DNA of 64,000 bases from an uncultured Eubacteriales bacterium (GTDB lineage: Bacteria; Acidobacteriota; Aminicenantia; Aminicenantales; Aminicenantaceae): positions 19,901 to 83,900 of the forward strand of contig CAYSCS010000101.1 of assembly GCA_964429695.1 (NCBI GenBank), in the 5' to 3' direction. The translations under genes and the position numbers were made by a program. Under the pieces are notes generated by a model. That model was not told where the DNA came from and did not search any database. It saw only the letters and a list, made by a program, of their open reading frames with translations. Positions 1-64,000 of this stretch are shown here, in pieces. Numbering within the stretch: the first letter of the stretch is position 1; the number at the start of each line of letters is the position of its first letter.

Positions 1-46
1 AGCTTACTTCACCTGGGATTGGTTTAAGAAAAATCCCTACTGGCAC

Positions 47-1537
47 TTGCTCGCCAATGGAGACCCTTGGTGCTTAGGACCTGGAGTGGGGATGTTCTAC
101 ATTTTGACCATGGGTGAAAATAAAGGGGACACTCCTCAATCAGCCAGAATCCGACGCTGGAGCGCCTATCTTCAGGATAGCTTCACCATCGCAGATAGAC
201 TCACCCTGAACCTGGGAGTCCGTTATGACGAATCCCACGGAGATGTTCTGGGTGGAACCTTCACTCCTGTTGCTTCGAAAGACCCTGTAGCCACCCTGCT
301 CGCGCCTAACATCTTCAGAAAGCAAACCGTAGATGATGCCAACAACCTCATGCTCTGGAAGGATTTCTCGCCCCGGCTGGGCGCAGTTTTCGATGTTTTC
401 GGGGATGGCAAAACCTCACTCAAGGCTTCCTGGTCCCGCTACAATGAATTTTTGATGCTCCAGTATTTCATGGCCATAAGCCCCGTCTATCCTGACTACC
501 TTACTGCTTTATGGATTGACCTCAATCTGAACAGGTCAATCGAAGCCACTGATTATTTCATAGTCCTCTACACACCTCTTGAGCCTGAAGACTTCAGGGT
601 CGAAGATAGGCTCGACCCCAAACACAAATCTCCCTATACAGATGAATTCATCCTTGGGGTGGAAAGAGAACTTTTCAGGGATGTAAGCTTGGGCATCTCC
701 TATTACTACAAGAAAAAAGGAAGGGTTGTAGAAGATGTGGACTGGCTCAGAGGAAACAGCCCTGATAGCGGCTGGTGGGTTCCTTACACAGTCAAGGAAC
801 CGGGATGGGATGGTGAGTTTGGTACAGAAGACGATGCTAATATAACTGTATATGCGGTTAAGGAAGGGGCTCCAGAGCTCAGGTATGTTTTCACCAACCC
901 TAAAGGAGCAGTAAGAAAATATCAGGGAGTCGAATTTATCATAAACAAAAGAATGTCCAATCGCTGGCAGTTTCTTGGCTCTCTGACCTTAAGCAAGTTC
1001 GAGGGAAACATAGGCGCAAATTACGGAGCGACCTGGGGCTTCAGCGGCGCCTTCGATGACCCCAACTGGTTTGTCAACAGGTATGGAAGACTCGACATGG
1101 ATAGACCTGTGCAGCTCAAACTCCAGGGCTCGGTAATGCTCCCTCTGGACTTCATGCTGAGTGCCTATTACTTCCATGTCTCAGGAGCTCCCTGGGGCAG
1201 AACCCTGAGAATCTATTTCCCGCCTGATCCTTCGTATGACGCTACAAACCCCCCCTATGTCGAAGTCCAGGCAGAGCCTCCGGGAAAGAGAAGGTTTCGC
1301 TCGCGAAACAACATGGATGCACGCGTGGAGAAACTCTTCAATCTAGGAAAGATGGGACAGCTCGGAATATTTCTGGATGTCTTGAATGTCTTCGGAGAGA
1401 GCTGGTTCGATGTGAATCAGGACCCGGGCGGATGGATTCTTCCTGATGGAAGCTTTGTCAGATGGCCAAACTATGGACAATTCTATAAGGCCAATGGACT
1501 GCGTACTTTCAAGGTGAGTGCACGCTTTTCATTCTGA
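47..1537 (+). CDS. C-terminal part of a TonB-dependent receptor / outer-membrane beta-barrel protein; the 5' end is probably truncated by the window edge
   Basis: The ORF runs in from the window start. Its beta-strand-like alternating pattern, the 'NLGVRYDESHGD' motif and the terminal aromatic '...KVSARFSF' are typical of TonB-dependent receptors and OMPs. Confidence 0.55.
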   Translation: MLANGDPWCLGPGVGMFYILTMGENKGDTPQSARIRRWSAYLQDSFTIADRLTLNLGVRYDESHGDVLGGTFTPVASKDPVATLLAPNIFRKQTVDDANNLMLWKDFSPRLGAVFDVFGDGKTSLKASWSRYNEFLMLQYFMAISPVYPDYLTALWIDLNLNRSIEATDYFIVLYTPLEPEDFRVEDRLDPKHKSPYTDEFILGVERELFRDVSLGISYYYKKKGRVVEDVDWLRGNSPDSGWWVPYTVKEPGWDGEFGTEDDANITVYAVKEGAPELRYVFTNPKGAVRKYQGVEFIINKRMSNRWQFLGSLTLSKFEGNIGANYGATWGFSGAFDDPNWFVNRYGRLDMDRPVQLKLQGSVMLPLDFMLSAYYFHVSGAPWGRTLRIYFPPDPSYDATNPPYVEVQAEPPGKRRFRSRNNMDARVEKLFNLGKMGQLGIFLDVLNVFGESWFDVNQDPGGWILPDGSFVRWPNYGQFYKANGLRTFKVSARFSF

Positions 1538-1598
1538 GCAAAAGAAGAGAAGGGAGCCCTCATTTTTCTCCCCAATAAGGGCTCCCTTCTTTCCTTCT

Positions 1599-3722
1599 CT
1601 ACTGGTTTGCTTCCTTCTTCTTGTGCTGGTCGAACCAGGCAATTATGTGAAGCATCTTTGAGAGATGCTGGCTTGGTCGAGCAAAGATGCCATGGCTTGC
1701 TTCAGGGAATCTCACCAGAACCGCCTCCACTCCCCTCAATTTGAGAGCCATGTAATACTGTTCTGACTCGGACATGGGCGTTCGATAGTCCTGTTCTCCG
1801 GTGATGATGATGGTGGGCGTCTTGACATTCTTCACTACTGAGAGCAGGGAGCGTTTCTCATAATGCTCAACATAATCCCAAGGAAGACCAGGAAACCAGT
1901 ATTTAACACCGTAGGAAGCCATATCTGCGGTTAGAACCCAGCTGTACCAGTTTATGACAGGATAGAGGGTGGCAGCAGCACGGAATCGAGGAGATCTTCC
2001 AATCATCCAGCAGGTGAGCACTCCTCCCCCGCTTCCTCCTGTGACGAAGATGTTCTCCTCATCAATGTATCCTTTCTTGATGACTGCATCAACACCTGAA
2101 TCAAGGTCATAGAAATCGTCTCCTGGATAGGCGTGGTGAATGAGGTTTCCAAACTCTTCTCCATAGCTTGTGCTCCCCCGAGGATTAGCGTAAAGCACGA
2201 CATAACCCGCAGAAGCAAGGAGCTGTTTTTCCAGGCTGAAACGGTCTCCATAATTTGCAAATGGTCCACCGTGGATCTCGAGGATCAGCGGGTACTTCTG
2301 GGAAGGGTTGAAGTCAGGTGGTTTGATTATCCATCCCTGGATTTTTCGCCCATCCTTTGAAGATTCATACCAGATTTCTTCAACCTGCCCAAGCTTTTTA
2401 TGAGCAAGGATGTCTTCGTTGACTGCAGTGATGAGTCTGGGTTTAGGATTAGCAATGTTCGAGACTGCGATGTCGCTCGGATGGTCAGGGCGCGTGTAGG
2501 TGAAAGCGTAATTTCCGTTAGCGGCGACGGTGTAGCTTCCCCCTCCTCCATAGGCTATCCTTCCATCTCCTATATCCCCGTTGAGTATCTTCATTTTTCC
2601 GTCCAAGGTGAGATAGGCTAATTTAGTGTTTCCCTTATCATCGTACATGAAAAAAATTCCCCTGCCATCCTTTCCCCACATGATGTTATAGATGCTTCTA
2701 TCTAAATTCTTTGTCAGAGAACGTGAATTGCTCCCATCACGGTTCATAACATACAGCTCGGTCACCTGGTAACCCTGGTATCTGTCGTCAAAACCCACAT
2801 AAGCAATCAGGTTTCCAGCTGGCGAAATTGAAGGAGAATCATCCGGTCCCTTGCGGTTTGTGAGCTGACGGAGAGAGAGGTCTGAAATAGAAAATTCATA
2901 TATTTCAGTATCCAAAATCTCATATTCCCAATCATCTCTGCGGTTAGCGGAGAGGAGGATAGCCTTGTTATCAGGAGTCCATTCAAGCGAGGCTCCTCCA
3001 AAAACAGGAAAGGGATGATGGAAGTTTCCCTGAGAAACCTGTCTCGGCGTGCCTCCTTCTGCCGGCATCACAAAAAGATGCATGTATCCCTGGCTCACTT
3101 GATAACCCATTCCATCAAACCTGTAGATTACCTTGTCGATAACTGTGGCCGGGGGTGCCCATTTAGCACCTGGCGGACAAGGAGGTAGCTGGGCTATGGT
3201 CCGTGGCAACGAAGGTACAGGCGCAGAGAAGGCGATCCATTTCCCGTCTGGAGACCAGGAGATTCCCATGGGTGGAAAGAGCAGGTTGGTGAGAACAACC
3301 GTCTGTCCGGTATCCATCCAGCGTTTATAAATCTGCGGCTTTCCGTCTCTATCGGAAACGTAAATTATCTGGCTCCCATCTTGTGACCAGCGTGGAGAAC
3401 TATCATGATAAAGTCCACTCGTCAAGGGACGATTCCCTGTGCCATCGAAATTCACTATCCAGAGATTGGAATAAACATTATCTGTCATGATGTCCATGAA
3501 ATTCCGCACGTAGATTATTCTTTTCCCATCCGGGGAAATCTGAGGGTCAGAAACATACTCAAAATTGAAATAATCTTGAGCGGTGAAGAACTTAGATAAG
3601 TCCTTTCCAGTTTGAGAAAAAGAAAACGAAAGAGAAAAGGCCAAAAAGATGAAGCATAGCCTGATGAGTTTTTTTGACATAATCACCTCCTCAATTTTTA
3701 ATCTTTTAGACACCTTTCTCAA
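1599..3722 (-). CDS. S9 family serine peptidase (prolyl oligopeptidase / acylaminoacyl-peptidase-like) with an N-terminal TolB/PD40 beta-propeller and a signal peptide
   Basis: A hydrophobic signal follows an internal Met ('MSKKLIRLCFIFLAFSLSFSFSQ'). Repeated 'SPDGKRIIYV / SPDGKWIAF / SPAGNLIAYV' PD40 repeats are present. The C-terminal alpha/beta hydrolase carries a 'TGGSGGGVL' (GxSxG) nucleophile elbow, and ~700 aa is typical of S9C peptidases. Confidence 0.8.
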   Translation of the reverse strand: MRKVSKRLKIEEVIMSKKLIRLCFIFLAFSLSFSFSQTGKDLSKFFTAQDYFNFEYVSDPQISPDGKRIIYVRNFMDIMTDNVYSNLWIVNFDGTGNRPLTSGLYHDSSPRWSQDGSQIIYVSDRDGKPQIYKRWMDTGQTVVLTNLLFPPMGISWSPDGKWIAFSAPVPSLPRTIAQLPPCPPGAKWAPPATVIDKVIYRFDGMGYQVSQGYMHLFVMPAEGGTPRQVSQGNFHHPFPVFGGASLEWTPDNKAILLSANRRDDWEYEILDTEIYEFSISDLSLRQLTNRKGPDDSPSISPAGNLIAYVGFDDRYQGYQVTELYVMNRDGSNSRSLTKNLDRSIYNIMWGKDGRGIFFMYDDKGNTKLAYLTLDGKMKILNGDIGDGRIAYGGGGSYTVAANGNYAFTYTRPDHPSDIAVSNIANPKPRLITAVNEDILAHKKLGQVEEIWYESSKDGRKIQGWIIKPPDFNPSQKYPLILEIHGGPFANYGDRFSLEKQLLASAGYVVLYANPRGSTSYGEEFGNLIHHAYPGDDFYDLDSGVDAVIKKGYIDEENIFVTGGSGGGVLTCWMIGRSPRFRAAATLYPVINWYSWVLTADMASYGVKYWFPGLPWDYVEHYEKRSLLSVVKNVKTPTIIITGEQDYRTPMSESEQYYMALKLRGVEAVLVRFPEASHGIFARPSQHLSKMLHIIAWFDQHKKKEANQ

Positions 3723-4516
3723 GAAAAGTATTAATTTTAATCATGTTTAGATGGAATAAGATTTCCATAAAATTATTATCAATACCCTCGAGTTCTTCAA
3801 CCATCTGAGCTCATTCATGAAAAAATCAGCATAACAACTTTTAACTAATTTTACGAAAATTATCAAATAAAAGTTTTTATTTCTAAACTAGAAAAAGGTG
3901 AGAAGACTATCTTTCGTGTTCTCTCAGCATAATTTATCCGTAAGCTAGAGGATAACCTCGCACTTCTCTTTCTTTTCTTTAAAAAATCGATATTAAGAAG
4001 AAGGTCAATGAGAAAATCTTCTCCTCCATAAATCCAGAATACCAACAAAAGCAGGAAGCTAAGGAACTTGGGAAGAGTAATGCGCTCCCCGCATCTCGAT
4101 CTCCTCTTTGGCTTAAAATTTCCACTCGACATCCTTAATGACTTAACCCGGGCTTAAGAGTTCGCCATTTCCTCTCCCTGGAGAAAGATTTATTCCTCCC
4201 TTCTATTTCTGGCCTTTATTCCTCCATTTATGAATTCTCAATCCTCAATCTCTCTTCAATCTTCCTCTCAATGGCTCCGAAGAATAGAATGAGTCCCATT
4301 CCAGGATGAGAGGTCATCTCCAGATAAAAGCTCACGAAGAAGGGTATGTTTAAAATTCTTAAGGGACTATGAATAATTTTGTTTCAGATTTGATTCTCTT
4401 CTCTTCTTTATGGTATAAGCTCGATGAGGAAAAAATCTTCTGAAGAATGAAGTCATCCTCTCTCTCCAGAGAAAAGAAAAATTTCTCAAAAAACCATCCT
4501 TCGCAGGAGGTGTCGT

Positions 4517-6472
4517 ATGAAAATATTTTTTCGCTTCTTTTTAGTCTTTAGTCTCTTCGTTGCTCTCCAAGCGATCCTGCCTCTCTCGGAAGGAAGGGGC
4601 TTAAATCAAGAAGAAACTCAGGCTCTTGCCCCTTTCAAAGAAGGACCAAGTGACCCTGTAGAACTCGAGGCATTCATCGATGGCATCATGAGCATTCATC
4701 TGGAAACAAACCATATTGCAGGTGCAACATTCTCTCTTGTCAAAGATGGAGAACTCTTCTTGGCTAAAGGTTATGGATATGCAGATAGAGAAAAGAAAAT
4801 ACCCGTCAAGGCTGAAGAAACGCTTTTTCGACCGGGTTCAATCTCAAAGCTTTTCGTCTGGACTGCGGTGATGCAGCTTTATGAACAGGGAAAGCTTGAC
4901 CTCGATGCCGATATAAACACTTACCTCAGAAAGTTTAAGGTTCCTGAGACATTCCCCCAACCGATTACTATGAAGCATCTCATGAGTCATACTGCTGGAT
5001 TTGAGGAGATGATCAAGGAGATGTCAGTTCGGGACGCAAAAGACCTTGTACCTCTCGGTGAGTTTCTTGCCACTCACCTCCCAGCTCGAGTCATCCCTCC
5101 AGGCAAGCTCGCTGCCTATTCAAATTATGGAACTGCGCTTGCAGGATATATCATCGAAGAAATATCAGGGATTCCCTTTGAAGAATACATCGAAGAGCAC
5201 ATCTTCAAACCGCTCAAAATGGAAAAAAGCACTTTCCGCCAACCTCTCCCACTTCATCTTAAGGATTTGATGTCAGTCGGGTATTCATTTGAGAAAGGAA
5301 TCTTCAAGGCGCATGATTTCGAGTTGATAAATGGTCTTGCACCTGCAGGCTCGATGTCCACTACAGCCACAGACATGGCAAATTTCATGATTGCGCATCT
5401 TGAAAAAGGTCGATTCCAGGAGAAAAGAATTCTGAAAGAAGAGACGATAAGGCTGATGCATTCGAGGCTTTTTACTCATCACCCAAAAGTAAACGGAAAT
5501 GCCTATGGCTTCTGGGAACTTAAGCTGAATGAACTGAAGATGATCGAACATGGAGGAGACACAGCTTGGTTTCATTCATTTCTTGTGCTCATACCCGAGA
5601 AAAATGTTGGTCTCTTTGTCTCTTATAACAGTGCAGGAGGGGGCGGGTTTGCGCGTGAAGAGCTAGTAAAAGCTTTCCTCGACCGCTATTATCCTGGCGA
5701 AGAGAAGCCTCTTCCCCAGCCCCCTTCGGATTTCAAAAAAAGAGCAAAGAAATTCCTCGGAACCTATAGATTCACAAGAGTAGTCCATACATCCTATGAA
5801 AAGATGATGGCCCTGCTGATGAAAGTCGAGGTAAAGGCAACTCCTGAAAATACTCTTCTAATCACGCTCCCTGCAGGATTGGGTGCAAAGCAATGGGTTG
5901 AGGTAGAACCCCTTATTTTCCAAGAAGTGAGTGGCCAAGATACCCTAGTCTTCCAAGAAGACGAGAGAGGGCACATAATTCATGCTTTTGTAAATTCCTT
6001 TCCCTACTTTGCCCTGGTAAAGATGAGATGGTTTGAAACCCCGCTCTTCAGCCTTTCTCTCGTTTTGATTTGCGTCCTTCTTTTCCTTTCTGTCCTTCGC
6101 TGGCCCTTAAGTTCGCTGCTGAGGAGATTGTGTCAGCCTGAGGCAAAAGAAGGGAAGAAAGCACCCTCTACCTTTCGTCTCATAGTCTCGCTGATGGCTA
6201 TTCTTTACCTTATTTTCATAATTGGAGTGCTGCTCGTGCTCAGCGATTACATGAAGCTCATGTTCGGAGTCCCCTTGAGCTTGAAAATTCTTCTTTTCCT
6301 CCCTCTTTTCTCTTCATTCTTAACCTTCATAGCCATTTTCATCAGCCTCGTTACTTGGATTAAAGGTTACTGGAGCTGGTGTGCTCGCTTTCACTACACA
6401 CTCATTGTCCTTGGTTCAATCGCCTTTATCTGGTTTCTGAACTACTGGAATTTGCTTGGCTTTAAGTACTAA
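4517..6472 (+). CDS. Beta-lactamase-fold serine hydrolase (class C beta-lactamase / family VIII esterase-like) with a signal peptide and a C-terminal ~4-helix transmembrane domain
   Basis: Carries the 'RPGSISKLF' (S-x-x-K), 'YSNYG' (Y-x-N) and 'HGGD' motifs. There is an N-terminal signal 'FLVFSLFVALQAILP'. The last ~170 aa contain four strongly hydrophobic segments. Confidence 0.75.
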   Translation: MKIFFRFFLVFSLFVALQAILPLSEGRGLNQEETQALAPFKEGPSDPVELEAFIDGIMSIHLETNHIAGATFSLVKDGELFLAKGYGYADREKKIPVKAEETLFRPGSISKLFVWTAVMQLYEQGKLDLDADINTYLRKFKVPETFPQPITMKHLMSHTAGFEEMIKEMSVRDAKDLVPLGEFLATHLPARVIPPGKLAAYSNYGTALAGYIIEEISGIPFEEYIEEHIFKPLKMEKSTFRQPLPLHLKDLMSVGYSFEKGIFKAHDFELINGLAPAGSMSTTATDMANFMIAHLEKGRFQEKRILKEETIRLMHSRLFTHHPKVNGNAYGFWELKLNELKMIEHGGDTAWFHSFLVLIPEKNVGLFVSYNSAGGGGFAREELVKAFLDRYYPGEEKPLPQPPSDFKKRAKKFLGTYRFTRVVHTSYEKMMALLMKVEVKATPENTLLITLPAGLGAKQWVEVEPLIFQEVSGQDTLVFQEDERGHIIHAFVNSFPYFALVKMRWFETPLFSLSLVLICVLLFLSVLRWPLSSLLRRLCQPEAKEGKKAPSTFRLIVSLMAILYLIFIIGVLLVLSDYMKLMFGVPLSLKILLFLPLFSSFLTFIAIFISLVTWIKGYWSWCARFHYTLIVLGSIAFIWFLNYWNLLGFKY

Positions 6473-9400
6473 TACTCTATTAAGATGGAATCTTCTCCGA
6501 GGAGGTTCTTTATCGCTCGGGTGAGTTCTTCTGAAGGAGAGACAGAGGTAATTTCCGAAGACTGGGCGACCATTCGGTAGGAATGGGGTGTCTCAAGTTC
6601 AAATAAGACAGGACATCCTCCAGGATTCTTCTCCAAAATTCCTCTTAATTCTTCGAAAATAGACTCCTCAATTCCGGGGAGAAAAATTCTGAGAATAACC
6701 CTCTTTGCCTGTTTCTGAAGCGCTTCAGAAAGGGGCATTATCTCCATAAGATGTATCCTTCGATTCTCACCTTCTCCAAAGAATTTCCCTTTGACCCATA
6801 CCAGAGAATCTTCCCTCAGGATTTCATAATGCTTCCTGTATGAATCGGGAAAAACCACAACCTCTATCCGGCCACTCAAATCTTCGAGGACAAAAGTAGC
6901 CATTCTTTCTTCCTTCCTTGTCTTTAGAGTCTTCAAGGAAGTGACGATCCCTGCTACCTTTATCTCGGCGTTGAAATCTATCCCCTCATCCAGGTCACCC
7001 AGCGAATAGGAAACAAGCCTCTTTAGTTGCTTCTCGAATTGCCTCAAAGGGTGACCAGTGATGTAGAAGCCCAGGGCATCCTTTTCGTAAGAGAGGAAAA
7101 GGGGCTCATCCCACTCCCTCATTTCTTTTATTTCTCGAGGAATCTCTCTCGGCTCCAAGACATGATGTCCAAAAAGAAAGCTCTGTCTTGAAGACCTCAG
7201 CCTCTGGACTTCATGGGCATAATCAATCATCGTTTCCACAAGGTGAAAGAGCTGGCTTCGCTTCCACCCCAAAGAATCGAAAGCCCCTGCTTTGATCAAA
7301 CTCTCTATCACTTTGCGGTTAACAAGTTTAGAATCCACATCCTGAAAGACATCAAAAGGAGAGGTAAATTTTCCCCTCTTCTCCCTCGCCTTAAGCAAAG
7401 AGCGAACCGCGCTCTCACCCACGTTCTTGATTGCGGAAAGGCCAAACCTAATCGCTCCTTTGGAGACAGTGAAGCTGAACTCACTTTCATTGATGTCAGG
7501 GGGTAAGACATCAATTCCCATTTCTTTACATTCGTTTATGTATTTTATCACTTGAGAGGTCGCCCCTCTTTCAGCCTCCGAAGTCAGAAGCGCTGCCATA
7601 AAATACACTGGGTAATGTGCCTTGAGATAAGCTGTTCGATAAGCGAGATAAGCATAGGCAGCGCTGTGCGACTTGTTGAAGCCGTAGCCAGCAAAGTATT
7701 TTATCTGTTCGAAGAGTTTGGTGGCTTTAGCCTGACTGATTCCCTTTTTCCTCGCGCCTTGAATGAACCTCTGTTTCTGAGCCTTCATCATCGCGGTTTC
7801 CTTCTTTCCCATGGCTTTGCGCAGAATATCGGCTTCTGCCATGGAAAAACCCGCAAACTCTGTCGCTATCCGCATTACCTGCTCTTGATAGACGATAATG
7901 CCCTTTGTTTCTTTGAGAATGGGCTCAAGTTCAGGGAATTCATACACAACTCTCTCAGGGTGATTCTTCCTCTTTATGAATTCATCGGTCATTCCGCTCT
8001 TCAAAGGTCCGGGACGATAAAGGGCATTGAGAGCGATGAGGTCTCGAAAATTCTCGGGCTTAAAGTTTCGCAGAAGGTCCTTCATCCCAGGGCTTTCAAA
8101 CTGGAAGACTCCGTCGGTATTACCCGACTTGAAGACCTCGAATGTCTTTTCATCATCAAGAGGAATTTGTTTGAGGTCAATCTTTTGCTTGGTATCCTTC
8201 TCCACAAGCTCGATGGTATCCTGAATGACGGTCAAATTTCTTAGCCCGAGGAGGTCCATCTTCAGCAGCCCCAGAGCCTCTATATCCTGCATCGGAAACT
8301 GGGTGGTGATTTCTCCTTTTACAGACTGATAAAGGGGCATGAATTCCACTAGAGGCTTGGGAGCGATGACTATCCCTGCGGCATGGATGGAAGGATGGCG
8401 GATCTGACCCTCCAGCTTCTGAGCGATGCTCAGGAGATGGGCAATCTTAGTGTTCTTATCTCTTAAATCTTTGAGCTGAGGGATATTTTTGAGCGCACCC
8501 TCGATGGTAGCCTCTGGTCCAAAGGGAGGAATCATCTTTGCAATGGCATCCACCTCGGGAAGAGGAACTTCAAGTGCTCTCCCCACATCCCTTACAGCCT
8601 GGCGAGCCGCCATCGTTCCAAAAGTTATGATCTGACAAACATTCTCCCTTCCATATTTTTTTGTCACATATTCAATGACTTCTTCTCTGCGCCTGCCGCA
8701 AAAGTCTATGTCGATGTCAGGAAGAGTTATTCTCGCTGGATTGAGAAACCTCTCAAAGAGGAGGTCATACTCGAGAGGGTCAATATCTGTGATTCCCAGG
8801 CAGTATGAGAGGAGGCTTCCTGCTGCGGAACCTCTTCCCGGTCCCACAGGAATGTTCTTTTTCCCTGCCATCTGGACGAGGTCCCACACGATTAGAAAAT
8901 AGCCCTCAAATCCCATCTCTTTGACGAGCCGGATTTCTTTCTCCAGCCTCTCCTCATACACCCTTCTTTCTGGTAGCTCTCCCCTTTCAATCCTAGGAAG
9001 AAGGCTCTTTAAGCGTGCTTCGAAGCCTTCTCGGACAACTTTGTCGAAATATTCCGAGAGAGAGGTCCCCTCAGATGTCTTGAAAAGGGGAAGAAAATAT
9101 TCTCCCGAAGGAAAGTCGAAGTTACATTTCGAGGCTATCTTGATTGTATTCTGAATTGCCTCAGGAAGCTCCTTGAAGAGCTCGAGCATCTCTGGGCTTG
9201 ATTTGAAATAAAACTCCTTGGAACCAAAACGGATTCGATCTTGGTCTGTAACCTTCTTGTTTGTCTGGATACAGAGAAGGATATCCTGCATCTCTGCATC
9301 CTCTTTTCTCAGATAATGGACGTCGTTTGTGGCCACAAGAGGAAGGCCTAACTTTTTCGCAAGCTTGACAAGCTGGGGGTTGAGCTCCTTCTGCTCTGCA

Positions 9401-9945
9401 AGGTCATGGTCCTGGAGTTCGAGATAAAAGTCACCCTTCTCAAAGAGAGACGTGTATTCTAAAGCCTTCTGTTCTGCAATACCCTCCTCTCCCATTCTCA
9501 GGTAGAAGCTTATTTCTCCTTTAAGACAACCTGAAAGCCCTATCAAACCCTCGCTGTGTGCTTGAAGGAGCTCTTTATCAATTCGAGGCCTATAATAAAA
9601 TCCTTCGAGATAGCTTTTGGTAATGAGCTGGCAGAGGTTCTTATAACCCTTTTCATCCTTTACGAGGAGGGTAAGATGAAAATGGCCGGGTCCCTTCTCA
9701 TCCGGCTTCTTCTCGAAACGACTTCCTGGGGCAAGGTAAACCTCACAGCCGAGGATTGGCTTTATCTCCCTCTCCTTTGCCTGCTTGAAGAAATTTACTG
9801 CTCCAAATATGTTTCCATGATCGGTGAGAGCAACGGCGGGCATCTTGTGTTCCCAGGCGGCCTCGACAAGAGAACTAATCTTCATTGCCCCATCGAGGAT
9901 GCTGAATTCAGAGTGATTATGAAGATGAATGAACGAAGAATTCAT
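6469..9945 (-). CDS. dnaE: DNA polymerase III alpha subunit
   Basis: The N-terminal PHP domain reads 'IHLHNHSEFSILDGA'. At 1158 aa it shows typical DnaE-like similarity throughout, and it overlaps the upstream gene by 4 nt. Confidence 0.95.
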   Translation of the reverse strand: MNSSFIHLHNHSEFSILDGAMKISSLVEAAWEHKMPAVALTDHGNIFGAVNFFKQAKEREIKPILGCEVYLAPGSRFEKKPDEKGPGHFHLTLLVKDEKGYKNLCQLITKSYLEGFYYRPRIDKELLQAHSEGLIGLSGCLKGEISFYLRMGEEGIAEQKALEYTSLFEKGDFYLELQDHDLAEQKELNPQLVKLAKKLGLPLVATNDVHYLRKEDAEMQDILLCIQTNKKVTDQDRIRFGSKEFYFKSSPEMLELFKELPEAIQNTIKIASKCNFDFPSGEYFLPLFKTSEGTSLSEYFDKVVREGFEARLKSLLPRIERGELPERRVYEERLEKEIRLVKEMGFEGYFLIVWDLVQMAGKKNIPVGPGRGSAAGSLLSYCLGITDIDPLEYDLLFERFLNPARITLPDIDIDFCGRRREEVIEYVTKKYGRENVCQIITFGTMAARQAVRDVGRALEVPLPEVDAIAKMIPPFGPEATIEGALKNIPQLKDLRDKNTKIAHLLSIAQKLEGQIRHPSIHAAGIVIAPKPLVEFMPLYQSVKGEITTQFPMQDIEALGLLKMDLLGLRNLTVIQDTIELVEKDTKQKIDLKQIPLDDEKTFEVFKSGNTDGVFQFESPGMKDLLRNFKPENFRDLIALNALYRPGPLKSGMTDEFIKRKNHPERVVYEFPELEPILKETKGIIVYQEQVMRIATEFAGFSMAEADILRKAMGKKETAMMKAQKQRFIQGARKKGISQAKATKLFEQIKYFAGYGFNKSHSAAYAYLAYRTAYLKAHYPVYFMAALLTSEAERGATSQVIKYINECKEMGIDVLPPDINESEFSFTVSKGAIRFGLSAIKNVGESAVRSLLKAREKRGKFTSPFDVFQDVDSKLVNRKVIESLIKAGAFDSLGWKRSQLFHLVETMIDYAHEVQRLRSSRQSFLFGHHVLEPREIPREIKEMREWDEPLFLSYEKDALGFYITGHPLRQFEKQLKRLVSYSLGDLDEGIDFNAEIKVAGIVTSLKTLKTRKEERMATFVLEDLSGRIEVVVFPDSYRKHYEILREDSLVWVKGKFFGEGENRRIHLMEIMPLSEALQKQAKRVILRIFLPGIEESIFEELRGILEKNPGGCPVLFELETPHSYRMVAQSSEITSVSPSEELTRAIKNLLGEDSILIEY

Positions 9946-10052
9946 TTTTGCTTATCAAAATCTCCCGAAGAAATAGCGAATCAGATTTTTAAATTAACTC
10001 AAGAGGTTCTATTTGTCTAGAGCCTCTAAATAAAATCTTCATTTATTTCTTC

Positions 10053-11585
10053 TTATTCCCATTCAATTGTAGCAGGAGGTTTGGTGGTTATATCATATAC
10101 GACTCTATTCACTCCCTTTATCTCATTTACAATCCGGCTCGAGATGCGTCTAAGAAGCCTCGCGCTCGCCGGATACCAGTCAGCTGTCATCCCATCTACG
10201 CTCCTCACCAACCTCACAACTACCACACTCTCATAGGTTCTTCTGTCACCCATCACTCCCACTGATTTCACAGGGAGGAGAACAGGAAAGGCCTGCCACA
10301 GGCTGGGATAGAGTCCGGCCCTTTTGATTTCTTGAAGGAGAATATCATCCGCTTCTCTCAAGAGTTCCACTCTTTTTGGAGTCACCTCTCCCAGAATCCT
10401 TACTGCAAGCCCTGGCCCTGGGAATGGATGCTGGGCGATAAATTCCTTATCTACACCGAGCTCAGCGGCGATCTGCCTCACCTCGTCCTTGAAGAGCTCC
10501 CTGAGGGGCTCAATGATTTTAAATTTATGTTTTCGAGGAAGACCTCCTACGTTATGGTGAGACTTTATCCTTGCCGAAGGACCCTTTACAGATATACTCT
10601 CAATCACATCAGGATAAATCGTTCCCTGAACCAGAAATTCAACATTTCCTATTTTTTCTGCTTCTTTCTCGAAGATACGGATGAAAAGCTCTCCTATCAG
10701 TTTCCTCTTCCTTTCAGGAGAAACGATGCCCTTCAGCCTGCGCAGAAAAAGTTGCGAGGCATCCACTCCAATCACCTTGAGCGAGAGCTTCTTCTTGAAC
10801 TTTTTCATCAGCTCTTCAAATTGACCCTTCCTGAGGAGGCCGTTGTCCACGAAAATACAGGAAAGATTATCTCCCACTGCCTTCTTGACAATGAGGGAAG
10901 CCACTAACGAATCAACTCCACCACTCAAGCCACAGAAGATGCGTTTTCCGCGAACTCTTTCACGAATCTCCTCGACTTTCCTTTCCACAAAAGATTCCAT
11001 ATTCCATTCGGGTTTCAATCCTGCCAGGGTAAAGAGAAAGTTGGAAAGCACCTTTTTGCCTTCTCGAGTATGGATGACTTCAGGATGAAATTGGACTCCA
11101 AAGAGCTTCCTCTCCCTGGATTCGATGACGGCGAGTTCTGAATTTTCTGTTTCTCCAGAAATTATGAATCCTGGAGGCGGCTCAACGACTTTATCTCCAT
11201 GGCTCATCCACACCTCTCCACCTGCTTTTATTCCCTGGAGTAACCCCTCCTTCCACAATGGCTTAAGTCGGGCAAACCCATACTCCCTCTTTGCGGAAGG
11301 GGTCACTTTACCGCCTAAAAGATGGGCCATGATTTGTAAGCCGTAACATATGCCCAAAATAGGAATCCCGAGTTTGAAGATGGACCTTCCAAGAAGGGGT
11401 GCATTCCTTTCATAAACGCTTCCCGGACCCCCGGAAAGGATTATCGCCTGAGGATTTAGGGTTTTTATCCTCTCTGGGGTGAGATTGAATGGCCATATCT
11501 CTGAATAAACTCCAAGCTCTCTAATCTTTCTTGCGATGAGCTGGGTATACTGGGAACCAAAATCCAGGATGATGACTTTATTCAC
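10053..11585 (-). CDS. guaA: GMP synthase (glutamine-hydrolysing)
   Basis: The N-terminal GATase begins '[30 protein letters not shown]'. The ATP-PPase motif '[11 protein letters not shown]' is present, and the C-terminal end 'PPATIEWE' is the conserved GuaA terminus. Confidence 0.95.
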
Positions 11586-12044
11586 GCTCTGATTTTAACA
11601 TGAAGGGGGAAAAAATCCTATCCTTCTTGAAGGATGAGAAGGTAGAGATGAGTCATGAAAAAGAGCCTGCTTTTTGCAGAGAGAGTCTTTAATAAATTCT
11701 CTTCTTATAATCAGCATATTAAAAAACAGGTTATATGAAACCTCTGTGGTTAAGGATGAAAATAGAAAATATTTTGGGCACAGGGTAAGTCCAAAGCCTC
11801 AAGCCATAAATTACCAGTATGTTCAATTTTACATTTCTAAAGAGATAAATTATATGCGGCTTAGACTCTTCCTTAGCTCCGGTGAGAAAGAGGCTCTTTC
11901 GCCCTCCAGAGGGAACCTATTCTCTTCTCATTTACACTCTTAAAAAGAGAAGAGAGTCTACAAAAAATCCCTGGCCGAGAAAAAATTAAGCCTTCAAGAA
12001 AGGCTATTAAATTGACTTAACCACTTTAATTTCATATAGTTTCT

Positions 12045-13250
12045 ATGATGAACTGGGAAAAGCTTGCCAGAGAGCTAGTTCAAGAAACTGAATCTAAGAT
12101 AATCCTTCTCGTTCTGGATGGACTAGGCGACCTGCCTCTAGAGGGGAGGACTCCTCTTGAAGCGGCGCACAAACCCAATCTCGATCAACTTGCGGCAAAG
12201 AGTGTCTGCGGCCTTACTGACCCCATATTTAGAGGGATTACTCCAGGCAGCGGCCCTTCTCATCTTGCTCTCTTCGGCTATGATCCCTTGAAATACATCC
12301 TGGGGAGGGGAATTCTTGAGGCTCTTGGTCTGGGTGTTGAAGTCAGGGGAGAGGATTTAGTCGCCAGAGGAAATTTTGCCACCCTGAAAGATGGCCTCAT
12401 CGTCGACCGCAGGGCAGGAAGAATTTCCTCAATTGAAAACGAAAAGCTCTGCGCAAGGCTCAACGAGTCTCTGAGAAAGAGAAAAGGAGTGGGAATCACT
12501 CTTTTTCCAGGGAAAGAACACAGATTTGTGGCTAGATTCAGAGGGAAAAACCTTTCAGATTCCCTGAGCGATGCAGACCCCCAGAAAGAGAAAAATCCCC
12601 TGACCTATACAGAGCCACTCCATGAGGAAGCCAGGGAAACAGCAGTCCTCATCAACCGCTTCATCGATGAGGTCACAGAGATTCTGAAGGATTCACCGAA
12701 AGCAAACACAATCCTCCTCAGAGGATTTTCCAAACTTCCCTCCTTGCCCACCTTTTCCGAATTGTATGCACTCAAGGCTGCAGCGATAGCCAGCTATCCA
12801 ATGTACAAAGGATTGGCGCGGCTTTTGGGAATGGAGGTCGTTGAAGCGAACGAATCTCTGGAAGAGCTTTTTCTTGCCCTTGAAAATAATTACCAAAAAT
12901 ACAATTTCTTCTATCTCCATGTGAAAAAGACAGATACAGCAGGGGAAGACGGTAATTTTGAGGCAAAAAAGAAAGCAATCGAAGAAGTGGATGAATTCAT
13001 CCCCCGGCTTGTTGCCTTGAAGCCTGAAGTGCTGGTGATTACTTCCGACCATTCTACTCCTTGCCTTTTAAAATCCCACTCCTGGCATCCCAATCCTCTT
13101 CTTCTCTTCTCTCGAACATGTATACCGGATGAGGTGGAAATCTTCACAGAAAGAGGATGCAGTAGGGGATATTTAGGAAGATTTGAAGCCATTTATCTCA
13201 TGCCCTTAATACTCGCCCATGCAGGTAAATTAAAGAAATTTGGAGCATGA
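12045..13250 (+). CDS. apgM: Cofactor-independent phosphoglycerate mutase, archaeal-type (ApgM family)
   Basis: Carries 'ILLVLDGLGD' metal-binding motif and a 'VITSDHSTP' phosphatase-like motif. At ~400 aa this is ApgM/BpgM-like rather than GpmI-like. Confidence 0.8.
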   Translation: MMNWEKLARELVQETESKIILLVLDGLGDLPLEGRTPLEAAHKPNLDQLAAKSVCGLTDPIFRGITPGSGPSHLALFGYDPLKYILGRGILEALGLGVEVRGEDLVARGNFATLKDGLIVDRRAGRISSIENEKLCARLNESLRKRKGVGITLFPGKEHRFVARFRGKNLSDSLSDADPQKEKNPLTYTEPLHEEARETAVLINRFIDEVTEILKDSPKANTILLRGFSKLPSLPTFSELYALKAAAIASYPMYKGLARLLGMEVVEANESLEELFLALENNYQKYNFFYLHVKKTDTAGEDGNFEAKKKAIEEVDEFIPRLVALKPEVLVITSDHSTPCLLKSHSWHPNPLLLFSRTCIPDEVEIFTERGCSRGYLGRFEAIYLMPLILAHAGKLKKFGA

Positions 13251-13294
13251 TTAAGACTTAATTATTTATTACTTAATTTATAGAAATAATATAA

Positions 13295-14440
13295 ATGCTT
13301 CAGAAGCGAATCTTCATCTCAAGTGTTGTTTTTCTTCATATTCTTCTCTTCGCCTCTTTTTCTGATAAGAGAAAAGAAGTCTCAAACCTTCGCTACTACT
13401 CCCACCCCACCCATACTCGGATCGTGGTCGATATGGAAGAGCTCAGAGAATATAGTTTCAAGGAGCTTCCTGCACCTGATCGCATCTATGTCGACATCTA
13501 CCAGGCAAGGCTCAACCCCCTCCTTCATAACAAGACTTTTTCCGTCTCTAACGAATACATAACTCAGGTGAGGATAGCTCAGACGACATCTTCAACAGTA
13601 AGGGTAGTGGTGGACCTCGATTTCAGTAAAATAAAGCGCTATCATGTGTGGCATATCTTTGACCCTTTCCGGGTGGTGGTGGACATCTATCCAACGCTAA
13701 AAATACCTGAACCCCCTCAACCAGCCAAAGAAGGCTACAGCATGGCAAGGCAGCTCGGCTTGGGAATCAAGACTATTGTCCTTGACCCCGGACATGGAGG
13801 AAAAGACCCGGGCTGCATAGGTAAAAATGGCCTCCAAGAAAAGGAAATAGTCCTCGATGTCTGCTTGCGACTCAAAAAGCTCTTTGAAGAGAGAAAAGAC
13901 CTGGAAACAATCCTCACCAGGGAGAAAGACATCTTCATTCCTCTTGAACAGAGAACCGTGATTGCTAATCAGAAAAGGGCGGATCTTTTCATTTCCATCC
14001 ATGTTAACTCAAGCTATGATAAAAGACGCTCTGGAGTGGAAACCTTCTATCTCAATTTCAGCCATGACCCCTCGGTAAATGAGATTGCTGCTCGCGAAAA
14101 CGCAACCTCCACCAAAAACATCAACGAGATGAAGTTGATAATCGAAAAAATTATCCAGAACAGTAAGATCGTCGAATCAAAGGAACTCGCGGAAAGAATC
14201 CAAAAGAATATGATAAAAACACTCTCAAAAAAATACCCAGAGATAAGAAGCCTTGGCGTCAAGGGAGGGCCTTTCTGGGTTTTGATTGGGGGAGAAATGC
14301 CTTCTATCCTGATAGAGATTTCCCATCTAAGTAATCCAAAAGAAAGCGAACTCCTAAAGACGCAAGAGTACAGGGAACAAATCTCCCGTGGAGTCTACGA
14401 AGGCATCCTAGAATACATTCAATCTCTGGGGAAAGGATAA
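13295..14440 (+). CDS. N-acetylmuramoyl-L-alanine amidase (Amidase_3) with an N-terminal AMIN domain
   Basis: There is an N-terminal signal. The catalytic domain shows 'IVLDPGHGGKDPGCIG'...'FISIHVNS'...'ETFYL'. The architecture is AmiC-like. Confidence 0.85.
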   Translation: MLQKRIFISSVVFLHILLFASFSDKRKEVSNLRYYSHPTHTRIVVDMEELREYSFKELPAPDRIYVDIYQARLNPLLHNKTFSVSNEYITQVRIAQTTSSTVRVVVDLDFSKIKRYHVWHIFDPFRVVVDIYPTLKIPEPPQPAKEGYSMARQLGLGIKTIVLDPGHGGKDPGCIGKNGLQEKEIVLDVCLRLKKLFEERKDLETILTREKDIFIPLEQRTVIANQKRADLFISIHVNSSYDKRRSGVETFYLNFSHDPSVNEIAARENATSTKNINEMKLIIEKIIQNSKIVESKELAERIQKNMIKTLSKKYPEIRSLGVKGGPFWVLIGGEMPSILIEISHLSNPKESELLKTQEYREQISRGVYEGILEYIQSLGKG

Positions 14441-14445
14441 TTGCA

Positions 14446-15333
14446 ATGAAGAGAAGAGATTTTCTGAAAGAAATAGCCATAGGAAGCCTGATGATGAAGT
14501 TTAATCCCTCTCTTCTTAAGAGCGAAAAAAACAGTCCCGACCTTTCTCTCGTGCAGGGAGAATCTCCCTCTGAAATAACCAAGGAAGCCGTGGCTTTGCT
14601 GGGGGGTATGACACGCTTCGTTTCCCGAGGAGACGTAGTCCTCATCAAACCGAATATTGGCTGGGATAGAACACCTGAACAGGGGGCCTGTACCAACCCC
14701 GCTGTTGTTTCCACCCTCGTTGAGCTCTGCTTGAATTCTGGCGCTAAGGAGGTGAAGGTTCTTGACAACACCATCAACCCCCCTCAAAAAACGTACGCTC
14801 GTTCTGGAATCGCAGAAGCGGCACAAAAAGCTGGAGCCAAGGTTCTTTTTGCCAATCCCCATCGCTTAAGAAAAATGGCCATCGGTGGAGAATGGCTCAA
14901 GGAATGGGAGGTTTTCACAGATTTTGTGGAAGCAGACAAGCTCATCAATGTCCCTGTGGCCAAGACGCACAGCCTCTCAAGGGTTACGCTGGGGATGAAG
15001 AACTGGCTGGGTGCAATTGGCGGAAAGCGCAATCAGCTCCATCAGAACCTCGACCCTGCCATGATTGACCTTGCCGCCTTTTTCAATCCCTGTCTTACAG
15101 TCCTCGATGCCTACAGGATTCTCGTCCGAAACGGCCCTCAAGGAGGACGCCTTTCCGATACTCAATTATTCAAGAAAGTGGTGGCAGGTGTGGATTATGT
15201 GGCTGTGGATTCTATGGGAGCAACCTTCTTCGGCATAAGGCCTGAAGAACTGCGGTACCTTGAACTGGCAAAGCAAAAGGGACTGGGAGAGAACAATCTG
15301 GAGAAATTGAAAATTGAAGAAAAGAAGGTCTAA
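14446..15333 (+). CDS. DUF362-domain protein with a twin-arginine (TAT) signal peptide
   Basis: The N-terminus 'MKRRDFLKEIAIGSLMM' fits the TAT RRxFLK consensus. A DUF362-like core reads 'VLIKPNIGWDR...NVPVAKTHS'. The gene lies 5 nt after the amidase. Confidence 0.7.
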   Translation: MKRRDFLKEIAIGSLMMKFNPSLLKSEKNSPDLSLVQGESPSEITKEAVALLGGMTRFVSRGDVVLIKPNIGWDRTPEQGACTNPAVVSTLVELCLNSGAKEVKVLDNTINPPQKTYARSGIAEAAQKAGAKVLFANPHRLRKMAIGGEWLKEWEVFTDFVEADKLINVPVAKTHSLSRVTLGMKNWLGAIGGKRNQLHQNLDPAMIDLAAFFNPCLTVLDAYRILVRNGPQGGRLSDTQLFKKVVAGVDYVAVDSMGATFFGIRPEELRYLELAKQKGLGENNLEKLKIEEKKV

Positions 15334-16906
15334 AAAATATCAAATCATCCAGACACTCCGCATTCTCAGTCAAATACTTTTCTTTGGAATCTTTCTCTAC
15401 CTTCTAGTGAATACCCACTTCCCTGGAGAAGATTACATTGGAAAAGTGGAGATCTTCTTCCACTTCGACCCTCTCCTCGCTCTGGTTACTATCCTCGCTT
15501 CAAGAACCGTCTTCCTTTCTTTTATCTTCGCTTCGCTCACTCTAATCCTCACCTTTGTCATGGGCAGAGTCGTTTGTGGCTGGGTCTGTCCTCTGGGGTC
15601 AATCCACCAGTTCTTTTCTTTTCTCTTCAAGAAATCAAGGCTCCTTCGTCCTAAAAAAGCCAAAGATAACCACACAGTCTGGAAATACTATCTTTTAGCC
15701 ATACTCCTTGTCTGTTCTTTGCTAACCCTTGATCTTGTGGGCATCCTTGACCCCCTTTCCCTCCTCTACCGCTCCTTTACCATAAGCATCTTGCCTTCTC
15801 TCGATTACAGCTTCAATGCCTTTCTCAACCTCTTATACAAAATAAAGCTAAGCTCTTTTGGAGACAATCTCGTCCAGTTTTTTAAGACTCTGGCCATAAA
15901 TCCCATCTTCCACCAGGGTTTTTTCATCGGAATAATCTTCATCAGCCTTGTCCTTCTGAATGTTGTTCGAGAGAGATTCTGGTGTCGTTTCCTCTGTCCT
16001 CTTGGTGCCTTTCTCGGAATCTGCGCGAGATGGAATGTACTCAAGCTCCGAATTGACGAGAAAAAATGCATCGAATGTGGTCTTTGCAACCTTCATTGTG
16101 AGACTCAGGCAAACCCCTTCCCCGAGGATGAATGGAGAAGTCCAGAATGCGTTTATTGTTTCACCTGTAGTTCCCTATGCCCCACAAGCGCCATCTCCTT
16201 TCCGATGAAATCTGGACCTGAGGAAATTCAAAAAATCAACTTCTCGCGAAGAAGGCTAATTTTAACCTCTCTTCTGGGGGTTATTGCCACGCCTTTCTTC
16301 AGGTTAAGCCCTGGAGCAAGGCGAGCCTCCCCGAGACTAATTCGCCCCCCCGGTGCTCTTTCAGAAAGCACTTTCCTCCAGAAATGCGTCAAATGCGGAC
16401 AATGCATGAAAGTCTGCCCCACCAATGCTCTCCAGCCCGCTCTGGGCGAGGCAGGTGCAGAGGGAATCTGGACTCCTATTCTCGTACCCAAGATTGGTTA
16501 TTGTGAATACTATTGCTCCCTCTGCTCCCAGGTTTGCCCTACAGGAGCGATACAGGAGCTCACAGTGGAACAGAAGCTCCAGACGAAGATAGGAACGGCT
16601 TGGGTTGATAAAAACCGCTGCATACCTTATAACCTGGGGACTCCCTGCATAGTCTGTGAGGAACATTGTCCAACTTCGCCCAAAGCGATAAAGCTGGTAG
16701 AGACAGCAGTCAAGACCCCTGAAGGCTCGATTAAAACTCCCAAGGCGCCTCATGTGGACCAGAAGATCTGCATAGGATGTGGGATATGTGAGAATAAATG
16801 CCCTGTGGTAGATTCCCCTGCCATCTATGTGACGAGTGTCGGAGAAAGCCGTTCAGAGCAGAATCAGATGCTCCTCGACCTCCTCATCGAAGAAGAGATC
16901 CAGTGA
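15314..16906 (+). CDS. Membrane-bound poly-[4Fe-4S] ferredoxin (NapH/MauN/CcoG-like) with ~6 Cys4 motifs and N-terminal transmembrane helices
   Basis: The TM region carries 'VCGWVCPLG' and 'FWCRFLCPLG', the NapH-family CxxxCP pair. These are followed by CIECGLCNLHCE, CVYCFTCSSLCP, a further hydrophobic helix, then CVKCGQCMKVCP, CSLCSQVCP, CIVCEEHCP and CIGCGICENKCP. It overlaps the DUF362 gene by 20 nt. Confidence 0.8.
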   Translation: MKKRRSKKYQIIQTLRILSQILFFGIFLYLLVNTHFPGEDYIGKVEIFFHFDPLLALVTILASRTVFLSFIFASLTLILTFVMGRVVCGWVCPLGSIHQFFSFLFKKSRLLRPKKAKDNHTVWKYYLLAILLVCSLLTLDLVGILDPLSLLYRSFTISILPSLDYSFNAFLNLLYKIKLSSFGDNLVQFFKTLAINPIFHQGFFIGIIFISLVLLNVVRERFWCRFLCPLGAFLGICARWNVLKLRIDEKKCIECGLCNLHCETQANPFPEDEWRSPECVYCFTCSSLCPTSAISFPMKSGPEEIQKINFSRRRLILTSLLGVIATPFFRLSPGARRASPRLIRPPGALSESTFLQKCVKCGQCMKVCPTNALQPALGEAGAEGIWTPILVPKIGYCEYYCSLCSQVCPTGAIQELTVEQKLQTKIGTAWVDKNRCIPYNLGTPCIVCEEHCPTSPKAIKLVETAVKTPEGSIKTPKAPHVDQKICIGCGICENKCPVVDSPAIYVTSVGESRSEQNQMLLDLLIEEEIQ

Positions 16907-16910
16907 TTAT

Positions 16911-17900
16911 TCATTCAGCAAGGACTTTTTTGAGTTCCTCTTTGAGATAGGGGATAACTTGAAAGAGATCCCCTACAATTCCAAAATCTGCAACCTTGAA
17001 GATTGGTGCCTCAGGATCCTTATTCACGGCCACGATGTGTTTGGAAGAAGACATCCCCGCTAGATGTTGTATTGCCCCTGAAATTCCGAAAGCAAGATAA
17101 AGGTTTGGGGAGACGGTTTTCCCCGTCTGACCAACCTGATGCTGATGGTCAATCCAGCCCGAATCCACTGCAGAGCGCGAGGCTCCTACGGCTGAATGAG
17201 GTAAAATTGCAGCAAGCTCTCTGAGTAATTGAAAATTTTCTGGGCCCTTCATCCCTCTCCCTCCGCTTACCACGATATCTGCCTCGGTGACATCAAGCTC
17301 TGCCCCCTCTTCCTTCAAGACCTCGAGTACTTTTGCCTTTATCTGCTCTTCCTCTACCTTCACCTCTTTCTTGATTATCTCTCCTTGAAATTCTCGAGGC
17401 TCAAGAAGAGGAAAAACATTCGGTCTCAGGGTCGCCATCTGCGGCATGCTCTTTAGCCTGAATGTTGCCAGAGCCTTGCCGGCAAAGATAGGCCTCACAA
17501 CTTCAAGCCTTCCTTCTTTTATTTCAGTCTTTATGCAGTCAGAAGCGAGTCCAACTCCAAGCTTGGCGGCAAGTCGAGGTGCGAGGTCCTTGCCCATGGA
17601 ACTAGCAGAAAAGAAGATAATCTCTGGTTTTATTTCTTCAAACAGAGAAAAAAGAGCCATGGAATATCCCTGAGCTGAGTAGCTGCGGAGGAGCGGGTTC
17701 TCTAAGAGGTAAACTTTGGAAGCCCCATAGCGGAAGACTTCCGGAGCAAGGGAATCTAAATTATCTCCCACCATTACTCCGTAGACTTCAACTCCAAGTT
17801 CTTCTCCTCTTCTCTTCGCTTCAGAGAGAGCCTCAAAAGATGACTTCTTTATTTTTTCTTCTCTAATTTCTATAAAAACAGTAAGCATTATTCCCTCCAA
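16911..17900 (-). CDS. etfA: Electron transfer flavoprotein alpha subunit
   Basis: The C-terminal FAD-binding region reads '[39 protein letters not shown]'. Confidence 0.9.
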
Positions 17901-18683
17901 TCAGATAATCTTCGCCTCGTTATGCAAGTATTCGACAAGTTTTCGGGCTGCCTCCTGAGGTTCATCCTTGATTACCCTCCCTCCCTGCCTTGGTGGTGGA
18001 GACTCTAATTTCCTAAGTTCAAGTAGAGGCTGAACCTCTTCCTCTCTAAGTTCTAAATCCGCGAGAGAGATGATGGGGATTTCCTTTTTCTTAGCCAGCA
18101 TGATGCCCTTCAAGGTTTCATAGCGAGGTTCATTCAATCCTTTCTGGGCACTGATTACCGCCGGAAGCGAAAAAGCAACCTTTTCTAATGCTCCCTCAAT
18201 TTCGCGATGGGCGATTCCTCTTTCCCCCTCTATCTCAACTTTGGTGACCACCGTCACTTGCGGCAACTGGAGCAGCTCGGCGACCATCGCCGGAACCTGG
18301 GAGTTGTCAGCCCCCACAGATTGTTTTCCGAAGAAAAGCAAATTGAATTGAGGGAATTTTTTCTGAACCGTGCGTGCGATTATCCTTGCCACCCTCAACC
18401 CGTCATAAGACTCAGCCTTTGTATCTTTCACAAGCAGAGCCTCATCCACTCCCATCGCCAGACATTTCTTGAGCACCACGAGGGCTTCTTCTGGACCAAC
18501 CGAGACGGCGGTTACCTTCCCTCCTTTTGCCTCTCGGAGGCGAAGAGATTCTTCGACTGCATACTCATCGTAAGGACTGATGATGAAATTCAAGCCTTCT
18601 TCGATGATAGAATTTGTTTCATGATTTATGCGTATCTTTGCTTCAGTATCAGGAACCCTTTTTACAAAGACTATAATTTCCAA
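17901..18683 (-). CDS. etfB: Electron transfer flavoprotein beta subunit
   Basis: 'MEIIVFVKRVPDTEAKIRI...' has EtfB-like similarity. It lies directly upstream of and abuts etfA. Confidence 0.9.
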   Translation of the reverse strand: MEIIVFVKRVPDTEAKIRINHETNSIIEEGLNFIISPYDEYAVEESLRLREAKGGKVTAVSVGPEEALVVLKKCLAMGVDEALLVKDTKAESYDGLRVARIIARTVQKKFPQFNLLFFGKQSVGADNSQVPAMVAELLQLPQVTVVTKVEIEGERGIAHREIEGALEKVAFSLPAVISAQKGLNEPRYETLKGIMLAKKKEIPIISLADLELREEEVQPLLELRKLESPPPRQGGRVIKDEPQEAARKLVEYLHNEAKII

Positions 18684-19094
18684 TTAGTCCTCCTTCCCTC
18701 AGGTTGTTAATTATTTTTTATATTCAAGAAAAGTCGCCATTCTTGAAAACATAAATAATATCTCACGAGCTCAAAAACTTCAATCATTAAAAACTTTCCT
18801 AAGGAAGCAATTAGAGGGGAGGGGTTCATTTCTTGCTTTTCCCTCTCCTCTCTTAGCCGGACTTAAGGTCCCCAGCGCCTTTCCGGAGTTTCAGCCATTC
18901 AATTCCCACGCTTAAGATATGGAGTGCTGAATAATACTCCCACACCATGAACGAAGATGGGTAGAGGGGAAAAGGAAGATGGATTACCTTTTCCTCAAGC
19001 TTGAGACTCTCTCCTTTTAAGAAGTAATCACCTTATGGAATTTATCCGCCTGAAACCTTTTCTTATCGCCAGAGCCTCTTAAAGCTAAAAGGCC

Positions 19095-20375
19095 TCATTC
19101 GCTGAATCTCTTCAAGAGAAGAGAGCCATTCGTCCCCCCAAATCCAAATGAATTGCTGAGGGCGTAGTTTATCTCCGCTTTCCTTGCCTTGTTGGGAACA
19201 TAATCCAGGTCACACTCGGGGTCAGGGTATTCATAGTTTATGGTGGGTGGCATGATTTGATATCTCATGCAGAGCGCCGAGATAGCAGTTTCAATCCCTC
19301 CCGCTGCTCCAAGAAGATGACCGGTCATTGATTTAGTTGAATTTACACCTATTTTATAGGCATGTTCCCCAAAAACACGCTTGATAGCCAGCGTCTCAAT
19401 CTTATCGTTATAAGGAGTTGAAGTCCCATGAGCATTGATATAATCAACCTCACTGGGGTCAACTCCTGCATCTTGAAGTGCCCAGCGCATCACATTCACA
19501 GCCCCTTCTCCGTCCAGGCAAGGAGCAGCCACATGATACGCATCCCCACTCATCCCGTAGCCCACAATTTCTGCATATATCTTTGCCCCGCGCTTCAAGG
19601 CAACTCTCAATTCCTCAAGAATCACAATACCTGCTCCCTCGCTCATGACGAAACCATCGCGCTTGGCATCAAAGGGTCGAGATGCCTTCTGAGGCTCATC
19701 ATTTCTTTCTGAAAGAGCTCTCATCGCACAAAAACCCGCCAGCCCCAGAGGAGTGATGGGAGCCTCTGCTCCTCCTGCAATCATCCTGTCTGCATCCCCC
19801 CTAGCAATTATTTTAAAAGAGTCGCCTATGGCATGGGTACCGGTGGTACATGCAGTGGCGGGGGAGGAATTGGGGCCCTTTGACCTGTACCTGATTGAAA
19901 TTTGCCCTGCAGCTTCGTTAATGATAGTAGAAACAAGAAAAAATGGAGAAACTCTTCCCGGACCCTTCTCCAGCAATACTTTATGATTCTCTTCGATTGA
20001 ACCTATTCCTCCTATTCCTGAGCCCACATAAACCCCGCACCTCTCCCCCTCAAGCATCTCCAGAGGAATCTCTGCGTCTTCTACCGCAAGCTGAGCCGCA
20101 GCAAGGGCATACTGGATGAAAAGATCCATCTTCTTAACTTCACGCCTATCAATAAACAGCAAGGGGTCAAAATCTTTAACCTCACCCGCAATCTTCGTCG
20201 GGAAATTGCTGACATCAAATCGAGAAATCAACCCGATTCCGCTTTCTCCTCTAAGAAGTGCCTCCCAGTTCTTCTCGTTTCCCACGCCCAAAGGAGAGAC
20301 CATCCCCACTCCAGTTATCACTACCCGTCGCGAGGAGAGATTTGTATGGGATGAAAGCGAGTTTCCCATTCTCAA
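19095..20375 (-). CDS. fabF: 3-oxoacyl-[acyl-carrier-protein] synthase II
   Basis: 'RVVITGVGMVSPLGVG' is present. The ketosynthase active-site region 'SSPATACTTGTHAIG' and the C-terminal 'HGTSTP...GHLLGAAG' are both present. Confidence 0.92.
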   Translation of the reverse strand: MRMGNSLSSHTNLSSRRVVITGVGMVSPLGVGNEKNWEALLRGESGIGLISRFDVSNFPTKIAGEVKDFDPLLFIDRREVKKMDLFIQYALAAAQLAVEDAEIPLEMLEGERCGVYVGSGIGGIGSIEENHKVLLEKGPGRVSPFFLVSTIINEAAGQISIRYRSKGPNSSPATACTTGTHAIGDSFKIIARGDADRMIAGGAEAPITPLGLAGFCAMRALSERNDEPQKASRPFDAKRDGFVMSEGAGIVILEELRVALKRGAKIYAEIVGYGMSGDAYHVAAPCLDGEGAVNVMRWALQDAGVDPSEVDYINAHGTSTPYNDKIETLAIKRVFGEHAYKIGVNSTKSMTGHLLGAAGGIETAISALCMRYQIMPPTINYEYPDPECDLDYVPNKARKAEINYALSNSFGFGGTNGSLLLKRFSE

Positions 20376-20384
20376 AGGCCTTTC

Positions 20385-20633
20385 TTATTTCTTTGCGAGG
20401 CGCTCGAGAATATAATCCAAGGCTTTTCCGACTGTGGTCAGTTTTTCTGCATCTTCATCCGGGATATCAAGGTCAAATTCATCCTCCAGAGCCATGACGA
20501 GTTCCACTGTATCCAATGAATCAGCTCCTAAATCATCGATAAAAGAGGCATCTTCTGTGATTTGATCCTCATTGATGCTCAGCTTATCTGCAACAATCTC
20601 CTTCAATTTCTTAAGTAACTCGTCTCTTTCCAT
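20385..20633 (-). CDS. acpP: Acyl carrier protein
   Basis: 82 aa, carrying '[20 protein letters not shown]' with the phosphopantetheine Ser in a DSLD context. Confidence 0.95.
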
Positions 20634-20679
20634 TTTTCCTCCTCTTAAGTAGGATTTTTATGAAAACATTCTTTGCAGG

Positions 20680-21441
20680 CTACATAAACATCCCACCATT
20701 GACGCTTATTACCTGCCCTGTGATGTAAGAAGCCTCTTCTGAAACAAGAAACTTGACCACATGGGCAACTTCCTCGGGCGTTCCGAATCTTTTCATGGGT
20801 ATCATCTCGACGAACATCTTTTTCACATTCTCTGGGAGAGACTCTGTCATTGAGGTAGAGATATATCCGGGAGCAATGGCGTTAACAGTAATTCCTCTCG
20901 ATGCCACCTCCCGGGCCAATGCTTTGGTGAATCCTATTAATCCGGCCTTAGAAGCGGCATAGTTTGACTGGCCTGGATTCCCCATCAAACCCACAACCGA
21001 AGAAATGTTGACAATTCGGCCAAAACGGCTGGAAAGCATGTGCCTTATGACCTCTCTAGAAAAATTGAAAGCCCCTTTCAGGTTGACACTTAAGACAGAA
21101 TCCCAGTCCTCCTCTTTCATCCTCACTAAGAGGCTATCTCTCGTGATACCCGCATTGTTTATCAAGTGGTCAATTCTCTTATGCTCCTTAAATATGCGTT
21201 CGACAACCTCCCTCACTCTGGGTGCAAGAGAAACATCAACAACATAACTGAAGGCTTCTCCTCCCTCGCCCCTTATTTCCTCGCAAACCTTGCGCAGCTT
21301 CTCTTCCTGGATATCAACTAAAGCCACCTTTGCCCCCTCCAGGACAAGCTCCTTGGCAATTGCTTCCCCGATTCCTTGAGAGGCTCCAGTGACGATAGAA
21401 ACTCTATCTTTTAGATTCATCTTAAGCCTTAGCTTCAGCAA
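20680..21441 (-). CDS. fabG: 3-oxoacyl-[ACP] reductase (SDR family)
   Basis: Carries 'VTGASQGIGEAIA' Rossmann motif and 'NYAASKAG' catalytic YxxxK. It sits between plsX and acpP. Confidence 0.9.
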   Translation of the reverse strand: MLKLRLKMNLKDRVSIVTGASQGIGEAIAKELVLEGAKVALVDIQEEKLRKVCEEIRGEGGEAFSYVVDVSLAPRVREVVERIFKEHKRIDHLINNAGITRDSLLVRMKEEDWDSVLSVNLKGAFNFSREVIRHMLSSRFGRIVNISSVVGLMGNPGQSNYAASKAGLIGFTKALAREVASRGITVNAIAPGYISTSMTESLPENVKKMFVEMIPMKRFGTPEEVAHVVKFLVSEEASYITGQVISVNGGMFM

Positions 21442-22435
21442 AATAAAAAGAAAATTTCCCTAATTCCTTTTCTATCTTCTCTTGGACCCTGTTCTTCACG
21501 AACTCACTCGCCAGTCTTATGGCGTTTTTTACTGCAGTTGAATTCGAACGGCCATGTCCAATTATGCACACTCCATTTATCCCCAGGAGTGGAGCTCCTC
21601 CGTACTCTGCATAGTTTATCTTCTTGTAAAGTCTTTTAAGGTTTCTTTTCATCAGGAAGAACCCAATTTTCGAGAGAAGGTCCTTCATCACTTCTGTGCG
21701 AGCCATCTTGTAGAGAGTGTCAATCACTCCTTCGCTTGCCTTAAGGGCAACATTTCCCGTAAATCCATCGCTGACGATGATGTCTGCTTTGCCCGAATAG
21801 AGGTCCTTGCCTTCAACATTTCCGATGAAATTTAAGGGGGAGGACTCTAGAAGTTCATAAGTTTCTCTCGTCAGCTCATTCCCCTTTGTGTCCTCCTCTC
21901 CGATGCTCATCAATCCGATTCGAGGGTTCTTCAAACCCAAGACACTTTCCATGAATATCTGCCCCATCACGGCAAACTGCACAAGATGATGAGGCTGGCA
22001 ATTGACACTTGCGCCTACATCGATGAGAAGTGTGGGATTCTTTAAAGATGGTACGAGGAGAGAAAGCCCCGGCTTTTCGATCCCCTTGAGCGAGCCGAGG
22101 ATTTTCTTTGAGATATAGACAACCGCCGCGGTATTTCCCATGCTAACAAAGGCCTCTGCCTCACCATCTTTGATGAGTTGCACGGCGACCCGGATTGAAG
22201 AACGTTGTTTTTTCCGGAAGGAAAGGATGCCTTCACCCATGCCGATGGCCTCTGCGGCATCGATGATGTCTACTTTCCCCTTGAACCGACCGAGCTTAGC
22301 GAACTCTTTCTTGATGAGTTTTTCCACACCGACGAGCAGGACTTCAATCTGGTATTCCTGAGATGCTTTGAGAGCCCCTTCCACTGTTACCTGGGGTGCG
22401 AAGTCTCCTCCCATCGCATCCAGAGCGATCCTCAT
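21422..22435 (-). CDS. plsX: Phosphate acyltransferase
   Basis: The N-terminus 'MRIALDAMGGDFAP' is the PlsX signature. Confidence 0.92.
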   Translation of the reverse strand: MRIALDAMGGDFAPQVTVEGALKASQEYQIEVLLVGVEKLIKKEFAKLGRFKGKVDIIDAAEAIGMGEGILSFRKKQRSSIRVAVQLIKDGEAEAFVSMGNTAAVVYISKKILGSLKGIEKPGLSLLVPSLKNPTLLIDVGASVNCQPHHLVQFAVMGQIFMESVLGLKNPRIGLMSIGEEDTKGNELTRETYELLESSPLNFIGNVEGKDLYSGKADIIVSDGFTGNVALKASEGVIDTLYKMARTEVMKDLLSKIGFFLMKRNLKRLYKKINYAEYGGAPLLGINGVCIIGHGRSNSTAVKNAIRLASEFVKNRVQEKIEKELGKFSFYFAEAKA

Positions 22436-22447
22436 GCCTTAACCCTT

Positions 22448-22630
22448 TTACTCTTCTGCGCCTTCAATAACCTGCCTCTCCTTATAAAATCCACACTCAG
22501 GGCAAGCACGGTGAGGCAATTTTGGATTCCCACAATTGGGGCAAATAGAGAGAGGGGGAATAGGTAGCGCATCATGCGCCCTTCTCTTCATTTTTCTTGA
22601 ATGAGAATGTCTTCGTTTAGGATTTGCCAT
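22448..22630 (-). CDS. rpmF: 50S ribosomal protein L32
   Basis: 'MANPKRRHSHSRKMKRRAH' plus a CxxC...CxxC zinc ribbon. Confidence 0.9.
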   Translation of the reverse strand: MANPKRRHSHSRKMKRRAHDALPIPPLSICPNCGNPKLPHRACPECGFYKERQVIEGAEE

Positions 22631-23161
22631 TTAGTTTTTATCTCTCAGAAATATTTTAAGTTTTTGAAGCCGCGGATCCGAATCCTCTCTCAAGCAAGAG
22701 CATTCCCCGTTCCTTATTACCTTCCCGCATACTGGGCATATTCCCTGACATGTCTCAGAACAGAGCGGCTTGACGGGGAAAGTCAAGTTGAGTTGCTCCA
22801 GGACAATCTCTCTAATGTTTATGCTCCGATGGTAGTAGAAGAGCTTATTCATATCATCTTCTTCAAGTTGCTCCTTTAGAATATCGAACTCTTCAGGAAA
22901 ATAGACAAGATAGAAGCTAGAATCCACACGATATTCATAGGGAGAAAGGCAACGACTGCAGATGAAGCTCAGAGAAGTCTTAATCTTCCCTTTGACATGA
23001 ACCTCCTCCCCAACTTTTTTAACAGTGAGCTTTGCTGTCACAGGTTCAAAAAATACGGCACTTTCTTCGACTAAATCCACACTCAAAAACTCAAATTCCT
23101 TGGAAATCTCTAAGCCTTCTTTGGGCAATCTATCTACATCGATTATCATTTTCTTCTCCAA
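22631..23161 (-). CDS. yceD: YceD/DUF177 family protein (large-subunit rRNA accumulation protein)
   Basis: 176 aa with C-terminal CxxC...CxxC. It abuts rpmF in the conserved yceD-rpmF-plsX position. Confidence 0.75.
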   Translation of the reverse strand: MEKKMIIDVDRLPKEGLEISKEFEFLSVDLVEESAVFFEPVTAKLTVKKVGEEVHVKGKIKTSLSFICSRCLSPYEYRVDSSFYLVYFPEEFDILKEQLEEDDMNKLFYYHRSINIREIVLEQLNLTFPVKPLCSETCQGICPVCGKVIRNGECSCLREDSDPRLQKLKIFLRDKN

Positions 23162-24280
23162 AAAATAAGTTTCTCTATTATATCATCTTAACTTCCTTTG
23201 TCAATCTTGGAACCTCATTTAGGCATAGCCATGGCTCTAAATGCAAGCTAATTTAGAAAGGCTCTTTTCCAGCTCAGTTGATAAAAACTCATAGGGAAAA
23301 AGGAAAAGAAATACATTTCTTTGTTTAATCTTATCTTTCATTCTTCAGCTTATATCGCGACCCTTATTTCTAAGGTTTCTTCAATGATATCTTCTAATCC
23401 CTGGTGCGAAGACTAACTTTTTATCAATTATCAACTTATCAATTATCAACTAATCTGGAGATGAACTTTAGAATTAAATAACTTTAAGTAAGCATATAGG
23501 TGACCCGCGAGGAATTAACCCCATTTCTCAATTTATGGCTTCAAGTTTATGCGCTCTTATTGTGACTAAAAAGATATTTTCAGGAAACTAAAAATGGATT
23601 CAACTCCGTCAAGTTCATTAGAGAGGTGTTCTCATTATTAATTTCCCTGCAAAACTCCTCAGCCAAAGTCTCTCTCGAGGCTTTCTGATCATTTCTGATC
23701 ATTAATATCCTAGATTCTCTAATTTTGCTAACATAAAATCGCGATGAGACTTTCTTTGTAAATCAAGGCTATATTTCTTAAAAGATTTGGGTCTGGGTTT
23801 CACATTCTGTTTTCCAGAAAATGAGCATTCGGGCTCTGCTTCACGTTAAGGAATGATAATTAAGGGAATGTTCCTTATTTCAATTTGTGCCACGTTTCCG
23901 GTTTGAGAAAATACTCGGGAAAGGTTTGGGCGATCCCGAATTGGAGCTTCACATTCATTTTGTCAAAGTCAATTATTCTCTAAAAAAGGTAAGAGGAGAC
24001 GCAGAATATCAACATTTGAAAAAAGATTGCTTTGCTTCAATTATGCAATCATGGGTGGGCTTCTTCGAATAAATTGAAAAGATTTTTAAAGAAAAGGCTT
24101 AATTCAGGGCAAGCTCATTGACTAAGAGCATAAAGTAGACAAAAATAGGCAAATGCTCATCACTCATAAATTAAAACTAAATTTTTTTATATCTTATTAG
24201 GACTTTATATTTATAATTTATTCCCCTCTGACTAAATCTCCGCTTCGAGCTTTTAGAGCAGGGGCTTTTTTTAGTCAGGA

Positions 24281-24724
24281 TTAATCCCTCTCCTCAGAGA
24301 TTGAGAGGCAAATGGCTCTTACAGCCTCAGGAAGCGCCTTGATTTTACGCTCCTTGTAATCGAAGCAGACAATGCCTGTCTCTGCCAGGGCTATCGGTTT
24401 ATTGTCTGAAATTCGGGTCACGCGGAAAAAGACGCGGAAACTGCTCCGAGTGGGTTCTCCCGCAGCAACCTCAAATTTAAGGACATCCCCAGCAAAGGCT
24501 TCGCCCTGATAGACTATGGCTGCATCTCCCATGGTAGTAGATACTCCGCCACAATTCATCTCAGTGAATCCATACCCAGCAAGAAACTGGGTGCGTGCCT
24601 CATGGAGAAGCGAGAGAAGCGCATCGTTGCCCAGATGTCCTCCATAATTCAAATCGGTTATGCGGATTCTGATCTCCGTACTAAAAGAATAATGAGGGAG
24701 GGGTTTTAGTTTAATTCTTGGCAT
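24281..24724 (-). CDS. Hotdog-fold acyl-CoA thioesterase (4HBT/YbgC-like)
   Basis: 147 aa carrying 'TDLNYGGHLGNDALLSLLHEAR', a thioesterase-superfamily motif. Confidence 0.7.
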   Translation of the reverse strand: MPRIKLKPLPHYSFSTEIRIRITDLNYGGHLGNDALLSLLHEARTQFLAGYGFTEMNCGGVSTTMGDAAIVYQGEAFAGDVLKFEVAAGEPTRSSFRVFFRVTRISDNKPIALAETGIVCFDYKERKIKALPEAVRAICLSISEERD

Positions 24725-26110
24725 AGCAACCCTTATTTACCAAGGATGAGATAAATTTTCAACCTGGACTGAAAACTAGATTTAGATTCGATTGAGTTCA
24801 ATATTCAAGCATGGGTATCCTTATTTCCTTAAGGCTTTTAACCCCAACGTCATAATCATACTCCGGCACTGTTCATATTCTTCGAAGACCTTAATGCGCT
24901 GTTTCTGCCATAAGAAAAATTATCTTTCTTTTCTCCTCCCATGTGCTTATTACGATAAGAGTGATGCTCTTTATTCGAATGATAATCTTTTTTAATCCTA
25001 GCGTAGAGAGTAGAATAGCGCTCAACATAAACCTTGACTTAAGGCTTTTTGAAGGATTCATCTCTCCAAAGCAACTTTGAGGAGCCAAAATGAAAACTCA
25101 AAAAAACGACTTTGAATGCTGACTAGCACAAAAAAATATTTGTTCAGCATTCTGGCGCTGACATTCACCATTAGTTTACCGAAGTCCCTCTCTCATCGTC
25201 ACCCTCACCCCTACAACCTACAGGTGATCCCTTGTTAGACATTGCAAAGGCAGGAATGTATGAGGAGGAATCAACCTGTTTTCTATGATGGGAGGAGAGC
25301 CCCAAGCAACTCTGGCCAGCACATAGAAAAAAACATTTATGATTTCACGGCTTTTTATATTTGATGCGTGTACTCCCAAGCTCCTCCCTCCTCTTTTATG
25401 TAAAAAACAAAAACTGGTCATAATGGCTTCAGCCACAATTACCATCTCTCGCAGGAGAAGATGGAGAGAAGATTTCCTCAAGAAGAGAACCCCAAGACTG
25501 CAGCCAGGCTCTAACCTTTTCGAGTTCTATTCGAGCGAAGCTATCCTGCTCAGTTCTCCCCAATTCTTTCTTCCTTTCCAGGGCTATCTCCGGCATCAAC
25601 TCCGAAAGTATGAATCCGGCTCTTTGGCCGAAGAGGAAGTTCAGAGAGGATAACATCGGCCTTTTACTTCCTATAGAATTAAATTGAGGAGGACCTATGA
25701 ATTATTGAAGAGGAAAGGAGAATAGGTTTTACTCTCTCAATAAACTGAATAAAAGAATATAAATCTTCAAGGACAACATAAATTTAAAATAATCCTTCTT
25801 CCTGAAGAAACTTTGATAGATATTGCTCTTATTCCAGATGAAAAAATTTATTCCTTGATAATCAATTCAGAAAATCATGATCCTGCCCAATTCTCAAGGA
25901 AAAATGATTAAAAATAAGCTTAAAAAGAATCCAACTCACCTGGGCGCCTGAGGCTCAGAAGATTCAAGGAGTGGAGAAGGAATCCTGGCTGGAGAGATGG
26001 ATAAACCTTCAATTCATTTGATCACAATAACTCCTCTGTCTTCCCCCTCTAACTTTCTCCTCTTCTATTGACAGAAGAAGTTTCATCAGATATTAATCAT
26101 CTAAAGAAAA

Positions 26111-26863
26111 ATGGAGACTTTGGGTTTGATCGATGTTCATGCCCACCTTGAGGAACTACCTGACCTTGCTAAGGATATAAAAGAGGCAAAAGAAGCGGGC
26201 GTCATCGCCATCATTGGCGTCGGGAGTGGGCTTGAATCAAATAAAAAAATCCTCGAAATTGCAAAGACAAATCCAAATTATATTTTTCCAGCTTTAGGCT
26301 ATCATCCCTGGGAAATAAATGAAGAAGAAGTAAAAGAAAATCTTCTTTTCCTCCGTTCTCATATTCATGAATGTATTGCCCTGGGTGAGGTTGGGTTAGA
26401 TTACAAGACCAAGGTTAAGAAAGAACTGCAGAGTAAAGTTTTCAATGAAATCCTCGATATGGCTTTTGAATTTAATAAACCTGTTATTATTCACTCTCGA
26501 TATTCCCATGAGAAGACACTGAGAATGGTTGAGGAGAAGGGAGTTCGGCAAGCAGTTTTTCACTGGTATACCGGGCCTTCTGAGTTGCTCGCCGAGATTC
26601 TATCTAGAGGCTATTTCATTTCAGCCACCCCTGCCCTTGCCTACAGCCCTCCCCATCAGGAAGCCATCAAAAAAACTCCCCTAGAAAAAATTTTGCTGGA
26701 GACTGACTCGCCCGTCTCGTATCAAGGAAGGGAATCAAGACCTAAAGATGTGAGAATTACCCTTGAGCTAGTCTCCTCTCTCAAAGGGATTGATCTTCAA
26801 ACTGTTCAAAGACAGACAAACATTAATGCCACTCAATTCTTCAAGCTCCCCTTTATTACCTAA
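26111..26863 (+). CDS. tatD: TatD family metal-dependent hydrolase
   Basis: Carries 'IDVHAHLEEL' and a 'VIIHSR' motif, plus 'ETDSP' near the C-terminus. Confidence 0.88.
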   Translation: METLGLIDVHAHLEELPDLAKDIKEAKEAGVIAIIGVGSGLESNKKILEIAKTNPNYIFPALGYHPWEINEEEVKENLLFLRSHIHECIALGEVGLDYKTKVKKELQSKVFNEILDMAFEFNKPVIIHSRYSHEKTLRMVEEKGVRQAVFHWYTGPSELLAEILSRGYFISATPALAYSPPHQEAIKKTPLEKILLETDSPVSYQGRESRPKDVRITLELVSSLKGIDLQTVQRQTNINATQFFKLPFIT

Positions 26864-27544
26864 TCTGATTTTTATTCAATAGTTTTCTTAATTTTTTTAA
26901 CTCTATCCCATTTTTCCTTTTTTGCCGAAAGCTTCTCGATTCACCTTACCAAACGCCTCTCCCTCTTTGACGCTTTATTTCGAGGTTATGAGTGGAGCGG
27001 AGGGAATACTTAGAGTTTATCGCTCGAGTGCCTTTCCATATTCCCGATAATGGCCAGCTTGTTGTGCATTATTAAGGCTGCTAAGCTAAGACCCATCAGG
27101 GACCGGCGAAGATGAAAAGTTTCGCAGCCTGCAAACCCCCGGCGACCTCTCTGCTTCGGTTCAGGATTTATCGCTTCACCGCCTGGTATCGAAGAATTTC
27201 TGAAGAATCGGGCTGGATTTTCCCTCAAGCACTTCACCCTTAACTTCTGGGCTGTGGGTGAACTGACCAAAAGGAAACACCATCACTCTCTCCCTCTCTC
27301 CACCTTTGGGGGCAGGTGTTCCCAAAAAGAGGCCCCTTATCAGGCTTTTGATAATCGTCTCCATATACACAAGGCAGGGGGCTAACCTCATATAAATCTT
27401 CCAGACTGGGAGCCTGCAATTTTTCATTCTCTCGCAGGCCTCCTAAGCAACCCAATTTTAACATTGGCTAATTTCTATAGTGGCATTTTTTTGATAGGCA
27501 TCGAATCAAGGCTCTGCTTCAAAGCTTGAGAGGTATTAGCAGTG

Positions 27545-29400
<1,856 letters not shown>

Positions 29401-30375
29401 CAGGGAAATCCCCACATTGACAACGATTCCTCATCGTTGAACTGGTTTGAGAAAGGTTTGGGGAGTGTCAAAGGAGTCCTGTAATTCCTCAGGAAGGAAG
29501 ACTTGAGTATGTCCGTCTTTCAAAAGTGCTGAAAATTTCTCAAAGACTAAATAATACTCAAGTGTAGATTTCGTACCTAATACTTCAGGTATAAAATCTT
29601 TGAAAACTTTCTCCCAATCAAGTTCTGGATGGAATCTGGATGGAACCTGGTCAGAGAAGGCGAAATTGTAGTCTGCTTCCTTCCAGAATAGGGCAAGACC
29701 ATAAATTTTTTCGACATCAGAAAGATTTTAAGTTTTTTCCCCTGAGAATCTGCCCTGCCTGCGTGGATAAATAAGAAGAGCTTAAGATTGATAAAGGAAG
29801 GAAAGTGGTCAAGATAATAATCTTTTTGTTCATCGGATTCTTCCCCAATATAGCGACTGTATATCAGCCGAAAAGGTTGCCCAAAAATGCCAGCTAATCT
29901 TTAAAATTTATTCAAGAAAGGAAAAAGAAAGGTTAGAGAGAATCTTTATATCCAGAATTAAGGCACGGCAACACTTGAAAAAACATAATTCGAAAAAGAG
30001 AGGGGAAAGGGCCTAGAAAATCGAGCCTGGTCTAACGGGGACTAAGGATTGGGAAGGCTATTTGCTTTCGGCTTTGAGGTGCAGGAAAAAATCAGGAATA
30101 ATAGCTCAACTCAACCTCCGCTTTTTAAGTTTCGAGCTCTAGATTGGCCTTGTCATGAGAACCATAAACACATTGAAAAATTAAATGAGGGATTTAAGTA
30201 AAGAAATAAATTAGGGAATCCTTGGCTTCTTGGTAAGGCTCTTCATAAAACTTAATCTTCTGCCTTTTATTTATATGTTTGAAGATGGAAAGAGAAGTTT
30301 CGTTTAAATCCGAATGCCTAAATAAAAATAAGGTGTCTTATGATTATTTTATTGGCTTGATATCTTGCCCATTCA

Positions 30376-30660
30376 ATGTATAATAATAATGAAAAATTGA
30401 TGCAAGGATTCAACACTGAATTAAAGCATAAAGGCGTCATCTTCCACATCCAGACTCAAGATAAAGGATTAGGGGCACAGTATGTGGAATCCCTCATCTA
30501 TTGCTCGGGAAAGGTCCTTGCCTCTCGGAAAACTTTCTACACATCTTTTCTCAACAGCCCTGACTTGAATGAAAAAATAAATCAAATCATAAAGACTCAA
30601 CACAGACAGATTCTTAAAGAAATTTCTGAAGGAAAATTTGATCGCTTTTTATCTCCTTGA
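30376..30660 (+). CDS. Hypothetical 94-aa protein
   Basis: An intact ORF immediately upstream of polA, 12 nt before the polA start. No recognisable motif. Confidence 0.35.
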   Translation: MYNNNEKLMQGFNTELKHKGVIFHIQTQDKGLGAQYVESLIYCSGKVLASRKTFYTSFLNSPDLNEKINQIIKTQHRQILKEISEGKFDRFLSP

Positions 30661-30672
30661 GGTTTACTTTTT

Positions 30673-33351
30673 TTGACGGAAAAAAAGAGGCTTTTCCTTA
30701 TCGACGGAAATTCTCTCCTTTATCGTTCCTATTACGCCATCCAGAGACTTTCAACCTCTGAAGGATTCCCCACCAATGCCATCTATGGCTTTCTTACCAC
30801 CCTGAAGAAACTCAGGGAAAAGGAGAAACCTGATTACCTGGGGATTGTCTTCGACACTCAAGGACCTACCATCCGCCACGAAGCCTTCAAAGAATACAAG
30901 GCCCACCGCAAGCCTATGCCAGAGGATCTGATGAGTCAGCTCCCTGTGCTCAAAAGACTGATCAATGCACTTAACCTCGTCTTTTTTGAGTATGAAAATT
31001 ATGAAGCTGATGACGTCATCGCCAGCCTTGCCCGTCTTGCTTCATTGAGGGGCATTCATACTGTCATTGTTTCCACGGATAAAGATTTACTCCAAATTGT
31101 GGACGAGAAAACAACCCTTTACAACCCGGCAAAAGAGATTTATCTGGATGAGAAGAGCGTGGAAGACTCTTTCGGCGTCTCTCCTTCACAGGTGGCAGAT
31201 GTTCTTGCCCTCTGGGGAGACCCTTCTGATAACATCCCGGGGGTCCCAGGAATTGGAGAAAAAACCTCAAAGACTCTGCTCAAGGAATTTGGCTCGCTTG
31301 AAAATCTCATCTGTAACCTTGAAAAGGTGAAGAATCCTCGCTTGAGAGAAAGCATAAGACAAAATCTTGATCGCCTGAAAATAAGTCAACAACTGGCAAA
31401 AGTCAAAAGGGATCTTCCCTTGAGCCTTGACTTAGAAAAACTCTCAGTTTCTGAGCCAAACTACCGGGAACTAATTCCTCTTCTTCATGAACTTGAGTTT
31501 TCCTCCCTCCTCCAGGATTATTCACGAAGAACAGATGACACAAAGAAAAAATATAAAGCAGTCCTCAACGAGGATGAACTTCAGGCTCTCCTTAATGAAG
31601 CGAAAAGAAAAGGCTTTCTGGCCCTAGATACAGAAACCACAAGTCCGTTTCCTGTTCGAGCTCAGCTTGTAGGGCTTTCATTATCCTGGGAGGAGAATGA
31701 GGCCTTCTATATTCCCCTGAGGCATGACTATCCTGGAGCACCTCCCCAGATTCCGGTGGAAAAGGCAATTTCGCTTCTTAAAAAGATTCTTTCTGATTCC
31801 TCGGTGAGGAAAATAGGGCAGAACATAAAATATGACTCCATTGTCCTAGAAAAGGAAGGGTTAAAACTCGAAGGAATTGACCTAGACACCATGGTCCTTT
31901 CTTACTTGTTAGAGCCAAACTGGGGAAAACACAGCCTCGATCGAATCGCCCTTCATTACCTCCAGACAAAAACCATCTCTTATGAGGAGCTAGTGGGAAA
32001 AAGGCAAAAAGAAGTCACGGTAAACAAGATTCCCCTCGAGAAGGTAACTCCCTATGCGTGTCAGGACGCAGACCTTGCCCTCCAACTGAGCAGCCTTCTC
32101 TGGAAGAAGGTTAAAGAAAAAAATCTGGATAAACTCTACAGAGAAATTGAACTCCCGCTCATCAATGTCCTCGCAGATATGGAAAAGTGGGGAGTTAAAA
32201 TTGACCCCGAAGTTCTAAAAGCCCTTTCCCTTGAACTAGAATGCGAGCTTAAATATCTTGAAGAAAAAATATTCCACATCTCAGGAATCGAATTCAACAT
32301 CAACTCTCCCCAGCAACTGGGCCATATTCTCTTCGAAAAAATGAATCTTCCTTCTTCAAAAAAGACAAGGAGATCCAAGAGATATTCAACAGATTTTAAT
32401 GTCTTACAGGACCTTACTCCTTCTTTTCCCATTGCAAGATATCTCATCGAATACAGACAGCTCTCAAAATTGAAATCAACCTACGCCGACTCCCTCCCCC
32501 TTCTCATCCATCCCGATACAGGAAGGATTCACACTTCTTACAATCAGACTGTAACCGCAACAGGAAGGCTTTCAAGCAGCGATCCTAATCTCCAGAATAT
32601 CCCTGCAAGGGGAGAGCTCGGACGTAAGTTCCGCGAGGCTTTTATCCCCGAACAAAATTGCTTTTTCCTTCGTGCCGATTACTCTCAGATTGAACTCAGG
32701 GTCTTGGCTCATCTCTCAGAAGACCCCGTGCTTATCGAAACCTTTCTCAGCGACAGAGACATTCATCAAGAAACCGCGACCCGAGTTTTTGGTGCTTTCT
32801 CCTCTCTTTCACCAGAAGAGATGCGCAGGAAAGCAAAGATAATTAACTTCAGCATCATCTATGGTGCCTCGGCTTTTTCTCTCGCCAGAGAATTGGAAAC
32901 CACTCCTTCCGAGGCGCAGAAATTTATCCAGGTTTATTTCTCCCAGCATCCAAAAGTCGAGGATTTCCTGAACATGAAAGTCAAGGAGGCAAGCGAAAAA
33001 GGTTATGCAGAAACGATTTTTGGGAGGAAACGCTCCATACCCGAGCTTAAACATAAAAACAAGGCTTCTCAGCTTGCAGGAAGACGCATCGCCCTTAACA
33101 CTCCCATCCAGGGCACAGCAGCCGATTTGATGAAGAAAGCCATGGTAGATATCTGGAAAGAAATGAAGAGAAGAAAACTCAACTCAAAAATGATTCTCCA
33201 AGTTCATGATGAACTTGTCTTTGAAGTGCCCGATGGAGAGAGAGAGGAAATGGAATCCCTCGTCCGCCAGAAAATGGAAAAGGTTTTCCCTTTAAAGGTC
33301 CCCTTAAAAGTTCATCTTTCCTGGGGGATAAACTGGGCAGAGGCAAAATAG
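30673..33351 (+). CDS. polA: DNA polymerase I
   Basis: The 5'-3' exonuclease N-terminus reads 'LFLIDGNSLLYRSYYA'. The 3'-5' exonuclease domain shows 'LALDTETTS'. The polymerase motifs 'RRKAKIINFSIIYG' and 'LQVHDELVFEV' are present. Confidence 0.95.
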   Translation: MTEKKRLFLIDGNSLLYRSYYAIQRLSTSEGFPTNAIYGFLTTLKKLREKEKPDYLGIVFDTQGPTIRHEAFKEYKAHRKPMPEDLMSQLPVLKRLINALNLVFFEYENYEADDVIASLARLASLRGIHTVIVSTDKDLLQIVDEKTTLYNPAKEIYLDEKSVEDSFGVSPSQVADVLALWGDPSDNIPGVPGIGEKTSKTLLKEFGSLENLICNLEKVKNPRLRESIRQNLDRLKISQQLAKVKRDLPLSLDLEKLSVSEPNYRELIPLLHELEFSSLLQDYSRRTDDTKKKYKAVLNEDELQALLNEAKRKGFLALDTETTSPFPVRAQLVGLSLSWEENEAFYIPLRHDYPGAPPQIPVEKAISLLKKILSDSSVRKIGQNIKYDSIVLEKEGLKLEGIDLDTMVLSYLLEPNWGKHSLDRIALHYLQTKTISYEELVGKRQKEVTVNKIPLEKVTPYACQDADLALQLSSLLWKKVKEKNLDKLYREIELPLINVLADMEKWGVKIDPEVLKALSLELECELKYLEEKIFHISGIEFNINSPQQLGHILFEKMNLPSSKKTRRSKRYSTDFNVLQDLTPSFPIARYLIEYRQLSKLKSTYADSLPLLIHPDTGRIHTSYNQTVTATGRLSSSDPNLQNIPARGELGRKFREAFIPEQNCFFLRADYSQIELRVLAHLSEDPVLIETFLSDRDIHQETATRVFGAFSSLSPEEMRRKAKIINFSIIYGASAFSLARELETTPSEAQKFIQVYFSQHPKVEDFLNMKVKEASEKGYAETIFGRKRSIPELKHKNKASQLAGRRIALNTPIQGTAADLMKKAMVDIWKEMKRRKLNSKMILQVHDELVFEVPDGEREEMESLVRQKMEKVFPLKVPLKVHLSWGINWAEAK

Positions 33352-33360
33352 CAACTTGTT

Positions 33361-34497
33361 TTATAGCCATTTCTTATAGACCCGATAGATTTTATAAATT
33401 TTTCCCCCCATTCTTTCCATCTCGGCTCTTACTCGTAGATTTGACTCCATTTCATGATGGGTATCGATAACCTCAAAGCCAGCCTCTTGAGCCGAGCGAA
33501 TCATCTTCACACCCATGAGCACATCAATCCCTAGTCCTCTGTATCTTTCTTTAATCGCCCCTAAGAGCAAATCCAGCTGTTTAGTTTTCTTAGCAGCCCT
33601 AAGGATTTTTAGAAAGCCAAACGGGAAAAGCCTTCCCCTTGCTCTCTGGATACCTTGGGTAAAATCTGGAAGGCCGACGATAAAAGCAATAATTTCCTCA
33701 TCTTTTTTTACTATTTTCACAAAGCGAGGGTCAATCAAAGGCAAATATCTCCTAGCTAAGTCTTCCATCTCCCTTTCATCAAGAGGTGTATAACCGTAAA
33801 TGTTGCTCTGGGTATAACATTCATTCATCAGCCCGAGCACAGGCTTAATCCATTGTTTGAGGTCTTTTTTCTTCCGAAATTCAAGGATTTCAAAATTTCC
33901 CCTCTTCTTTATTCTTTCATAAATCTTAAGGTAGAAATCAGGGACCTGTTTAGGAACTTCTAATTTGTAAACAAAATAATCCACATCCTTTGTGTAACCC
34001 ATTTTTTCTACGAATCTTGGCATCCAATCAAAATTATGGTAAGTGGCTATTGTAGCCCGATTTTCAAAACCCTTGATCAGAAAGCCCTCAGGATCCTGGT
34101 CTGAAAAACCGTAAGGCCCGACGATTTTCTCCATTCCTCTCTCTTTTGCCCAGTTCTCAACCTTTTCCAGTAAAGCTCTAACCACCTCCTCATCTTCCCA
34201 TGTCTCAAGATAGCCAAATCTCGCTGTTTTCTCCTTTTTGTAACTGTTGTAGCGATTATTTATAATCCCCATTATCCTTCCCACTACTTGCTCCTCTCTC
34301 AAGGCAAGAAGAAGGGTGGTTTCACAATAGGAAAAGGCCTTATTCTTTTTTGGGTTGAAATATTTCCACTCGTCAAAATAAAGAGGAGGAACCCATGTCT
34401 TGTGAGTGGCGTGGATTTTCTCCGGGAGATAAATGAACTCCCTCAAATCCTTGCGGCTTTTTACTTCTTTGATTGTGATCTTCATCGAGCTCCTCAA
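33361..34497 (-). CDS. Conserved hypothetical protein, possibly a two-domain GNAT/FemAB-like acyltransferase
   Basis: 378 aa. The layout 'LREFIYLPEKIH...WVPPLY' plus an acyl-CoA N-acyltransferase-like core resembles FemAB-related or BioF2-like acetyltransferase families. This is weakly supported by eye. Confidence 0.35.
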   Translation of the reverse strand: MRSSMKITIKEVKSRKDLREFIYLPEKIHATHKTWVPPLYFDEWKYFNPKKNKAFSYCETTLLLALREEQVVGRIMGIINNRYNSYKKEKTARFGYLETWEDEEVVRALLEKVENWAKERGMEKIVGPYGFSDQDPEGFLIKGFENRATIATYHNFDWMPRFVEKMGYTKDVDYFVYKLEVPKQVPDFYLKIYERIKKRGNFEILEFRKKKDLKQWIKPVLGLMNECYTQSNIYGYTPLDEREMEDLARRYLPLIDPRFVKIVKKDEEIIAFIVGLPDFTQGIQRARGRLFPFGFLKILRAAKKTKQLDLLLGAIKERYRGLGIDVLMGVKMIRSAQEAGFEVIDTHHEMESNLRVRAEMERMGGKIYKIYRVYKKWL

Positions 34498-35217
34498 CCT
34501 CTTTCGTCTTTTTAGATTTATCCTACATTGTCTTTAAAAAATCAATAGTCTCTTTTGTCTTCGTTTTTCGATTCGAAAACAAAATAAATATTCTCCGCCA
34601 TGGTTAATCTCTTGACGGATAGATAAAATTTTTTATGCTTGATTTGTGAATAAAAGATATAATTTTTGTGGCCTGGGAAGATTAAGAGTTAAGCGCTCGC
34701 CGCGGATTTATTAGTCATTACTTTGAAAGGCAAAAGATGTTCTCTACCGATTTCTTTTCAAAACTAGATATCTATCAACTAATTCGAAGAAGAGAAAAAT
34801 TAAGAAAGGGGAAAAGAAGGAGAAGCAGAAGTAAAAAACCTGAGGAGCAGCGATTCCTCCACAAATTCCTTTGGTGCTCTCCTTGGCTGAGGAGCAGAGG
34901 TGTTTTTCAATTAAAAACTGATTGAAGGGGAAGATTAGAGCTTGTTGCCTCATGAGGAAATCCATACCAAACCATAATCATTCCCTCAAGTAAGAATCTC
35001 TACTAAAACTTATACGCCTTACCTTCTTAGCTGATAATTAGAGACCATCTCTTTTATCATTTCTTGTCTTTTCCTTTTGAACAATTTTTGAGTAGATTTT
35101 CTCATGGAGCAATGAGTCATTTTCATATAGATTCTAAGTGAGGCAATTCGCGAGGTTGACAAGCGGAAGAAAAGATGATTAAAATTCACATCTATATATT
35201 TAATCCTGATTGTTACG

Positions 35218-36537
35218 ATGAGACTTGCCACATTTCCCCGTGGTATTTATCCTCCTGAATTAAAAGAGAGTACAGAAAACAAGCCCCTTGAAAAAATGCC
35301 TCCGCCAGAAAGGGTGATGATTCCTCTCCTCCAGCACTTCGGCAATCCTGCTCAGCCTTTGGTCAAGAAGGGAGATGAAGTTTATCTAGGCCAAAAAATA
35401 GGAGAAGGGAAATCTCTCTTTTCTTCTTCCGTCCACGCAAGTGTTTCCGGAAAAGTTCTCGCCGTTGAAGACTTCCCCCATCCTCTTGGTAGCCCTGTAC
35501 TCAGCGTAAGTATAGCCAATGACGGGAAAGATCGCACCGAAGAAGGGCCTAAGGACTCAAAGGATCCCTTCACCCTTACACCAGATGAGATTCGGAATAG
35601 AGTTAGGGAGGCAGGGATTGTCGGTCTTGGGGGCGCAGCTTTCCCAACCTCTGTAAAACTTACTCCGCCAAAAGACAAACCCATTGATACAGTAATCATC
35701 AATGGGTGTGAATGTGAACCATTCCTTACCTCTGATTACAGGCTGATGATTGAATACCCAGATGACATCCTTAATGGAGCAGAGCTGATTCGGATTGCAT
35801 GCGGGGCACAGAAAATAATCATCGGGATTGAGGATAACAAGAAAAAGGCCTTTGAAATCTTATCCCCAAAGAGCAAAAGACCCGAAGTGAAGGTTGTGCT
35901 CTTAAAGACAAAATATCCTCAGGGAGCAGAAAAAAACCTCATCTTCGCCCTCCTTAGACGAGAGGTTCCGAGAGGGGGCCTTCCCTTTGATGTCGGAGTT
36001 GTGGTCCAGAATGTGGGCACCTCCAAAGCAATCTGGGAGGCTGTCAGTAAAGCCAAGCCTCTCTACGAAAGAGCGCTTACAGTCTCAGGAGATGCTGTCA
36101 GAGAACCCAAGAACCTCTTGGTTCGGATTGGGACACCTTTCAAGAATGTATTAGATTTCTGCGGGGGATTGAATGACAACGCTTCCTTGGTAGTAATGGG
36201 AGGCCCGATGATGGGGGTTTCACAGGGCCTTTTGGAAGTCCCTGTGGTAAAGGGGACTTCTGGAATTTTAGCCTGGGAAAAGGCCCCTTCCTTTATTGAA
36301 TTTCCCTGCATCCGTTGTTCCCGATGCATCTCTCATTGCCCCATGGGCCTTGTTCCCACGCAAATCATAAAATACGTGAAATATGATGACTTAGAAAACG
36401 CCGAGGCCTGGGGGGTGCTCGATTGTATTGAATGCGGTTGTTGCCAATATGTCTGCCCGGCAAAAATTCCTCTTGTTCACTGGCTTCGAATCGGAAAGTC
36501 AAGAATCTTCAGCATCAGAAAGAAAAAGAAGGAATGA
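35218..36537 (+). CDS. rnfC: Rnf electron transport complex subunit C (NADH-binding, 2x[4Fe-4S])
   Basis: Carries 'SGKVLAVEDFPHPLG' and 'GIVGLGGAAFPTSVKL'. The C-terminus carries CxxCxxCxxxCP x2. Confidence 0.92.
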   Translation: MRLATFPRGIYPPELKESTENKPLEKMPPPERVMIPLLQHFGNPAQPLVKKGDEVYLGQKIGEGKSLFSSSVHASVSGKVLAVEDFPHPLGSPVLSVSIANDGKDRTEEGPKDSKDPFTLTPDEIRNRVREAGIVGLGGAAFPTSVKLTPPKDKPIDTVIINGCECEPFLTSDYRLMIEYPDDILNGAELIRIACGAQKIIIGIEDNKKKAFEILSPKSKRPEVKVVLLKTKYPQGAEKNLIFALLRREVPRGGLPFDVGVVVQNVGTSKAIWEAVSKAKPLYERALTVSGDAVREPKNLLVRIGTPFKNVLDFCGGLNDNASLVVMGGPMMGVSQGLLEVPVVKGTSGILAWEKAPSFIEFPCIRCSRCISHCPMGLVPTQIIKYVKYDDLENAEAWGVLDCIECGCCQYVCPAKIPLVHWLRIGKSRIFSIRKKKKE

Positions 36538-37517
36538 TGAGTAAGGTAGAGAAAACCTTGATCTTACAATCTTCTCCACATCTGAGGGATAGAGAATCTG
36601 TTCCAAGAATCATGTATACTGTGGTTTTAGCACTTGTGCCCCCTATTGCAGCGTCTCTCTATTTTTTCAGATTGAGGGCTGCGGTCCTCCTCTTCTCCTG
36701 TGTTCTTGCTTCTCTAACGACAGAGGCTCTTTTCCTCTGGCTGAGAAAGAAACCCTTCTTCTTCATCTTGGATGGCTCTGCAATCATAACCGGACTCCTC
36801 CTGGCGATGACCCTCCCCCCATCCATTCCCCTCGACATTGCAGTTCTAGGTGCGTTTGTAGCCATCTCGCTGGGCAAACAGGTTTTTGGAGGGCTGGGCT
36901 ATAATATTTTTAATCCTGCTCTCGTAGGGCGCGCTTTTCTGCAGAGTGCCTTTCCTGTGGCCATGACAACCTGGATTCCACCTGTCACCCTGAAGGTAGA
37001 TACGGCCACCTTCGCCACCCCCCTCGGGAATCTAAAGTTCCAACATGCTCTTTCTCTCGGCACCCTCACTCCTTTAAAGGAACTTTTCTGGGGAAATATT
37101 GGCGGATGTTTGGGTGAAACTTCTGCCTTCGCCATTCTCCTTGGAGCTTCATATTTAATCTACCGTCGAACCATTGACTGGCGTATTCCCTTGGGAATAA
37201 TAACCTCTCTCTTTATCTTCACAGGGGCGCTCTGGATTGCTAGTCCCTTTAAATTCGCCCCTCCTCTCTTCCATCTCTTCGCAGGAGGGCTTCTTATAGG
37301 AGCTTTCTTTATGGCTACTGACATGGTCACCTCTCCTCTCCATAAGACGGGAATATGGATATATTCGGTTGGCATAGGATTAATCATCTCTCTAATTCGT
37401 CTCTTTGGTGGTTTCCCCGAAGGAGTCATGTATTCCATCCTTTTCATGAACGCCTTTGTTCCACTCTTAAATCGATTTACCAGACCACGAATTTTGGGAG
37501 AAAGAAGAAGAAAATGA
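36534..37517 (+). CDS. rnfD: Rnf complex subunit D (membrane, FMN-binding)
   Basis: A polytopic membrane protein with RnfD/NqrB-like similarity. The probable start is 'MMSKVEK', overlapping the rnfC stop by 4 nt; the six-frame ORF begins earlier, at 36432. Confidence 0.88.
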   Translation: MMSKVEKTLILQSSPHLRDRESVPRIMYTVVLALVPPIAASLYFFRLRAAVLLFSCVLASLTTEALFLWLRKKPFFFILDGSAIITGLLLAMTLPPSIPLDIAVLGAFVAISLGKQVFGGLGYNIFNPALVGRAFLQSAFPVAMTTWIPPVTLKVDTATFATPLGNLKFQHALSLGTLTPLKELFWGNIGGCLGETSAFAILLGASYLIYRRTIDWRIPLGIITSLFIFTGALWIASPFKFAPPLFHLFAGGLLIGAFFMATDMVTSPLHKTGIWIYSVGIGLIISLIRLFGGFPEGVMYSILFMNAFVPLLNRFTRPRILGERRRK

Positions 37518-38119
37518 GTCTCTCAGCAAGAATAATTCTAGTTCTTACCTGTGTGGGTCTTCTCTCAGGTGGATTTCTTGCCACGGTGGGACTCTTAACC
37601 AAAGAGAGAATAGCCCTAAATAGAGAGAAAGAGATAGAAGAAGCCATCCTCGCGGTAGTCCCTGGCGCAAGTTCCAGCCAAAAATTATATGAAGGAGAAG
37701 GGCTTACCATTTACGCTGGAAAAGATGCTTCTGGAGTATTAAGAGGTTATGCCATACATGCTTCAGGAGTAGGCTTTCAGGATAAAATTGTGCTTATGTT
37801 TGGAACTAATCCCGCCCTTACCAAGATAAGAAAACTTGCCGTTCTTGAACAGAAAGAGACCCCTGGCCTGGGCGCAAAAATAACAGATGAGGAATCTTTC
37901 TTGAGATACTGGGAAGAGAAAGATTGCACAACAGAACTCAAGCTCCGCAAGCCTGCAGCAAGTTCTCCACAAGAACTCTCCCCTTCCGAAGTCAACACCA
38001 TTACCGGAGCTACAATCTCATCTGAGGCCGTTTTAAAAACAGTAAATCTTTCCCTTAAGCTCCTGAAGGGGTTGCAATTGGAGCGAGAGCTCTTAGGCGA
38101 GGAAAAAGATGAAGAATAG
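37514..38119 (+). CDS. rnfG: Rnf complex subunit G (FMN-binding, periplasmic)
   Basis: An N-terminal TM anchor reads 'MSLSARIILVLTCVGLLSGGFL'. The flavinylation motif 'TITGATISS' is present. The probable start overlaps the rnfD stop; the six-frame ORF begins at 37355. Confidence 0.85.
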   Translation: MSLSARIILVLTCVGLLSGGFLATVGLLTKERIALNREKEIEEAILAVVPGASSSQKLYEGEGLTIYAGKDASGVLRGYAIHASGVGFQDKIVLMFGTNPALTKIRKLAVLEQKETPGLGAKITDEESFLRYWEEKDCTTELKLRKPAASSPQELSPSEVNTITGATISSEAVLKTVNLSLKLLKGLQLERELLGEEKDEE

Positions 38120-38720
38120 GACTCTTGCAGAAGATTTTTATAAAGGACTTTGGCAAGAGAACCCTATCTTCCGTCAGTTGCTCGGAATGTGCCCCACCCT
38201 TGCTGTGACCAATGCCGTAATCAATGGGATTGCTATGGGATTGGCAGTCGCCTTTGTGTTAATCTTCAGCTCAGTGATTATTTCTTCCCTAAAAAAAATC
38301 TTTCCACCTCAAGTTAGAATTGCAAGTTACATTGTCATCATCGCCACTTTCGTCACCATCGCCGATCGCTTTCTTCAAGCCTTCTTCCCTTCGATTTCTA
38401 AAAGCCTGGGACCATACGTCCCTCTTATAGTAGTAAATTGCATCATACTTGCTCGACAAGAGGCATTCTCTTCAAAGAACCCTGTCGGTCGCTCTTTCAT
38501 CGATGCCTTGGGTATGAGCGCCGGGTTTATGCTTGGACTTCTCATCCTCAGCTCTATAAGAGAAATCCTGGGTTCAGGGACTTTTCTGGGCTATCAAGTC
38601 CTGGGGAGCTGGTTTAAACCCTGGTTGATCATGATCCTTCCTCCCGGAGCCTTCATGACTCTGGGCATCCTCCTTGCCCTTGCCATTCAAATTGAGAAAA
38701 AGTTAAAGTCAAGGAGTTAA
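38109..38720 (+). CDS. rnfE: Rnf complex subunit E
   Basis: A polytopic membrane protein carrying 'LLGMCPTLAVTNA', the RnfE/NqrD signature. Confidence 0.9.
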   Translation: MKNRTLAEDFYKGLWQENPIFRQLLGMCPTLAVTNAVINGIAMGLAVAFVLIFSSVIISSLKKIFPPQVRIASYIVIIATFVTIADRFLQAFFPSISKSLGPYVPLIVVNCIILARQEAFSSKNPVGRSFIDALGMSAGFMLGLLILSSIREILGSGTFLGYQVLGSWFKPWLIMILPPGAFMTLGILLALAIQIEKKLKSRS

Positions 38721-38724
38721 AGAA

Positions 38725-39300
38725 GTGGATATCTTCACCATCTTTGTCTCATCCATCTTAATCAACAACTTCGTGCTCCACTACTTCCTTGGAATCTGTC
38801 CTTTTCTTGGGGTGAGTAAAAAACTTGATTCTGCTTTTTCCATGGGTCTTTCTGTAACTTTTGTGATGACCATCACCGCCTCTGTTTCCTGGCTCATAAA
38901 CCACTTGATCCTCATCCCTTACAATCTGGATTACCTCCAGATTGTCTCCTTCATCCTGGTCATCGCCTCGCTTGTTCAGCTGGTTGAAATGTTTATCCGT
39001 AAAATGAGCCCTCCGCTTTACCAGGCAATGGGAATCTACCTCCCCCTGATCACCACGAATTGTTGCATCATGGGTCTTGCCCTCCTCATCGCCCTCAAAG
39101 ATTATGGGTTCATCGAAGCCGTTGTCTTTGGGGTTGGGTCGGGAATTGGCTTTACTCTAGCCATACTGTTGATGGCAGGGATTAGAGAGCAACTTGAAAT
39201 CTCGGACTTACCAGAGCCTCTCAGAGGAGCTTCAATTGCTCTTATCGTTGCAGGAATTATGGCCCTTGGCTTTCTCGGATTTTCGGGAATGATAAAATGA
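38725..39300 (+). CDS. rnfA: Rnf complex subunit A
   Basis: A polytopic membrane protein carrying 'FLGICPFLGVSKK', the RnfA/NqrE signature. Confidence 0.9.
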   Translation: MDIFTIFVSSILINNFVLHYFLGICPFLGVSKKLDSAFSMGLSVTFVMTITASVSWLINHLILIPYNLDYLQIVSFILVIASLVQLVEMFIRKMSPPLYQAMGIYLPLITTNCCIMGLALLIALKDYGFIEAVVFGVGSGIGFTLAILLMAGIREQLEISDLPEPLRGASIALIVAGIMALGFLGFSGMIK

Positions 39301-40106
39301 CGAATCTCCTGGTCCCAATCTTAACCATGGGAGGGCTCGGCCTCCTCTTCTCTGTTGGTCTTGTCTTTGCCTATAAGAAACTCCGGGTAGAGGAAGACCC
39401 CAGGGTGGAAAAAATCGCTGAAATACTCCCTCAGGCAAACTGCGGGGCATGTGGTTTTTCAGGTTGCCGCAATTTTGCCGAAGCAGTGGTAAAAGGGTCT
39501 GCTTCTCCATCCAGCTGTCCTGTTGGAGGAGAACAGGTTGCAAAGCAAATTGCTGAGACCCTCGGTATCTCAGCTGGAGAAGTGATTAAGAAAGTAGCAA
39601 GAATCCATTGTCGGGGCACGTGGCAAGCAGCTAAACCCAGAGGAAATTACGCAGGCATCCCTACCTGCCTTGGAGCTCAGCTAATAGGAGGGAACAAGCT
39701 TTGTAGCTACGGATGTCTGGGCCTCGGCGACTGCGTGAGGGCATGTCTTTTTGACGCCATGTTCATGAATGAAGATGGCCTGCCAGAGGTAAGAGAAGAT
39801 AAATGTACAGCCTGTGGAAAGTGCGTCGAGGCCTGCCCGCGAAACATCATTGAACTCCATCCTCTCTCTCACAAAATAATTGTCTTCTGTCGTTCCAAGG
39901 ATAGAGGGGCTGTGTCAAAAAAAGCGTGTCACAATGCCTGCATTGCCTGCGGAATATGTGCCAGGGCAGCCCCAGAAGCAATCATAATGGAAAACAACCT
40001 TGCCAAAATAATTGATTATAATAAAATTAAAGATGAGCAGGTTCTTGAAATAGAAAAATGTCCAACAGGAGCAATAGGAAGGCTGGAGAAGAGGGATGAA
40101 GGATAA
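39297..40106 (+). CDS. rnfB: Rnf complex subunit B (ferredoxin-type)
   Basis: An N-terminal TM helix is followed by 'CGACGFSGCRNFAEAV' and multiple CxxCxxCxxxCP motifs. Confidence 0.88.
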   Translation: MTNLLVPILTMGGLGLLFSVGLVFAYKKLRVEEDPRVEKIAEILPQANCGACGFSGCRNFAEAVVKGSASPSSCPVGGEQVAKQIAETLGISAGEVIKKVARIHCRGTWQAAKPRGNYAGIPTCLGAQLIGGNKLCSYGCLGLGDCVRACLFDAMFMNEDGLPEVREDKCTACGKCVEACPRNIIELHPLSHKIIVFCRSKDRGAVSKKACHNACIACGICARAAPEAIIMENNLAKIIDYNKIKDEQVLEIEKCPTGAIGRLEKRDEG

Positions 40107-40539
40107 AGCAAAAGTTATAAGCATCGAAGGGGAATTCTCACGGGTAGAAGTCCAATGCCTCTTCACGGCGTGCGAGAGATGCTCAGCACGCAATCTATGC
40201 AGAGGAGATGACCCAGATTCCAGGCTCTTGCTCGTTAAAAATCCTCTTGGGGCAAAACCTGGAGACATGGTGACAATCGAGGTTCCTGAAGACTCTTACA
40301 CTAGAAGTTTAATCTCTATCTTCGGCTTCCTGCTTTTATCTTCTCTTCTGGGAATGGGACTAGGCTTTTTGTCTTCACGGTTGGTTGTTTTTTCTCCCGA
40401 GATATTGAGCATCGCGGGGCTTCTCTCTGGCCTCTTCATCTGTGGCTTTTTACTTTTAAACCGTTTTCGAAAAAAAAACTTACTCACCCTTTACCCTGTT
40501 ATAATTTCAATCTTAAATAAAGGAGAGGACAATGGATAG
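40096..40539 (+). CDS. rseC: RseC/MucC family protein (SoxR-reducing system / sigma-E positive regulator-like), associated with Rnf
   Basis: A Cys-containing N-terminus ('VQCLFTACERCSARNLCRG') is followed by two TM helices. This is the typical RseC arrangement, located after rnf/rsx genes. Confidence 0.7.
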   Translation: MKDKAKVISIEGEFSRVEVQCLFTACERCSARNLCRGDDPDSRLLLVKNPLGAKPGDMVTIEVPEDSYTRSLISIFGFLLLSSLLGMGLGFLSSRLVVFSPEILSIAGLLSGLFICGFLLLNRFRKKNLLTLYPVIISILNKGEDNG

Positions 40540-41266
40540 ACGTTCCTTTCTGGGTTCAATCATCCTTACTCCGCTCTTATCCCATTTTTTAAATGCAGAT
40601 GAGAGACAACCTTCAACTCTCAGCCTCCATTTAATATCCGATTTTCCGCATGATTTTTTGCCCCAGATTCTTTATGACTTAAGAGAGAGAGGTATCAATT
40701 TCGGCCGCAGAGTTTGGTTTCCGGAAAATACTCCTTATAGAATGCAGCTCGAAAAATCGTTTTCTGCTAACGGCTGGGAGGTAGCTAAAAACACCTCAAC
40801 TGCCTCTTTTATCCTCAATCATAATCTCTTAAGCAGAGAAAGCCTTCCCTCCTTTTCCCTTGTTGAAAAGGGAAGGGTGAAAGACATAAGGTCAGGAAAA
40901 CTAATTCATCTCTGGAAAGAAATGGTCAAAAGGAATCCCTCTTCTTCTCTCTTAACCACTGCTACTTTAAAGAAAGGTTTTCCTTCTTTATCTTCAGGAG
41001 AGGAGGCTACCGTATTCTTCATGGGGAGAAAAAGAGCAATTTTATCTCTTAAAATAGACAAGATTTATCTCTTCCGCCATAAGCAACATGAAATCTGTGT
41101 AAAAATTGAGAAAAGGAAGGCATGGGTAGAATCATCTTCCTGCTCCCAAAAAATCTGCTGCCATACCCCTCCTGCCTCCCTTGAGGGAGAGCGCATCATC
41201 TGCGCTCCCAATCATTTCATCCTGGAGATAAACCCCTCTCCTTCAATAGATACATCAGTTGGATAA
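40532..41266 (+). CDS. Hypothetical secreted protein with a C-terminal Cys cluster, embedded in the rnf-apbE operon
   Basis: 244 aa with an N-terminal signal-like 'MDRRSFLGSIILTPLLSHFLNA'. The C-terminus reads 'SSSCSQKICCHTPPAS...ICAPNHF'. It overlaps both neighbouring genes by 8 nt, and no known domain is recognised. Confidence 0.5.
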   Translation: MDRRSFLGSIILTPLLSHFLNADERQPSTLSLHLISDFPHDFLPQILYDLRERGINFGRRVWFPENTPYRMQLEKSFSANGWEVAKNTSTASFILNHNLLSRESLPSFSLVEKGRVKDIRSGKLIHLWKEMVKRNPSSSLLTTATLKKGFPSLSSGEEATVFFMGRKRAILSLKIDKIYLFRHKQHEICVKIEKRKAWVESSSCSQKICCHTPPASLEGERIICAPNHFILEINPSPSIDTSVG

Positions 41267-42203
41267 AAAATCATCTCTCCTTATAGTTTTTTTCCCTTTA
41301 TTCCTTATCATCTTTTATTTATCCTGCAAAAGGGAAGTGGCTTGGCATTCCTCCACCCTTCTTTTTTTCGATACGGTGTGCGAAATTAAACTTCTTTGCA
41401 CTCCTTCTCAATTCAAGAACGGCGAGAAAGTTGTGGGAAATTTGTTTGAGTCGATTGAAAAAGAATTTTCACCAGAATCCTACAACAATTCTTCAGATTC
41501 ACTAATAAAATTATTCAAGATCGCACTCAAGATTCATCATGACTCTCAAGGCTCTTTCGATATTAGTGTCGGAGCTCTTTCGAAGGTCTGGGGCTTTAAG
41601 AATAAAGCATACAGAGTCCCTCATCTCTTTGAGATTGAGGAAACGCTCAAGCATGTGGGAATGGAAAAAATAAAAATAGATGAAAATTCTCTCTGGCTCC
41701 CTGAGGGTATGGAGCTTGACTGGGGAGGAATTGCAAAGGGGTATGCCGTCGACTTGGCTTCTCAAGAACTTAGGAAAAGGGGAATCTTAAATGGATTTAT
41801 AAACGCAGGAGGAGACCTTTTTTGCTGGGGGCAAAACCCTGAGCACAAGCCGTGGAAGATAGGAATTAAACATCCTCGCGAACCTGGTTTTTTAGGTATA
41901 CTCTCGATTTCCAATTTAGGCGCTTCAACAACCGGCGACTACCAGCGCTATTTTGAGGTCAAGGGAAAAAGATATCATCATGTGTTTAATCCATTTACGG
42001 GCTTCCCTTCCTCTTTTTATCAAAGTGTAACGGTAGTCGGACCTGAAACGACGATATGCGACGCTCTTTCTACGGCTCTCTTTGTTTCGCCTGAACAAGA
42101 AAAAATAATCCGCCTCTATCCCGAATATGGAGTGATTATTGTCGATTCGAAGGGAAAACTTAAAACGTTAGGGAAAAAATATCCCTTTTCACCCCTCGGT
42201 TAG
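41259..42203 (+). CDS. apbE: FAD:protein FMN transferase (flavin transferase ApbE)
   Basis: Carries 'DWGGIAKGYAVD', 'GASTTGDYQRYF' and 'TVVGPETTICDALSTALFV', all ApbE signatures. Confidence 0.9.
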   Translation: MDKKSSLLIVFFPLFLIIFYLSCKREVAWHSSTLLFFDTVCEIKLLCTPSQFKNGEKVVGNLFESIEKEFSPESYNNSSDSLIKLFKIALKIHHDSQGSFDISVGALSKVWGFKNKAYRVPHLFEIEETLKHVGMEKIKIDENSLWLPEGMELDWGGIAKGYAVDLASQELRKRGILNGFINAGGDLFCWGQNPEHKPWKIGIKHPREPGFLGILSISNLGASTTGDYQRYFEVKGKRYHHVFNPFTGFPSSFYQSVTVVGPETTICDALSTALFVSPEQEKIIRLYPEYGVIIVDSKGKLKTLGKKYPFSPLG

Positions 42204-43300
42204 ATTTTCATGGGCATTAATACATATAAATACTGAATTTCATCGTCAACTTCTGGCTTCATCATCACGGCACTATTCTCATCTTTAATCTCAACTACAA
42301 CTCTTTCGTTTTTAACTGTATTCAAGAAATCAAGGAGGTATTGAGAATTAAATCCTATTTCCATCTCCTTCCCTTCATAATCTACTTGTATTCTATCATG
42401 AGCTTCTCCCATTTCCGGACTCGAAGAGAAGAGGTCAACTTGTTTTTTTGAGAGGAAAAGTTTAATGCCTTTTGACCTCTCGGATGAAAGAAGAGAAACC
42501 CTTTTTATTGAGCTAGCCATTTCATCTCGAGAAAAAGAAAGCCTATTAGGATTATCCCGCGGCATGACAGCCTCATAATTAGGAAACTTCCCTTCAATCA
42601 TTCTTGAAATTAATGTCTTATTTTTTACCCTGAAAAAAAGATTGTTTTCGTCCAGGTCAAACTCAATATCCTCTCCATCTAGTTTTTTTATTTCTCCCAA
42701 GGTTTTTTTGGAAACTATTCCTCTCAATTCACCTCCTATCTTCAATCCTTCCAGCTCCTTTTTTGTGTACGATAATCTATGGCCATCCGTACTAACCAGC
42801 TCTATCGATTTATCCTTGATTATCATCAACGCGCCGTTTAGATAATATCGCTGCTCTTGAGTAATAGCATAATAAACCCTATCTATCATCTCCTTGACTT
42901 CTTCTAAGGGAAGAGATATTCCTTTCTCAAACCTGGGCTCAGGAATTTGGGGATAGTCTTCATGTGGTAAACACAGGATCTTAAATTCGCTTGCTCCGGA
43001 TGTAATTTCCATTCTCAACCCTTCAATTTCTTTAAAAGTTATCAACTGTCCATCAGGAATTGATCTCACTATTTCAAATATTTTCTTTCCTGAAACCGTC
43101 AATGCCCCTTCATCTTCTATCCTGGCCGGGAAATGGGTTATCATTCCTACTTCAAGGTCTGTACCTACCATCTCAACCTCATCTTTCTTAACTTTCAACA
43201 GAATATTGGCAAGAATGGGCATTGTATTTTTCTTCTCCACTATCCCCTGTAAAATTTGGAGCTCACCTACTATTTCCTCTTTATTGATTGAAAAAATCAT
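42200..43300 (-). CDS. dnaN: DNA polymerase III beta subunit (sliding clamp)
   Basis: 366 aa, beginning 'MIFSINKEEIVGELQILQGIVEKKNTMPILANILLKV'. Confidence 0.95.
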   Translation of the reverse strand: MIFSINKEEIVGELQILQGIVEKKNTMPILANILLKVKKDEVEMVGTDLEVGMITHFPARIEDEGALTVSGKKIFEIVRSIPDGQLITFKEIEGLRMEITSGASEFKILCLPHEDYPQIPEPRFEKGISLPLEEVKEMIDRVYYAITQEQRYYLNGALMIIKDKSIELVSTDGHRLSYTKKELEGLKIGGELRGIVSKKTLGEIKKLDGEDIEFDLDENNLFFRVKNKTLISRMIEGKFPNYEAVMPRDNPNRLSFSRDEMASSIKRVSLLSSERSKGIKLFLSKKQVDLFSSSPEMGEAHDRIQVDYEGKEMEIGFNSQYLLDFLNTVKNERVVVEIKDENSAVMMKPEVDDEIQYLYVLMPMKI

Positions 43301-43418
43301 TTCTTCACCTTTTAAATACTTTTTTCTTATTATATATTTCTTATTATATATGCTTATTATTAAAAATAATAATAAAAATCAAACTAAATGTGGAAATCTA
43401 TCGTAATTTATTTATTCT
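43301..43418. promoter_or_regulatory. AT-rich putative DNA-unwinding element with a DnaA-box-like site, between dnaA and dnaN (oriC candidate, part 2)
   Basis: The stretch is more than 85% A+T, with direct repeats 'cttattatatat' x2 plus 'cttattatta'. The site 'TGTGGAAAT' matches the DnaA-box consensus at 7 of 9 positions. Confidence 0.5.
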
Positions 43419-44750
43419 TCAGTAAATCTGGCTGATCAAACTGTTTATTTCTTTGTTGAATTCCGGGTCTTTAGACCTGAGCTTTTCAATTTTTCTAATG
43501 CTGTGTAAGACTGTTGTGTGATGTTTTCCACCGAATTTTCTACCTATTTCAGGCAGAGAACTTTTACTCAACTCCTTGCACAAATACATGGCAATTTGTC
43601 GGGGAAAAGCAACTTTTGGAGAATTGTTTCTAGATTTCAATTCAGAAAGCTTAATTTTAAATCTATGACAAATCACCTTCTGTATTTTTTCCACAGTCAC
43701 AGAAACTTCTGTTTCATCAAGCAATCCCTTTAAGGCTTCTTTAGCCAGTTCAAGGTCAATTGGTTCTCCTCTTAGAGAGGAAAAGACGATTACTCTCCTT
43801 AAATACCCCTCTAACTCTCTTATGTTCGAATGAACTTTATCTGCAATGTAAAGAGCCACGCTTTCAGGGAGGTTGATTCCTTCTAACTCAGATTTTTTCT
43901 TAAGAATGGCAATTCTTGTCTCAATGTCTGGAGGTTTTAAATCTGCAATCAAACCCCATTCGAATCTTGAACTGAAACGTTCTTCAAGGTTGGGAATCTC
44001 TTTTGGAGGGCAGTCTGAGGAGATGACAATCTGTTTCTGATTATCATAAAGATGGTTAAAGGTGTGAAAAAATTCTTCTTTCGTTCTTTCTCTTCCAGAA
44101 AGGTAGTGGATATCATCCATCAACAGAACATCCACTTCCCTGTACTTTTGTCTGAAATCGAGAATTTTTCCGTATTGAAGATGATTAATTAAATCGTTCA
44201 TAAATTTTTCTGTAGTGATGTAAAGAATTTTGAGACGCTGATTATTTTTCAAAGTCAGGTGGCCAATTGCATTCATTAGATGGGTTTTGCCCAGTCCTGC
44301 ACCTCCGTAAATAAAAAGGGGGTTGTATGACTTAGCCGGGTTTTTTGAGACCGCCAAAGAGGCTGCATGGGCAAACTGATTGCAGGAGCCGACGACGAAA
44401 TTTTCGAAGGTGTAATTGGGATTAAGATTGGGATTTAGAATTGACCCCTGTTTCGAGCGACGCTCAAGGGGGGAGACGCGCATAAATGAACTCGATTTTT
44501 CATCAAATATGTAATGGATATCAAAGACAGCACCAAGAATTTCTTTTGAACAGGAATTGATAAGCTCAGAATAATGGAAGGAAAGCCAATCTTTGAAATA
44601 TGAGTTAGGGACTTTGATGTACAGAACATCCTTTTCTTTTCCTATGTAAGAGGTTGGCTCAAACCAGGTTTCGAAGCTCTGTTGGTCAATTTTTTTCCTT
44701 ATGGCTTCCACAATTTGAAGCCAAATGTTTGATTTTTCCTCAGATTCCAT
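43419..44750 (-). CDS. dnaA: Chromosomal replication initiator protein DnaA
   Basis: Carries AAA+ 'GGAGLGKTHL' and 'LLMDDIHYLSG'. The C-terminal DNA-binding region 'IAMYLCKELSKSSLPEIGRKFGGKHHTTVLHSIRKIE' is present. Confidence 0.95.
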   Translation of the reverse strand: MESEEKSNIWLQIVEAIRKKIDQQSFETWFEPTSYIGKEKDVLYIKVPNSYFKDWLSFHYSELINSCSKEILGAVFDIHYIFDEKSSSFMRVSPLERRSKQGSILNPNLNPNYTFENFVVGSCNQFAHAASLAVSKNPAKSYNPLFIYGGAGLGKTHLMNAIGHLTLKNNQRLKILYITTEKFMNDLINHLQYGKILDFRQKYREVDVLLMDDIHYLSGRERTKEEFFHTFNHLYDNQKQIVISSDCPPKEIPNLEERFSSRFEWGLIADLKPPDIETRIAILKKKSELEGINLPESVALYIADKVHSNIRELEGYLRRVIVFSSLRGEPIDLELAKEALKGLLDETEVSVTVEKIQKVICHRFKIKLSELKSRNNSPKVAFPRQIAMYLCKELSKSSLPEIGRKFGGKHHTTVLHSIRKIEKLRSKDPEFNKEINSLISQIY

Positions 44751-44882
44751 TTTTCATTCAGATTTTCACAGATTTTTCCACAACTGTGGAAAAATTAGCC
44801 CTCCTTTGTGACAAAAAACTTGAAGGCTTGCATATGATAGCACCCTTAAAAATAGATATCAATATGTTTATAAAAAATATTT
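44751..44882. promoter_or_regulatory. DnaA-box cluster upstream of dnaA (oriC candidate, part 1)
   Basis: An inverted DnaA-box pair 'TTTTCCACAACTGTGGAAAA' is present (TTTTCCACA and TGTGGAAAA, 8 of 9 each against TTATCCACA). 'TTTTCACAG' lies nearby. Confidence 0.55.
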
Positions 44883-47846
44883 TTAAAAATCAAACCCAAT
44901 CCAAAATTTAGTCTCGAAATTACCATAGGAATTGAAATCAAAGGGATTTTTAATGGCTGGCCATTCAAGACGCTTGGCAAATTCAAGATGGACAGGAAGT
45001 CCTAAGAGAAAGAATTCAAATCCATATCCGTAAGAGCCAATGGCTTCTGATTCTCTAAAGAGAGGGGCTCCAGATGAATCTAATCCTTCAAAGGAAATAA
45101 ATTTTGCTGGATAACCTTTTAGCTTAGCTTGAGCAACGTCAAAGAAGAACGTTCCTCTCACAGGGCCTATCTGTCCGATGAGAGTTGAGGCAGAATTTAT
45201 CAAGGGAAACCTTAATTCAAGGTTGGCATACCATCCTTGGTTGGCGATTATGTTGTAGTAATATGAAGAACGGACCTGGTTGTTGCCTCCAAAATAAAAA
45301 ATGTAAGGATTTTTTCCCCAGCTTCCAAAGCCTTCAAATCGAACGGCAAAAATCAAATCAGCCCCAAGATGAAGATAATGTCTCAGGTCCACTTCGAGGC
45401 TAGTGTTATTGAAAAAACTTTCAGCTAGAGGAAGGGCCTGGGAAAAAGTGATCCTAAATGTGTTTCCGCTTACAGGTCCATAATATTTAAACTTAGTGGT
45501 TTCTCCGATCAAAGAGAAATTTAGTAAAAGATGGTTTCCATTCCAGAAGCTGGTAAAGGTTCGCCCCCTGACGAAAAGACTGTGAGTTAGATAAGGATTA
45601 TAGAAATCTTCTTCATAATGATAGAAACCGAGGCTCGCTTCTGTCCTTAAGTATTTGTTAAGTGGGTAATAGGAGCTTATGCTTATTCCTGAAATCTTGC
45701 GAGTTGCAAGAGCATCTTTATAAGTCAGAAAGTTATAGAAATAAGGGTCGTAGTAAGAATATGGTGGATAATAAAAGAGGGTATATTGGAAGACACTGGC
45801 AAGATACTGAAGCCTTTTTTTCTGGTTGATATAAGCAAAATAGTAAGAACGAAAGCTCCTCACTTGATAAGCCATGATGTAGAAGTTATGGTCACCTAAA
45901 AGGTCAGTAAAGGAAAGGGCAGAGCCTCCGTAGATGGAACCGTCTGTAGAGACAATGGTATCAACTGGGGGGCGTGAAGCGAGGTAAAGTTTCCCCAGCC
46001 CCTTATAATGTTCTATTTTGTTTTCATCGATTTCAAAGGAGAGGATTGGCTCAAACCTTTTGAATTGCTCTTCTTGCTTTCGTTCACTAAAAATAATTTT
46101 CTCCTCGATTTTTCCTTCGAGTTCACTTTGATAAATCTGGAAGGAACTCTTGTTAAAAGAAGAAAACACGATTTTCTGAGGTTCCCGCGGAAGAGGAATG
46201 GGGAAAAAGTTTCCGCTACGTACATCGGTGTAGCGCTTTAATTCACCGCTTTGTATATTTATAGAATAAATGTTGAACGCACCCCTTTTGTCTGAGGAGA
46301 AGAAGATCTCTTTTGAATCTGAGGCAAAATGGGGAGCTATGGCATTTTCATCTCCAAAGGTCAGCTGTTTCTTCTGCTTGAGGTCTTCAGCGGGGGAAAT
46401 AAAAAGCTTGTCATAGGCGTCGATACGAATGGTATAGGCGATTAATTTTCCATCCGGAGAAATATTAGGGGCCTTTTCAAAAAGGTCATCCTGAGTTAAA
46501 TTGGTAAATTCTTGGGTTAAGAGGTTGACTTTGAAGATGTCGTATATTCCATTATCAAAGGCAGTAAAGAGAAGCTCTTCCCTGTCAGGGAAAAAACAGG
46601 GGGAAGCGGGCTGATCAAAAGGAATCGGAATTTTTTTTAGAGTCTTTCCTGTTAAAGGGCTCAGGATAAAAAGAGAATGTTTCCTTCCTGATCGAGCAAA
46701 GAAGACAATTCTATCTCCATCCGGAGACCAGGCAATGTCTTTCCCCATCGAAGGATCGATCTCATATTTTATGCGTTCATATTTGATGGTATAACCCTTT
46801 GTGATGTTCTTAATAACTGAGCCGTCTTTGGTTGAAACAAGGATTATATCTAGGTCATTATCTTTTACATTTAGAGCGAGAGCCGCCACTATGTCTCCTG
46901 AAGGCGAGACTGCGTGGGAGAGAGAAAAATAATAGGGATTTTGAGGGAAAACCGGTCCGATGGGGAAGCTGTAATCTTCCGGGCTTTCTCTGTCGAGGAA
47001 ATCTCTGTGTTTCAGACGAAGATATTTTTTGAATTCATGATTGAATTCCTTAGTTGTCATATTAAATGCTTTTTTAATCGGGTCTTTTCTCCCCACCCGA
47101 GGCATTGTTTTTAGTGCTTGCCAGAGCTCGTGGATTCCACTTTTTCCATACTTATGCTCGATGAAATCAAAGATGGCGTGCCCGAAGTCATAGTCAGGAG
47201 GACGGGGAAGAGGATAAGAAGACACAAGTTCCCCCGACTCGTTTAGCTCAGGAATTCTATCGTTTAACACAGCATCTCTTACAATTAATGAAGACCAGGA
47301 AGACCAATTCTGGGTATTATACTCGCAGAAGCCTTCCATTATCCACCCCGGAGGTTGAGTCAGGGCATAAAGAACACCACCTGGGCTTCCCCAAAGAAGG
47401 TCATATTCGAAGATGTGAGTCAACTCATGGATGATTAGCTCTTGAATCTCATCAGGAGCCATGTCTCCCTGGATGGCTATGCGATAGAGGACTGGCTCTG
47501 CCACCCCCAGAACTCCTTCTGGAAGCTGGAAAAGATTTGTCTGCTCAAAATCTGTGGAAGTTTTGTAATAAATGAGAGGCACAGGCGCCGAGAGTTCATG
47601 TTTTATGTTTTGACTGATGCGCAGATAGGCACTTTCTGCCATTGCAGAAAGAATTTTAAGCACCCAGGGAGAATCCATGTAGTAGTGGATGTCGAAATGT
47701 TCTGTTTTGTAGTGTTTCCACTTAAAATTTTCATAGATGACCTTATTTTTTCCATAATAAGGGAAATAGATCACTTGGGATAGCCCGAAGATGCTCGAAA
47801 GAATCCAAAGGGTGATGGATAAGGCCAATTTTTTGTGATTTTTCAT
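44883..47846 (-). CDS. Large outer-membrane protein: an N-terminal HExxH (gluzincin-like) domain, a central PD40/TolB-type beta-propeller and a C-terminal Omp85-superfamily beta-barrel
   Basis: There is an N-terminal signal/TM 'LALSITLWILSSIFGL'. 'IIHELTHIFEYD' with a downstream 'IMEGFCEY' forms an HExxH+E arrangement. PD40 repeats include 'WSPDGDRIVFFARS' and 'ISPDGKLIAYT'. The C-terminal barrel shows a BamA-like loop-6 'GPVRGTFFFD' and the terminal 'KFWIGFDF'. Confidence 0.7.
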   Translation of the reverse strand: MKNHKKLALSITLWILSSIFGLSQVIYFPYYGKNKVIYENFKWKHYKTEHFDIHYYMDSPWVLKILSAMAESAYLRISQNIKHELSAPVPLIYYKTSTDFEQTNLFQLPEGVLGVAEPVLYRIAIQGDMAPDEIQELIIHELTHIFEYDLLWGSPGGVLYALTQPPGWIMEGFCEYNTQNWSSWSSLIVRDAVLNDRIPELNESGELVSSYPLPRPPDYDFGHAIFDFIEHKYGKSGIHELWQALKTMPRVGRKDPIKKAFNMTTKEFNHEFKKYLRLKHRDFLDRESPEDYSFPIGPVFPQNPYYFSLSHAVSPSGDIVAALALNVKDNDLDIILVSTKDGSVIKNITKGYTIKYERIKYEIDPSMGKDIAWSPDGDRIVFFARSGRKHSLFILSPLTGKTLKKIPIPFDQPASPCFFPDREELLFTAFDNGIYDIFKVNLLTQEFTNLTQDDLFEKAPNISPDGKLIAYTIRIDAYDKLFISPAEDLKQKKQLTFGDENAIAPHFASDSKEIFFSSDKRGAFNIYSINIQSGELKRYTDVRSGNFFPIPLPREPQKIVFSSFNKSSFQIYQSELEGKIEEKIIFSERKQEEQFKRFEPILSFEIDENKIEHYKGLGKLYLASRPPVDTIVSTDGSIYGGSALSFTDLLGDHNFYIMAYQVRSFRSYYFAYINQKKRLQYLASVFQYTLFYYPPYSYYDPYFYNFLTYKDALATRKISGISISSYYPLNKYLRTEASLGFYHYEEDFYNPYLTHSLFVRGRTFTSFWNGNHLLLNFSLIGETTKFKYYGPVSGNTFRITFSQALPLAESFFNNTSLEVDLRHYLHLGADLIFAVRFEGFGSWGKNPYIFYFGGNNQVRSSYYYNIIANQGWYANLELRFPLINSASTLIGQIGPVRGTFFFDVAQAKLKGYPAKFISFEGLDSSGAPLFRESEAIGSYGYGFEFFLLGLPVHLEFAKRLEWPAIKNPFDFNSYGNFETKFWIGFDF

Positions 47847-47859
47847 AAGTTTTCTTTCG

Positions 47860-48567
47860 TCATTTATATATCAAATACCTTTCTTCAACCATACTTTCGC
47901 CAAAAAAATTGCGGAAAAGCTTAGTTTTTACTTTACGGATTAAGTCAAAAAAAGCAAAATAAGCGGTCTGGTTTGGGTTCCTGTAAGATTGGGTTTCCTT
48001 GAAGTTTTTTTTGAATAAAATTTTTCCGGATTCTGGATCGACGAGGTAGAAGTCGACACTCAGAGAGTAGAATTTTCGCTCCGCAAGTCCTTTTTCGGGA
48101 GGAAAGGGCTCCTCATATCTACTTGGAGGTCTTTTTTCTATGAGTGCCTTCCTTATTTCCTCGCTGTAGGATGCAGTTCCCGTAATCAACAGAGAATCTT
48201 TACTTCCCAAGGAAGCATTTTTCCAGAACCCTTCATCCTCAAGGACTTCTTCTTTTTCAATCATAATCTCTCTTGAAATAACCTCTCCTTCAAACTTACG
48301 CTTGAGTTCTGTCTCTAAGAAACTAACGATTTCAGAACTGAGGTTGATGTCTTTTGTCTCTTTTTTCACATAGAAATTGGTGAGAATGAGCATTTCATAG
48401 GCATCAAGGTCAATGACCTTTTTCCCAGGAAGCTCGAGCTTCAATTTCAAGTACGAACCAGACGAGCAGGAAAAGAAAAAAACAGCGAGTCCCAAAAAAA
48501 GAAGCTTAATTCTCGACTTCTTTTTCCATGCTTTGAAGATATTTTTTAAAACTTTCATAATTAGCAA
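47860..48567 (-). CDS. Hypothetical lipoprotein
   Basis: Signal with lipobox 'LAVFFFSCSSG'. No recognised domain. It lies 13 nt upstream of the 987-aa gene. Confidence 0.5.
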   Translation of the reverse strand: MLIMKVLKNIFKAWKKKSRIKLLFLGLAVFFFSCSSGSYLKLKLELPGKKVIDLDAYEMLILTNFYVKKETKDINLSSEIVSFLETELKRKFEGEVISREIMIEKEEVLEDEGFWKNASLGSKDSLLITGTASYSEEIRKALIEKRPPSRYEEPFPPEKGLAERKFYSLSVDFYLVDPESGKILFKKNFKETQSYRNPNQTAYFAFFDLIRKVKTKLFRNFFGESMVEERYLIYK

Positions 48568-48859
48568 GAATGTATTTATTACCAGGGCTTATTTTTAAGG
48601 CTTCTTTATATTCCTTCTCGGCTTCTTCCCAAAGGCCTTTTTTTTCATAAGCAACTGCCAAATTATTGTGGGCTGCAGCAGAAGTAGGGTTTTCAAGGAG
48701 AACTTTTTTCCAGCGAAAAATTGCCTCCTCCCAGAGATCCTTCTCTGCCGCAAAAATGCCAAACTGAAGTTGATGGTCAGAAAGGGAGCGGCTGCATCCG
48801 CTCTGGAAAAAGAGGACGGCAAGGGAAATTCCTGAAAAAAGGAAAAAATTTCTTTTCAT
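48506..48859 (-). CDS. TPR-repeat lipoprotein
   Basis: Signal with lipobox 'FFQSGCSRS'. TPR-like 'AAAHNNLAVAYEKKGLWEEAEKEYKEALKISPGNKYILANY' follows. Confidence 0.6.
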   Translation of the reverse strand: MKRNFFLFSGISLAVLFFQSGCSRSLSDHQLQFGIFAAEKDLWEEAIFRWKKVLLENPTSAAAHNNLAVAYEKKGLWEEAEKEYKEALKISPGNKYILANYESFKKYLQSMEKEVEN

Positions 48860-49063
48860 TTATTATTAAAGTAATTCTTTTTCGAAGTTCAGTCAAGGAT
48901 TCAAGGCTTAATTTTAATGACCATTCAGCTTTTTTATATCTTGAGAAAATGAAAGACTAACAAATAGATGGGCCTTTTCTTCGAATATTTCCTTTGCTCA
49001 AATTTTTATACTTGGCTTTTCGAATGAAATATGCTATAAGAAGGGTCTAAGCAGAGAGAAAAA

Positions 49064-49255
49064 ATGGCGAGAAGATGTGAAGTTTGCGGAAAAGGGCCGA
49101 GATTCGGAGTCTCACTCAGTCATTCCCATAAGGCATCAAAGAAAAAATGGAAGCCAAACCTTCAGCATGTAAAGGCACAGACTGAAGAAGGAGTGAGGAA
49201 GATATGGGTTTGTACCAGATGCTTGCGTTCGAGTAAGGTTAAAAAGGCAATTTAA
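49064..49255 (+). CDS. rpmB: 50S ribosomal protein L28
   Basis: 63 aa, beginning 'MARRCEVCGKGPRFGVSLSHSHKASKKKWKPNLQ'. Confidence 0.92.
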   Translation: MARRCEVCGKGPRFGVSLSHSHKASKKKWKPNLQHVKAQTEEGVRKIWVCTRCLRSSKVKKAI

Positions 49256-51405
49256 ATCCTCTCCACAGAATTGATTTCTTTAATCCTGGATATTTTTCTG
49301 ATTATGCTTTCCAAGACTTTGATGTCTCTTATGCGCAGAGCAATTTTTAATTCTGCCTTTTTATCCTCAAAGGTGAGGACTTCGGCCTTGGTTATGTTCC
49401 CTCCCAAATGAGCGATTGCTGAACTCAGCTTAGCAAGAACGCCTGGGGTGTCTTCACTGCGGATGAGGAGCCTTGCCTTGAAGTCCTTTCCAGAAAAGAC
49501 CCCCCAGGAAACCTCTATCATCCTTAGAGAATCAAGGATTTCTTTTTTTATCAGTGGACAACGCAAGGCATGGACAGTAATTCCTTTCCCGGAAGTAATA
49601 TATCCTGTTATGGGTTCCCCTTTGACTGGGGAACAGCATTTGGCAAGCCTGAGAGAGAGGCCGCTCGGGTCTCTTACCTCTACCTCGACATTTCCCTTTC
49701 CGCTCACTTTTTTCATCATTTTTATATAAAGTGGTTCTTTTTTCGATTCTAATTCGAGGGAGGGGAAGAGCTTCTCCAAAATTTTTCTATTAAGGATAAT
49801 TTTCCCGTAGCCAAGGCAGGAATAAAATTCATCCCAGCTCTTGAGGCGGAAGTTCGTTGCCTTTGCCACGCTTTGAAGAAGAGATTCTTCTTCCAAGGTT
49901 TCTGCGGAAAGATTATATTTTTTCAATTGCCTTTCCCAAAGCTTCCTACCTAAGGCGCTTTTCTTAATTTTCTCCTGCTGATTAAGCCAGCGTTTGATGT
50001 GGTGGCGGGCTTTTGAGGTAGAGACCATATTCAACCATTCTCTGGCAGGGGTAACATCTTCAGAGGTAAGTATCTCTACGATGTCTCCAGGTTGGAGAAT
50101 GTTCTTTAAAGGGGCCTCTCTTCCATTTATTTTTGCTGCTCTGGCGTGCATGCCTAATTCAGAGTGAATCTTGAAGGCAAAATCGAGAGCAGAGGCACCA
50201 AGGGGGAGAGTAATCACCTCTCCCTTTGGAGTAAAGACATATATTTCTTCTGGAACGAGGTCGTTTTTCAAGCTCTTCAAAAATTGTTGAGGATTCTTCT
50301 GTTCTTTATAGAGCTCAACCATCTCTCTCAGCCAGTAAAGCCTTTTATCTTCCTGAAGGATTGCATGAGGGTCTTTCTCCTTATATTTCCAGTGAGCCGA
50401 GATTCCATTTTCAGCGAGGTTGTGCATTTCGTGAGTGCGTATTTGGATTTCGACCGTTTGTTTCTTTTCAGTTATGATTGTGGTATGAAGTGACTGGTAA
50501 AGATTTGGTTTAGGCATGGCTATGAAGTCTCGAAAACGATGGGGAATATGGGGCCATTTTTGATGGATAATGCCCAAAGCTGAATAGCAATTATTTACTG
50601 AGTCGGTGATGAGACGCAAAGCCATGAAATCGAAGACCTGGTTGAAATCAATTTGTTGCCTTCGCATCTTATGGTATATGCTATAAAGACGCTTTATGCG
50701 GTAAAAGATTTGGGCAGGGATGTTATTTTGATTCATCAAATCTTCTAAGGTTTTTCCTATCTTCTTTAGCTCGGCTTCAGCTTCCTTTTTTAGGGGGTCG
50801 ACGAGCGAGGCTATTTTGAAGTAGTTTTCAGGGTCCACATAGCGAAAGGAGAGGTCTTCGAGTTCTGCTTTTATTCTTCCCATTCCCAGCCTATTAGCAA
50901 TTGGTGCATAAATTTCGAGTGTTTCTTCGGCTATCTGTTTTTGCTTGTCATCGGGAAGAAATTTTAAGGTCTTCAGGTTATGAATACGGTCTGCGAGTTT
51001 AATGAAAATGACTCTTAAGTCATCTGTCATGGCGAGGATTATTTTCCTAATCGTCTCGGCCTGCCTTCTTTCAGGGGTTGACTCTTCCATACGACTGATC
51101 TTGGTCACCCCTTCCACAAGGTGAGCAACCTTATCGCCAAAGGCTTGTTGGAGGTCCGCAATGGTGACATCTGTGTCTTCTAAAACATCATGGAGGAGGC
51201 CGGCGACAAGTGTGGTGCTATCAAGCTTCATATCTGCCAGCATGTTTGCGACTTCTAGGGGATGGCTGAGGTATGGTTCTCCCGAACGCCTTGTTTGCCC
51301 CTTGTGCGCACGAGCCGCAAAGACATAGGCTTTCTTGAGAAGGTTTATTTCTTTTTCCTTATAAACGGGCGTAACCTTTTCCAGAATATCATCAAATCTG
51401 AGCAT
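49252..51405 (-). CDS. rel: Bifunctional (p)ppGpp synthetase/hydrolase (RelA/SpoT homologue)
   Basis: The HD domain shows 'HPLEVANMLADM...LHDVLEDT'. The synthetase domain shows 'RIKRLYSIYHKM'. TGS and C-terminal ACT domains are present. 717 aa. Confidence 0.93.
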   Translation of the reverse strand: MLRFDDILEKVTPVYKEKEINLLKKAYVFAARAHKGQTRRSGEPYLSHPLEVANMLADMKLDSTTLVAGLLHDVLEDTDVTIADLQQAFGDKVAHLVEGVTKISRMEESTPERRQAETIRKIILAMTDDLRVIFIKLADRIHNLKTLKFLPDDKQKQIAEETLEIYAPIANRLGMGRIKAELEDLSFRYVDPENYFKIASLVDPLKKEAEAELKKIGKTLEDLMNQNNIPAQIFYRIKRLYSIYHKMRRQQIDFNQVFDFMALRLITDSVNNCYSALGIIHQKWPHIPHRFRDFIAMPKPNLYQSLHTTIITEKKQTVEIQIRTHEMHNLAENGISAHWKYKEKDPHAILQEDKRLYWLREMVELYKEQKNPQQFLKSLKNDLVPEEIYVFTPKGEVITLPLGASALDFAFKIHSELGMHARAAKINGREAPLKNILQPGDIVEILTSEDVTPAREWLNMVSTSKARHHIKRWLNQQEKIKKSALGRKLWERQLKKYNLSAETLEEESLLQSVAKATNFRLKSWDEFYSCLGYGKIILNRKILEKLFPSLELESKKEPLYIKMMKKVSGKGNVEVEVRDPSGLSLRLAKCCSPVKGEPITGYITSGKGITVHALRCPLIKKEILDSLRMIEVSWGVFSGKDFKARLLIRSEDTPGVLAKLSSAIAHLGGNITKAEVLTFEDKKAELKIALRIRDIKVLESIIRKISRIKEINSVERI

Positions 51406-51425
51406 CAGAAAATTCTCTCCTCAAA

Positions 51426-52016
51426 TCAAGAGCCCTCCCGAAGAAGATTCTCTCTGTTGAGAATCCAATTGACCGCTTCCAAGATGTTTATGGCAACGTG
51501 AGCAGGACTTACTTTTAGCTGGTTTAAGGAGGCTCGAGTTTTTTCCCCGTAACCAGTGAGGACTAGTATCGAGGAGGCATTTATGTTCAGGCCAAAGAGG
51601 ATGTCTTCTACTTTATCTCCAATTACATAAGATGCTTTGAGGTCGATGTTGAGGTCTTGTGCGGCTCGAAGAGCCATCCCATATTTTGGTTTACGACAGG
51701 CGCAATCTTTCCTGTAACGTGGATCAGAGGAAAAGAGGTAGTGGGGGCAGTAGTAGAATTTGTCTAAGTGGGCCTTATGCCTTGAAAAAGAGGCTGAAAT
51801 TCTCTTATGTAAATCGGTTAGGGCTTCTTCTGAAATCAAACCTCTTCCTATGCCTGATTGGTTGGTGGCGACGATGGCTAGAAAGCCGGCCGAGTTTATT
51901 TTCCTTACGGCTTCGAAACTGAAGGGAAAAATCTTTATCATCTGAAAAGAGGAAGAATATCCTACTTCCTCATTTAGAGTCCCATCTCTATCTAAAAAGA
52001 CAGCTCTTTTTCTCAT
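51426..52016 (-). CDS. gmhB: D-glycero-D-manno-heptose-1,7-bisphosphate 7-phosphatase (HAD-IIIA)
   Basis: Carries 'AVFLDRDGTLN' and 'VATNQSGIGRG'. Confidence 0.85.
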   Translation of the reverse strand: MRKRAVFLDRDGTLNEEVGYSSSFQMIKIFPFSFEAVRKINSAGFLAIVATNQSGIGRGLISEEALTDLHKRISASFSRHKAHLDKFYYCPHYLFSSDPRYRKDCACRKPKYGMALRAAQDLNIDLKASYVIGDKVEDILFGLNINASSILVLTGYGEKTRASLNQLKVSPAHVAINILEAVNWILNRENLLREGS

Positions 52017-53017
52017 CTAAGAAACTCCTCCCCTGCTGCAAAGACCTCCTCGACAGAGATTAGCTTCATGCACTGGTGTTCAAACGGGCATTCTCTATAA
52101 CTACAGGGGGAGCAAGCAACCTCGTGTCTTATCACCTTAGCAGGTTTCTGAAAGGGGCCTGTGACTTCTGGATTTGTGGGACCAAAGATGGCCACTACAG
52201 GGATTTTAAGGGAATTTGCCAGGTGCATGGAGCCTGAATCGTTGGTGACGAAAAGAGAAGCATGGCTTATTAAACCCGCCAAGAGGAGGAGGTCGGTTTG
52301 CCCCGCGAAGTTCAATGGTTTTTTAGGCAGCAAAGAGGAGATGAATGAAGACAGCTCTTTTTCTTGTTCTGAGCCGATGATGAGGATTTCAGCAGAGAAG
52401 CATTTTTCAAACATCTTTGCCACCTCTGCAAACCTTTCTGCAGGCCATCTTTTCGATGACCCGTAGGCTGCACCAGGATTGAGGACTATGAGCGGTTTAG
52501 AAAGGTCTGCTCCCATAGAAATAAGCGCTTCTTCTGCTCGCATCTTTTGTTCTTGAGGAAGAGGGAAGTGAAGTGAGGGGGTAATTGGATGAAGACCAAG
52601 CGCTGAAAGAAGATTCAGATAGTAGTGAAGCTGATGATGAGTCTTTTCTAGGTTTTTGGGAGAAACAGCCCTTGTTAGGAGGATTGCCCTGCCATCTGTG
52701 GCATATCCCCATCTTTCGGGTATTTTTGCAAGGAAAAAGAGAAGTGCAGAAGAAAAGGAATTGGTGAGCAGAAAGCCGAGGTCAAATTCGTGCTCTTTAA
52801 TTTTCCGCGATGCAATTCTTGAATTCTTAAAATCAGTCTTGTGAGGGAGAGTGAGGATTCCTTTTATATTTTCTAAGGTCAAAAAGAGGTCCTTTACCCA
52901 TTCTTTGGCAATAATCCATATTTCTGATTGAGGGAAATTCTGGCTTATACTCTGGATGGTAGGGAAAGAAAGAATTGAATCTCCAATCCAGTTCGGGACT
53001 CTAATTGCAATTTTCAC
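52013..53017 (-). CDS. ADP-heptose:LPS heptosyltransferase (glycosyltransferase family 9)
   Basis: Carries 'MKIAIRVPNWIGDSILSFPTI' (GT9 N-terminus) and 'TNDSGSMHLANSL'. Confidence 0.8.
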   Translation of the reverse strand: MKIAIRVPNWIGDSILSFPTIQSISQNFPQSEIWIIAKEWVKDLFLTLENIKGILTLPHKTDFKNSRIASRKIKEHEFDLGFLLTNSFSSALLFFLAKIPERWGYATDGRAILLTRAVSPKNLEKTHHQLHYYLNLLSALGLHPITPSLHFPLPQEQKMRAEEALISMGADLSKPLIVLNPGAAYGSSKRWPAERFAEVAKMFEKCFSAEILIIGSEQEKELSSFISSLLPKKPLNFAGQTDLLLLAGLISHASLFVTNDSGSMHLANSLKIPVVAIFGPTNPEVTGPFQKPAKVIRHEVACSPCSYRECPFEHQCMKLISVEEVFAAGEEFLR

Positions 53018-53139
53018 AATCCAAATTTTATTCCTTAAGGGATCAAATTGTCAAAAACAGAGACTTTCCTCGGGCCTTATCTAAGGTCTTCATTTTTAAG
53101 GCATTTCAAGAAAAAGAAGGCTTAATATTGATTATTTGT

Positions 53140-53421
53140 TTAATTTTGGGAGGAGGCTTCCGATTTCTTACTCTTTTCTTTATCCTGAGGCTCTTTTTCA
53201 GTAGTTTTGTTTTCCTTGCTGGCCTCCTTTTCGGGAATCTTTTTCTGGGCGTAGTCTGTTATGTACCAACCGCTTCCTTTGAACTGTATCGCAGGAGCAG
53301 AAAGGAGTTTGATTATTGGTCCCCCACAGTGGATACAATTTTTCAGGTTATTTTCATTAAACTTCTGGATGACTTCAAAATGGGCTCCACATTTTTTGCA
53401 TTTGTACTCATATATTGGCAT
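53140..53421 (-). CDS. FmdB family zinc-ribbon protein
   Basis: 'MPIYEYKCKKCGAHFEVIQKF...CIHCGG' is followed by a Lys/Glu-rich tail. The start is taken at the internal Met, because the longer ORF would overlap the upstream gene. Confidence 0.75.
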   Translation of the reverse strand: MPIYEYKCKKCGAHFEVIQKFNENNLKNCIHCGGPIIKLLSAPAIQFKGSGWYITDYAQKKIPEKEASKENKTTEKEPQDKEKSKKSEASSQN

Positions 53422-53485
53422 TTTTTCCTCTCCTGAATGAAGATTTATTATACCAAATAAATCTTCCCCTTCAAGAGGGGGGAAA

Positions 53486-54946
53486 TTAATCGAAGACCTG
53501 TGCCTCGAACACGAATATTTCTGCTCCTTTCTTCCAGGCATCAGGAGGAAGACCGGCCTTTAGGCAGGCTTGTCTCAGGAACATGTCTCTTGACCAGTTG
53601 TTTTCGACTGGGACCTGAGGGAGGAGGATCCCCTTTTTCTCTCCCTCAACGATTAAGAGGCCGTGTTTGCCGACTTCGATTTGAGAAGGGTCTTCAATTT
53701 TTTTAAGAGTTGAGAGTACAGAAATCTCTATTTCAAGGTTTTTGAGCTCCTCTTGGCTAAGAGGGGGAAACCTCGGGTCTTTGCAAGCAGCAAATATAGC
53801 AGCCCGGATCACTGTTTCGTATAAAGGCATTATTGGTTCCACGAATCCTATGCATCCTCTTAAAGAGTGATGCTTTTTAAGGGTAACGAAGGCACCCTTT
53901 TTCTCGAATAGATTAGAGTTTTGGGGAGTATATTCAAAGATTGTTTTTTCTATTACAATTTTTTCTATGGCTTTGCGGGCAATTTGAAGTAGCTCCTTTT
54001 TTTCTTCTTGAGAGAGCTCTTTCTCTTCATCTTTTTGCTCAAGATAAATTGCCGCCGAGAGATACCCTACTACACCTGATTCAGGCCCACCTGCCTGTGA
54101 GGAATCAGCGTAGTGAAGGAGCTCAACGCGGGCTTCTCCTCGACTTTTTGCATACAACAAAGAAGCCACAACCCCTCCTCCTCCACACATGATGCCCTCT
54201 CCCCTCTCAATTTTTCTTTGCAGTGATTCGGTATCAAGAGCCTTGATTAGATTTGCAGTCTGATTATCTATTTCGTTTGCTTCTTTTTTCGGGAGATAAT
54301 GGGAGAGGTCTGTAGAGGCAACAAGCAATGCTTTTTTGTCCTTGAGAGCTTGGGTGAGCGCCTTAGCGAGAGAATTTACAGTATTTCTTGAGGGGGCTCC
54401 CATGAGAATGGGGACTATTTTCGCTTCGGGCAGGACTTTCTGGATGAAAGGAATTTGAACTTCTATCGAATGTTCTTCTTTATGGGCTTGAGGGATATAT
54501 TTGAAGCCTGAAAGAAATGAAATCTTGGACGCTAACTCCTCATCTATGTAGGCGACACCGAGCGGTGTTCTATAACCGCCGCGAGGATATATAGAGCATC
54601 CCTGGAAACCGTATCTGTGAGAGGGAGCGATGATGATGACAACCTCATAGTCCCGGCCTTGGACCTGTTTATAACCAAAGGCAGCAACTTGTCCAGAATA
54701 AATGTATCCCGCATGGGGGACGATGAGAGCCAGTATTTTTTCAGGAAGAGTAGTGCTCTTTTTGGCCTTCTCCAAAAATATGTCTATTTGTCGAGAAAGA
54801 ATTTCTGTTCTTTGGTCATAAAATTTCCCGGCCCAGACAGGTTCTCTTATTTCTTGAGCTATACACCAAGCTCCACAGAGAAAGAGAAGAAATAAAAGAA
54901 AGTTTAACTTTTTATTCATGAGACCCTCTTTAGATTTTATCTTCAA
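53486..54946 (-). CDS. Fusion of a Memo-like (AmmeMemoRadiSam system protein B) domain and an AMMECR1 (system protein A) domain, with an N-terminal signal peptide
   Basis: The Memo-like part shows 'WAGKFY' and 'LIVPHAGYIYSGQVAAFGYKQV', cf. MEMO1 'PHAGYTYCGSCAAHAYKQV'. The AMMECR1 part shows 'KKGAFVTLKKHHSLRGCIGFVEP'. The N-terminus 'KKLNFLLFLLFLCGAWCIAQE' looks like a Sec signal. Confidence 0.8.
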   Translation of the reverse strand: MKIKSKEGLMNKKLNFLLFLLFLCGAWCIAQEIREPVWAGKFYDQRTEILSRQIDIFLEKAKKSTTLPEKILALIVPHAGYIYSGQVAAFGYKQVQGRDYEVVIIIAPSHRYGFQGCSIYPRGGYRTPLGVAYIDEELASKISFLSGFKYIPQAHKEEHSIEVQIPFIQKVLPEAKIVPILMGAPSRNTVNSLAKALTQALKDKKALLVASTDLSHYLPKKEANEIDNQTANLIKALDTESLQRKIERGEGIMCGGGGVVASLLYAKSRGEARVELLHYADSSQAGGPESGVVGYLSAAIYLEQKDEEKELSQEEKKELLQIARKAIEKIVIEKTIFEYTPQNSNLFEKKGAFVTLKKHHSLRGCIGFVEPIMPLYETVIRAAIFAACKDPRFPPLSQEELKNLEIEISVLSTLKKIEDPSQIEVGKHGLLIVEGEKKGILLPQVPVENNWSRDMFLRQACLKAGLPPDAWKKGAEIFVFEAQVFD

Positions 54947-55028
54947 AAAAATATACTAAGAAAGGTGATAAAAATCAATCAGTTGACTTTTTCCTGGGCT
55001 TCAGATAAAAAAATTAGAGGTAGGTTAA

Positions 55029-55163
55029 GATGAAAGATGTATTCAAGAGTTTGCTTGCGGTTCTTCTTTTTTCTTCGGCTTTCTTGATAGGATTCTATCT
55101 TGGTGAAGAGAAGATAAAAGCGAAATTTCCTGATTTTCAGGAAGAAATTGAGAAACAAGTATA
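55029..55163 (+). CDS. Hypothetical 44-aa single-TM peptide
   Basis: 'MKDVFKSLLAVLLFSSAFLIGFYLGEEKIKAKFPDFQEEIEKQV'. It is below the ORF-track size cut-off and was found by manual translation. Confidence 0.3.
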
Positions 55164-55214
55164 GGAGAAAAGTATCTTTTGAAACATTTTTTTTCATAGT
55201 GATTGAGGCATGAT

Positions 55215-55556
55215 ATGAATTGGGGGGTGTATGGACTCCTCGTCGTCCTTGCTCTGTTCATTCTTCTTCTTGTTTTTTACCCCAATCTTTCCTGTTTTGG
55301 AAGGAGAATAAGGTCCCCTTTTTATCCTTTGTTTCGAAAAAAAGCCAGAACCAAGCGAAAGGTAGAGGATTACGGATTTCGCCTTGTTGAAGGAGAAGAA
55401 AGAAAGACGATTTCACTTGAGAAAAAGCCTCAGAACGTGAGCAAAAGAGTGAAGGTCGAGGATTACGGTTTCAAACTAGTCGAAAAGGAGAAGAATTCAA
55501 AGATAGAAAAAAAAGCAGGGGATGAAAATAAGGGTAGAAAGACATCTTCCGCTTAG
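55215..55556 (+). CDS. Hypothetical membrane-anchored protein with tandem 'VEDYGF(R/K)LVE' repeats
   Basis: An N-terminal TM 'GVYGLLVVLALFILLLVF' is present. Two near-identical repeats occur, 'KRKVEDYGFRLVEGEERK' and 'KRVKVEDYGFKLVEKEKN'. The ATG at 55215 is preferred over the TTG at 55203. Confidence 0.4.
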   Translation: MNWGVYGLLVVLALFILLLVFYPNLSCFGRRIRSPFYPLFRKKARTKRKVEDYGFRLVEGEERKTISLEKKPQNVSKRVKVEDYGFKLVEKEKNSKIEKKAGDENKGRKTSSA

Positions 55557-56258
55557 ATGAGGAAATGGGAATCAAAGGCAAATTCTCGATTGTTTCTCTG
55601 TTTCTTTCTCTATTTTTTGATGATTGCCTGCCATATTTCGAAAATAGAACTTCCCTCCCCAGGTGAAAAGATTGAAAGCATCGAAGGGTATGCTTCTCTT
55701 CAAATTTATGGAACAAAGCGCTCGACAAAATCAAGATTCACCTTCTACTTCGATCTGCCCTCACGCGGATATGTTGAAGCCTCAGATTTTTTAGGAAGAA
55801 CACTCTATAAGATTATCTTCTCTAAAGAAGAGGCCTTTTTCATCCTGCCTAGAGAAAAGATGTTCTGTAAGGGGCGAGAGGAAGAAATCATCTTTAATTT
55901 GATAAGGTTAAGGTTAACTTTAGAGGAAATTTTCAATCTGTTGAGCGGGGAATGGAAAAGCATTCACAACCAGAGTAGCGAAGAGAGTAGAGAATGGGTG
56001 CTTGGAGAGGATGAAAAGGGGAGAATCGTCTCAGGCATAAAAGGAGACCTTGGCTTCGAAGTCAAGGAATTTTTTGGGAAAACTAATTTTGTGAAGATGC
56101 TTGTTTTTTACTCAGGAGAAAACAGAGGGAGGATGAAAGTCCTTTCCTTAAGCCTCAATAAGCCATTGAGTAAGCCTATATTTTCGCTCGATTTTTTAAA
56201 GACTTACGAGATGAAAACGTGGGATGAAATAGAGGAGATTTTGGGGATTGAGAATTAG
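55557..56258 (+). CDS. Putative outer-membrane lipoprotein LolB-like protein
   Basis: A signal plus lipobox-like 'LMIACH' is present. The size (233 aa) and the position immediately upstream of ispE, as in the conserved lolB-ispE-prs context, support the call. Sequence similarity was not verifiable by eye. Confidence 0.4.
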   Translation: MRKWESKANSRLFLCFFLYFLMIACHISKIELPSPGEKIESIEGYASLQIYGTKRSTKSRFTFYFDLPSRGYVEASDFLGRTLYKIIFSKEEAFFILPREKMFCKGREEEIIFNLIRLRLTLEEIFNLLSGEWKSIHNQSSEESREWVLGEDEKGRIVSGIKGDLGFEVKEFFGKTNFVKMLVFYSGENRGRMKVLSLSLNKPLSKPIFSLDFLKTYEMKTWDEIEEILGIEN

Positions 56259-57114
56259 TTCGTTCGCCAAGATAAACCTTGGGCTTGAGGTGCTCAAGAA
56301 GAGGGAAGATGGCTATCATGAGATCCGGACCATTTTCCAGAGCATTAGTCTATGTGATTCTATGGAATTTCAACTGACTGAAGACGGTCGCCTTGAGCTC
56401 AGAGGTGATGAGGAGAGTATTTCGTGGGGGAAAGAAAATTTAATTTATAAAGCCGCATCTCTTCTCAAAGAAAAATATGGTGTAGTGCAGGGTGTTTCCA
56501 TTCATGTAAAAAAGAGCATCCCCCCAGGAAAGGGACTGGGAGGAGGAAGCAGCAATGCAGCCATGACCCTTTTTGCCTTGAACAGACTCTGGAGTCTTGG
56601 TTTATCCAAGAATGAATTGATGAAAATGGGGAGCCTTCTGGGCGCAGATGTCCCTTACTTTTTTGAAGGGGGACTTTGTTTGGGTTTGGAAAAAGGAAAT
56701 AAAGTTTTTCCCTTGGAAGATCTCCGCGAAATGCCTTGTGTTCTTGTTTTTCCCCCCTTCGCTATCTCAACACGTTTCATCTATAACGAACATCGCCCCT
56801 CCTTGACTTCAGAAGGTAAAGAAAGTAAAATAACTAAGTTTTTATCTACCAAAGAGATTGGCTCACTTGAAAATAATTTAGAAGAGACTGTTTTTAATTT
56901 TTATCCTCGGCTCAAAGAAATAAAGAGCCTTTTGCTTGGCCAAGGTGCAGAGCTTTCGTTGCTAAGTGGGACAGGCTCAGCTATTTTTGGTTTGTTCAGG
57001 CAAAGAAAGAGAGCAGAAGAAAGCTTGAGAGAGTTAGAGAGGCATTATCCGTCGTTACTCGTAGAGACAATTTCTCGAAAAAAATACTTTGAGCATATAC
57101 TTGCTGGGGAGTAG
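56248..57114 (+). CDS. ispE: 4-diphosphocytidyl-2-C-methyl-D-erythritol kinase
   Basis: Carries 'FAKINLGLEV' and the GHMP kinase motif 'PPGKGLGGGSSNAA'. Confidence 0.92.
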   Translation: MRISSFAKINLGLEVLKKREDGYHEIRTIFQSISLCDSMEFQLTEDGRLELRGDEESISWGKENLIYKAASLLKEKYGVVQGVSIHVKKSIPPGKGLGGGSSNAAMTLFALNRLWSLGLSKNELMKMGSLLGADVPYFFEGGLCLGLEKGNKVFPLEDLREMPCVLVFPPFAISTRFIYNEHRPSLTSEGKESKITKFLSTKEIGSLENNLEETVFNFYPRLKEIKSLLLGQGAELSLLSGTGSAIFGLFRQRKRAEESLRELERHYPSLLVETISRKKYFEHILAGE

Positions 57115-57176
57115 CCAAGCGGAAAGGCAGCGGACTTTGGATCCGCCATGCGGAGGTTCGAATCCTCCCTCCCCAG
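57105..57176 (+). tRNA. tRNA-Gln (anticodon UUG)
   Basis: Manual fold of 72 nt. Acceptor stem TGGGGAG/CTCCCCA (U1:A72) with discriminator G73. D-stem GCC/GGC. Anticodon stem GCGGA/TCCGC with loop CTTTGGA, giving anticodon TTG. Variable loop CATGC. T-arm GGAGG-TTCGAAT-CCTCC. No CCA is encoded. It overlaps the ispE stop codon. Confidence 0.85.
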
Positions 57177-57220
57177 TTTTTTGATAGACTTTACTCAAAG
57201 ATAAATTTTGAGAGAGGACA

Positions 57221-58168
57221 ATGATAAAGGATGAAGAAATGAAGGTTTTTGCCGGGTCTTCAAACATTCCTCTGGCAAATGAAATCGCTGAGTATTTAGG
57301 CACTGGACTGGGCAAATGTATGCTAGATAGATTCAGTGATGGAGAAATTCACTTTTATATCGATGAAAATGTCAGGGGGAAAGATGTTTTTGTTCTCCAG
57401 TCAGGGTCTTATGATGCCAATTTTCATCTCATGGAGCTTTTCTTGATGATTGATGCCTTCAAGCGAGCTTCAGCTGGAAGAATAACTGCGGTCATCCCCT
57501 ATTATTCCTATGCAAGACAGGACTGGAAAGACAGACCCCGTGTGCCTATCTCAGCGCGGCTGGTTGCAGATTTAATTCAGGCCTCTGGAGCAGACAGAGT
57601 TTTAACCATGGACCTTCATTCTCCCCAGATCCAGGGTTTTTTCTCCATTCCTGTGGACAATTTAATGGCGGCTCCTGTCTTGGCCAATTATATTCTGGGG
57701 CTGGGACTTAAAGATTATGCAGTTGTTTCTCCTGATGCAGGAGGAGTAGGGAGGGCTCGTTTCTTCGCTAAAAGAGTGAATGCCACTCTTGCAATCATAG
57801 ATAAAAGAAGACCAGCTCCTAACATTGCCCAAGTTTTCCATGTCATAGGAGATGTTAGGGATAGAGACGTGCTTATCTTAGATGATATTGTCGATACAGG
57901 AGGAACTCTTATTAAGAGTGCACAGGCTTTGAAAGAAAATGGAGCCTTGAGGGTCTTTGCTGCCTGCACCCATCCTGTGTTATCAGGAAATGCAATCGAG
58001 AGAATAGAAAATTCCCAAATCGAAAAATTGATTGTGACCAACACCATCCCTTTAAAAGGGATTGCGAAAACATCCCGGAAGATAGAGGTGCTCTCAGTGG
58101 CTTCCCTTTTAGGAGAGGCCATCAGAAGAATAAATAAAGGTCAATCTGTCAGTTCGCTTTTTGATTGA
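57221..58168 (+). CDS. prs: Ribose-phosphate pyrophosphokinase
   Basis: Carries 'KVFAGSSNIPLANEIAEYLG' and a PRPP-binding 'VLILDDIVDTGGTL' motif. Confidence 0.95.
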   Translation: MIKDEEMKVFAGSSNIPLANEIAEYLGTGLGKCMLDRFSDGEIHFYIDENVRGKDVFVLQSGSYDANFHLMELFLMIDAFKRASAGRITAVIPYYSYARQDWKDRPRVPISARLVADLIQASGADRVLTMDLHSPQIQGFFSIPVDNLMAAPVLANYILGLGLKDYAVVSPDAGGVGRARFFAKRVNATLAIIDKRRPAPNIAQVFHVIGDVRDRDVLILDDIVDTGGTLIKSAQALKENGALRVFAACTHPVLSGNAIERIENSQIEKLIVTNTIPLKGIAKTSRKIEVLSVASLLGEAIRRINKGQSVSSLFD

Positions 58169-58181
58169 GGAGGATGAAGAG

Positions 58182-58838
58182 ATGAGTTTAATCATAAGAG
58201 CAGAAAAAAGAACGATTTTTGGTAAGAATGCTTCACGGAGAATAAGAAGCAAGGGGAAGATCCCAGCCATTCTTTACGGAACTGAAATCGAGAATGTTCC
58301 TCTCATCGTGGATAAAAAAGACATCTTCAAGGTGGTGAAATCAGAAACTGGAGAGAATACAATCTTTAAGATTGTCTTTGACTCTGAAGAGAAAGATGCG
58401 ATGATCAAAGAGATTCAGAAGGACCCTACTACGGATGAACTGCTTCATGCTGACCTTATTCATATCTCTCTCGATCGCCCCATTAGGCTTTCTGTCCCCG
58501 TTATTGCCAGAGGAGAAGCAGTCGGAGTGAAGGCAGAGGGAGGATTTGTAGACTTTATCACTAGAGAGATTGAGATTGAATGTCTTCCTCGAGATATCCC
58601 AGAGCACATCGAAATAGACATAAGCCCCCTTCATCTCAATCAATCCTTGAAAGTTCAAGATATCAGGGCTCCTGAAGGAGTGAGGATTATAAGCGACCCT
58701 TCTCTGGTCATTGTCCACATCGAACCTCCTGCAGTGGAAGAGGTTAAAGTTGGAGTAGAAGAAGAGGTCATTTCCGTAGAGAAAGAACCCGAAATCATCA
58801 AGAAAGGAAAGGCAGAGGAGGAGGAAGAGAAAGAATAA
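58182..58838 (+). CDS. rplY: 50S ribosomal protein L25 / general stress protein Ctc
   Basis: 'MSLIIRAEKRTIFGKNASRRIRSKGKIPAILYG' is followed by an acidic C-terminal tail. It sits in the conserved prs-rplY-pth position. Confidence 0.88.
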   Translation: MSLIIRAEKRTIFGKNASRRIRSKGKIPAILYGTEIENVPLIVDKKDIFKVVKSETGENTIFKIVFDSEEKDAMIKEIQKDPTTDELLHADLIHISLDRPIRLSVPVIARGEAVGVKAEGGFVDFITREIEIECLPRDIPEHIEIDISPLHLNQSLKVQDIRAPEGVRIISDPSLVIVHIEPPAVEEVKVGVEEEVISVEKEPEIIKKGKAEEEEEKE

Positions 58839-58841
58839 AAG

Positions 58842-59486
58842 ATGGAACAGAATTTGTGGGCTATTGTAGGGCTGGGGAATCCAGGAAGACAATTTTCTGA
58901 AACAAGGCATAACGTCGGTTTCAGGTTCATCGAGAGGATTTCGAGAAGATGGAAGGCAAAATTGAGGAAGAAAATGTTTCTTTCAAAGGTAGCCATCATG
59001 GACAAGGATAAGGTGAAGTTACTGCTTGCCATGCCTCAGACGTATATGAATAGAAGCGGAATGGCAGTGAAGAAAATCATTAAAGAGGGAGGAGTTAAAC
59101 CCGAGAAAATGGTGGTGATTTATGACGACCTCGACCTACCTCTGGGGGAGATAAGAATAAGGATGAGAGGAGGAGCAGGAACTCATAAGGGAATGAGCTC
59201 CATCCTAGCTGAGATAGGAACAACATCTTTTCCTCGAATAAGAATAGGCATAGGGCCTTTAGATGAGGGGAAGGATAGTGCCGAATTTGTTCTTAACCCT
59301 TTCAGGAAAGAGGAACTCCCTCTTCTTGAAAAAGGCTTGCTTCGTGCCGAGGAGGCCTTGGAATTACTTCTTAAAGGAGAGGCTGAAAAGGCCATGAACA
59401 TCTATAATAAGAAGGTTAAATCCTTAGAAGAAAAAGAGGAGAGAAAAGGACTCCTTGCTCCCTCTGCTCAGGAGAGGGGGTTTTAA
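58842..59486 (+). CDS. pth: Peptidyl-tRNA hydrolase
   Basis: Begins 'LWAIVGLGNPGRQFSETRHNVGF', with 'YMNRSG'. Confidence 0.92.
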   Translation: MEQNLWAIVGLGNPGRQFSETRHNVGFRFIERISRRWKAKLRKKMFLSKVAIMDKDKVKLLLAMPQTYMNRSGMAVKKIIKEGGVKPEKMVVIYDDLDLPLGEIRIRMRGGAGTHKGMSSILAEIGTTSFPRIRIGIGPLDEGKDSAEFVLNPFRKEELPLLEKGLLRAEEALELLLKGEAEKAMNIYNKKVKSLEEKEERKGLLAPSAQERGF

Positions 59487-59504
59487 ATCCATAAGGAGGG
59501 TTAG

Positions 59505-59912
59505 ATGCAGCTTTACGAAACAGCATTTTTAATTGCACCCAATCTTTCAGAGGAAGAGGCCGAAGAGCTTACTCTGAAAATGGCGGAGGTGGTCTCTAAA
59601 AGAAAGGGGAAGATGATAGAACAGGATAAATGGGGGAAGAGAAGGCTTTCATATCCAATAAAAAAATTTGAGGAAGCCTACTATGTTTTTTTCCGCTATG
59701 AAGCAGACCCATCTGTTCCTTCTGAACTGGAGAGGTTGTTTAAACAAACAGAGGCAATCCTGAGATTCATGACCCTGAAGAAGGAAAAAGAGGCAAGATT
59801 GAGAAGGAGAGCCAGAGTTGTTCGAATCCCAGAGGAAGAGAAGGGAGAAGAATCAACGAGGGGAGAGGCGCCCTCAAAAGATACGAGAGAAGAGGAGAAA
59901 TTAAATGGCTAA
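59505..59912 (+). CDS. rpsF: 30S ribosomal protein S6
   Basis: '[18 protein letters not shown]' is followed by an acidic tail. Confidence 0.9.
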
Positions 59913-60162
59913 AGAAATAAGAATGGAAAAGGCTCAGACAAGGAAGTATTTTGCCCTCAAAAAAAAGGGCTGTAGATTTTGCGAGAAGAATCTAAGGGAG
60001 ATTGATTATAAGAACATAGAACTACTCAAGAAATATGTCCCGGAAAGGGGGAAAATTTCCCCTCGACGAATCACAGGTACATGTTCTTTTCATCAAAGGA
60101 AGCTCTCCAAGGCTATAAAGAGAGCGCGAATACTAGCTTTATTGCCTTTTGTAGAAGATTAG
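59905..60162 (+). CDS. rpsR: 30S ribosomal protein S18
   Basis: Carries '[23 protein letters not shown]...[21 protein letters not shown]'. Confidence 0.92.
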
Positions 60163-60185
60163 TAGAGATTCTGGAGGGAGGCGAG

Positions 60186-60656
60186 ATGCGGGTAATTTTA
60201 AGAGAAAACATAGAGAATCTGGGGAGAAAGGGGGAGATTGTAGAAGTTGCGCCAGGTTACGGGAGGAATTATCTAATTCCCAGAAAACTCGCCCTGGAAG
60301 TCACAAGAGAAAACTTGAAAATGATCCAGGAAGCACAGAGGGTGCTTCAGAAAAAGTTTGATCAAGAGATGCTCTCCCATCAGGAGCTTATCAAGAAGCT
60401 GAATGAGACAAGGCTAACTTTTGTCAGGAAGTCTGCAGAGAAGGATGTGATTTTCGGTTCGGTAAGCGCAGCAGACATAAAGGATGCCCTCGCAGAGCAT
60501 GGTTTTGAGATTGATAGAAAAAAAATTTTACTTTCTGAACCTATAAAAAGATTGGGAAATTACACCGTGGAGATAAAGGTTTTCCATGAAGACAGGGCAG
60601 AGGTAAAGGTAGAAGTCATCAAAGAGGAAGATAGAAAAGAGGGAGAAAGAGGATAA
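60186..60656 (+). CDS. rplI: 50S ribosomal protein L9
   Basis: 'MRVILRENIENLGRKGEIVEVAPGYGRNYLIPRKLA'. The ORF track starts at 60081, but the L9 start is the internal Met. Confidence 0.9.
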   Translation: MRVILRENIENLGRKGEIVEVAPGYGRNYLIPRKLALEVTRENLKMIQEAQRVLQKKFDQEMLSHQELIKKLNETRLTFVRKSAEKDVIFGSVSAADIKDALAEHGFEIDRKKILLSEPIKRLGNYTVEIKVFHEDRAEVKVEVIKEEDRKEGERG

Positions 60657-60709
60657 AGAGTGAAGAAGGAATGAAAGAAGTGCTTGAGACCAGAAGATAA
60701 AGGAGAGAG

Positions 60710-62065
60710 ATGGAGCTTGACTTAATGTTCTTGAAGAGGACTCCGCCCCACAGCTTGGAGGCAGAAAAGACTGTGCTGGGGGGAATTCTTGTCAACAATA
60801 AGAACCTTAATGTGGTTTTATCCATCATAACCCCTGATGATTTCTATAAAGAGGCAAATCGAAAAATTTTAGAGAAGATAATTGCTCTTGTGGATAAGGG
60901 ACTCCCGGTGGACTTATTAACCTTGAGCGAGGAGCTTCAGAAAGCTGGTTGCTTGGATGAGGTTGGGGGTGCCACCTATCTTTCTTCGTTGATGGATGGG
61001 GTTCCCAAAAGCCTGAACATAGAATATCATGCTCAAATAATCAAGGAGAAATCTCTCCTCAGGCGTCTTATCCTTTCTTCGGCAAAGATTATTTCTTCAA
61101 GCTACGAACAGAAGGAAGATGCAGACCAGCTCCTCGACGAAGCTCAGGCAGCCATAATAGAAATCGCCGAACAGAGAATTAAGCCGGGATTCATCCCTCT
61201 CAGGGCATTGACCGACCCCACACTGGAGATGATTCATGCCCTCCATGAGCGAAAACAGGCAGTGACAGGGATACCAACCGGGTTTCGTGACCTGGATGGT
61301 TTGACTTCTGGATTTCACAATTCTGAATTTATCGTCATTGCAGCCAGGCCGTCGATGGGAAAGACCTCCTTGGGCTTAAACATTTCCCATTATGTGGGGG
61401 TCAAGACTGATTATTCTGTAGGGTTTTTTTCCTTAGAAATGGCCAAGGAGCAGATTGTCATCCGCCTCCTGTGCGCAGAAGCTCAGCTTGATATCAGGAA
61501 GGTTCGCACAGGATTTATCAGTGAAAGAGATTTCGAAAAGCTTAAGCTGAGCGCCGAAGTTTTGAAAAATGCCAATATCTTCATTGACGAATCACCATCT
61601 TTAAACGTGATGGAGATGAAGGCAAAGGCAAGAAGGCTGAAGATGGAACAGAATCTCGACCTTCTCTTTGTGGATTATATCCAGCTGATGAGACCAGGAG
61701 GAAGGTTTGAAAGCAGGACTCAAGAGATGACTTACATCTCCCGCTCCTTAAAGGAACTCGCTAAAGAAATTCAAATTCCTGTCGTAGGGATTTCCCAGTT
61801 AAGCAGAGCACCCGAGAAGGGGAGGCGAGAGCCTATTCCCCAACTTTCTGATTTGAGAGAATCAGGAGCCATCGAACAGGATGCCGATGTGGTCGTTTTT
61901 ATCTACCGTCCTGAGCTTTATCGGCCTCATGAGGAGAGCATCCGGGGAATTGCGGAAATCAACGTTGCCAAACAGCGCAATGGACCTACAGGAAAAATAA
62001 CCCTCGCTTTCATCAAGGAGTATGCACGCTTTGTCGACATGGAATTTCGTGCCTTAGAACTTTGA
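60710..62065 (+). CDS. dnaB: Replicative DNA helicase
   Basis: The N-terminus reads 'PPHSLEAEKTVLGGIL'. Walker A is 'AARPSMGKTSLGLN', and 'ISQLSRAPE' is present. Confidence 0.95.
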   Translation: MELDLMFLKRTPPHSLEAEKTVLGGILVNNKNLNVVLSIITPDDFYKEANRKILEKIIALVDKGLPVDLLTLSEELQKAGCLDEVGGATYLSSLMDGVPKSLNIEYHAQIIKEKSLLRRLILSSAKIISSSYEQKEDADQLLDEAQAAIIEIAEQRIKPGFIPLRALTDPTLEMIHALHERKQAVTGIPTGFRDLDGLTSGFHNSEFIVIAARPSMGKTSLGLNISHYVGVKTDYSVGFFSLEMAKEQIVIRLLCAEAQLDIRKVRTGFISERDFEKLKLSAEVLKNANIFIDESPSLNVMEMKAKARRLKMEQNLDLLFVDYIQLMRPGGRFESRTQEMTYISRSLKELAKEIQIPVVGISQLSRAPEKGRREPIPQLSDLRESGAIEQDADVVVFIYRPELYRPHEESIRGIAEINVAKQRNGPTGKITLAFIKEYARFVDMEFRALEL

Positions 62066-62850
62066 GCATGGGCACTGGAAATCTCTCTCCATTTTTATCT
62101 TTTTTTGAGCAACTGGGAGAAGTTGGGATTCTTTTTTTGAAGACGATGAAGAACATTTTCCACAGGCCCTGGGAGACAAAGATTTTCTTACAGCAGCTCG
62201 AAGAAATGGGAGTTAGAACCCTACCTGTAGTTTCTCTTACGGCTGCATTTGGAGGGCTGGTTTATGGACTCCAGACATACATAGCTTTTCATAGATACGT
62301 GGGGCCAGGCTCCGAAGCTTATGGCGGTGCAGTCATCTCTCTCGGACTGGCAAAGGAGCTGATTCCGATTCTGGTAGGTCTGATGGTTGCAGGAAGAGTG
62401 GGTTCAGCCATGACTGCGGAGATTGGGACGATGAAGATAACAGAACAGATAGATGCACTCTTCACTTTGGGTGCAGATCCTAATAAGTATCTGGTGGTCC
62501 CCAGGACAGTTGCCAGTTTCTTCATGCTCCCCTGCCTTACTCTCTACGGGGATATTATCGGCATGGGAGCCGGTTTTTTCTACAATGTTTATATAGGTGG
62601 AGTTAATCGAGTAATCTACATCAAGAATACCCTGCTCTATCTTGAGCTCTGGGACATTGTGAGTGGTTTAATAAAGGCTGCTATTTTTGGCCTGATCATC
62701 GCCATTGTCGGATGCTGGCAGGGATTAAAAACAGAAGGTGGAGCAGAGGGAGTAGGAAGGGCAACGACAAGGACAGTTGTCATTTCCAGTATCGGCATTT
62801 TAATAGTGAATTTTTTCTTGAGTAAAGCTCTACCAGCTACCTTGGGATAA
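62062..62850 (+). CDS. mlaE: Phospholipid ABC transporter permease MlaE
   Basis: A polytopic membrane protein of the MlaE/YrbE family, carrying 'GAVISLGLAKELIPILVGLMVAGRVGSAMTAEIGTMKITEQIDAL'. Confidence 0.88.
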   Translation: MSMGTGNLSPFLSFFEQLGEVGILFLKTMKNIFHRPWETKIFLQQLEEMGVRTLPVVSLTAAFGGLVYGLQTYIAFHRYVGPGSEAYGGAVISLGLAKELIPILVGLMVAGRVGSAMTAEIGTMKITEQIDALFTLGADPNKYLVVPRTVASFFMLPCLTLYGDIIGMGAGFFYNVYIGGVNRVIYIKNTLLYLELWDIVSGLIKAAIFGLIIAIVGCWQGLKTEGGAEGVGRATTRTVVISSIGILIVNFFLSKALPATLG

Positions 62851-62856
62851 GGGATA

Positions 62857-63603
62857 ATGATTAAAATCGTAGATTTACATAAGTCTTTTGGAGAGAATAG
62901 AGTGCTTCAAGGAGTGAACCTTGAGATTAAAAAAGGAGAGATAATCGCCATCATCGGGCAGAGTGGTTCAGGGAAAAGTGTTCTCCTCAAGCTGATGATT
63001 GGTCTCCTCAAGCCCGATAAAGGAGAAATCTACGTGGATGGGGCGGAAATCACCCGGCTTAAGGATGATGAGCTTCACAAAATAACGAGGAGATTCGGGA
63101 TGCTTTTTCAGGGAGCGGCGCTTTTCGATTCGCTAACTGTTTTTCAAAATGTTTGCTTCGGACTTGAGAGATATACCACTTATTCTCCAGCCGAAAAAGA
63201 GAAGATTGTCAAAGAGAGTCTAGCTAAGGTTGGGTTGAGAGGGGTTGAGAACCTTATGCCTTATGAACTCAGCGGAGGGATGAAAAAGAGGGTAGGTTTG
63301 GCCAGAGCCATTGCTTACAGTCCGGAAATAATCCTCTACGATGAACCTTCCACAGGGATTGACCCGATTAGGGCCGATGCTATCAATGAGCTTATCATCA
63401 GCATGAAAAAAAATATGAATGTTACGTCAGTGGTGATCACTCATGATATGATTAGCACTTATAAAGTTGCGGATAGGATTGCTATGCTTTATCAAGGCAA
63501 GATAATAGCCCTAGGTACCCCTGAGGAAATACGAAACTCTAAAGACGAAATTGTCCAGCAGTTCATCCATGGTAGAGCAGAGGGTCCAATTGAGAACTGG
63601 TAG
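62857..63603 (+). CDS. mlaF: Phospholipid ABC transporter ATP-binding protein MlaF
   Basis: Walker A is 'GQSGSGKS'. The ABC signature is 'LSGGMKKRVGLARAI'. Walker B is 'ILYDEPSTGID'. Confidence 0.9.
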   Translation: MIKIVDLHKSFGENRVLQGVNLEIKKGEIIAIIGQSGSGKSVLLKLMIGLLKPDKGEIYVDGAEITRLKDDELHKITRRFGMLFQGAALFDSLTVFQNVCFGLERYTTYSPAEKEKIVKESLAKVGLRGVENLMPYELSGGMKKRVGLARAIAYSPEIILYDEPSTGIDPIRADAINELIISMKKNMNVTSVVITHDMISTYKVADRIAMLYQGKIIALGTPEEIRNSKDEIVQQFIHGRAEGPIENW

Positions 63604-63671
63604 AGAGGCTAGTAGGGGAAATTGTTCTCTTTTTGGAGGTTTATTCTGCTAAAGAGAGGTTTTTATAGAGA

Positions 63672-64000
63672 ATGAGAAGGCGCGAATTGAAGATAGGCAT
63701 CTTCCTTGGGGTTGTGCTCTTGATTGCTGCTTTTTTTATCATGATCGTGGGAGACTTATCCCTCCTCTTCAAGAAAAAAGGATACCCTCTCGTCATCTAT
63801 TTTGATTCTGTGGCGGGCTTAGAAAAAAGAACCCTCATCCGCATGGCGGGGGTAAAGGTAGGCCATATTGAGGAAATCGTTTTGGAAGGAGGGAGGGCCA
63901 AGGTTACCGCCAACATTGATTTCGGGGTAAAGATAAGCCGTGATTCAAAGGCCACCCTTGCCTCTCTGGGATTGTTGGGAGAGAAATATGTTGAACTCAT
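63672..64000 (+). CDS. mlaD: MCE-domain protein MlaD, N-terminal part (runs off the window end)
   Basis: Manual translation gives 'MRRRELKIGIFLGVVLLIAAFFIMIVG...YFDSVAGLEKRTLIRMAGVKVGHIEEI'. This is a TM anchor followed by an MCE domain. No stop codon falls before the window end. Confidence 0.8.
   Translation, partial: MRRRELKIGIFLGVVLLIAAFFIMIVGDLSLLFKKKGYPLVIYFDSVAGLEKRTLIRMAGVKVGHIEEIVLEGGRAKVTANIDFGVKISRDSKATLASLGLLGEKYVEL

Follow-up and report, generated by a model that had tools for sequence, protein, structure and literature searches.

The closest described relatives of the proteins that we discuss here are the polytopic polyferredoxins (PFDs), and dual insertion by Sec and Tat has been demonstrated for one member of that family (Tooke et al. 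2017, PMC5449189). In this protein (Q1NSB0 of MLMS-1, a delta proteobacterium), fusions to MBP, AmiA, and Bla in E. coli established that both the insertion of the fifth transmembrane domain (TMD5) and the export of the C-terminal domain depend on Tat (PMC5449189). That study dealt with biogenesis alone, and neither a partner nor a function was proposed (PMC5449189). Another relative is NapGH of E. coli and Wolinella: NapH has four TMDs, a pair of CxxxCP motifs, and cytoplasmic clusters, NapG is exported by Tat and has four clusters, and in periplasmic nitrate reductase systems NapGH connects quinol to a periplasmic enzyme by electron transfer. MsrPQ and the fused heme-Moco protein Sco3746 follow a similar logic, in which a Tat-exported periplasmic catalytic domain is fed by a membrane electron-transfer module. 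The two parts may be encoded by separate genes or be joined in a dual Sec/Tat fusion.

A second group of systems to consider is the enzymes that use the nickel-pincer nucleotide (NPN). LarA racemases and epimerases (5HUQ, 7S91, 9EIA, and 9Q3J) are cytoplasmic, and their redox cycle is "hidden" and involves no electron partner outside the enzyme. NphT is an AKR and an NPN client other than LarA that was flagged by its adjacency to larBCE; it is a soluble TIM-barrel protein with no Fe-S partner, and its binding of NPN is proven experimentally (9YEB; Semersky et al. 2026, Nat Chem, PMC13524815). In about 15% of genomes, larBEC is present but larA is not, and the clients there are unidentified (PMC11796402).

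The window (the whole 64-kb stretch of DNA that was analysed) encodes a DUF362 protein and a polyferredoxin in overlapping genes (Table 1). Both open reading frames lie where the earlier note had placed them, and the overlap of 20 nt that it gave is exact. The polyferredoxin starts at a TTG codon with a GGAG 10 nt upstream, and the gap of -20 nt between the two genes is identical in all 14 Aminicenantes-type loci. This long form is correct: 120 homologues, most of them with about 530 amino acids, conserve residues 1-31 (TMD1). One public annotation gives a product of 499 amino acids that drops TMD1, and we rejected it on the same grounds.

Table 1. Features of the DUF362-polyferredoxin locus, in positions of the window. 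Topology and function are predictions.
Feature	Position	Strand	Details
DUF362 gene	14446..15333	+	295 aa; predicted periplasmic catalytic subunit, predicted LarA-like fold
Tat leader MKRRDFLKEIAIGSLMMKFNPSLLKSEKNS	14446..14535	+	residues 1-30; RRDFLK motif 14452-14469
Candidate cofactor-binding core	14929..15042	+	residues 162-199: EAD-x10-H175-x9-K185-N186 ... R195 ... H199
Coupling region	15300..15333	+	GGAG 15300-15303, TTG start 15314, DUF362 stop TAA 15331-15333, overlap 20 nt
Polytopic polyferredoxin gene	15314..16906	+	530 aa; NapH-NapG fusion, dual Sec/Tat family
NapH-like part	15314..16213	+	residues 1-300; hydropathy and motif scan
TMD1	15353-15415	+	residues 14-34
TMD2	15497-15565	+	residues 62-84
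CxxxCP no. 1	15575-15592	+	C88, after TMD2
TMD3	15683-15751	+	residues 124-146
TMD4	15905-15964	+	residues 198-217
CxxxCP no. 2	15983-16000	+	C224, after TMD4
Two Cys4 motifs, predicted cytoplasmic	16067-16180	+	residues 252-289, starting at 252 and 279
Internal twin-arginine, TMD5, and trailing charges	16244..16345	+	S311-R-R-R-L-I-L; TMD5 315-333; R330, R336, R337, R341, R344
NapG-like domain, predicted periplasmic	16346..16903	+	residues 345-530
Four Cys4 motifs of NapG-like domain	16385-16801	+	residues 358-496, starting at 358, 397, 436, and 486

As the earlier note described, etfA and etfB are directly convergent with the pair, with 4 nt between the stop codons. The upstream spacing of 4-5 nt that it reported holds for the amidase and DUF362 (5 nt) but not for apgM and the amidase, which are 44 nt apart. 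And although apgM, the amidase, and etfBA are indeed present, they lie outside the conserved module: we rejected them as components of the system because they recur in Aminicenantes only (etfBA adjoins the pair in 7-8 loci, all of them from Aminicenantes). The polyferredoxin's neighbors here are apgM, the amidase, and etfAB, with no napA or napC at the locus, and no molybdopterin oxidoreductase was seen among the scanned ORFs of at least 150 amino acids. We found no AKR, DUF6599, or tat genes within the 64-kb window, and neither lar genes nor a nickel transporter in the window or in the 14 Aminicenantes-type loci.

The pair itself is a self-contained and widely conserved module, and the pairing is near-obligate. 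We scanned genomes using a 12-sequence subset of the alignment as the query, and the polyferredoxin is adjacent to DUF362 and on the same strand in 70 of 80 species-representative loci; 9 of the other 10 have too little flanking DNA. Four of four further loci have the same synteny, which the earlier note had expected between DUF362 and NapH-type genes. DUF362 and the polyferredoxin are the only genes that recur broadly across the 80 loci. They are found together in Aminicenantes, Nitrospirota, Syntrophales, Terriglobia, Myxococcota, KSB1, Calditrichota, Ignavibacteria, Leptospira, Geomonas, and others, the same phyla in which the PFD family occurs (Nitrospirae and Caldithrix among them; PMC5449189). 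So the PFDs appear to have a near-obligate partner gene, and its product bears a Tat leader.

Judging by its sequence, the polyferredoxin joins NapH to NapG and belongs to the known "polytopic polyferredoxin" family with dual Sec/Tat insertion. NapH-type models from NCBIfam match its N-terminal half, and a NapG model (PRK09476, E = 6e-30) matches residues 311-508. For TIGR02163 and PRK09477 (NapH) and TIGR00397 and PRK09476 (NapG), all scores are below the curated cut-offs (90.3 versus 213 bits, 77 versus 234, 78.5 versus 179, and 104 versus 269). Pfam places Fer4_5 domains in the NapH-like part. The NapH-like character given in the earlier note describes one half of the protein. The motif scan did find every element that it had listed (i.e., paired CxxxCP motifs, two Cys4 motifs, a hydrophobic helix, and four more Cys4 motifs). 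Its count of six clusters matches the six Cys4 motifs, but the family is credited with seven clusters, the pair of CxxxCP motifs being read as one more. All 28 cysteines are invariant in close homologues. Among 52 homologues from outside Aminicenantes, the cysteines of the NapH part are conserved in all 52 and those of the NapG part in 50-52.

The five TMDs, the two CxxxCP motifs, the Cys4 motifs (two predicted to be cytoplasmic, four extracytoplasmic), and the fusion of NapH to NapG are all as in Q1NSB0. The two proteins also share a twin-arginine motif directly before a weakly hydrophobic TMD5 that is followed by positive charges (we compared them by their described features). The internal S-R-R is invariant in 120 close homologues, and 51 of 52 distant ones have R/K-R; in the flank of TMD5, R330 is arginine or lysine in 51 of 52 distant homologues and R344-P345 is kept in all 52. 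On the Hessa scale, TMD5 sums to +5.7 and TMD1-4 to -2.1 to +2.6 (this is a simple sum and not the value from the paper's dGpred server). The internal SRR motif, which the earlier note had missed, predicts that TMD5 is Tat-dependent and so explains the extra hydrophobic helix; the four clusters that follow it are therefore predicted to face the periplasm. Fe-S motifs on both sides of the membrane had been claimed, and the Cys4 sets do flank a helix with the hallmarks of a validated Tat-inserted one. Unlike NapGH, this is a single fused polypeptide, its scores lie far below the NapH and NapG cut-offs, and a DUF362 protein takes the place of the molybdoenzyme or cytochrome as its partner.

The DUF362 protein matches Pfam PF04015 over the full domain (E = 1.6e-48; 165.9 bits versus a gathering cut-off of 24), as the HMM search proposed earlier was expected to show; residues 65-259 cover positions 1-199 of the 200 in the profile. 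Its N terminus, MKRRDFLKEIA, contains K-R-R-D-F-L-K, which fits the Tat consensus (S/T)-R-R-x-F-L-K. We judged the leader by motif and hydropathy. A typical Tat h-region is moderately hydrophobic over about 12-20 residues and is followed by a signal-peptidase site; the one in the window (IAIGSLMM-K-FNPSLL) is short and interrupted by Lys18, which speaks against a typical leader, and there is no A-x-A site. The leaders of close relatives end in LLA|Q, and those from other phyla have canonical h-regions or lipoboxes. In our model, residues 1-30 are disordered and the folded domain begins at about residue 31. The twin arginines occur in 118 of 120 close homologues and in 120 of 150 diverse ones, so the predicted leader, like the earlier claim of one, applies across the subfamily. 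Together with the constant overlap of the two genes, this is much more than chance would produce. The earlier note had staked its reading on the leader, the topology, and the synteny; each came out computationally as it had predicted, and overall that reading is supported.

The DUF362 family related to the window's protein is large, with more than 6,000 clusters at 50% identity. The window's protein also matches the cyanobacterial Npun_F2552 family. In the literature on DUF362, on NapH/NapG fusions, or on Aminicenantes and Lar, we found no prior account of the DUF362-polyferredoxin pair and none that treats DUF362 as a protein with NPN. The main text of the NphT paper does not mention DUF362 (PMC13524815).

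What does the DUF362 protein do? According to our structural model, it has the fold of LarA's NPN-binding N-domain (a LarA-type alpha/beta fold). We built the AF2 model from an alignment of 150 sequences, having discarded a version with 33 homologues (pLDDT 62), and fold searches with DUF362 gave structural matches to NPN enzymes exclusively. The matches extend over about 200 residues of LarA structures that have 400-450. Searches of PDB sequences with the protein or with a 60-sequence profile gave no match. Comparing DUF362 to LarA with hhalign gave nothing significant, either with a single sequence or with an 11-sequence profile (profile against profile, probability 0.3%, E = 0.2). We therefore make no claim of sequence homology from hhalign and rely on the fold searches and on a register test. 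In this test, the register that aligns the EAD..H..K of DUF362 to the LarA profile was the best of 108,400 ungapped registers, and 1 of 200 shuffles did as well. It pairs H175 with LarA's catalytic His174 and K185 with Lys184, which tethers NPN. Both hhalign runs repeat this register, though the alignments themselves are not significant.

Across 82 orthologues, 22 positions of DUF362 are 100% invariant, including D164, N168, P170, K173, H175, K185, N186, G189, R195, and H199 of the candidate core. H199 lies 14 residues after K185, as compared to 16 residues from Lys184 to the nickel ligand His200 in LarA. Its partner is ambiguous: it could be H200 or H221 of LarA, and hhalign places it near H221. 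We dropped a pairing of KPN...R with D72/R75 of LarA, as its ungapped register ranked 10,446. The second catalytic histidine of LarA (His108) aligns with a tyrosine or phenylalanine at 117. With about 265 mature residues, DUF362 corresponds to roughly the N-domain, and the C-terminal substrate-binding domain (Gln295, Lys298) is absent, as DUF362 ends at residue 295. Because both His108 and this domain are missing, DUF362 should not be filed as a LarA racemase. It also differs from LarA in having a predicted Tat leader and a putative Fe-S wire as its partner.

Like NphT, DUF362 stands out by its neighbors. Of 80 DUF362-anchored loci, 8 have larE, larB, or larC beside the pair, in four phyla; overall, we put the linkage at roughly 6-10% of loci. 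For example, Leptospira has a tight operon of DUF362-PFD-larE-larB-larC, Terriglobia have larE-larC-larB-PFD-DUF6599-DUF362-DUF362, and neither has an AKR nearby. We also did the reverse test with 80 LarC-anchored loci from metagenomes: the immediate neighbor was DUF362 in 5, an AKR in 4, and LarA in 0. In one of these loci, DUF362-PFD-larB is divergent from larC. The DUF362-anchored and LarC-anchored loci together show five gene orders.

We propose that the pair is a Tat-assembled periplasmic oxidoreductase, with DUF362 as a candidate NPN-carrying subunit on an Fe-S wire. TMD1-4 would be inserted by Sec, so that the paired CxxxCP motifs and two [4Fe-4S] motifs would face the cytoplasm. By means of its internal SRR motif, the weakly hydrophobic TMD5 and the pre-folded four-cluster NapG-like domain would pass to Tat, and the polyferredoxin would thereby become an Fe-S wire across the membrane. 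We infer dual insertion because the sequence features are identical to those of the PFD of Tooke et al. DUF362 would be loaded with NPN in the cytoplasm, which would explain its need for Tat and would put a name to the cofactor that the earlier note had presumed, and would be exported separately. It would then act as the catalytic subunit, docked to the periplasmic domain, a role suggested by the near-obligate synteny and the translational coupling. There it may perform hydride chemistry on some substrate, and the two electrons would travel along the seven-cluster wire to or from the quinone pool or cytoplasmic carriers, in either direction (substrate oxidation or reduction). The plan resembles that of MsrPQ and Sco3746, but with Fe-S clusters and a putative NPN in place of heme b and Moco, and the folds are unrelated.

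We are confident about the module and its topology, and on balance we lean towards the explanation as a whole. NPN as the cofactor of DUF362 is a more tentative proposal, somewhat less likely than not. We make it because of the LarA N-domain fold, the invariant His-x9-Lys in register, the lack of any conserved cysteine, and the linkage to larB, larC, and larE. Slightly more doubtful is the broader idea that DUF362 proteins with Tat export form a third class of NPN enzyme, after LarA and NphT-type AKRs, with a minimal LarA-like domain and a periplasmic NPN that is wired to the membrane. NphT itself has a fold unrelated to that of DUF362, and its binding of NPN is proven, whereas for DUF362 it would follow from comparison. 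An exchange of electrons between NPN and Fe-S clusters would also be without precedent.

The same architecture could also be a periplasmic oxidoreductase without NPN, which we consider unlikely but to be taken seriously. The LarA-like fold and polar pocket would have been kept for another ligand (a nucleotide-like cofactor, a metal ion, or the substrate beside the last [4Fe-4S] cluster), and Tat export would reflect co-assembly or fast folding. Most loci, including the window, have no lar genes nearby, which is what one would expect if no NPN were involved, and the weak hhalign results and the absence of His108 and the C-domain also fit. In Pfam as a whole, DUF362 usually occurs together with Fe-S domains, a hint of one-electron chemistry (PMC5742341). 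On the other hand, it would be odd for a non-NPN enzyme that its structural matches are all NPN enzymes, that the single best register sets an invariant histidine and lysine on LarA's catalytic histidine and tethering lysine, and that lar genes are linked to the pair in five gene orders and in operons that are free of AKRs. Also, we found no conserved cysteine or other cofactor motif among the aligned orthologues that would point to an alternative.

Another idea is that the NPN client is a Tat-exported NphT-like AKR, encoded elsewhere in genomes like this one, and that DUF362 and the polyferredoxin are its redox partner, oxidising or reducing anew either the cofactor tethered to it or the product. 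Tat-leader AKRs that resemble NphT do adjoin the pair in 7 of 80 loci, including an Aminicenantes-type locus (L011) in which the AKR is just upstream of apgM. Three of the lar-linked loci also encode such an AKR that keeps NphT's NPN-binding histidine and lysine; the one next to the pair in L066 is most similar to NphT (9YEB, E = 2e-37), carries a Tat leader, and keeps both residues (His144 and Lys200 of NphT). But an AKR is out of reach in 5 of 8 lar-linked genome loci and in 5 of 5 LarC-adjacent DUF362 loci, and 4 of 4 AKR-LarC loci lack both DUF362 and the polyferredoxin. AKR and DUF362 are mostly separate beside lar genes and are therefore alternative, not obligate, lar neighbors. Given this, and with no AKR in the window, we find this idea improbable. 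We give the least credence to a non-catalytic DUF362 (a factor that assembles or escorts the Tat-exported domain of the polyferredoxin, or a structural subunit for it, with the polyferredoxin serving some other acceptor, such as for cytoplasmic electrons from EtfAB, at which the earlier note hinted), because, although the tight coupling of the two genes and the convergent etfBA would suit it, the 22 invariant polar or structural residues lie in an enzyme-like pocket, the fold is known only from enzymes, the adjacency to etfBA is confined to Aminicenantes, and a cytoplasmic chaperone would not usually have its own Tat leader.

Returning to the NPN-carrying oxidoreductase, what would it mean? 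The polyferredoxin family has so far been a curiosity of membrane-protein biogenesis, and its near-obligate pairing with DUF362 suggests a concrete, testable role for both proteins, in a module found in many phyla of anaerobic and soil bacteria. Should the link to NPN hold, this cofactor, for which the users in larA-less organisms are largely unidentified, would gain a new client, and its chemistry would extend to the periplasm. Tat export would be accounted for in a protein without a recognisable metal or cofactor motif. NPN would serve as a respiratory-type redox cofactor that turns hydride into electrons, instead of running a "hidden" internal cycle, and this coupling of a hydride-transfer organometallic cofactor to an iron-sulfur chain would be without precedent. 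Finally, relatives of DUF362 could account for some of the genomes (roughly 15%) in which NPN is made without a LarA to use it, with the Npun_F2552 family as one candidate.

The conserved unit at this locus is a two-gene module, because DUF362 and the polyferredoxin (a protein of the NapH-NapG fusion type) were the only broadly recurring genes when we clustered the neighboring ORFs. We scanned genomes, one per species, with an alignment of 12 DUF362 sequences as the query and obtained 80 loci (L-numbers below) from Aminicenantes, Nitrospirota, Syntrophales and other Desulfobacterota, Terriglobia, Myxococcota, Glassbacteria, KSB1, Calditrichota, Ignavibacteria, Eisenbacteria, Leptospira, and Geomonas. 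The pairing proposed in the earlier note holds up: an HMM search of all ORFs found a full-length, same-strand polyferredoxin adjoining DUF362 at 70 of the 80 loci. Seven of the other ten are arranged as in Terriglobia and carry an insertion, and the expected polyferredoxin site is outside the fetched flank; one has a downstream flank of only 972 nt; and in one the DUF362 gene is at the contig edge. This leaves L058, where no polyferredoxin lies within 3 kb in either direction, as the sole locus without one. Furthermore, four of four loci that we found by a separate route carry the pair amid unrelated housekeeping genes. Carriers of the pair include two complete Aminicenantes chromosomes (CP070825.1 and OY969762.1) and, among cultivable organisms, Geomonas paludis, Sorangium, and Leptospira biflexa. 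Most commonly, DUF362 comes first and the polyferredoxin gene overlaps it or starts shortly after it, and the 20-nt overlap is kept in 14 of 14 Aminicenantes-type loci; in Terriglobia the order is polyferredoxin-DUF6599-DUF362b-DUF362a. We reject apgM, the amidase, and etfBA as parts of the module, as they recur in Aminicenantes only.

Other genes are found beside the pair in some lineages (see table). DUF6599 (PF20244), which has a Sec or lipoprotein signal, often joins the cluster as a third gene (18/80 loci), in most cases as the gene just upstream of DUF362. In Terriglobia and certain other lineages, the main DUF362 copy is directly preceded by a second one, a very divergent paralogue that also has an RR leader and retains only the core residues (P170, K173, H175, K185-N186, D221, and G230-P231). 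In some Terriglobia, a Memo-AMMECR1 fusion gene and a spermine-synthase-like gene lie between both DUF362 copies. The window also contains a Memo-AMMECR1 fusion gene, which may be a coincidence. Finally, at one locus a FAD-dependent oxidoreductase (DAO family) gene sits between DUF362 and the polyferredoxin.

Coordinates of features (window positions, or locus-internal positions for L-numbered loci; L135 is a LarC-anchored metagenome locus)
Sequence	Feature	Position	Strand
Window	DUF362, 295 aa	14446-15333	+
Window	Polyferredoxin, 530 aa	15314-16906	+
Window	Segment removed by the alternative GTG start	15314-15406	+
Window	rnfC-D-G-E-A-B	35218-40106	+
Window	ApbE flavin transferase	41259-42203	+
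Window	dnaN, dnaA	42200-44750	-
Window	Memo-AMMECR1 fusion	53486-54946	-
L050	DUF6599 (these four loci + 14 others)	818-1708	
L042	DUF6599	5703-6812	
L076	DUF6599	5234-5722	
L051	DUF6599	7866-8795	
L049	Divergent DUF362 paralogue (these four loci and others)	5761-6798	
L076	Divergent DUF362 paralogue	5749-6804	
L066	Divergent DUF362 paralogue	5744-6787	
L055	Divergent DUF362 paralogue	5937-6938	
L036	Memo-AMMECR1 insertion, Terriglobia	2935-4518	
L039	Memo-AMMECR1 insertion, Terriglobia	2795-4414	
L078	Memo-AMMECR1 insertion, Terriglobia	2786-4411	
L094	FAD-dependent oxidoreductase	11179-12285	
L054	DUF362 with R-K leader, Leptospira	3178-4083	
L135	Polyferredoxin with K-R-K motif	7327-8886	-
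L011	Twin-arginine-leader AKR (Aminicenantes-type)	2840-4192	+
L042	Twin-arginine-leader AKR	4721-5869	
L066	Twin-arginine-leader AKR	8111-9223	-
L081	Twin-arginine-leader AKR	8092-9630	-
L051	Twin-arginine-leader AKR	8847-10062	
L072	Twin-arginine-leader AKR	7742-8437	

Going by the closest homologues, all of which are labelled Candidatus Aminicenantes, the window comes from a genome of that group. Both of its ORFs are as previously described, down to the overlap of 20 nt (the stop codon of DUF362 is at 15331-15333), and the first matches the full Pfam DUF362 domain (E 1.6e-48). Convergence with etfBA was also correctly noted, with 4 nt between the stop codons of the polyferredoxin and etfA. 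A claimed spacing of 4-5 nt upstream is right for amidase-DUF362 (5 nt) but not for apgM-amidase (44 nt). The start codon of the polyferredoxin is TTG, with GGAG 10 nt upstream. We consider the TTG to be the right start because residues 1-31 are conserved in 120 homologues, most of which are about 530 aa long. In one public annotation of the same contig, the gene instead begins at a GTG located 31 codons further on, and the 499-aa product lacks the conserved first transmembrane helix (TMD1).

The N-terminus of DUF362 in the window, MKRRDFLKEIA, had been read as a twin-arginine leader, and comparison with homologues argues for this: 118 of the 120 closest have the motif RR[DE]F[ILV]K. Across 150 representatives (36-55% identity), 120 have an RR motif and a downstream hydrophobic stretch, and most of the other 30 are N-terminally truncated fragments. 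In the structure model, residues 1-30 are predicted to be disordered and the folded domain to begin at about residue 31. The window's h-region is short and has Lys18 inside it (IAIGSLMM-K-FNPSLL); the leaders of relatives end in LLA|Q, and other phyla have canonical h-regions. A Leptospira protein that is otherwise conserved is a natural variant with R-K (MKRKEFLQ) in place of R-R.

The label of NapH-like that was given to the polyferredoxin is half right. Its N-terminal half matches NapH/MauN in NCBIfam, but residues 311-508 match NapG, and all of these scores are well under the family cut-offs. Because the cut-offs are unmet and there is no nap gene context around it in the window, it should not be classed as NapH or NapG proper. 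Rather, it has the same anatomy as the "polytopic polyferredoxin" family of NapH-NapG fusions, in which Sec inserts helices 1-4 and Tat inserts helix 5 along with the cofactor-loaded C-terminal domain (Tooke et al., eLife 2017, PMC5449189). This dual insertion was demonstrated for the MLMS-1 protein with reporter fusions (PMC5449189). A hydropathy and motif scan gave the order of parts: four helices, the second and the fourth of which are each followed by CxxxCP; two Cys4 ([4Fe-4S]) motifs; an internal twin-arginine motif (S311-R-R-R-L-I-L); a weakly hydrophobic TMD5 (residues 315-333); a run of arginines (330, 336, 337, 341, and 344); and four more Cys4 motifs. On the Hessa scale, TMD5 is by far the least hydrophobic helix (+5.7, vs. 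-2.1 to +2.6 for the others). The earlier note saw "another hydrophobic helix" here, and the helix is present, but it missed the internal twin-arginine signal that appears to mark this helix as Tat dependent. That clusters lie on the two sides of the membrane, as it proposed, is backed by the family's topology, which has experimental support. Among 120 close homologues, neither the SRR motif nor any of the 28 cysteines varies. Of 52 homologues from other phyla, 51 have the R/K-R motif, 51 have R or K at position 330, and all 52 have R344-P345; each cysteine occurs in 50-52 of them. In a lar-linked polyferredoxin that is otherwise conserved, K-R-K precedes TMD5, which is another natural variant.

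What does DUF362 do? Neither its sequence nor its profile had a detectable match to solved structures. An AlphaFold2 model from a 150-sequence alignment is confident (pLDDT of 91.9 and pTM of 0.89), and judging from this model, DUF362 is the counterpart of the N-domain of LarA. In LarA, the N-domain binds the nickel-pincer nucleotide (NPN) and the C-domain binds the substrate (PMC12611868). Our LarA profile comprised L. plantarum larA from a plasmid lar operon and ten diverse homologues, with D72, R75, H108, H174, K184, H200, Q295, and K298 invariant. We compared the two profiles in every ungapped register of 25 columns (108,400 in all), and by score the best two and all of the top 12 share one diagonal (score of 17.6-18.8 vs. 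8.8 +/- 2.8 for column-shuffled maxima, with 1/200 shuffles equalling it). This diagonal puts EAD162-164, H175, and K185 of DUF362 opposite EAD161-163, His174, and Lys184 of LarA. His174 is catalytic and Lys184 tethers NPN. An hhalign comparison of the DUF362 profile with the LarA profile was not significant (probability 0.3%, E 0.2), and we do not rely on it. Across 82 DUF362 orthologues, 22 positions are fully invariant, including K173, H175, K185, N186, R195, H199, and D221, and no cysteine is conserved. The counterpart of the nickel ligand His200 is ambiguous (H199 is 14 residues past the lysine, vs. 16 in LarA), His108 aligns to Tyr/Phe117, and a pairing of KPN...R with D72...R75 is unsupported in the ungapped test. 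The window's DUF362 also matches the cyanobacterial NCBIfam family Npun_F2552 (E 2e-17, which is below the cut-off). Cyanobacteria are reported to have larB/E/C and to lack LarA. This DUF362-type family is a candidate for the missing cyanobacterial NPN client.

Among recurrent neighbors of the pair, Pfam identified three genes of the NPN pathway, which encode LarC (Ni_insertion, E 1e-145), a PP-loop ATPase of the LarE type, and an AIR carboxylase of the LarB type. lar genes flank the pair at 8 of the 80 loci, in four phyla. For example, Leptospira has DUF362-polyferredoxin-larE-larB-larC as a single tight operon; Terriglobia have larE-larC-larB-polyferredoxin-DUF6599-DUF362b-DUF362a; Syntrophaceae have larC-larB, larE, and AKR-DUF6599-DUF362-polyferredoxin, where AKR is an aldo-keto reductase; and Glassbacteria have DUF6599-DUF362-polyferredoxin-larE. 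We also did the reverse test with LarC as the anchor, in the 80 metagenome loci (825 kb) closest to the Syntrophaceae and Terriglobia LarC. Tat-DUF362 immediately adjoins LarC in five of these, with the polyferredoxin there wherever the contig allows; one locus has DUF362-polyferredoxin-larB on one strand and larC divergent. Since larBEC is present in roughly a quarter of genomes (PMC11796402), we infer that chance adjacency within a few kb would give far less than one locus per 80. None of the LarC-anchored loci has a LarA homologue within 10 kb, and 70/80 have no recognised NPN client, which is consistent with many NPN users remaining unidentified.

In the loci that have an AKR, the lar genes could serve it rather than DUF362. 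AKRs that adjoin larBCE are NPN enzymes (NphT, PDB 9YEB; Semersky et al., Nat Chem 2026, PMC13524815), and an AKR with a Tat signal adjoins the pair at 7/80 loci. The one in L066 is closest to 9YEB (E 2e-37) and retains the NPN-binding His144 and Lys200 of NphT. These sequences suggest that periplasmic, Tat-exported NPN-AKRs exist; the main text of the NphT paper does not mention them (PMC13524815). However, of the eight lar-linked genome loci, five have no AKR in reach, and the same is true of all five LarC-adjacent DUF362 loci. Conversely, an NphT-like AKR adjoins LarC in 4/80 LarC-anchored loci, and none of these AKR-LarC loci has DUF362. DUF362 and the AKR look like alternative NPN clients, neither dependent on the other.

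The 64-kb window contains no lar genes, AKR, DUF6599, nickel transporter, or tat genes, and the lack of lar genes is the main gap in applying the NPN hypothesis to this locus. The window is housekeeping DNA (dnaE, guaA, fabF-acpP-fabG-plsX, polA, relA/spoT, and dnaB) and probably spans the chromosomal replication origin: dnaN and dnaA are at the cumulative GC-skew minimum, and the skew, negative before about 44 kb, is positive after it. A complete rnf operon followed by apbE points to energy conservation based on ferredoxin:NAD+ in this organism.

We propose that Sec inserts TMD1-4 of the polyferredoxin and that the internal RR motif directs TMD5, together with the folded domain and its four clusters, to Tat, as shown for the family, which would place three cluster sites on the inner side of the membrane and four on the outer side. 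Given the synteny and coupling, Tat would export DUF362, which would bind to the periplasmic domain and serve as the catalytic subunit. We think that this module and its topology are probably as proposed. From the fold, the residues, and the lar linkage, DUF362 may take up NPN in the cytoplasm, which would be why it depends on Tat. It would then act on a substrate in the periplasm by hydride transfer, and the Fe-S chain would pass electrons between it and the quinone pool or cytoplasmic carriers, in one direction or the other. That NPN is the cofactor is a tentative suggestion, and we would put it at somewhat below even.

The polyferredoxin family and its biogenesis, the clan membership that DUF362 shares with LarA, and AKRs as NPN clients outside LarA were already known. 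In the literature that we searched, we did not find descriptions of the near-obligate DUF362-polyferredoxin module, of DUF362's exclusive structural match to NPN enzymes with the His/Lys pair in register, or of its recurrent linkage to larBCE. The module is of the same type as the NapGH electron module, but the catalytic partner is new. If the coupling of NPN to Fe-S clusters is confirmed, it would be a plausible route to something categorically new.

Follow-up and report, generated by a model that had tools for sequence, protein, structure and literature searches.

Rnf complexes accompanied by the membrane protein RseC and the flavin transferase ApbE are known biology. The locus described here raises a further question: what does a 244-codon gene placed between rseC and apbE contribute to such a system? 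The locus lies within a 64-kb window (the whole 64,000-nucleotide stretch of DNA analysed) and consists of nine plus-strand open reading frames at 35218-42203, in the order rnfCDGEAB-rseC-orf244-apbE and at the coordinates given in a preliminary description of this DNA.

35156..35185, + strand: predicted sigma-70-like promoter, TTGACA-18 nt-TAAAAT; 11/12 match, the best in 33300-43500
35218..36537, + strand: rnfC, 439 aa; NADH/FMN-binding, 2x[4Fe-4S] subunit; TIGR01945, 534 bits; Pfam RnfC_N, Complex1_51K, SLBB, Fer4
36534..37517, + strand: rnfD, 327 aa; membrane subunit; TIGR01946, 341 bits
37514..38119, + strand: rnfG, 201 aa; periplasmic FMN-binding subunit; Pfam FMN_bind, 51.7 bits
38109..38720, + strand: rnfE, 203 aa; TIGR01948, 228 bits, and PF02508
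38725..39300, + strand: rnfA, 191 aa, GTG start; TIGR01943, 265 bits, matched from position 1
39297..40106, + strand: rnfB, 269 aa; ferredoxin-side polyferredoxin subunit; TIGR01944, 112 bits (cut-off 68.7); Pfam FeS, Fer4
40096..40539, + strand: rseC, 147 aa; two-TM membrane protein; PF04246, 57.5 bits
40532..41266, + strand: orf244, an eetA-like gene, 244 aa; PF07009 (NusG_II/DUF1312)
41259..42203, + strand: apbE, 314 aa, TTG start; FAD:protein FMN transferase; PF02424, 224 bits

The rnf operon and its predicted transcription

Family models identify each gene of the complete Rnf complex (C, D, G, E, A, B), as well as rseC and apbE, in agreement with the preliminary description. Among the six Rnf subunits, five score above cut-off on their respective models (TIGR01945, TIGR01946, TIGR01948, TIGR01943 and TIGR01944). 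RnfG scores just below cut-off on TIGR01947 (90.7 against 102) but passes FMN_bind and occupies the G position. RnfB additionally reaches 210-260 bits with PRK07118-type RnfB models, with NF005503 giving 223.7 against a cut-off of 252. The complex is a predicted energy-conserving, ion-translocating ferredoxin:NAD+ oxidoreductase of the membrane.

With start codons picked to fit the family models, the successive junctions from rnfC to apbE measure -4, -4, -11, +4, -4, -11, -8 and -8 nt. The start of rnfD at 36534 thus gives a 4-nt overlap with rnfC, rnfE overlaps rnfG by 11 nt, and a 4-nt gap separates rnfE from rnfA. The genes do overlap or abut as first described, though the spacing spans 4-11 nt rather than 4-8 nt and includes this one gap.

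The predicted promoter ends 33 nt before rnfC. In relatives, a TTGACA box and, after it, a TAAACT/TACACT-like -10 element stand equally far from rnfC; of 49 related loci, 45 have a promoter match of at least 10/12 no more than 120 nt from rnfC. A search for internal promoters and terminators, which the preliminary description had proposed, found promoter-like sites inside the operon in only 2 of the 49 relatives and terminator-like matches at chance level (15 found, 12.7 +/- 3.9 expected). Co-transcription is supported because the upstream promoter is kept, internal sites are not conserved and terminators do not exceed chance; in this Candidatus Aminicenantes bacterium, rnfC to apbE probably form a single compact unit transcribed from the conserved sigma-70-type promoter.

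The interval 34498-35217 had been described as a leader of approximately 700 bp, possibly with a regulatory role. The upstream gene lies on the opposite strand, making this interval a divergent intergenic spacer. We rejected the leader assignment since the promoter sits so close to rnfC and the rest of the spacer is unconserved (median length in relatives, ~170 nt), without detectable structure (z = +1.8) and without a match in an Rfam search.

ApbE, its predicted targets and RseC

ApbE, a flavin transferase that faces the periplasm, draws on FAD to link FMN covalently to the threonine of the TGAT (RnfG) and TFAT (RnfD) motifs. The TGAT motif previously noted in RnfG is present at aa 164-167 (38003-38014) within VNTITGAT, where the N-terminal residue of the motif is N in place of the canonical D; [ST][GA]AT is kept in relatives. 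In RnfD the corresponding stretch is VDTATFAT, with TFAT at aa 159-162 (37008-37019) and an aromatic residue replacing the glycine; T[FY]ATPL is kept in ~55 relatives. The ApbE protein itself scores far above the PF02424 cut-off of 25.6. It was rejected as an equivalog of the enterobacterial protein (PRK10461, 105 against a cut-off of 498). Its N-terminus, MDKKSSLLIVFFPLFLIIFYLSC, is hydrophobic and contains a cysteine within an imperfect lipobox-like sequence (...FYLSC; Y-L-S-C), and relatives have similar N-termini.

Both Escherichia coli and Clostridium ljungdahlii need RseC for Rnf/Rsx function; the protein spans the membrane with two helices, and its CX2CX5C motif, on the cytoplasmic side, is able to bind an Fe-S cluster. 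The protein encoded here matches PF04246 over aa 7-136 (cut-off 24.4), gave no match in an NCBIfam search, and has two predicted helices, read from the translation as hydrophobic stretches at ~aa 70-93 and 100-122. Its N-terminal CX4CX2CX5C comprises C21, C26, C29 and C35 (40156-40200); the CX2CX5C portion (C26-x2-C29-x5-C35) occurs in all relatives and the first cysteine is variable. The same cysteine pattern is functional in E. coli RseC (PMC11729352). The earlier remark that SoxR is not obvious here agrees with our finding no SoxR-type C-x-GCGC motif within the window. The Rnf-linked, SoxR-independent role then suggested for RseC has been published before: in C. ljungdahlii, Rnf-dependent autotrophy requires rseC, and several acetogens have the gene linked to rnf (PMC9124969).

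Known systems resemble this locus in part. Rhodobacter capsulatus RnfF, an RseC-ApbE fusion, and E. coli Rsx with RseC and ApbE likewise tie an Rnf-type complex to a CX2CX5C RseC-like protein and ApbE (PMC11729352). In our locus, unlike in RnfF, RseC and ApbE are two proteins, and a gene for an EetA-like protein with a Tat signal lies between theirs; the three E. coli loci are unlinked and serve SoxR reduction, whereas here they are in one operon. C. ljungdahlii and other acetogens share the order C-D-G-E-A-B and a linked rseC, genetically required there for Rnf-dependent growth (PMC9124969), but that rseC is upstream of rnfC rather than downstream of rnfB and translationally coupled to an EetA-like gene.

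The EetA-like protein

The product of orf244 had been called an unknown secreted protein. Secretion is supported, through a predicted Tat signal, while its membership of the EetA/NusG_II family had been missed. Its features, all on the + strand, are:

40532-40606, + strand: Tat signal MDRRSFLG..., aa 1-25, with twin-arginine motif
40613-40972, + strand: orphan alpha/beta domain, aa 28-147, ~120 aa
40991-41233, + strand: NusG_II/DUF1312 domain (PF07009), aa 154-234, with invariant C204, C209 and C224
41246-41263, + strand: conserved tail IDTSVG, aa 239-244, resembling the start of an ApbE flavinylation motif, without the acceptor residue

The N-terminus, MDRRSFLGSIILTPLLSHFLNA followed by DE, combines the twin arginines with a weakly hydrophobic h-region and a small-x-small cleavage region. 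R3, R4 and F6 are invariant in both the close (A1) and distant (A2) homologue sets; M-[DNEH]-RR-x-F opens the gene in almost every locus, and M-[DN]-R-R-x-F is invariant across close and distant homologues. The protein is thus predicted to be periplasmic and Tat-exported. No fold relatives of the N-terminal domain were recognisable, and therefore nothing about it indicates flavin binding. The C-terminal domain matches PF07009 both by sequence and by fold (4esn, 4obi, 3ld7), and its three cysteines do not vary among homologues, close or distant.

The ApbE flavinylation motif is D-x-x-[S/T]-G-A-[S/T] (PMC12052999), and the orf244 tail fits its D-x-x-[S/T]-G part. A [VIL]-D-[AGT]-[IV]-x-G/x sequence ends 106 of 157 family members, and the tail has pLDDT < 50 in the predicted model. 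At one distant locus (L085) the tail VDAVTS can be aligned with that locus's own RnfD motif, VDAVTFAT; locus by locus within Aminicenantes, the tail did not covary with the RnfD or RnfG motif. The tail resembles a flavinylation motif, and the suggestion of mimicry rests on that resemblance only.

PF07009 corresponds to EetA, and eetA colocalises with eetB (PF07456, an FAD exporter) in 3,328 genomes; 2,169 genomes have eetB colocalised with apbE, and 572 Clostridia have it colocalised with Rnf (PMC9973259). Listeria and other Firmicutes EetA proteins, including those of ApbE-EetA-EetB triads, share with the orf244 protein the family, the fold, adjacency to apbE and Rnf, and a C-terminal D-[AGT]-[IV]-x tail. 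Typical EetA, however, has 110-135 aa and a single N-terminal TM helix, and its gene lies beside eetB (PF07456, ECF-S), whereas the orf244 protein has 244 aa, a twin-arginine signal, the extra ~120-aa orphan domain and an rseC-coupled gene, with no eetB within 10 kb in Aminicenantes loci. Even with E values up to 10 allowed, a tblastn search with EetB from a Clostridiales locus (L077) had no match in the window or the Aminicenantes loci. An exhaustive search returned 5,931 family matches, most of 110-135 aa; the long form is common to only ~60-70 clusters. As a Tat-type EetA-like protein coupled to RseC, the orf244 product represents an undescribed variant. Our literature search found a function by experiment for no NusG_II/EetA protein, and eetA deletion in L. 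monocytogenes gave no EET phenotype (PMC9973259).

Conserved linkage and the possible role of orf244

The order rnfCDGEAB-rseC-orf244 is found in ~55 independent Aminicenantes species-level loci, and because it recurs so often the arrangement is judged, on comparative sequence grounds, to be far beyond chance. The preliminary description had proposed this comparison and had named absence of the order from relatives as the outcome that would count against it; the order is kept. A second lineage (L085, L087) has the full nine-gene order with orf244 homologues only ~22-25% identical, and another locus (L081) has the same order without apbE. Both rseC and orf244, whose conservation between rnfB and apbE this comparison was to show or refute, are kept, while apbE itself is the variable member, missing from the immediate locus in roughly half of Aminicenantes relatives; rseC-orf244 is always with rnf.

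The accessory genes rseC, orf244 and apbE are chained through overlapping stop and start codons, and evolutionary conservation of the exact overlaps bears out the translational coupling claimed earlier. The rseC/orf244 junction, the most tightly conserved, overlaps by exactly 8 nt in 54 of 58 loci. Where orf244 and apbE are adjacent (31 loci), 24 have the 8-nt overlap with a TTG start and 27 have the TTG triplet at the apbE start; the Ile243 codon of orf244 is ATT wherever that TTG is present.

This conservation bears on whether orf244 could be a lineage-specific passenger with no functional tie to Rnf, its tight spacing reflecting a compact genome. The family changes rapidly, at 33-43% identity against 60-83% for the Rnf subunits, and the literature assigns it no function. 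The exact overlaps on both sides, including constrained wobble positions, the synteny in ~55 species and in a second lineage at ~22% identity rather than in near-identical genomes only, and the recurrence of the apbE association in unrelated cluster types make this explanation extremely improbable, and it is already strongly disfavoured.

We consider it probable that orf244 encodes a periplasmic accessory of ApbE-dependent Rnf maturation within a one-transcript nine-gene operon. The Tat-targeted protein would act on the periplasmic side, linking membrane-bound RseC or Rnf with ApbE and possibly also with its FAD supply, and would fill the place that the EetA-EetB pair holds beside ApbE and Rnf in Firmicutes. 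Its acceptor-less, flavinylation-motif-like tail would be the most likely point of ApbE contact. Outside rnf loci, orf244 paralogues lie directly upstream of apbE at 13 loci, and single-domain homologues adjoin apbE in two Clostridiales loci (L077, L080). In a thioredoxin-DUF4266-DUF3570-ApbE cluster (L083), the gene between DUF3570 and apbE encodes P0093, a distant homologue of the Tat type with two domains. DUF3570 is a proven ApbE substrate (PMC8238504), and this locus belongs with the DUF3570/DsbD-like flavinylation clusters of Meheust et al. (2021), with another substrate and electron-transfer system and neither Rnf nor RseC; orf244-type proteins thus follow ApbE across different substrate systems. 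The main text of that paper does not mention a NusG_II gene, and PF07009 occurs at least 12 times in its supplementary table.

The frequent absence of apbE from loci in which rseC-orf244 stays with rnf counts against a maturation role, and suggests that the orf244 protein may be tied more closely to RseC or Rnf than to ApbE.

RseC and the orf244 protein might instead control the expression of rnf as a regulatory or sensing pair, rather than be assembly or maturation factors; RseC has been termed a positive regulator. In C. ljungdahlii, rseC deletion down-regulated rnf transcripts in autotrophy and the authors read RseC as a regulator (PMC9124969), and the exceptional conservation of the rseC-orf244 junction would suit such a pair. 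Neither protein has a DNA-binding or signalling domain, however, and both genes sit at the distal end of the operon that they would regulate. RseC is a two-TM protein with a potentially Fe-S-holding motif whose E. coli interactions were tested with RsxB and RsxD (PMC11729352), and orf244 homologues track apbE. Regulation is accordingly a very unlikely role.

A redox-active periplasmic subunit, serving as electron outlet of Rnf rather than as maturation factor, is a stronger competitor, though we still think it unlikely. C204, C209 and C224 would receive a metal or Fe-S centre in the cytoplasm, accounting for the Tat signal, and electrons would be exchanged with the RnfG flavin or a periplasmic partner. 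Tat signals are typical of cofactor-bearing redox proteins, the cysteine triad is invariant across homologues, and orf244 remains with rnf-rseC even where apbE has moved away. One homologue (L086) adjoins a VIT1 iron transporter and an rnfB-first Rnf cluster. In L. plantarum, EetA is modelled as an electron-transfer component, and an eetA/B deletion lost flavin-dependent EET (PMC9888254). Against this, the paralogues pair with apbE at rnf-less loci as well as with the DUF3570 flavinylation cluster. In our alignment, two of the three cysteines are missing from Lin0431, a family member of solved structure, and the cysteine site is therefore not universal to the fold. No fourth invariant ligand was found, except possibly D240, and we know of no published cryo-EM structure of an Rnf complex that contains an orf244-like subunit.

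Returning to maturation, a more specific and rather doubtful version casts the orf244 protein as the missing link that supplies and positions ApbE in these diderm bacteria. The protein might fold in the cytoplasm around FAD (through the orphan N-domain) or a metal (through the cysteine triad), be exported folded via Tat, possibly with handover at RseC, and dock its pseudo-flavinylation tail, I-D-T-S-V-G-COOH, in the substrate groove of ApbE. If so, it would stand in for EetB, the ECF-type FAD exporter of Firmicutes, and the EetA/DUF1312 family would gain a first mechanistic role, as ApbE adaptors.

The rnf operon and its predicted transcription

In many anaerobes, Rnf complexes are at the heart of energy conservation. 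These complexes become functional only once ApbE, through FAD-dependent flavinylation in the periplasm, has placed FMN on RnfG and RnfD at the outer face of the membrane, and Rnf/Rsx function additionally needs RseC. Rnf operons, their ApbE dependence and the Rnf–RseC link are already known. At the present locus and in about 70 relatives, RseC, an EetA-like protein (here orf244) and ApbE appear to be chained translationally as a module behind rnf. The relevant features of the window are as follows.

33361-34497, minus strand: GNAT-type acetyltransferase gene, syntenic in most relatives
34498-35217: spacer upstream of rnfC
35156-35185: top sigma-70-like match within 33300-43500, TTGACA-18-TAAAAT, 33 nt 5' of rnfC
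35218-42203, plus strand: nine ORFs, head to tail, identified with Pfam and NCBIfam in the order RnfC, RnfD, RnfG, RnfE, RnfA, RnfB, RseC/MucC, NusG_II-domain protein (orf244), ApbE
37008-37019: TFAT motif of RnfD (residues 159-162)
40532-41266, plus strand: orf244, 244 aa
42200-42203: TTAG, 4 nt shared by the apbE and convergent dnaN stop codons

With starts chosen to fit the family models, successive junctions measure -4, -4, -11, +4, -4, -11, -8 and -8 nt. The preliminary description had each gene overlapping or abutting the next by 4-8 nt; the tight packing holds, while the exact range has to be corrected to -11 to +4 nt. It also placed a TGAT motif in RnfG, which we located at residues 164-167, and both this motif and the RnfD TFAT are kept in relatives. 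ApbE recognises D-x-x-[S/T]-G-A-[S/T], in which the Asp is strictly conserved and the last residue is the acceptor (PMC12052999). Against this standard, the RnfG motif opens with Asn, and in every relative (~55) the RnfD site is T-[F/Y]-A-T-P-L, so that an aromatic residue replaces the canonical Gly. The specificity of the cognate ApbE may be altered.

The preliminary description further proposed a role for RseC in Rnf, which is already published: RseC is indispensable for Rnf-dependent autotrophy and rnf-linked in several acetogens (Klask et al. 2022, PMC9124969). RseC has a two-TM topology and a functional CX2CX5C motif able to hold an Fe-S cluster, its interactions have been assayed with RsxB and RsxD, and RnfF of R. 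capsulatus is an RseC-ApbE fusion (Lee et al. 2024, PMC11729352). The RseC of the window carries C21-x4-C26-x2-C29-x5-C35, the last three cysteines being kept in all relatives. Consistent with the earlier remark that no SoxR is obvious, the SoxR-type C-x-GCGC motif is absent from every frame of the window.

The promoter is conserved. Lining up the upstream regions of 46 related loci at the start of rnfC showed a TTGACA box recurring at equal distance and, after it, a TAAACT/TACACT-like -10 element. A match of at least 10/12 lies within 120 nt of rnfC in 45 of 49 loci; only two such sites occur within 150 nt upstream of internal gene starts across all 49. Candidate internal promoters at 37174 and 40000 (each 10/12) have equivalents in just one of 49 relatives apiece and were taken as chance matches. 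Terminator-like matches in the region are no more frequent than in shuffled sequence. This pattern favours a single transcript for the nine genes. At its 3' end, the stop codon overlap between apbE and dnaN leaves no space for an intergenic terminator; in relatives these genes are 1-30 nt apart.

Two junctions are conserved to the nucleotide among loci, which provides good evolutionary evidence for translational coupling across rseC, orf244 and apbE. The rseC stop TAG sits within the orf244 start ATG-GAY-AGR (ATG-GAT-AGA in the window, 40532-40539), an 8-nt overlap found in 54 of 58 loci. With the stop placed there, the first arginine of the orf244 twin-arginine pair is an AGR codon, likewise in 54 of 58. 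Where orf244 and apbE adjoin, 24 of 31 loci again overlap by 8 nt (41259-41266 in the window): the last two codons of orf244, Ile/Val (xTT) and Gly, supply the TTG start of apbE. Where the first of these residues is Ile, the codon is ATT without exception.

Conservation of gene order and the variable placement of apbE

The operon is real and well conserved. We collected orf244 homologues with their neighbourhoods, added a species-representative genome scan (alignment A1, of close homologues) and mapped the window proteins onto the resulting 74 loci. In the comparison that the preliminary description had proposed, the order rnfCDGEAB-rseC-orf244 recurs in related genomes, wherever the contig extends far enough (~55 loci). 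Identity to the window proteins is 54-83% for Rnf subunits and just 31-43% for orf244. That orf244 is a mere passenger gene seems to us highly improbable, and a regulatory role for RseC and orf244 as a pair is only slightly less so.

The variable member is apbE. It lies directly 3' of orf244 in some loci and 4-6.5 kb downstream in others, past an inserted minus-strand sugar-catabolism cassette; in the remaining loci it is missing and dnaN follows directly. The cassette, at ~10.7-16.5 kb in locus coordinates, occurs in loci L009, L010, L014, L016, L041, L045, L047, L049, L054, L057, L060, L066, L076 and L079. It encodes Gfo/Idh/MocA oxidoreductases, a xylose-isomerase-like TIM protein with a DUF1080-like tail, an MFS transporter and a DoxX-like protein, and some of these genomes carry a second orf244 paralogue right before apbE.

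In 13 loci an orf244 paralogue is immediately 5' of apbE with no rnf nearby. L047 and L049 hold both copies, and L012 and L020 represent two copies from one MAG. In a rough neighbour-joining tree, apbE-linked copies mostly group together. Where the module is split, the EetA-like gene thus stays with either RseC or ApbE, a recurrent association among the ~70 relatives. A different reading makes orf244 a redox-active additional Rnf subunit working through its cysteine triad. We regard this as unlikely, if still plausible because rseC-orf244 stays with rnf more faithfully than apbE does.

Source names of homologues indicate that the window comes from a Candidatus Aminicenantes (OP8) genome. Many contigs labelled "uncultured Eubacteriales bacterium" (L008, L009, L012, L014-L017 and others) carry a locus of Aminicenantes type, fully syntenic and with proteins 60-80% identical; the label looks like placeholder taxonomy rather than a sign of Firmicutes origin.

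A long EetA-like protein with a Tat signal

Rivera-Lugo et al. 2023 list PF07009, the family of orf244, as EetA in their supplementary table, and PF07456 as EetB, the ECF-S subunit of a FAD exporter supplying the ApbE-like FmnB (PMC9973259). The same study colocalised eetA and eetB in 3,328 genomes, found eetB near apbE in 2,169 genomes and near Rnf in 572 Clostridia, and reported that EET is unaffected by eetA deletion in L. monocytogenes. Gammaproteobacterial ApbE-EetA-EetB triads also feature in its table, as does a neighbourhood of RseC and RnfC in Pelosinus. In Meheust et al. 2021 (PMC8238504), NusG_II and RseC are absent from the text and PF07009 is present in the cluster table. Searches under the names DUF1312 or NusG_II found no functional literature, and FAD's route to ApbE is described as "still obscure" (2025 review, PMC12052999). 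The label "NusG domain II-containing protein" is misleading, as these proteins are unrelated to transcription.

An alignment of 16 homologues has an invariant M-D-R-R-x-F N-terminus (a twin-arginine signal), a P-S-F motif, D118, R120, W128, C204, C209, G-E-R-I-I-C224-A-P and a C-terminal D240-T241-x-x-G244. An AlphaFold2 model (pLDDT 80) has a disordered signal region, an alpha/beta domain (residues 28-147, pLDDT ~85-93), a beta domain (residues 155-235) and a tail of low confidence. Exhaustive profile searching returned 5,931 family members, of which only 67, below 1e-30, are the long form; the others are mostly single-domain, TM-anchored proteins of 110-135 aa. Remote long-form members are few; at 217-255 aa and 17-24% identity, they keep D240, all three cysteines and the twin-arginine signal. 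The gene contexts of these remote forms (X) are as follows.

P0082: rnfCDGEAB-rseC-X
P0085 and P0167: rnfCDGEAB-rseC-X-apbE, matching the nine-gene set of the window
P0093: thioredoxin-DUF4266-DUF3570-X-apbE; DUF3570 is a proven ApbE substrate (Meheust et al. 2021, PMC8238504)
P0126: VIT1-X-rnfB-PFOR-rnfC-rnfD

Short forms lie directly 3' of apbE in two Clostridiales loci, one of which (L077) has an EetB-like membrane protein next. Neither the window nor any Aminicenantes locus, within 10 kb, has an EetB homologue.

Together, the signal and gene associations suggest that orf244 would be exported by the Tat system and act in the periplasm as an accessory in ApbE-dependent Rnf maturation, where it would bridge RseC or Rnf and ApbE and fill the place of EetA-EetB of Firmicutes. 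We considered whether orf244 is itself an ApbE substrate and rejected this: it lacks a [ST][GAFYS]A[ST] motif, as do distant homologues.

Beyond the Pfam model, the extreme C-terminus of the PF07009 family follows [VIL]-D-[AGT]-[IV]-[STIV]-G/x in 106 of 157 sequences. D-[AG]-[IV]-[ST] tails occur family-wide and in many phyla, as in short members (P0094-P0163; L077, 6469-6894) with endings such as ...IDGITGGRQ, ...VDAISG and ...LDAITE. Tails of this kind resemble the substrate motif over its opening five or six residues and stop short of the acceptor.

ApbE-substrate motifs and C-terminal tails of PF07009 proteins at the same locus
Locus; substrate motif; tail
Window; RnfG VNTITGAT, RnfD VDTATFAT; IDTSVG-COOH
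L085; RnfD VDAVTFAT; VDAVTS-COOH
L081; RnfG VNAISGAT; VDAIVG-COOH
L083 (without Rnf); DUF3570 LDAYTSAT; YDAATY-COOH

Within Aminicenantes the tail and the RnfD/RnfG motifs do not covary locus by locus. The match is a family-level resemblance, and we treat it as a lead, not a demonstration. No mention of the EetA/DUF1312 C-terminal tail was found in the literature consulted, nor a description of a long, Tat-signal, RseC-coupled EetA without EetB or of its duplication between rseC and apbE. The invariant Tat signal and half-motif tail, both previously unremarked, make it possible to derive testable hypotheses from what was a vague association, and the operon offers a handle on what EetA/DUF1312 and RseC do and on ApbE supply in diderm bacteria.

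Flanking regions

The ~700-bp region preceding rnfC had been suggested as a leader that may hold regulation. Because the upstream gene is on the opposite strand, 34498-35217 is instead a divergent intergenic region, and we found nothing to support a regulatory leader or riboswitch: the region has no Rfam match (E up to 1), 34640-35000 does not fold better than shuffles (z = +1.81), and comparison with 86 related loci (blastn and tblastx) yielded only a 31-nt match, beside the GNAT gene. The spacer is 720 nt long in the window versus mostly 127-280 nt in relatives; the extra ~500 nt, within 34498-35155, are AT-rich (35% GC), unconserved and unstructured. The GNAT protein (378 aa, Pfam Acetyltransf_1 E = 3e-6), encoded divergently from rnfC, has no evident functional tie to Rnf.

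On the other side, the cumulative GC skew computed for 30-46 kb is lowest at ~43.5-44 kb, and the dnaN-dnaA spacer (43301-43418 and 44751-44882) has ~31% GC and a 14-nt tandem repeat at 43323-43360. The skew minimum and this spacer place the rnf operon beside a probable replication origin, and the rnf...dnaN-dnaA placement is kept in relatives. Further upstream, 26863-30376 is sparsely coding and may represent decayed genes; its minus-strand ORF 28398-28970 is an S41 peptidase fragment (Pfam E = 2.6e-5, partial model cover).

Follow-up and report, generated by a model that had tools for sequence, protein, structure and literature searches.

A putative WD40-like Omp85 protein with a gluzincin-like domain and a beta-propeller, encoded beside two lipoprotein genes in an uncultured Aminicenantes bacterium

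The window analyzed here, a stretch of 64,000 nucleotides, carries three adjacent genes on one strand that encode two small lipoproteins and a large protein, hereafter BIG, next to dnaA. The host organism of this locus is uncultured. The genes and intergenic sites are the following:

43419..44750: dnaA, separated from the BIG gene by a 132-nt spacer
44774-44793, no strand assigned: inverted pair of DnaA boxes (TTTTCCACA) in the 132-nt spacer, given as context only
44862-44834: promoter-like site for dnaA
44883..47846, minus strand: BIG gene (Peptidase_MA-like domain, PD40 propeller, Omp85 barrel), 987 aa, stop codon included
47860..48558, minus strand: MID, a 232-aa lipoprotein with a PelC/LptE/TolB-N-type alpha/beta fold
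48506..48859, minus strand: 117-aa TPR lipoprotein with ~2-3 TPR units, first gene of the trio

BIG is encoded by one uninterrupted 987-aa open reading frame. More than 100 homologues of 974-998 aa align colinearly with 98-100% of it, which excludes a hidden frameshift, and the eventuality of two adjacent reading frames, raised when the locus was read from its sequence only, gives way to a single gene. This is a large family: 1,136 clusters (50% identity) score E<=1e-30. The AF2 model of BIG (pLDDT 81.4, pTM 0.77) displays a helix at the N-terminus (residues 3-22), and Q24 is invariant among close homologues. We consider the three-domain identity and architecture of BIG to be near certain; from the N-terminus, the order is a signal peptide, a zinc-peptidase domain, a six-bladed propeller and a 16-stranded Omp85 barrel. 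The corresponding features, all on the minus strand, are:

47775..47846: Sec signal peptide, residues 1-24 (MKNHKKLALSITLWILSSIFGLSQ), cleavage site inferred
46959..47771: gluzincin (clan MA) metallopeptidase-like domain, residues ~26-296
47415-47429: HELTH, residues 140-144
47319-47345: WIMEGFCEY, residues 168-176, in which E171 is the predicted third Zn ligand
within 47178-47198: Y219 of the peptidase domain
46077..46949: six-bladed TolB/PD40-type beta-propeller, residues ~300-590
45987..46076: short POTRA-less linker, residues 591-620
44886..45986: Omp85-type 16-stranded beta-barrel, residues ~621-987
45258-45290: loop-6 motif GGNNQVRSSYY, residues 853-863
45204-45224: strand-12 NLELRFP
45132-45164: strand-13 PVRGTFFFDVA
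44886-44915: C-terminal aromatic beta-signal ETKFWIGFDF

The HExxH...E module that the sequence-only reading had claimed is found as HELTH and WIMEGFCEY. Its conservation, which that reading had proposed to check, holds: R122, H140, E141, H144, E171, G172 and Y219 are invariant in 50 divergent representatives (22-39% identity). The Pfam model Peptidase_MA_2 (PF13485), suggested as a further check, remains below its gathering score on BIG itself (19.1 bits vs 32.4, E=1.2e-3); it is matched at E<=0.01 by 35 of the 50 homologues (best E 8.5e-20). The domain profile finds the M1 enzymes 3cia, an aminopeptidase (4e-6), and 4kx7, and also the M9 collagenase ColG (3.5e-5); the alignments to 3cia and ColG bring the catalytic residues into register. 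H140, E141, H144 and E171 (within WxMEG) fall on HELAH...WLNEG of 3cia and Y219 on the Tyr of its VPYVKG; by analogy with the M1 family, Y219 would be the transition-state Tyr. The catalytic domain has no preceding beta-sandwich in the AF2 model. Upstream of HExxH lies a conserved G-x-x-E117-P...R122 strand, which no tool aligned to GxMEN. Altogether, the invariant HExxH, E171 and Y219 and the M1/M9 profile matches support a gluzincin domain in BIG, and the strict conservation of the catalytic set suggests that catalysis would matter.

The PD40/TolB-type blades predicted for the central region are confirmed by PD40 repeats in the Pfam search (E=2.7e-12) and by six four-stranded blades at residues 305-583 of the model. 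TolB itself is made of an N-terminal alpha/beta domain and a six-bladed propeller, and belongs to a tolQRA-tolB-pal cluster. BIG reaches 91 bits with TIGR02800 (TolB), against a cut-off of 343, at positions 158-368 and for the propeller part only, and tol/pal neighbours are absent; it is thus not assigned as a TolB.

The C-terminal domain, with its 16 strands, adopts the fold shared by BamA, TamA, Sam50 and FhaC. The test by which the sequence-only reading would have this assignment judged, a direct score with Pfam PF01103 (Omp85), fails on BIG, which gives no match even at E<=1. However, of 50 homologues aligned across the barrel, 24 do match PF01103 (best E 4.7e-23), and the family profile aligns with E. 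coli BamA by HHalign with a probability of 93.9%. We consider that the fold, profile and transitive evidence override the failure on BIG and support a C-terminal Omp85 barrel without POTRA. No POTRA was present in the Pfam matches of BIG or among the 25 Pfam families listed for 50 homologues, nor was a beta-alpha-alpha-beta-beta unit found in the linker 591-620 of the model. The classical definition of the Omp85 superfamily asks for one or more POTRA domains at the N-terminus; POTRA-less subfamilies are admitted in the 2014 Omp85 survey (PMC4104836).

The terminal FWIGFDF is present as described. On the contrary, the VRG taken for the loop-6 motif is misplaced, since residues 896-898 align with S-V-R-T of BamA just before strand 13. 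Our assignment of loop 6 to GGNNQVRSSYY rests on its resemblance to the known motif and on the order of the strands in the model, and not on HHalign. The family consensus of this loop is GGxxTLRGYxY; BIG reads GGNNQVR859SSYY, with Ser for Gly after the Arg, and R859 is invariant in 50 divergent family members. HHalign places E877 on E717 and D903 on D740 of E. coli BamA, the sequence of which was verified; E877 is invariant and D903 at least 90% conserved in the 50 representatives. Strand 13 reads FFD903VA, with Ala where FxDxG has Gly. BIG keeps the Omp85 internal lock, composed of loop-6 Arg859, strand-12 Glu877 and strand-13 Asp903, and because this functional lock is kept the barrel is probably more than an anchor.

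Upstream of BIG, the MID gene lies on the same strand at a distance of 13 nt and is itself overlapped by the TPR gene over 53 nt, which agrees with the two same-strand lipoprotein genes, spaced by 13 nt or overlapping, that had been reported there. The 117-aa protein matches TPR_2 (8e-11) and further TPR families; its lipobox Cys is conserved in Aminicenantes homologues, and the Vicinamibacteria ones have a plain signal peptide. MID possesses a lipobox Cys and a two-layer alpha/beta fold, that of PelC, LptE and CsgG. Searches of MID against Pfam and NCBIfam, LptE and PelC models included, gave no match, and the sole family signal is a weak match to FlgT_M in 27 of 53 MID members. Aminicenantes conserve the TPR-MID-BIG trio, and Vicinamibacteria and Marinacidobacterales have it too, at loci of ~35% identity that lack dnaA. 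The trio is in appearance co-transcribed and is syntenic across two acidobacterial classes, so that the lipoprotein operon proposed beside BIG is real and conserved. Both partners are absent beside many homologues, including a ~34% identity Vicinamibacterales group, an Elusimicrobiota homologue and others, and a complex with them would therefore not be universal for the family. As for the other flank, dnaA and DnaA boxes do lie downstream, but the "DnaA-box cluster" that had been described comes down to a single inverted pair. Proximity to oriC/dnaA is seen in Aminicenantes only and does not belong to the BIG system.

The layout of BIG had been presented as departing from the standard BamA, TamA or TpsB one. 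This is right in that POTRA domains are missing, but the layout has a precedent: a "WD40-like Omp85" subfamily was catalogued in 2014 (Heinz & Lithgow, Front Microbiol 5:370; PMC4104836). Their Table S2 gives combinations of PF01103 with PF07676, and Table S3 reports Phyre2 hits to BamA/TamA, TolB and aminopeptidases/collagenases for ~95 members, the peptidase-like hits being 1z5h, 4kxd and 4ar1 at ~99% (PMC4104836). The text treats the propeller only, as a "BamA-BamB fusion", and gives no function; lipoprotein partners and TamB linkage are unmentioned (PMC4104836). BIG has in common with this subfamily the C-terminal Omp85 barrel, the TolB-like PD40 propeller in place of POTRA and the N-terminal aminopeptidase/collagenase-like domain, with the same enzyme families matched. 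Moreover, Pfam analysis of 50 homologues reveals exactly the combination of Peptidase_MA_2, PD40 and Omp85. From this identical architecture we infer that BIG would belong to the WD40-like Omp85 subfamily, as a divergent acidobacterial (Aminicenantes) member that lies past detection by the Pfam Omp85 model and reads VRSS in loop 6 instead of (V/L)RG(Y/F). Since the subfamily was already catalogued in 2014, BIG would be one more, divergent member of it rather than a machine of a new kind, and its locus opens no new category. Omp85 proteins nevertheless form the core of outer-membrane biogenesis, and their subfamilies with non-POTRA N-domains are an acknowledged gap: those with enzymatic or propeller N-domains were still described in 2024 as "intriguing targets", not well characterized (PMC11116518).

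What could be the role of such a protein? Omp85 barrels have their N-terminus on the periplasmic side. As the N-domain of PlpD, the only studied relative of non-POTRA type, is periplasmic as well (PMC11116518), the peptidase and the propeller of BIG most likely reside under the outer membrane, and a periplasmic topology is likely. An outer-membrane protease or substrate-capture machine, as the sequence-only reading had it, could reasonably be inferred for BIG. On balance, we lean towards BIG being a divergent Aminicenantes WD40-like Omp85 peptidase that acts in an outer-membrane complex with a quality-control role resembling that of BepA. BIG, the TPR protein and MID could form this complex, with a layout analogous to BamA-BamD, LptD-LptE and PelB-PelC. 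The propeller would let only unfolded chains or peptides reach the active site, in the manner of prolyl oligopeptidase, DPP-IV and tricorn-type enzymes. The peptidase would then work at the inner face of the outer membrane and cut envelope polypeptides that are unfolded, for instance outer-membrane proteins that have stalled or been mis-assembled; this substrate class is a guess. The gene travels with TPR and PelC/LptE-fold genes in two acidobacterial classes and elsewhere with tamB, which provides concrete hypotheses about partners. A more daring hypothesis, which we hold to be doubtful, is that the TPR protein, the PelC/LptE-fold lipoprotein and BIG constitute an undescribed outer-membrane "degradase", a counterpart of BAM. 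The barrel would then neither insert nor export its substrates; it would seize envelope polypeptides that bear a beta-signal or are otherwise unfolded and pass them on to the zinc peptidase of BIG itself, gated by the propeller. If this were true, tamB-linked relatives might serve as a proteolytic substitute for TamA.

This linkage, in which a homologue follows tamB in two distant lineages, hints at a role like that of TamA and not purely proteolytic. One would then wonder whether BIG is a TamA-like dock, the barrel being the outer-membrane receptor of a TamB/AsmA-like trans-envelope bridge for lipid or protein transport, with the propeller and the peptidase as accessory periplasmic modules replacing POTRA. 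We find this unlikely, because the nearest 4 kb are free of a TamB gene in each of 80 Acidobacteriota loci, as is the whole 64-kb window, the conserved neighbours of BIG are the TPR and MID proteins, and the strict invariance of the catalytic residues speaks for proteolysis as a central function, not an accessory one. Export of the peptidase-propeller part by its own barrel, making BIG a surface or secreted type V-like protease that digests environmental proteins for nutrition, is a topology raised by Heinz & Lithgow for Omp85 proteins with enzymatic N-domains (PMC4104836), and other peptidases of the window, such as a PD40 + Peptidase_S9 protein at 1599-3722, would fit a peptide-using lifestyle. 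Nevertheless, this appears quite unlikely: the precedent was overturned when the patatin domain of PlpD proved exclusively periplasmic (PMC11116518), a 16-stranded barrel is unlikely to let through a folded passenger of ~600 residues that includes a propeller, the barrel occupies the C-terminus and, like every Omp85 barrel, has a periplasmic N-terminus, and the partner folds are typical of periplasm-facing outer-membrane lipoproteins.

The propeller could also suggest a tether similar to Tol-Pal, in which it would bind Pal, an OmpA-like protein or another lipoprotein for structural maintenance of the envelope, with the barrel merely an anchor and the peptidase trimming the partner. This seems very unlikely, given that a tolQRA/pal context was not found around BIG, that the conserved Omp85 core residues would be needless in a passive anchor and that TolB-like similarity is generic to PD40 propellers. 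Finally, pseudo-enzymes normally lose their catalytic residues. A fusion of a BamB-like propeller with an Omp85 insertase, the N-domain being a dead pseudo-peptidase, is in line with the sub-threshold Peptidase_MA_2 score of BIG and with the BamA-BamB comparison made for the subfamily (PMC4104836); it is hardly credible in view of H140, E141, H144, E171 and Y219, invariant in the 50 representatives at 22-39% identity and aligned to active M1 and M9 enzymes.

The preferred quality-control reading can be set against known systems. BamA and TamA possess three to five POTRA domains, and TamA also an adjoining tamB gene; BIG has neither, carries ~600 residues of peptidase and propeller instead, and has no sequence match to the solved BamA/TamA structures by HMMER. 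We do not ascribe to BIG an insertase activity of the BamA/TamA type. MID is similar in fold to PelC/LptE/CsgG/PqiC-type lipoproteins and lies outside their sequence families. PlpD also combines an Omp85 barrel with an enzymatic N-terminal domain, which in PlpD is an exclusively periplasmic patatin (PMC11116518); PlpD is a lipase with one POTRA that forms homodimers, whereas BIG has a zinc peptidase-like domain and a propeller, and no POTRA. BepA would be comparable in joining an HExxH zinc protease and TPR elements at an Omp85 barrel, on the side of the outer membrane that faces the periplasm, although this resemblance does not show that both do the same work. BepA, from the M48 family, is soluble and docks onto BAM as a protein of its own, while the peptidase of BIG is of another clan-MA type and fused to the barrel, the TPR element being a separate small protein at this locus. 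With M1 aminopeptidases and M9 collagenases, BIG shares the catalytic HExxH...E...Y set, within a minimal catalytic unit of ~270 residues devoid of the M1 N-terminal sandwich and of a clear GxMEN motif. Lastly, prolyl oligopeptidase (S9), DPP-IV and tricorn, like BIG, have a beta-propeller fused beside a peptidase domain; in contrast to these propeller-gated peptidases, BIG would be anchored as a whole in the outer membrane, and there its propeller would presumably do the gating.

The 987-aa protein BIG is encoded by a single ORF, and it is preceded by two genes on the same strand, separated by a 13-nt gap and an overlap, as the sequence-only reading had described. The region is organized as follows:

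42200..43300: dnaN, beyond dnaA, downstream of BIG
43419..44750: dnaA, 132 nt downstream of BIG
44883..47846 (-): BIG, with a peptidase domain (residues ~26-296), a propeller (~300-590) and a barrel (~621-987)
47860..48558 (-): MID, a 232-aa lipoprotein whose ATG start is that of the public gene call P0288; it ends 13 nt before BIG
48506..48859 (-): TPR, a 117-aa TPR protein, its gene overlapping that of MID by 53 nt

Over 100 homologues, 974-998 aa long and all from Candidatus Aminicenantes / Acidobacteriota metagenome bins, align to BIG over 98-100% of its length with 61-71% identity. This colinearity rules out two adjacent ORFs or a frameshift. The motifs quoted from the sequence were also found in place: HELTH (140-144), WIMEGFCEY (168-176) and the C-terminal ...FWIGFDF. 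Scanning 44600-49300 for promoters and terminators gave no sites above shuffled controls, save one plausible dnaA promoter. On its other side, the TPR gene is divergent from rpmB (ribosomal protein L28, 63 aa; 49064-49255, +), which shares 4 nt with the stop end of the relA/spoT gene (49252-51405, -), convergent with it.

We analyzed the N-terminal domain with profiles. The Pfam family Peptidase_MA_2 scores 19.1 bits on BIG, for a cut-off of 32.4. It is matched by 35 of 50 divergent homologues (best E 8.5e-20), fewer of which match M9 collagenase, BSP and M61. Searching 1.84 billion cluster representatives with a family profile (A1) retrieved 1,136 clusters with E<=1e-30, of which many are full length. 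The HExxH motif was found to be invariant in the 50 representatives, which share 22-39% identity with BIG, and so are R122, H140, E141, H144, E171, G172 and Y219. Used alone, the N-domain profile reached the M1 cold-active aminopeptidase 3cia (E=4e-6), the M9 collagenase ColG (3.5e-5) and a glutamyl aminopeptidase (7.5e-4). In the alignment with these enzymes, HELTH falls on HELAH, WxMEG falls on WLNEG with its third zinc ligand, and Y219 pairs with the Tyr in VPYVKG. Because of this invariance and of the profile alignments, HExxH is seen to be kept among orthologues and far beyond, together with the full gluzincin set; judged from its sequence, the predicted catalytic set of BIG is complete. 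Right after the signal peptide, the segment IYFPYYGKNKV (residues 26-38; 47733-47771, -) is nearly invariant family-wide, with G32, N34 and K35 at least 90% conserved, although its pLDDT in the model is under 50. This segment may serve to bind a partner or for strand augmentation.

The PD40/TolB-type blades proposed for the central part are well supported, since PD40 matches BIG with E=2.7e-12 and the AF2 model (pLDDT 81.4, pTM 0.77) displays six four-stranded blades. The TolB-propeller equivalog model gives 7.7e-26, a match far under its cut-off and covering the propeller part only. The window encodes a second propeller peptidase at 1599-3722 (-), a 707-aa protein with PD40 repeats and Peptidase_S9 (prolyl oligopeptidase family), without a barrel.

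The barrel called for more indirect evidence. PF01103 does not match BIG at E<=1, direct Pfam and NCBIfam scans of BIG found no Omp85 domain, and phmmer and the full-length family profile, run against PDB sequences, returned only TolB-type propellers and no solved BamA, TamA or FhaC. Because these direct searches missed BamA, the barrel was established from its fold, from HHalign and from transitive Pfam matches. Foldseek matches the BIG barrel with E. coli BamA barrels (E ~6e-10, ~400 columns), and Pfam Omp85 is matched by 24 of the 50 divergent homologues (best E 4.7e-23). HHalign, comparing the family C-terminal profile with an E. coli BamA fragment (identical to residues 648-810 of deposited chains), gives a probability of 93.9% and E=1.5e-7, and places E877 on BamA E717 and D903 on BamA D740. 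The family consensus contains GGxxTLRGYxY and FxDxGxAW, the canonical Omp85 loop-6 and strand-13 motifs. Altogether, the fold evidence for an Omp85 barrel in the BIG model is clear, although the direct PF01103 score speaks against it. The Omp85 call had rested in part on a 'VRG' (896-898) taken for loop 6. The conclusion stands but the assignment does not, as this tripeptide matches the S-V-R-T that leads into strand 13 of BamA, and BIG's version of the loop-6 motif is GGNNQVR859SSYY, with R859 invariant. No POTRA domain was detected in BIG (Pfam, AF2 model) or among the 25 Pfam families listed for the 50 homologues. Another ORF of the window, at 47-1537 (+), resembles a TonB-dependent-receptor beta-barrel (OMP_b-brl_4, E=1.3e-28, C-terminal half of the model only); this ORF is probably truncated by the edge of the window or has a wrongly assigned start.

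Concerning the partners, the TPR protein contains two to three TPR units. Its lipid anchoring is lineage-specific, because a lipobox Cys is conserved in Aminicenantes (L001-L035), whereas Vicinamibacteria (L036, L040, L042, L071) have only a signal peptide. In MID, the lipobox Cys31 is invariant, and no Pfam or NCBIfam family matches the protein. A weak Pfam match had raised the possibility that DUF6340 is a natural MID and TPR fusion; this was rejected, no MID member matching DUF6340. Synteny was assessed by tblastn, with the window's proteins as queries and 82 loci as targets. The loci were searched with the alignment A3, narrower than the 50-sequence set, which was too divergent, and for this reason the best 80 loci are all from Acidobacteriota. 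Virtually every Aminicenantes locus whose flank is long enough has the order RelA...TPR-MID-BIG-dnaA, and TPR-MID-BIG without dnaA is seen in loci of ~35% identity from Vicinamibacteria and Marinacidobacterales. In Vicinamibacterales, homologues of ~34% identity (L059-L082) occur alone, without TPR and MID genes, and adjoin a divergently transcribed pair encoding an ECF sigma factor and a zf-HC2-type anti-sigma factor (e.g. L060:2116-3485, -). Such neighbours suggest an envelope-stress regulation of this paralogue group. The distribution across the 82 loci thus marks TPR-MID-BIG as a conserved unit of one family branch.

The dnaA neighbourhood had been read as a DnaA-box cluster and an origin abutting the BIG operon. 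Cumulative GC skew turns at a minimum at ~44 kb, the spacer upstream of dnaA (44751-44882) contains two TTTTCCACA boxes in inverted arrangement, and the dnaA-dnaN spacer (43301-43418) is 85% A+T with one DnaA-box-like TGTGGAAAT. Taken together, boxes, A+T spacer and skew read as a bipartite layout and make an origin in this region plausible. Nothing ties this putative origin to the BIG protein: the adjacency is specific to Aminicenantes, the unit persists without dnaA outside them, and the DnaA boxes are only two and not a cluster. We thus rejected a functional adjacency. Besides dnaA and dnaN, the window carries dnaE (Pol III alpha; 6469-9945, -), polA (30673-33351, +) and dnaB (60710-62065, +).

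Beyond these loci, cluster names assign family members to Acidobacteriota and to Elusimicrobiota; one of these members is named 'BamA/TamA family outer membrane protein' by NCBI. Eight distant representatives display varied gene neighbourhoods. In the Elusimicrobiota locus L083, a GWxTD-domain gene (L083:6109-7416) comes after the homologue P0226 (1194 aa), which has no TPR/MID pair upstream. In two of the eight lineages, a Peptidase_MA_2-PD40-Omp85 homologue has a TamB gene (PF04357) immediately upstream in the same orientation: at L084 (TamB 1-4004, E=1e-45; homologue 4001-7111; 4-nt overlap) and at L088 (TamB 2-1180, E=4.5e-34; homologue 1294-4497). A TamA-type partner of TamB would take the position of these homologues.

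The architecture of BIG, the conservation of its catalytic residues and of its Omp85 core residues, and the synteny and folds of its partners are established by these data. We propose that the peptidase and the propeller would face the periplasm, as expected from the Omp85 topology and the precedent of PlpD. The propeller could restrict access to unfolded chains, by analogy with S9-family and tricorn-type enzymes, and the TPR and MID proteins may dock on the barrel in the manner of BamD, LptE and PelC. By analogy with BepA, the substrates would be unfolded envelope proteins and the role one of quality control.

Other functions could be considered. The two tamB-linked homologues would fit a TamA-like receptor for TamB-type bridges; no TamB gene is found near the 80 acidobacterial loci or in the 64-kb window, and we regard such a role for BIG as unlikely. 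Display of the protease at the cell surface is a rather unlikely reading, weakened by the size of the passenger and by the finding that the enzymatic N-domain of PlpD is periplasmic and not secreted (PMC11116518). One could also imagine a Tol-Pal-like tether, which seems to us improbable. That the N-domain would be a dead pseudo-peptidase is hardly credible, being contradicted by the invariant catalytic residues.

BIG can be compared with published families. Heinz & Lithgow (2014) split the Omp85/TpsB superfamily into ten subfamilies, among which the 'WD40-like' one has a TolB-like propeller in place of POTRA domains (PMC4104836). Their Table S2 lists PF01103 + PF07676 architectures, and Table S3 ~95 members with Phyre2 matches to BamA/TamA barrels and TolB, with a 'best aminopeptidase hit' column of M1/M9 enzymes (1z5h, 4kxd, 3qnf, 4ar1, 4ar9; ~99%). 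The 'Metallo' subfamily carries PF00149 and is distinct from WD40-like (PMC4104836). In 2024 the PlpD paper still listed the WD40-like subfamily as one that is not well characterised (PMC11116518), and beyond that remark and the 2014 catalogue we found no functional studies of this architecture. Nor did we find an earlier report of the conserved TPR and PelC/LptE-fold partners or of the tamB linkage in relatives; a paper on TAM evolution mentions neither this linkage nor the WD40-like subfamily. With two corrections, to loop 6 and to oriC, the structural interpretation drawn from the sequence is supported, and BIG is a divergent member newly added to this known, functionally uncharacterised subfamily.

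Follow-up and report, generated by a model that had tools for sequence, protein, structure and literature searches.

A predicted exported Memo-AMMECR1 fusion protein of Aminicenantes with no linked radical-SAM gene

The three-gene AmmeMemoRadiSam system comprises components A (TIGR04335) and B (TIGR04336) and a radical-SAM enzyme (rSAM; TIGR04337). Conservation of MEMO1 and AMMECR1 extends from archaea to humans; the two have been linked to cancer-cell motility and an X-linked developmental syndrome, and we know of no agreed biochemical activity for either. The window, by which we mean the whole 64-kb stretch of DNA analyzed here, encodes both non-rSAM components with their conserved residues intact. 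Unlike in the three-gene system, however, A and B are fused and carry a Sec-type signal, and no TIGR04337 gene is found in the 64 kb or in the 10 kb adjoining them on the right. A preliminary description had taken this arrangement for an unusual variant. The locus raises the question of what this protein is, where it resides, and whether it is an oddity at all.

The list of open reading frames (ORFs) contains a frame at 53486-54946 on the reverse strand, with TTG at 54946 as the start of the longest ORF, and the peptides previously quoted for the gene (HAGYIYSGQVAAFGYKQV, LRGCIGFVEP, and KKLNFLLFLLFLCGAWCIAQE) all occur in its translation. The 486-aa protein described on this basis corresponds to an existing ORF, but the likely product has 477 aa and is translated from ATG at 54919 (coding sequence 53486..54919, reverse strand; stop codon 53486-53488; defined by the ORF list and Pfam/NCBIfam matches). 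We preferred this start because a Shine-Dalgarno-like AGAGGG, read off the sequence at 54924..54929 (reverse strand), lies 5 nt upstream of the ATG, because no such motif precedes TTG 54946, which was rejected, and because homologues begin with M-[RK]-K-K. The resulting N-terminus is MNKKLNFLLF. Public data contain an identical protein (P0001), and its AF2 model has a mean pLDDT of 94.5.

Profile searches upheld the proposed order of a Memo domain followed by an AMMECR1 domain, with all four models far above their cut-offs. The N-terminal half (residues 27-289; 54053..54841, reverse strand) is Memo-like, matching PF01875 (E 3.4e-66; 223.7 bits, cut-off 27) over profile positions 2-268 of 269 and TIGR04336 (AmmeMemoSam_B) with 264.1 bits (cut-off 26). 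A charged linker between the Pfam envelopes (residues 290-310; 53990..54052, reverse strand), with a pLDDT dip to ~72 at residues 291-300, leads to the AMMECR1 domain (residues 311-476; 53492..53989, reverse strand). This domain contains LRGCIG (C356), DPRF, and LLPQV and matches PF01871 (E 5.4e-57; 192.4 bits, cut-off 25) and TIGR04335 (AmmeMemoSam_A; 191.2 bits, cut-off 99).

Both domains retain the residues that mark their families. The Memo metal ligands H69, H101, D204, H207, and C245 lie in columns that are invariant across 40 diverse fusions; they align with the human MEMO1 motifs PHAGY, PSH, SSDxxH, and CG and correspond to His49, His81, Asp189, His192, and Cys244 of MEMO1. A Foldseek comparison of the AF2 model with MEMO1 structures (7L5C with Cu, 7KQ8 with Fe, and 3BCZ) gave a TM score of 0.83. 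The window Memo domain shares with MEMO1 its fold (26-27% identity) and its H/H/D/H/C metal site, whereas MEMO1 is found in the cytosol of eukaryotes and consists of a single domain, with neither a signal peptide nor a fused AMMECR1 domain. In the AMMECR1 domain, the motif L353-R354-G355-C356-I357-G358 is invariant or almost so among the same number of diverse fusions (40). Sequence matches in the PDB were 1VAJ (2.7e-40), 1ZQ7, and 1WSC, and the domain model superimposed on 1VAJ with an rmsd of 1.3 Å (Foldseek TM 0.78). The corresponding archaeal proteins PH0010 (1VAJ), MM0484 (1ZQ7), and ST0229 (1WSC) share LRGCIG and 40-44% identity with the window domain, but are stand-alone cytoplasmic proteins. 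LigB-type (class III) extradiol dioxygenases are distant fold relatives of Memo (Foldseek E 1e-8 to 1e-6; 12-17% identity). We rejected membership of the window protein in this group, as PF02900 scores 19.6 bits, below its gathering threshold of 26.3, and the metal site contains a Memo-like Cys.

Residues 1-21 (MNKKLNFLLFLLFLCGAWCIA, followed by QE; 54857..54919, reverse strand) constitute a predicted signal peptide, of the SPase I type by pattern and with no credible lipobox. Its layout consists of an n-region MNKK, an h-region LNFLLFLLFLCGAW of ~14 residues, and a c-region CIA before QE; by inspection, it shows the positive n-region, the h-region of 7-15 residues, and the small residues at -3 and -1 of the Sec (SPase I) pattern. 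The AF2 model places residues 2-20 in a lone helix. Across 91 aligned Aminicenantes homologues, pairwise identity is 31% at residues 2-21 versus 66% in the mature part, hydropathy averages +2.4 over residues 5-18, at least one K/R occurs within residues 2-6 in every protein, and Q22, the +1 residue of the predicted cleavage site, is 98% conserved. The hydrophobic Sec-type N-terminus proposed earlier is thus seen in the window protein, and its n/h/c pattern recurs in 116 of 119 Aminicenantes homologues despite divergent sequence. From these sequence features we predict that the protein is Sec-exported and most likely cleaved by SPase I. Most homologues carry QGIRK at the predicted mature end; its R and K, at positions +4/+5, speak slightly against Sec export and make a topology prediction from charge bias less reliable. 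A lipoprotein (SPase II) signal was rejected, because the two Cys follow FL and AW, respectively, and neither is conserved, their columns having identities of 0.32 and 0.18. With a PROSITE-style lipobox defined as [LVI][ASTVI][GAS]C, 5 of 120 Aminicenantes homologues score positive versus 32 of 149 diverse representatives.

We consider it scarcely credible that the signal results from a misassigned start codon in what would be an ordinary fusion protein of the cytoplasm. Some uncertainty arises from the TTG that opens the longest ORF, but the stretch from the hydrophobic segment to the Memo domain contains no in-frame ATG, the Shine-Dalgarno-like motif stands ahead of ATG 54919, and the n/h/c pattern persists in homologues whose N-terminal sequences differ; these points speak against a true start downstream of the hydrophobic segment. 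An uncleaved signal-anchor, which would leave both domains in the periplasm but tethered to the inner membrane, is unlikely, if less so. The hydrophobic stretch and c-region together span ~17 residues, a borderline length for a transmembrane helix, some homologues have a Pro at -1 (LWP|QG), an unfavorable residue for SPase I, and many relatives are lipoproteins and hence membrane-tethered anyway. The window protein, however, offers a favorable site, C-I-A|Q, in which positions -3 and -1 are both small, its signal of 21 residues has a length typical of cleaved Gram-negative signals, and the 98% conserved Gln at +1 suggests a defined mature N-terminus.

Whether such an exported fusion is exceptional can be judged from its relatives, and here the preliminary description did not hold. 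The ~120 nearest homologues, from Aminicenantes and 58-65% identical, all have the architecture of signal, Memo, and AMMECR1, and among 142 classifiable representatives of 50%-identity clusters, 117 (~82%) from many diderm phyla carry a signal. Of these, 32 have a lipobox, which makes sense for no location other than an extracytoplasmic one. Since ~82% of related fusions bear a signal or lipoprotein signal, the predicted exported Memo-AMMECR1 architecture is common rather than odd and represents a very large, little-studied family. Annotation pipelines already name such fusions 'AmmeMemoRadiSam system protein B/A'.

The missing rSAM is not remarkable in itself either, as none was present within the fetched flanks in 40 of 82 related fusion loci. 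Nor does export go together with the absence of an rSAM, a pairing that the preliminary description had implied: in other phyla, exported fusions most often adjoin an rSAM that is itself often Tat-signalled. Within the 82 loci, a TIGR04337 rSAM lies ≤10 kb from the fusion in 38 of 60 signal-bearing cases, with Tat motifs in 23 of these rSAMs and hydrophobic N-termini in 5. The export signal of the rSAM tracks that of the fusion (28/38 versus 0/4; Fisher p = 0.009). A polytopic membrane protein with a spermidine-synthase-like domain (SpeE-like) occurs in 24 loci, all of them with signal-bearing fusions. Gene cassettes in which the fusion is accompanied by a TIGR04337 rSAM with a Tat signal and by a SpeE-like protein were found in Acidobacteriota, KSB1, Bacteroidota, Nitrospirota, Omnitrophota, and others (e.g., L019, L036, and L046). 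Their fusions resemble the window protein in having a signal, Memo, and AMMECR1 (32-46% identity, conserved residues shared), whereas at the window locus neither an rSAM nor a SpeE-like membrane protein nor a Tat-DUF362 protein is encoded next to the fusion. We found no description of the exported cassette or of a Tat-signal rSAM, and nothing on AmmeMemoRadiSam function or AMMECR1 biochemistry, in the literature searched, a coverage that does not extend to Burroughs et al. 2019.

At the window locus, the claim that no rSAM lies within ~5 kb was not only upheld but could be extended to a span of -53 kb/+19 kb from the gene. CxxxCxxC occurs in only three window ORFs of at least 120 aa, all ferredoxin-type or YceD proteins, and tblastn with three TIGR04337 rSAMs returned no match in the 64-kb window better than E 0.88. 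The partner does not lie just outside the window on the right side, where the adjoining 10 kb contain no rSAM, and none was found within 10 kb of the fusion in four other Aminicenantes contigs. A DUF362-like ORF at 14446-15333 was considered as a cassette remnant and taken as unrelated, because it is 38 kb away, matches only weakly (E 3e-8), and lies beside a ferredoxin-like gene.

These data bear on an alternative to which we attach considerable weight while leaning somewhat against it, namely that Aminicenantes possess a complete but dispersed AmmeMemoRadiSam system, with a TIGR04337 rSAM and perhaps a SpeE-like protein at a distant locus and a fusion that depends on the rSAM. With equal reserve, one can picture by analogy an rSAM that would modify either the substrate or the fusion itself before export; the rSAM enzyme anSME matures sulfatases that are exported by Sec. 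Linkage to an rSAM is scattered over the tree, and the neighbor-joining tree places an rSAM-linked Nitrospiraceae locus (L007) as the sister of the Aminicenantes clade. The 69 positions with ≥90% conservation among rSAM-linked fusions all show equal conservation among unlinked fusions, and the window protein retains every one of them. Moreover, 10 loci pair a signal-bearing fusion with a signal-less, cytoplasmic rSAM, so that fusion and rSAM need not share a compartment. Against a dispersed system stand the rSAM-free flanks reported above for the window and the four contigs, and, to our knowledge, eukaryotes have Memo and AMMECR1 without a TIGR04337 rSAM. Two homologue searches seeded with rSAMs (from the KSB1 locus L036 and the sister lineage L007) also returned no Aminicenantes protein among the best 120 matches per seed; this argument carries little weight, as the queries' own phyla took up the lists, with all matches from KSB1/Calditrichota or Nitrospirota. 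All-against-all clustering of neighbors across 80 loci gave no recurrent partner specific to rSAM-unlinked loci.

Taken as a whole, we regard it as probable that the window gene encodes an exported periplasmic two-domain Memo-AMMECR1 protein, a core gene of Aminicenantes, with the same metal chemistry as its relatives. Sec export and likely SPase I cleavage would deliver to the periplasm an N-terminal Memo domain with a complete metal-binding site and a C-terminal AMMECR1 domain with its conserved Cys motif. The gene appears to be vertically inherited; it lies in a conserved block of housekeeping and envelope-biogenesis genes and belongs to the large exported family of diderm phyla. In many of these phyla the fusion gene is part of a cassette with a TIGR04337 rSAM, often with a Tat signal, and a SpeE-like polytopic membrane protein, while in Aminicenantes and several related lineages neither partner is linked to it. 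The protein may perform metal-dependent chemistry, with Fe or Cu in the metal site of Memo together with the AMMECR1 Cys, as in rSAM-linked relatives, and it may act either without an rSAM, like eukaryotic Memo and AMMECR1, or with an unlinked one. We know of no AMMECR1 protein with an assigned substrate or activity, and Memo chemistry is disputed; for this reason, our proposal for function is guided by location alone. The substrate would have to be reachable from the periplasm, such as a membrane lipid, an isoprenoid, or another envelope component, and would not be a nucleotide or tRNA. Only tentatively do we go further and view the gene as an rSAM-unlinked, possibly rSAM-independent branch of a hitherto undescribed extracytoplasmic AmmeMemoRadiSam pathway of many diderm phyla, in which a Sec or lipoprotein fusion, a Tat rSAM, and a SpeE-like protein would act on an envelope component.

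The existence of a large family of exported fusions suggests that Memo and AMMECR1 domains can act outside the cytoplasm. As both domains are fused and exported in this bacterial family, a tRNA or nucleotide substrate becomes unlikely, and the candidates narrow to lipids, isoprenoids, peptides, metals, or other envelope components within reach of the periplasm. Should the extracytoplasmic pathway exist, Memo and AMMECR1 would ancestrally have acted on a molecule of the membrane or envelope and not on a nucleotide, and radical-SAM enzymes would work outside the cytoplasm; the Tat signal often seen on the partner rSAM would, if its export is real, call into question the view that radical-SAM chemistry is restricted to the cytoplasm. 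The family includes genetically tractable hosts, for example among Bacteroidota (including Prevotella) and Desulfobacterota. The Aminicenantes gene is an ordinary member, whose special value is that of a natural example of a fusion kept as a core gene with no rSAM linked to it.

The surroundings of the gene are conserved as well. On one side of the fusion lie ispE-prs-ctc-pth and on the other fmdB, rfaF-like, gmhB-like, and relA, with mlaEFD and dnaA nearby; the complete genome CP070825.1 and three further contigs show identical synteny, and in the ~120 nearest homologues the fusion occupies the same housekeeping block near dnaA. The FmdB-family zinc ribbon (93 aa; 53140..53421, reverse strand; CKKC and CIHC in the CxxC...CxxC arrangement) was confirmed exactly 64 nt downstream of the fusion (TIGR02605 68.6 bits, cut-off 31.3; PF09723 E 2.9e-15, 56.4 bits, cut-off 34.4). 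It is followed by a GT9 heptosyltransferase II (52013-53017, reverse strand; TIGR02195 230 bits; PF01075), a HAD-IIIA phosphatase (51426-52016, reverse strand), and then RelA/SpoT. Of the two LPS core heptose genes reported to follow FmdB (51426..53017, reverse strand), the GT9 assignment stands, whereas the second is better termed GmhB-like: TIGR01662 and TIGR01656 pass, but the GmhB equivalogs fall just below cut-off.

A role of the fusion together with FmdB, GT9, and the GmhB-like phosphatase in LPS core-heptose modification is highly improbable in our assessment, even though the genes are co-directional, their order is kept throughout Aminicenantes, and a periplasmic location would fit. 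FmdB, GT9, and gmhB occur in 4, 3, and 3 of 82 loci, respectively, and none neighbors the fusion outside the Aminicenantes-like clade; FmdB adjoins it only in Aminicenantes-like loci (L001, L003, L004, L083, L085, and L086), and a genome scan placed the two side by side in 3 of 80 loci, all from this clade. FmdB and GT9 are consequently not conserved neighbors of fused, secreted versions, a possibility raised earlier, but reflect clade-specific synteny, and we rejected a functional link on this basis; FmdB in particular is probably a neighbor without a functional tie to the fusion. Since conservation extends equally over the entire 20-kb block with relA, rpmB, and dnaA, the synteny is generic, and the envelope flavor of the neighborhood may simply be that of a conserved core region near the origin. 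A consensus scan also placed a terminator-like GC hairpin with a T-rich tail (53466..53480, reverse strand) immediately 3' of the fusion stop codon, overlapped by a promoter-like site for the next gene (53447-53474); these sites between the genes speak against a joint role and hint that the fusion gene forms its own transcription unit.

The preliminary description had reported a 486-aa Memo-AMMECR1 protein within 53140-54946. The ORF behind it, at 53486-54946 on the minus strand, is real, but its product is shorter than proposed: the ATG at 54919 is its likeliest start, giving a 477-aa product. A Shine-Dalgarno-like AGAGGG can be read 5 nt upstream of this codon, and in the alignment the N-termini of homologues show M-[RK]-K-K at the equivalent position. 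HMM searches bore out the fusion, with Memo N-terminal: Pfam placed the Memo domain at residues 27-289 (E 3.4e-66) and the AMMECR1 domain at residues 311-476 (E 5.4e-57), while the NCBIfam models TIGR04336 and TIGR04335 scored 264 bits (cut-off 26) and 191 bits (cut-off 99) on the 477-aa product. The protein also matched in sequence the solved AMMECR1-like proteins 1VAJ, 1ZQ7, and 1WSC and the human MEMO1 structures 3BCZ, 7KQ8, and 7L5C. An AlphaFold model with 40 homologues in the input (mean pLDDT 94.5, pTM 0.74) consisted of a lone N-terminal helix (residues 2-20), Memo, a linker at lower confidence (~291-300), and AMMECR1. Foldseek aligned it to Cu- and Fe-bound MEMO1 (TM 0.83) and to PH0010 (rmsd 1.3 Å). 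The counterparts of the MEMO1 metal ligands are H69, H101, D204, H207, and C245; all five, together with the AMMECR1 motif LRGCIG (C356), were the same in every one of 40 aligned, diverse fusions.

Residues 1-21 read MNKK, LNFLLFLLFLCGAW, and CIA, followed by QE, which is the n/h/c arrangement of an SPase-I signal. The best 120 database homologues (58-65% identical) are all fusions of ~477 aa, and those with a named source come from Candidatus Aminicenantes. The n/h/c pattern was found in 116 of the 119 classifiable Aminicenantes homologues; the remaining three resemble gene calls truncated N-terminally. Among 91 aligned full-length homologues, pairwise identity was 31% across residues 2-21 vs 66% in the remainder, yet residues 5-18 had a mean hydropathy of +2.4 and at least one K/R occurred within residues 2-6 in every sequence. 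Because the pattern is kept while the sequence diverges, we regard residues 1-21 as a genuine signal peptide. The stretch from the hydrophobic segment to the Memo domain contains no ATG in frame. A lipobox reading is not credible, as neither of the two Cys residues is conserved. Gln22, the predicted +1 residue (codon 54854-54856), is 98% conserved in the same alignment, so that the mature N-terminus could cyclise to pyroglutamate. By these sequence criteria, the predicted signal, whether cleaved or kept as an anchor, is real and conserved, and the protein is predicted to be exported or at least extracytoplasmically oriented.

Downstream of the fusion gene we found the neighbours named in the preliminary description: an FmdB/Zn_ribbon_8 gene (53140-53421) at a distance of exactly 64 nt, a GT9 heptosyltransferase II gene, and a HAD-IIIA phosphatase gene that is better termed GmhB-like, since the GmhB equivalog models score just below their cut-offs; a RelA/SpoT gene is also present. 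Consensus scans gave hints of a terminator-like hairpin directly 3' of the fusion stop codon and of promoter-like sites before fmdB and the GT9 gene. One flank reads Memo-AMMECR1, Zn_ribbon_8, GT9, HAD, and RelA and, further on, TPR, Tricorn-like, and DnaA; the other comprises a small membrane protein, a lipoprotein-like ORF, IspE, Prs, L25, Pth, S6, S18, L9, DnaB, and MlaE/F/D. The complete genome CP070825.1, with a fusion of 63% identity, and three more contigs share this gene order exactly. The fusion accordingly behaves like a core gene of Aminicenantes, inherited vertically within a conserved block near the replication origin, a location also indicated by dnaN and dnaA within 42200-44750 (-).

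Several other genes of the window were recorded. Divergent from the fusion and directly upstream of ispE-prs-ctc-pth, two ORFs kept in Aminicenantes contigs encode a 117-aa membrane protein with a repeated VEDYGF[RK]LVE motif (55203-55556 (+)) and a 233-aa lipoprotein-like protein (55557-56258 (+)); neither product had a Pfam or NCBIfam match. By position, the latter corresponds to lolB in the lolB-ispE-prs operon of E. coli. At 44883-47846 (-), a gene encodes a 987-aa protein that bears a signal and PD40/Tricorn-like repeats; before it come a TPR lipoprotein gene (48506-48859) and an ORF of 235 aa without a family match (47860-48567), and this trio is kept in every Aminicenantes contig examined. 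Six to eight co-directional ORFs upstream (35218-42203 (+)) include an RnfB-like protein (PF04060 + Fer4, 39297-40106), which suggests an Rnf cluster there.

The reported lack of a radical-SAM (rSAM) gene within ~5 kb holds over a far longer distance. Only three window ORFs of at least 120 aa contain CxxxCxxC (a poly-ferredoxin, an RnfB-like protein, and a YceD protein), none of them an rSAM, and tblastn with three bona fide TIGR04337 queries yielded no match in the window (best E 0.88). On a contig with the same genes, the 10 kb past the right end of the window encode MlaD, RadA, a PIN/TRAM protein, IspD, IspF, a class-I tRNA synthetase, and a SpoU methylase, with no rSAM. The rSAM-free span thus reaches ~53 kb to one side of the gene and 19 kb to the other. 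In eukaryotes, Memo and AMMECR1 exist without a TIGR04337 rSAM.

Searched exhaustively, the cluster representatives at 50% identity yielded 20,566 relatives with E ≤ 1e-3, of which 3443 reached E ≤ 1e-30. The top 150 (39-61% identity) are nearly all fusions of 450-550 aa; among the 142 classifiable ones, 117 bear an N-terminal hydrophobic signal, 32 of these with a PROSITE-style lipobox, and 25 begin directly at the Memo domain. Scanning one genome per species gave 80 loci from Desulfobacterota, Nitrospirota, Omnitrophota, Zixibacteria, Acidobacteriota, Planctomycetota, KSB1, Calditrichota, Bacteroidota, Fibrobacterota, Kiritimatiellae, and others. The window gene, first taken for an unusual variant, is therefore a normal member of a large and widespread family of exported fusions. 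Nor are FmdB and GT9 conserved partners, as had been considered: counting these 80 loci and two for the database protein P0026, FmdB occurred in only 4 of 82 (adjacent only in L001, L003, and L004, all of the Aminicenantes-like clade) and GT9 and GmhB in three each, which makes the arrangement clade-specific synteny. The initial observation stands, and its interpretation only in part.

In other phyla an rSAM is common beside exported fusions. TIGR04337 enzymes account for 42 of 56 neighbouring CxxxCxxC ORFs and lie within the fetched flanks, usually adjacent, at 38/60 loci with a signal-bearing fusion vs 4/21 with a signal-less one. They include L014:1778-3241, L019:8626-9879, L036:8878-9978, L046:13989-15122, and L077:12459-13595. 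Beside signal-bearing fusions, 23 of the 38 rSAMs have at their start a twin-arginine motif and, after it, a hydrophobic stretch (e.g. MMDRRTFIKISSCSAAG in L036, LDRRSFLQCALASGAALG in L019, and SKRDFIKK in Bacteroidota), five have a Sec-like hydrophobic N-terminus, and ten have neither; none of the four beside signal-less fusions carries a signal (Fisher p = 0.009). The Tat motif recurs in 106 of the best 120 homologues of the KSB1 rSAM (P0270-P0389) and is absent from the Nitrospirota-type rSAM (324 aa). The partner is thus often predicted to be exported, which would be unexpected because neither SAM nor low-potential reductants are known to be available in the periplasm. Ten loci (L007, L051, L053, L061, L067, L069, L070, L071, L075, and L076), including Prevotella and a Nitrospiraceae MAG, combine a signal-bearing fusion with a signal-less rSAM, so that the predicted compartments would differ; they fit a model in which the substrate, or the fusion protein itself, would be acted on by the rSAM prior to export.

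At 24 loci in several phyla (L046:11555-13969, L025:4571-6819, L007:1300-3411, and 21 others), in all of which the fusion is signal-bearing, a polytopic membrane protein (700-850 aa) with a Spermine_synth domain (PF01564, 9e-10) is encoded beside the fusion and its rSAM; it seems to be the cassette's fourth component. The SpeE fold family binds SAM-type cofactors, and this protein is an obvious candidate link to SAM/electron supply for a Tat-exported rSAM. Six loci from Acidobacteriota, KSB1, and a Desulfarculaceae MAG also encode a DUF362 (PF04015) protein (L014:975-1991, L019:7590-8600, L036:7877-8881, L047:4719-5765, L077:11374-12459, and L010:11346-12401), with a Tat-like N-terminus in both inspected cases (L014, L077). 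The usual order is DUF362, rSAM, fusion, membrane protein (L014, L019) or, in Bacteroidota, fusion, membrane protein, rSAM. By tblastn, these cassette partners (rSAM, SpeE-like protein, and Tat-signal DUF362 protein) are absent from the window. A DUF362-like ORF at 14446-15333 (+), with a weak Npun_F2552-family match and a tblastn E of 3e-8 to the cassette DUF362, lies 38 kb from the fusion gene and is probably unrelated to it; the ORF for a 530-aa protein carrying several 4Fe-4S domains (15314-16906 (+)) follows, and the two overlap where the second begins.

Neighbour joining of 75 fusions placed, as sister to the Aminicenantes clade (the window, L001, and L003, then L004 and L016), the Nitrospiraceae locus L007, where the genes for membrane protein, rSAM, and fusion follow one another. 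Loci with and without a linked rSAM are intermixed over the tree, implying that linkage was lost or dispersed repeatedly. All 69 positions at least 90% conserved in rSAM-linked fusions are also conserved in unlinked ones, and the window protein matches the consensus at 69/69; nothing suggests decay or altered chemistry. It would share the metal-dependent chemistry of its relatives and act on a substrate presumably reachable from the periplasm. Burroughs et al. (2019, JBC 294:10211) reportedly tied Memo/AMMECR1/rSAM contexts to the modification of nucleotide bases and of isoprenoids; the lipid/isoprenoid side of this proposal is the better fit for an exported enzyme. Annotation pipelines already call such fusions 'AmmeMemoRadiSam system protein B/A', and in the accessible literature we found no account of the sub-family's extracytoplasmic nature or of a Tat-signal rSAM partner. 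The interest lies mostly in the family and not in the window locus itself.

The complete MAG chromosome OY763407.1 encodes an 801-aa rSAM-Memo-AMMECR1 triple fusion without a signal peptide (L060:9005-11410), the opposite extreme, with the entire system as one cytoplasmic polypeptide. Another contig carries two full-length Memo-AMMECR1 genes as a tandem pair (L034:2623-4320 and L034:4203-5840).
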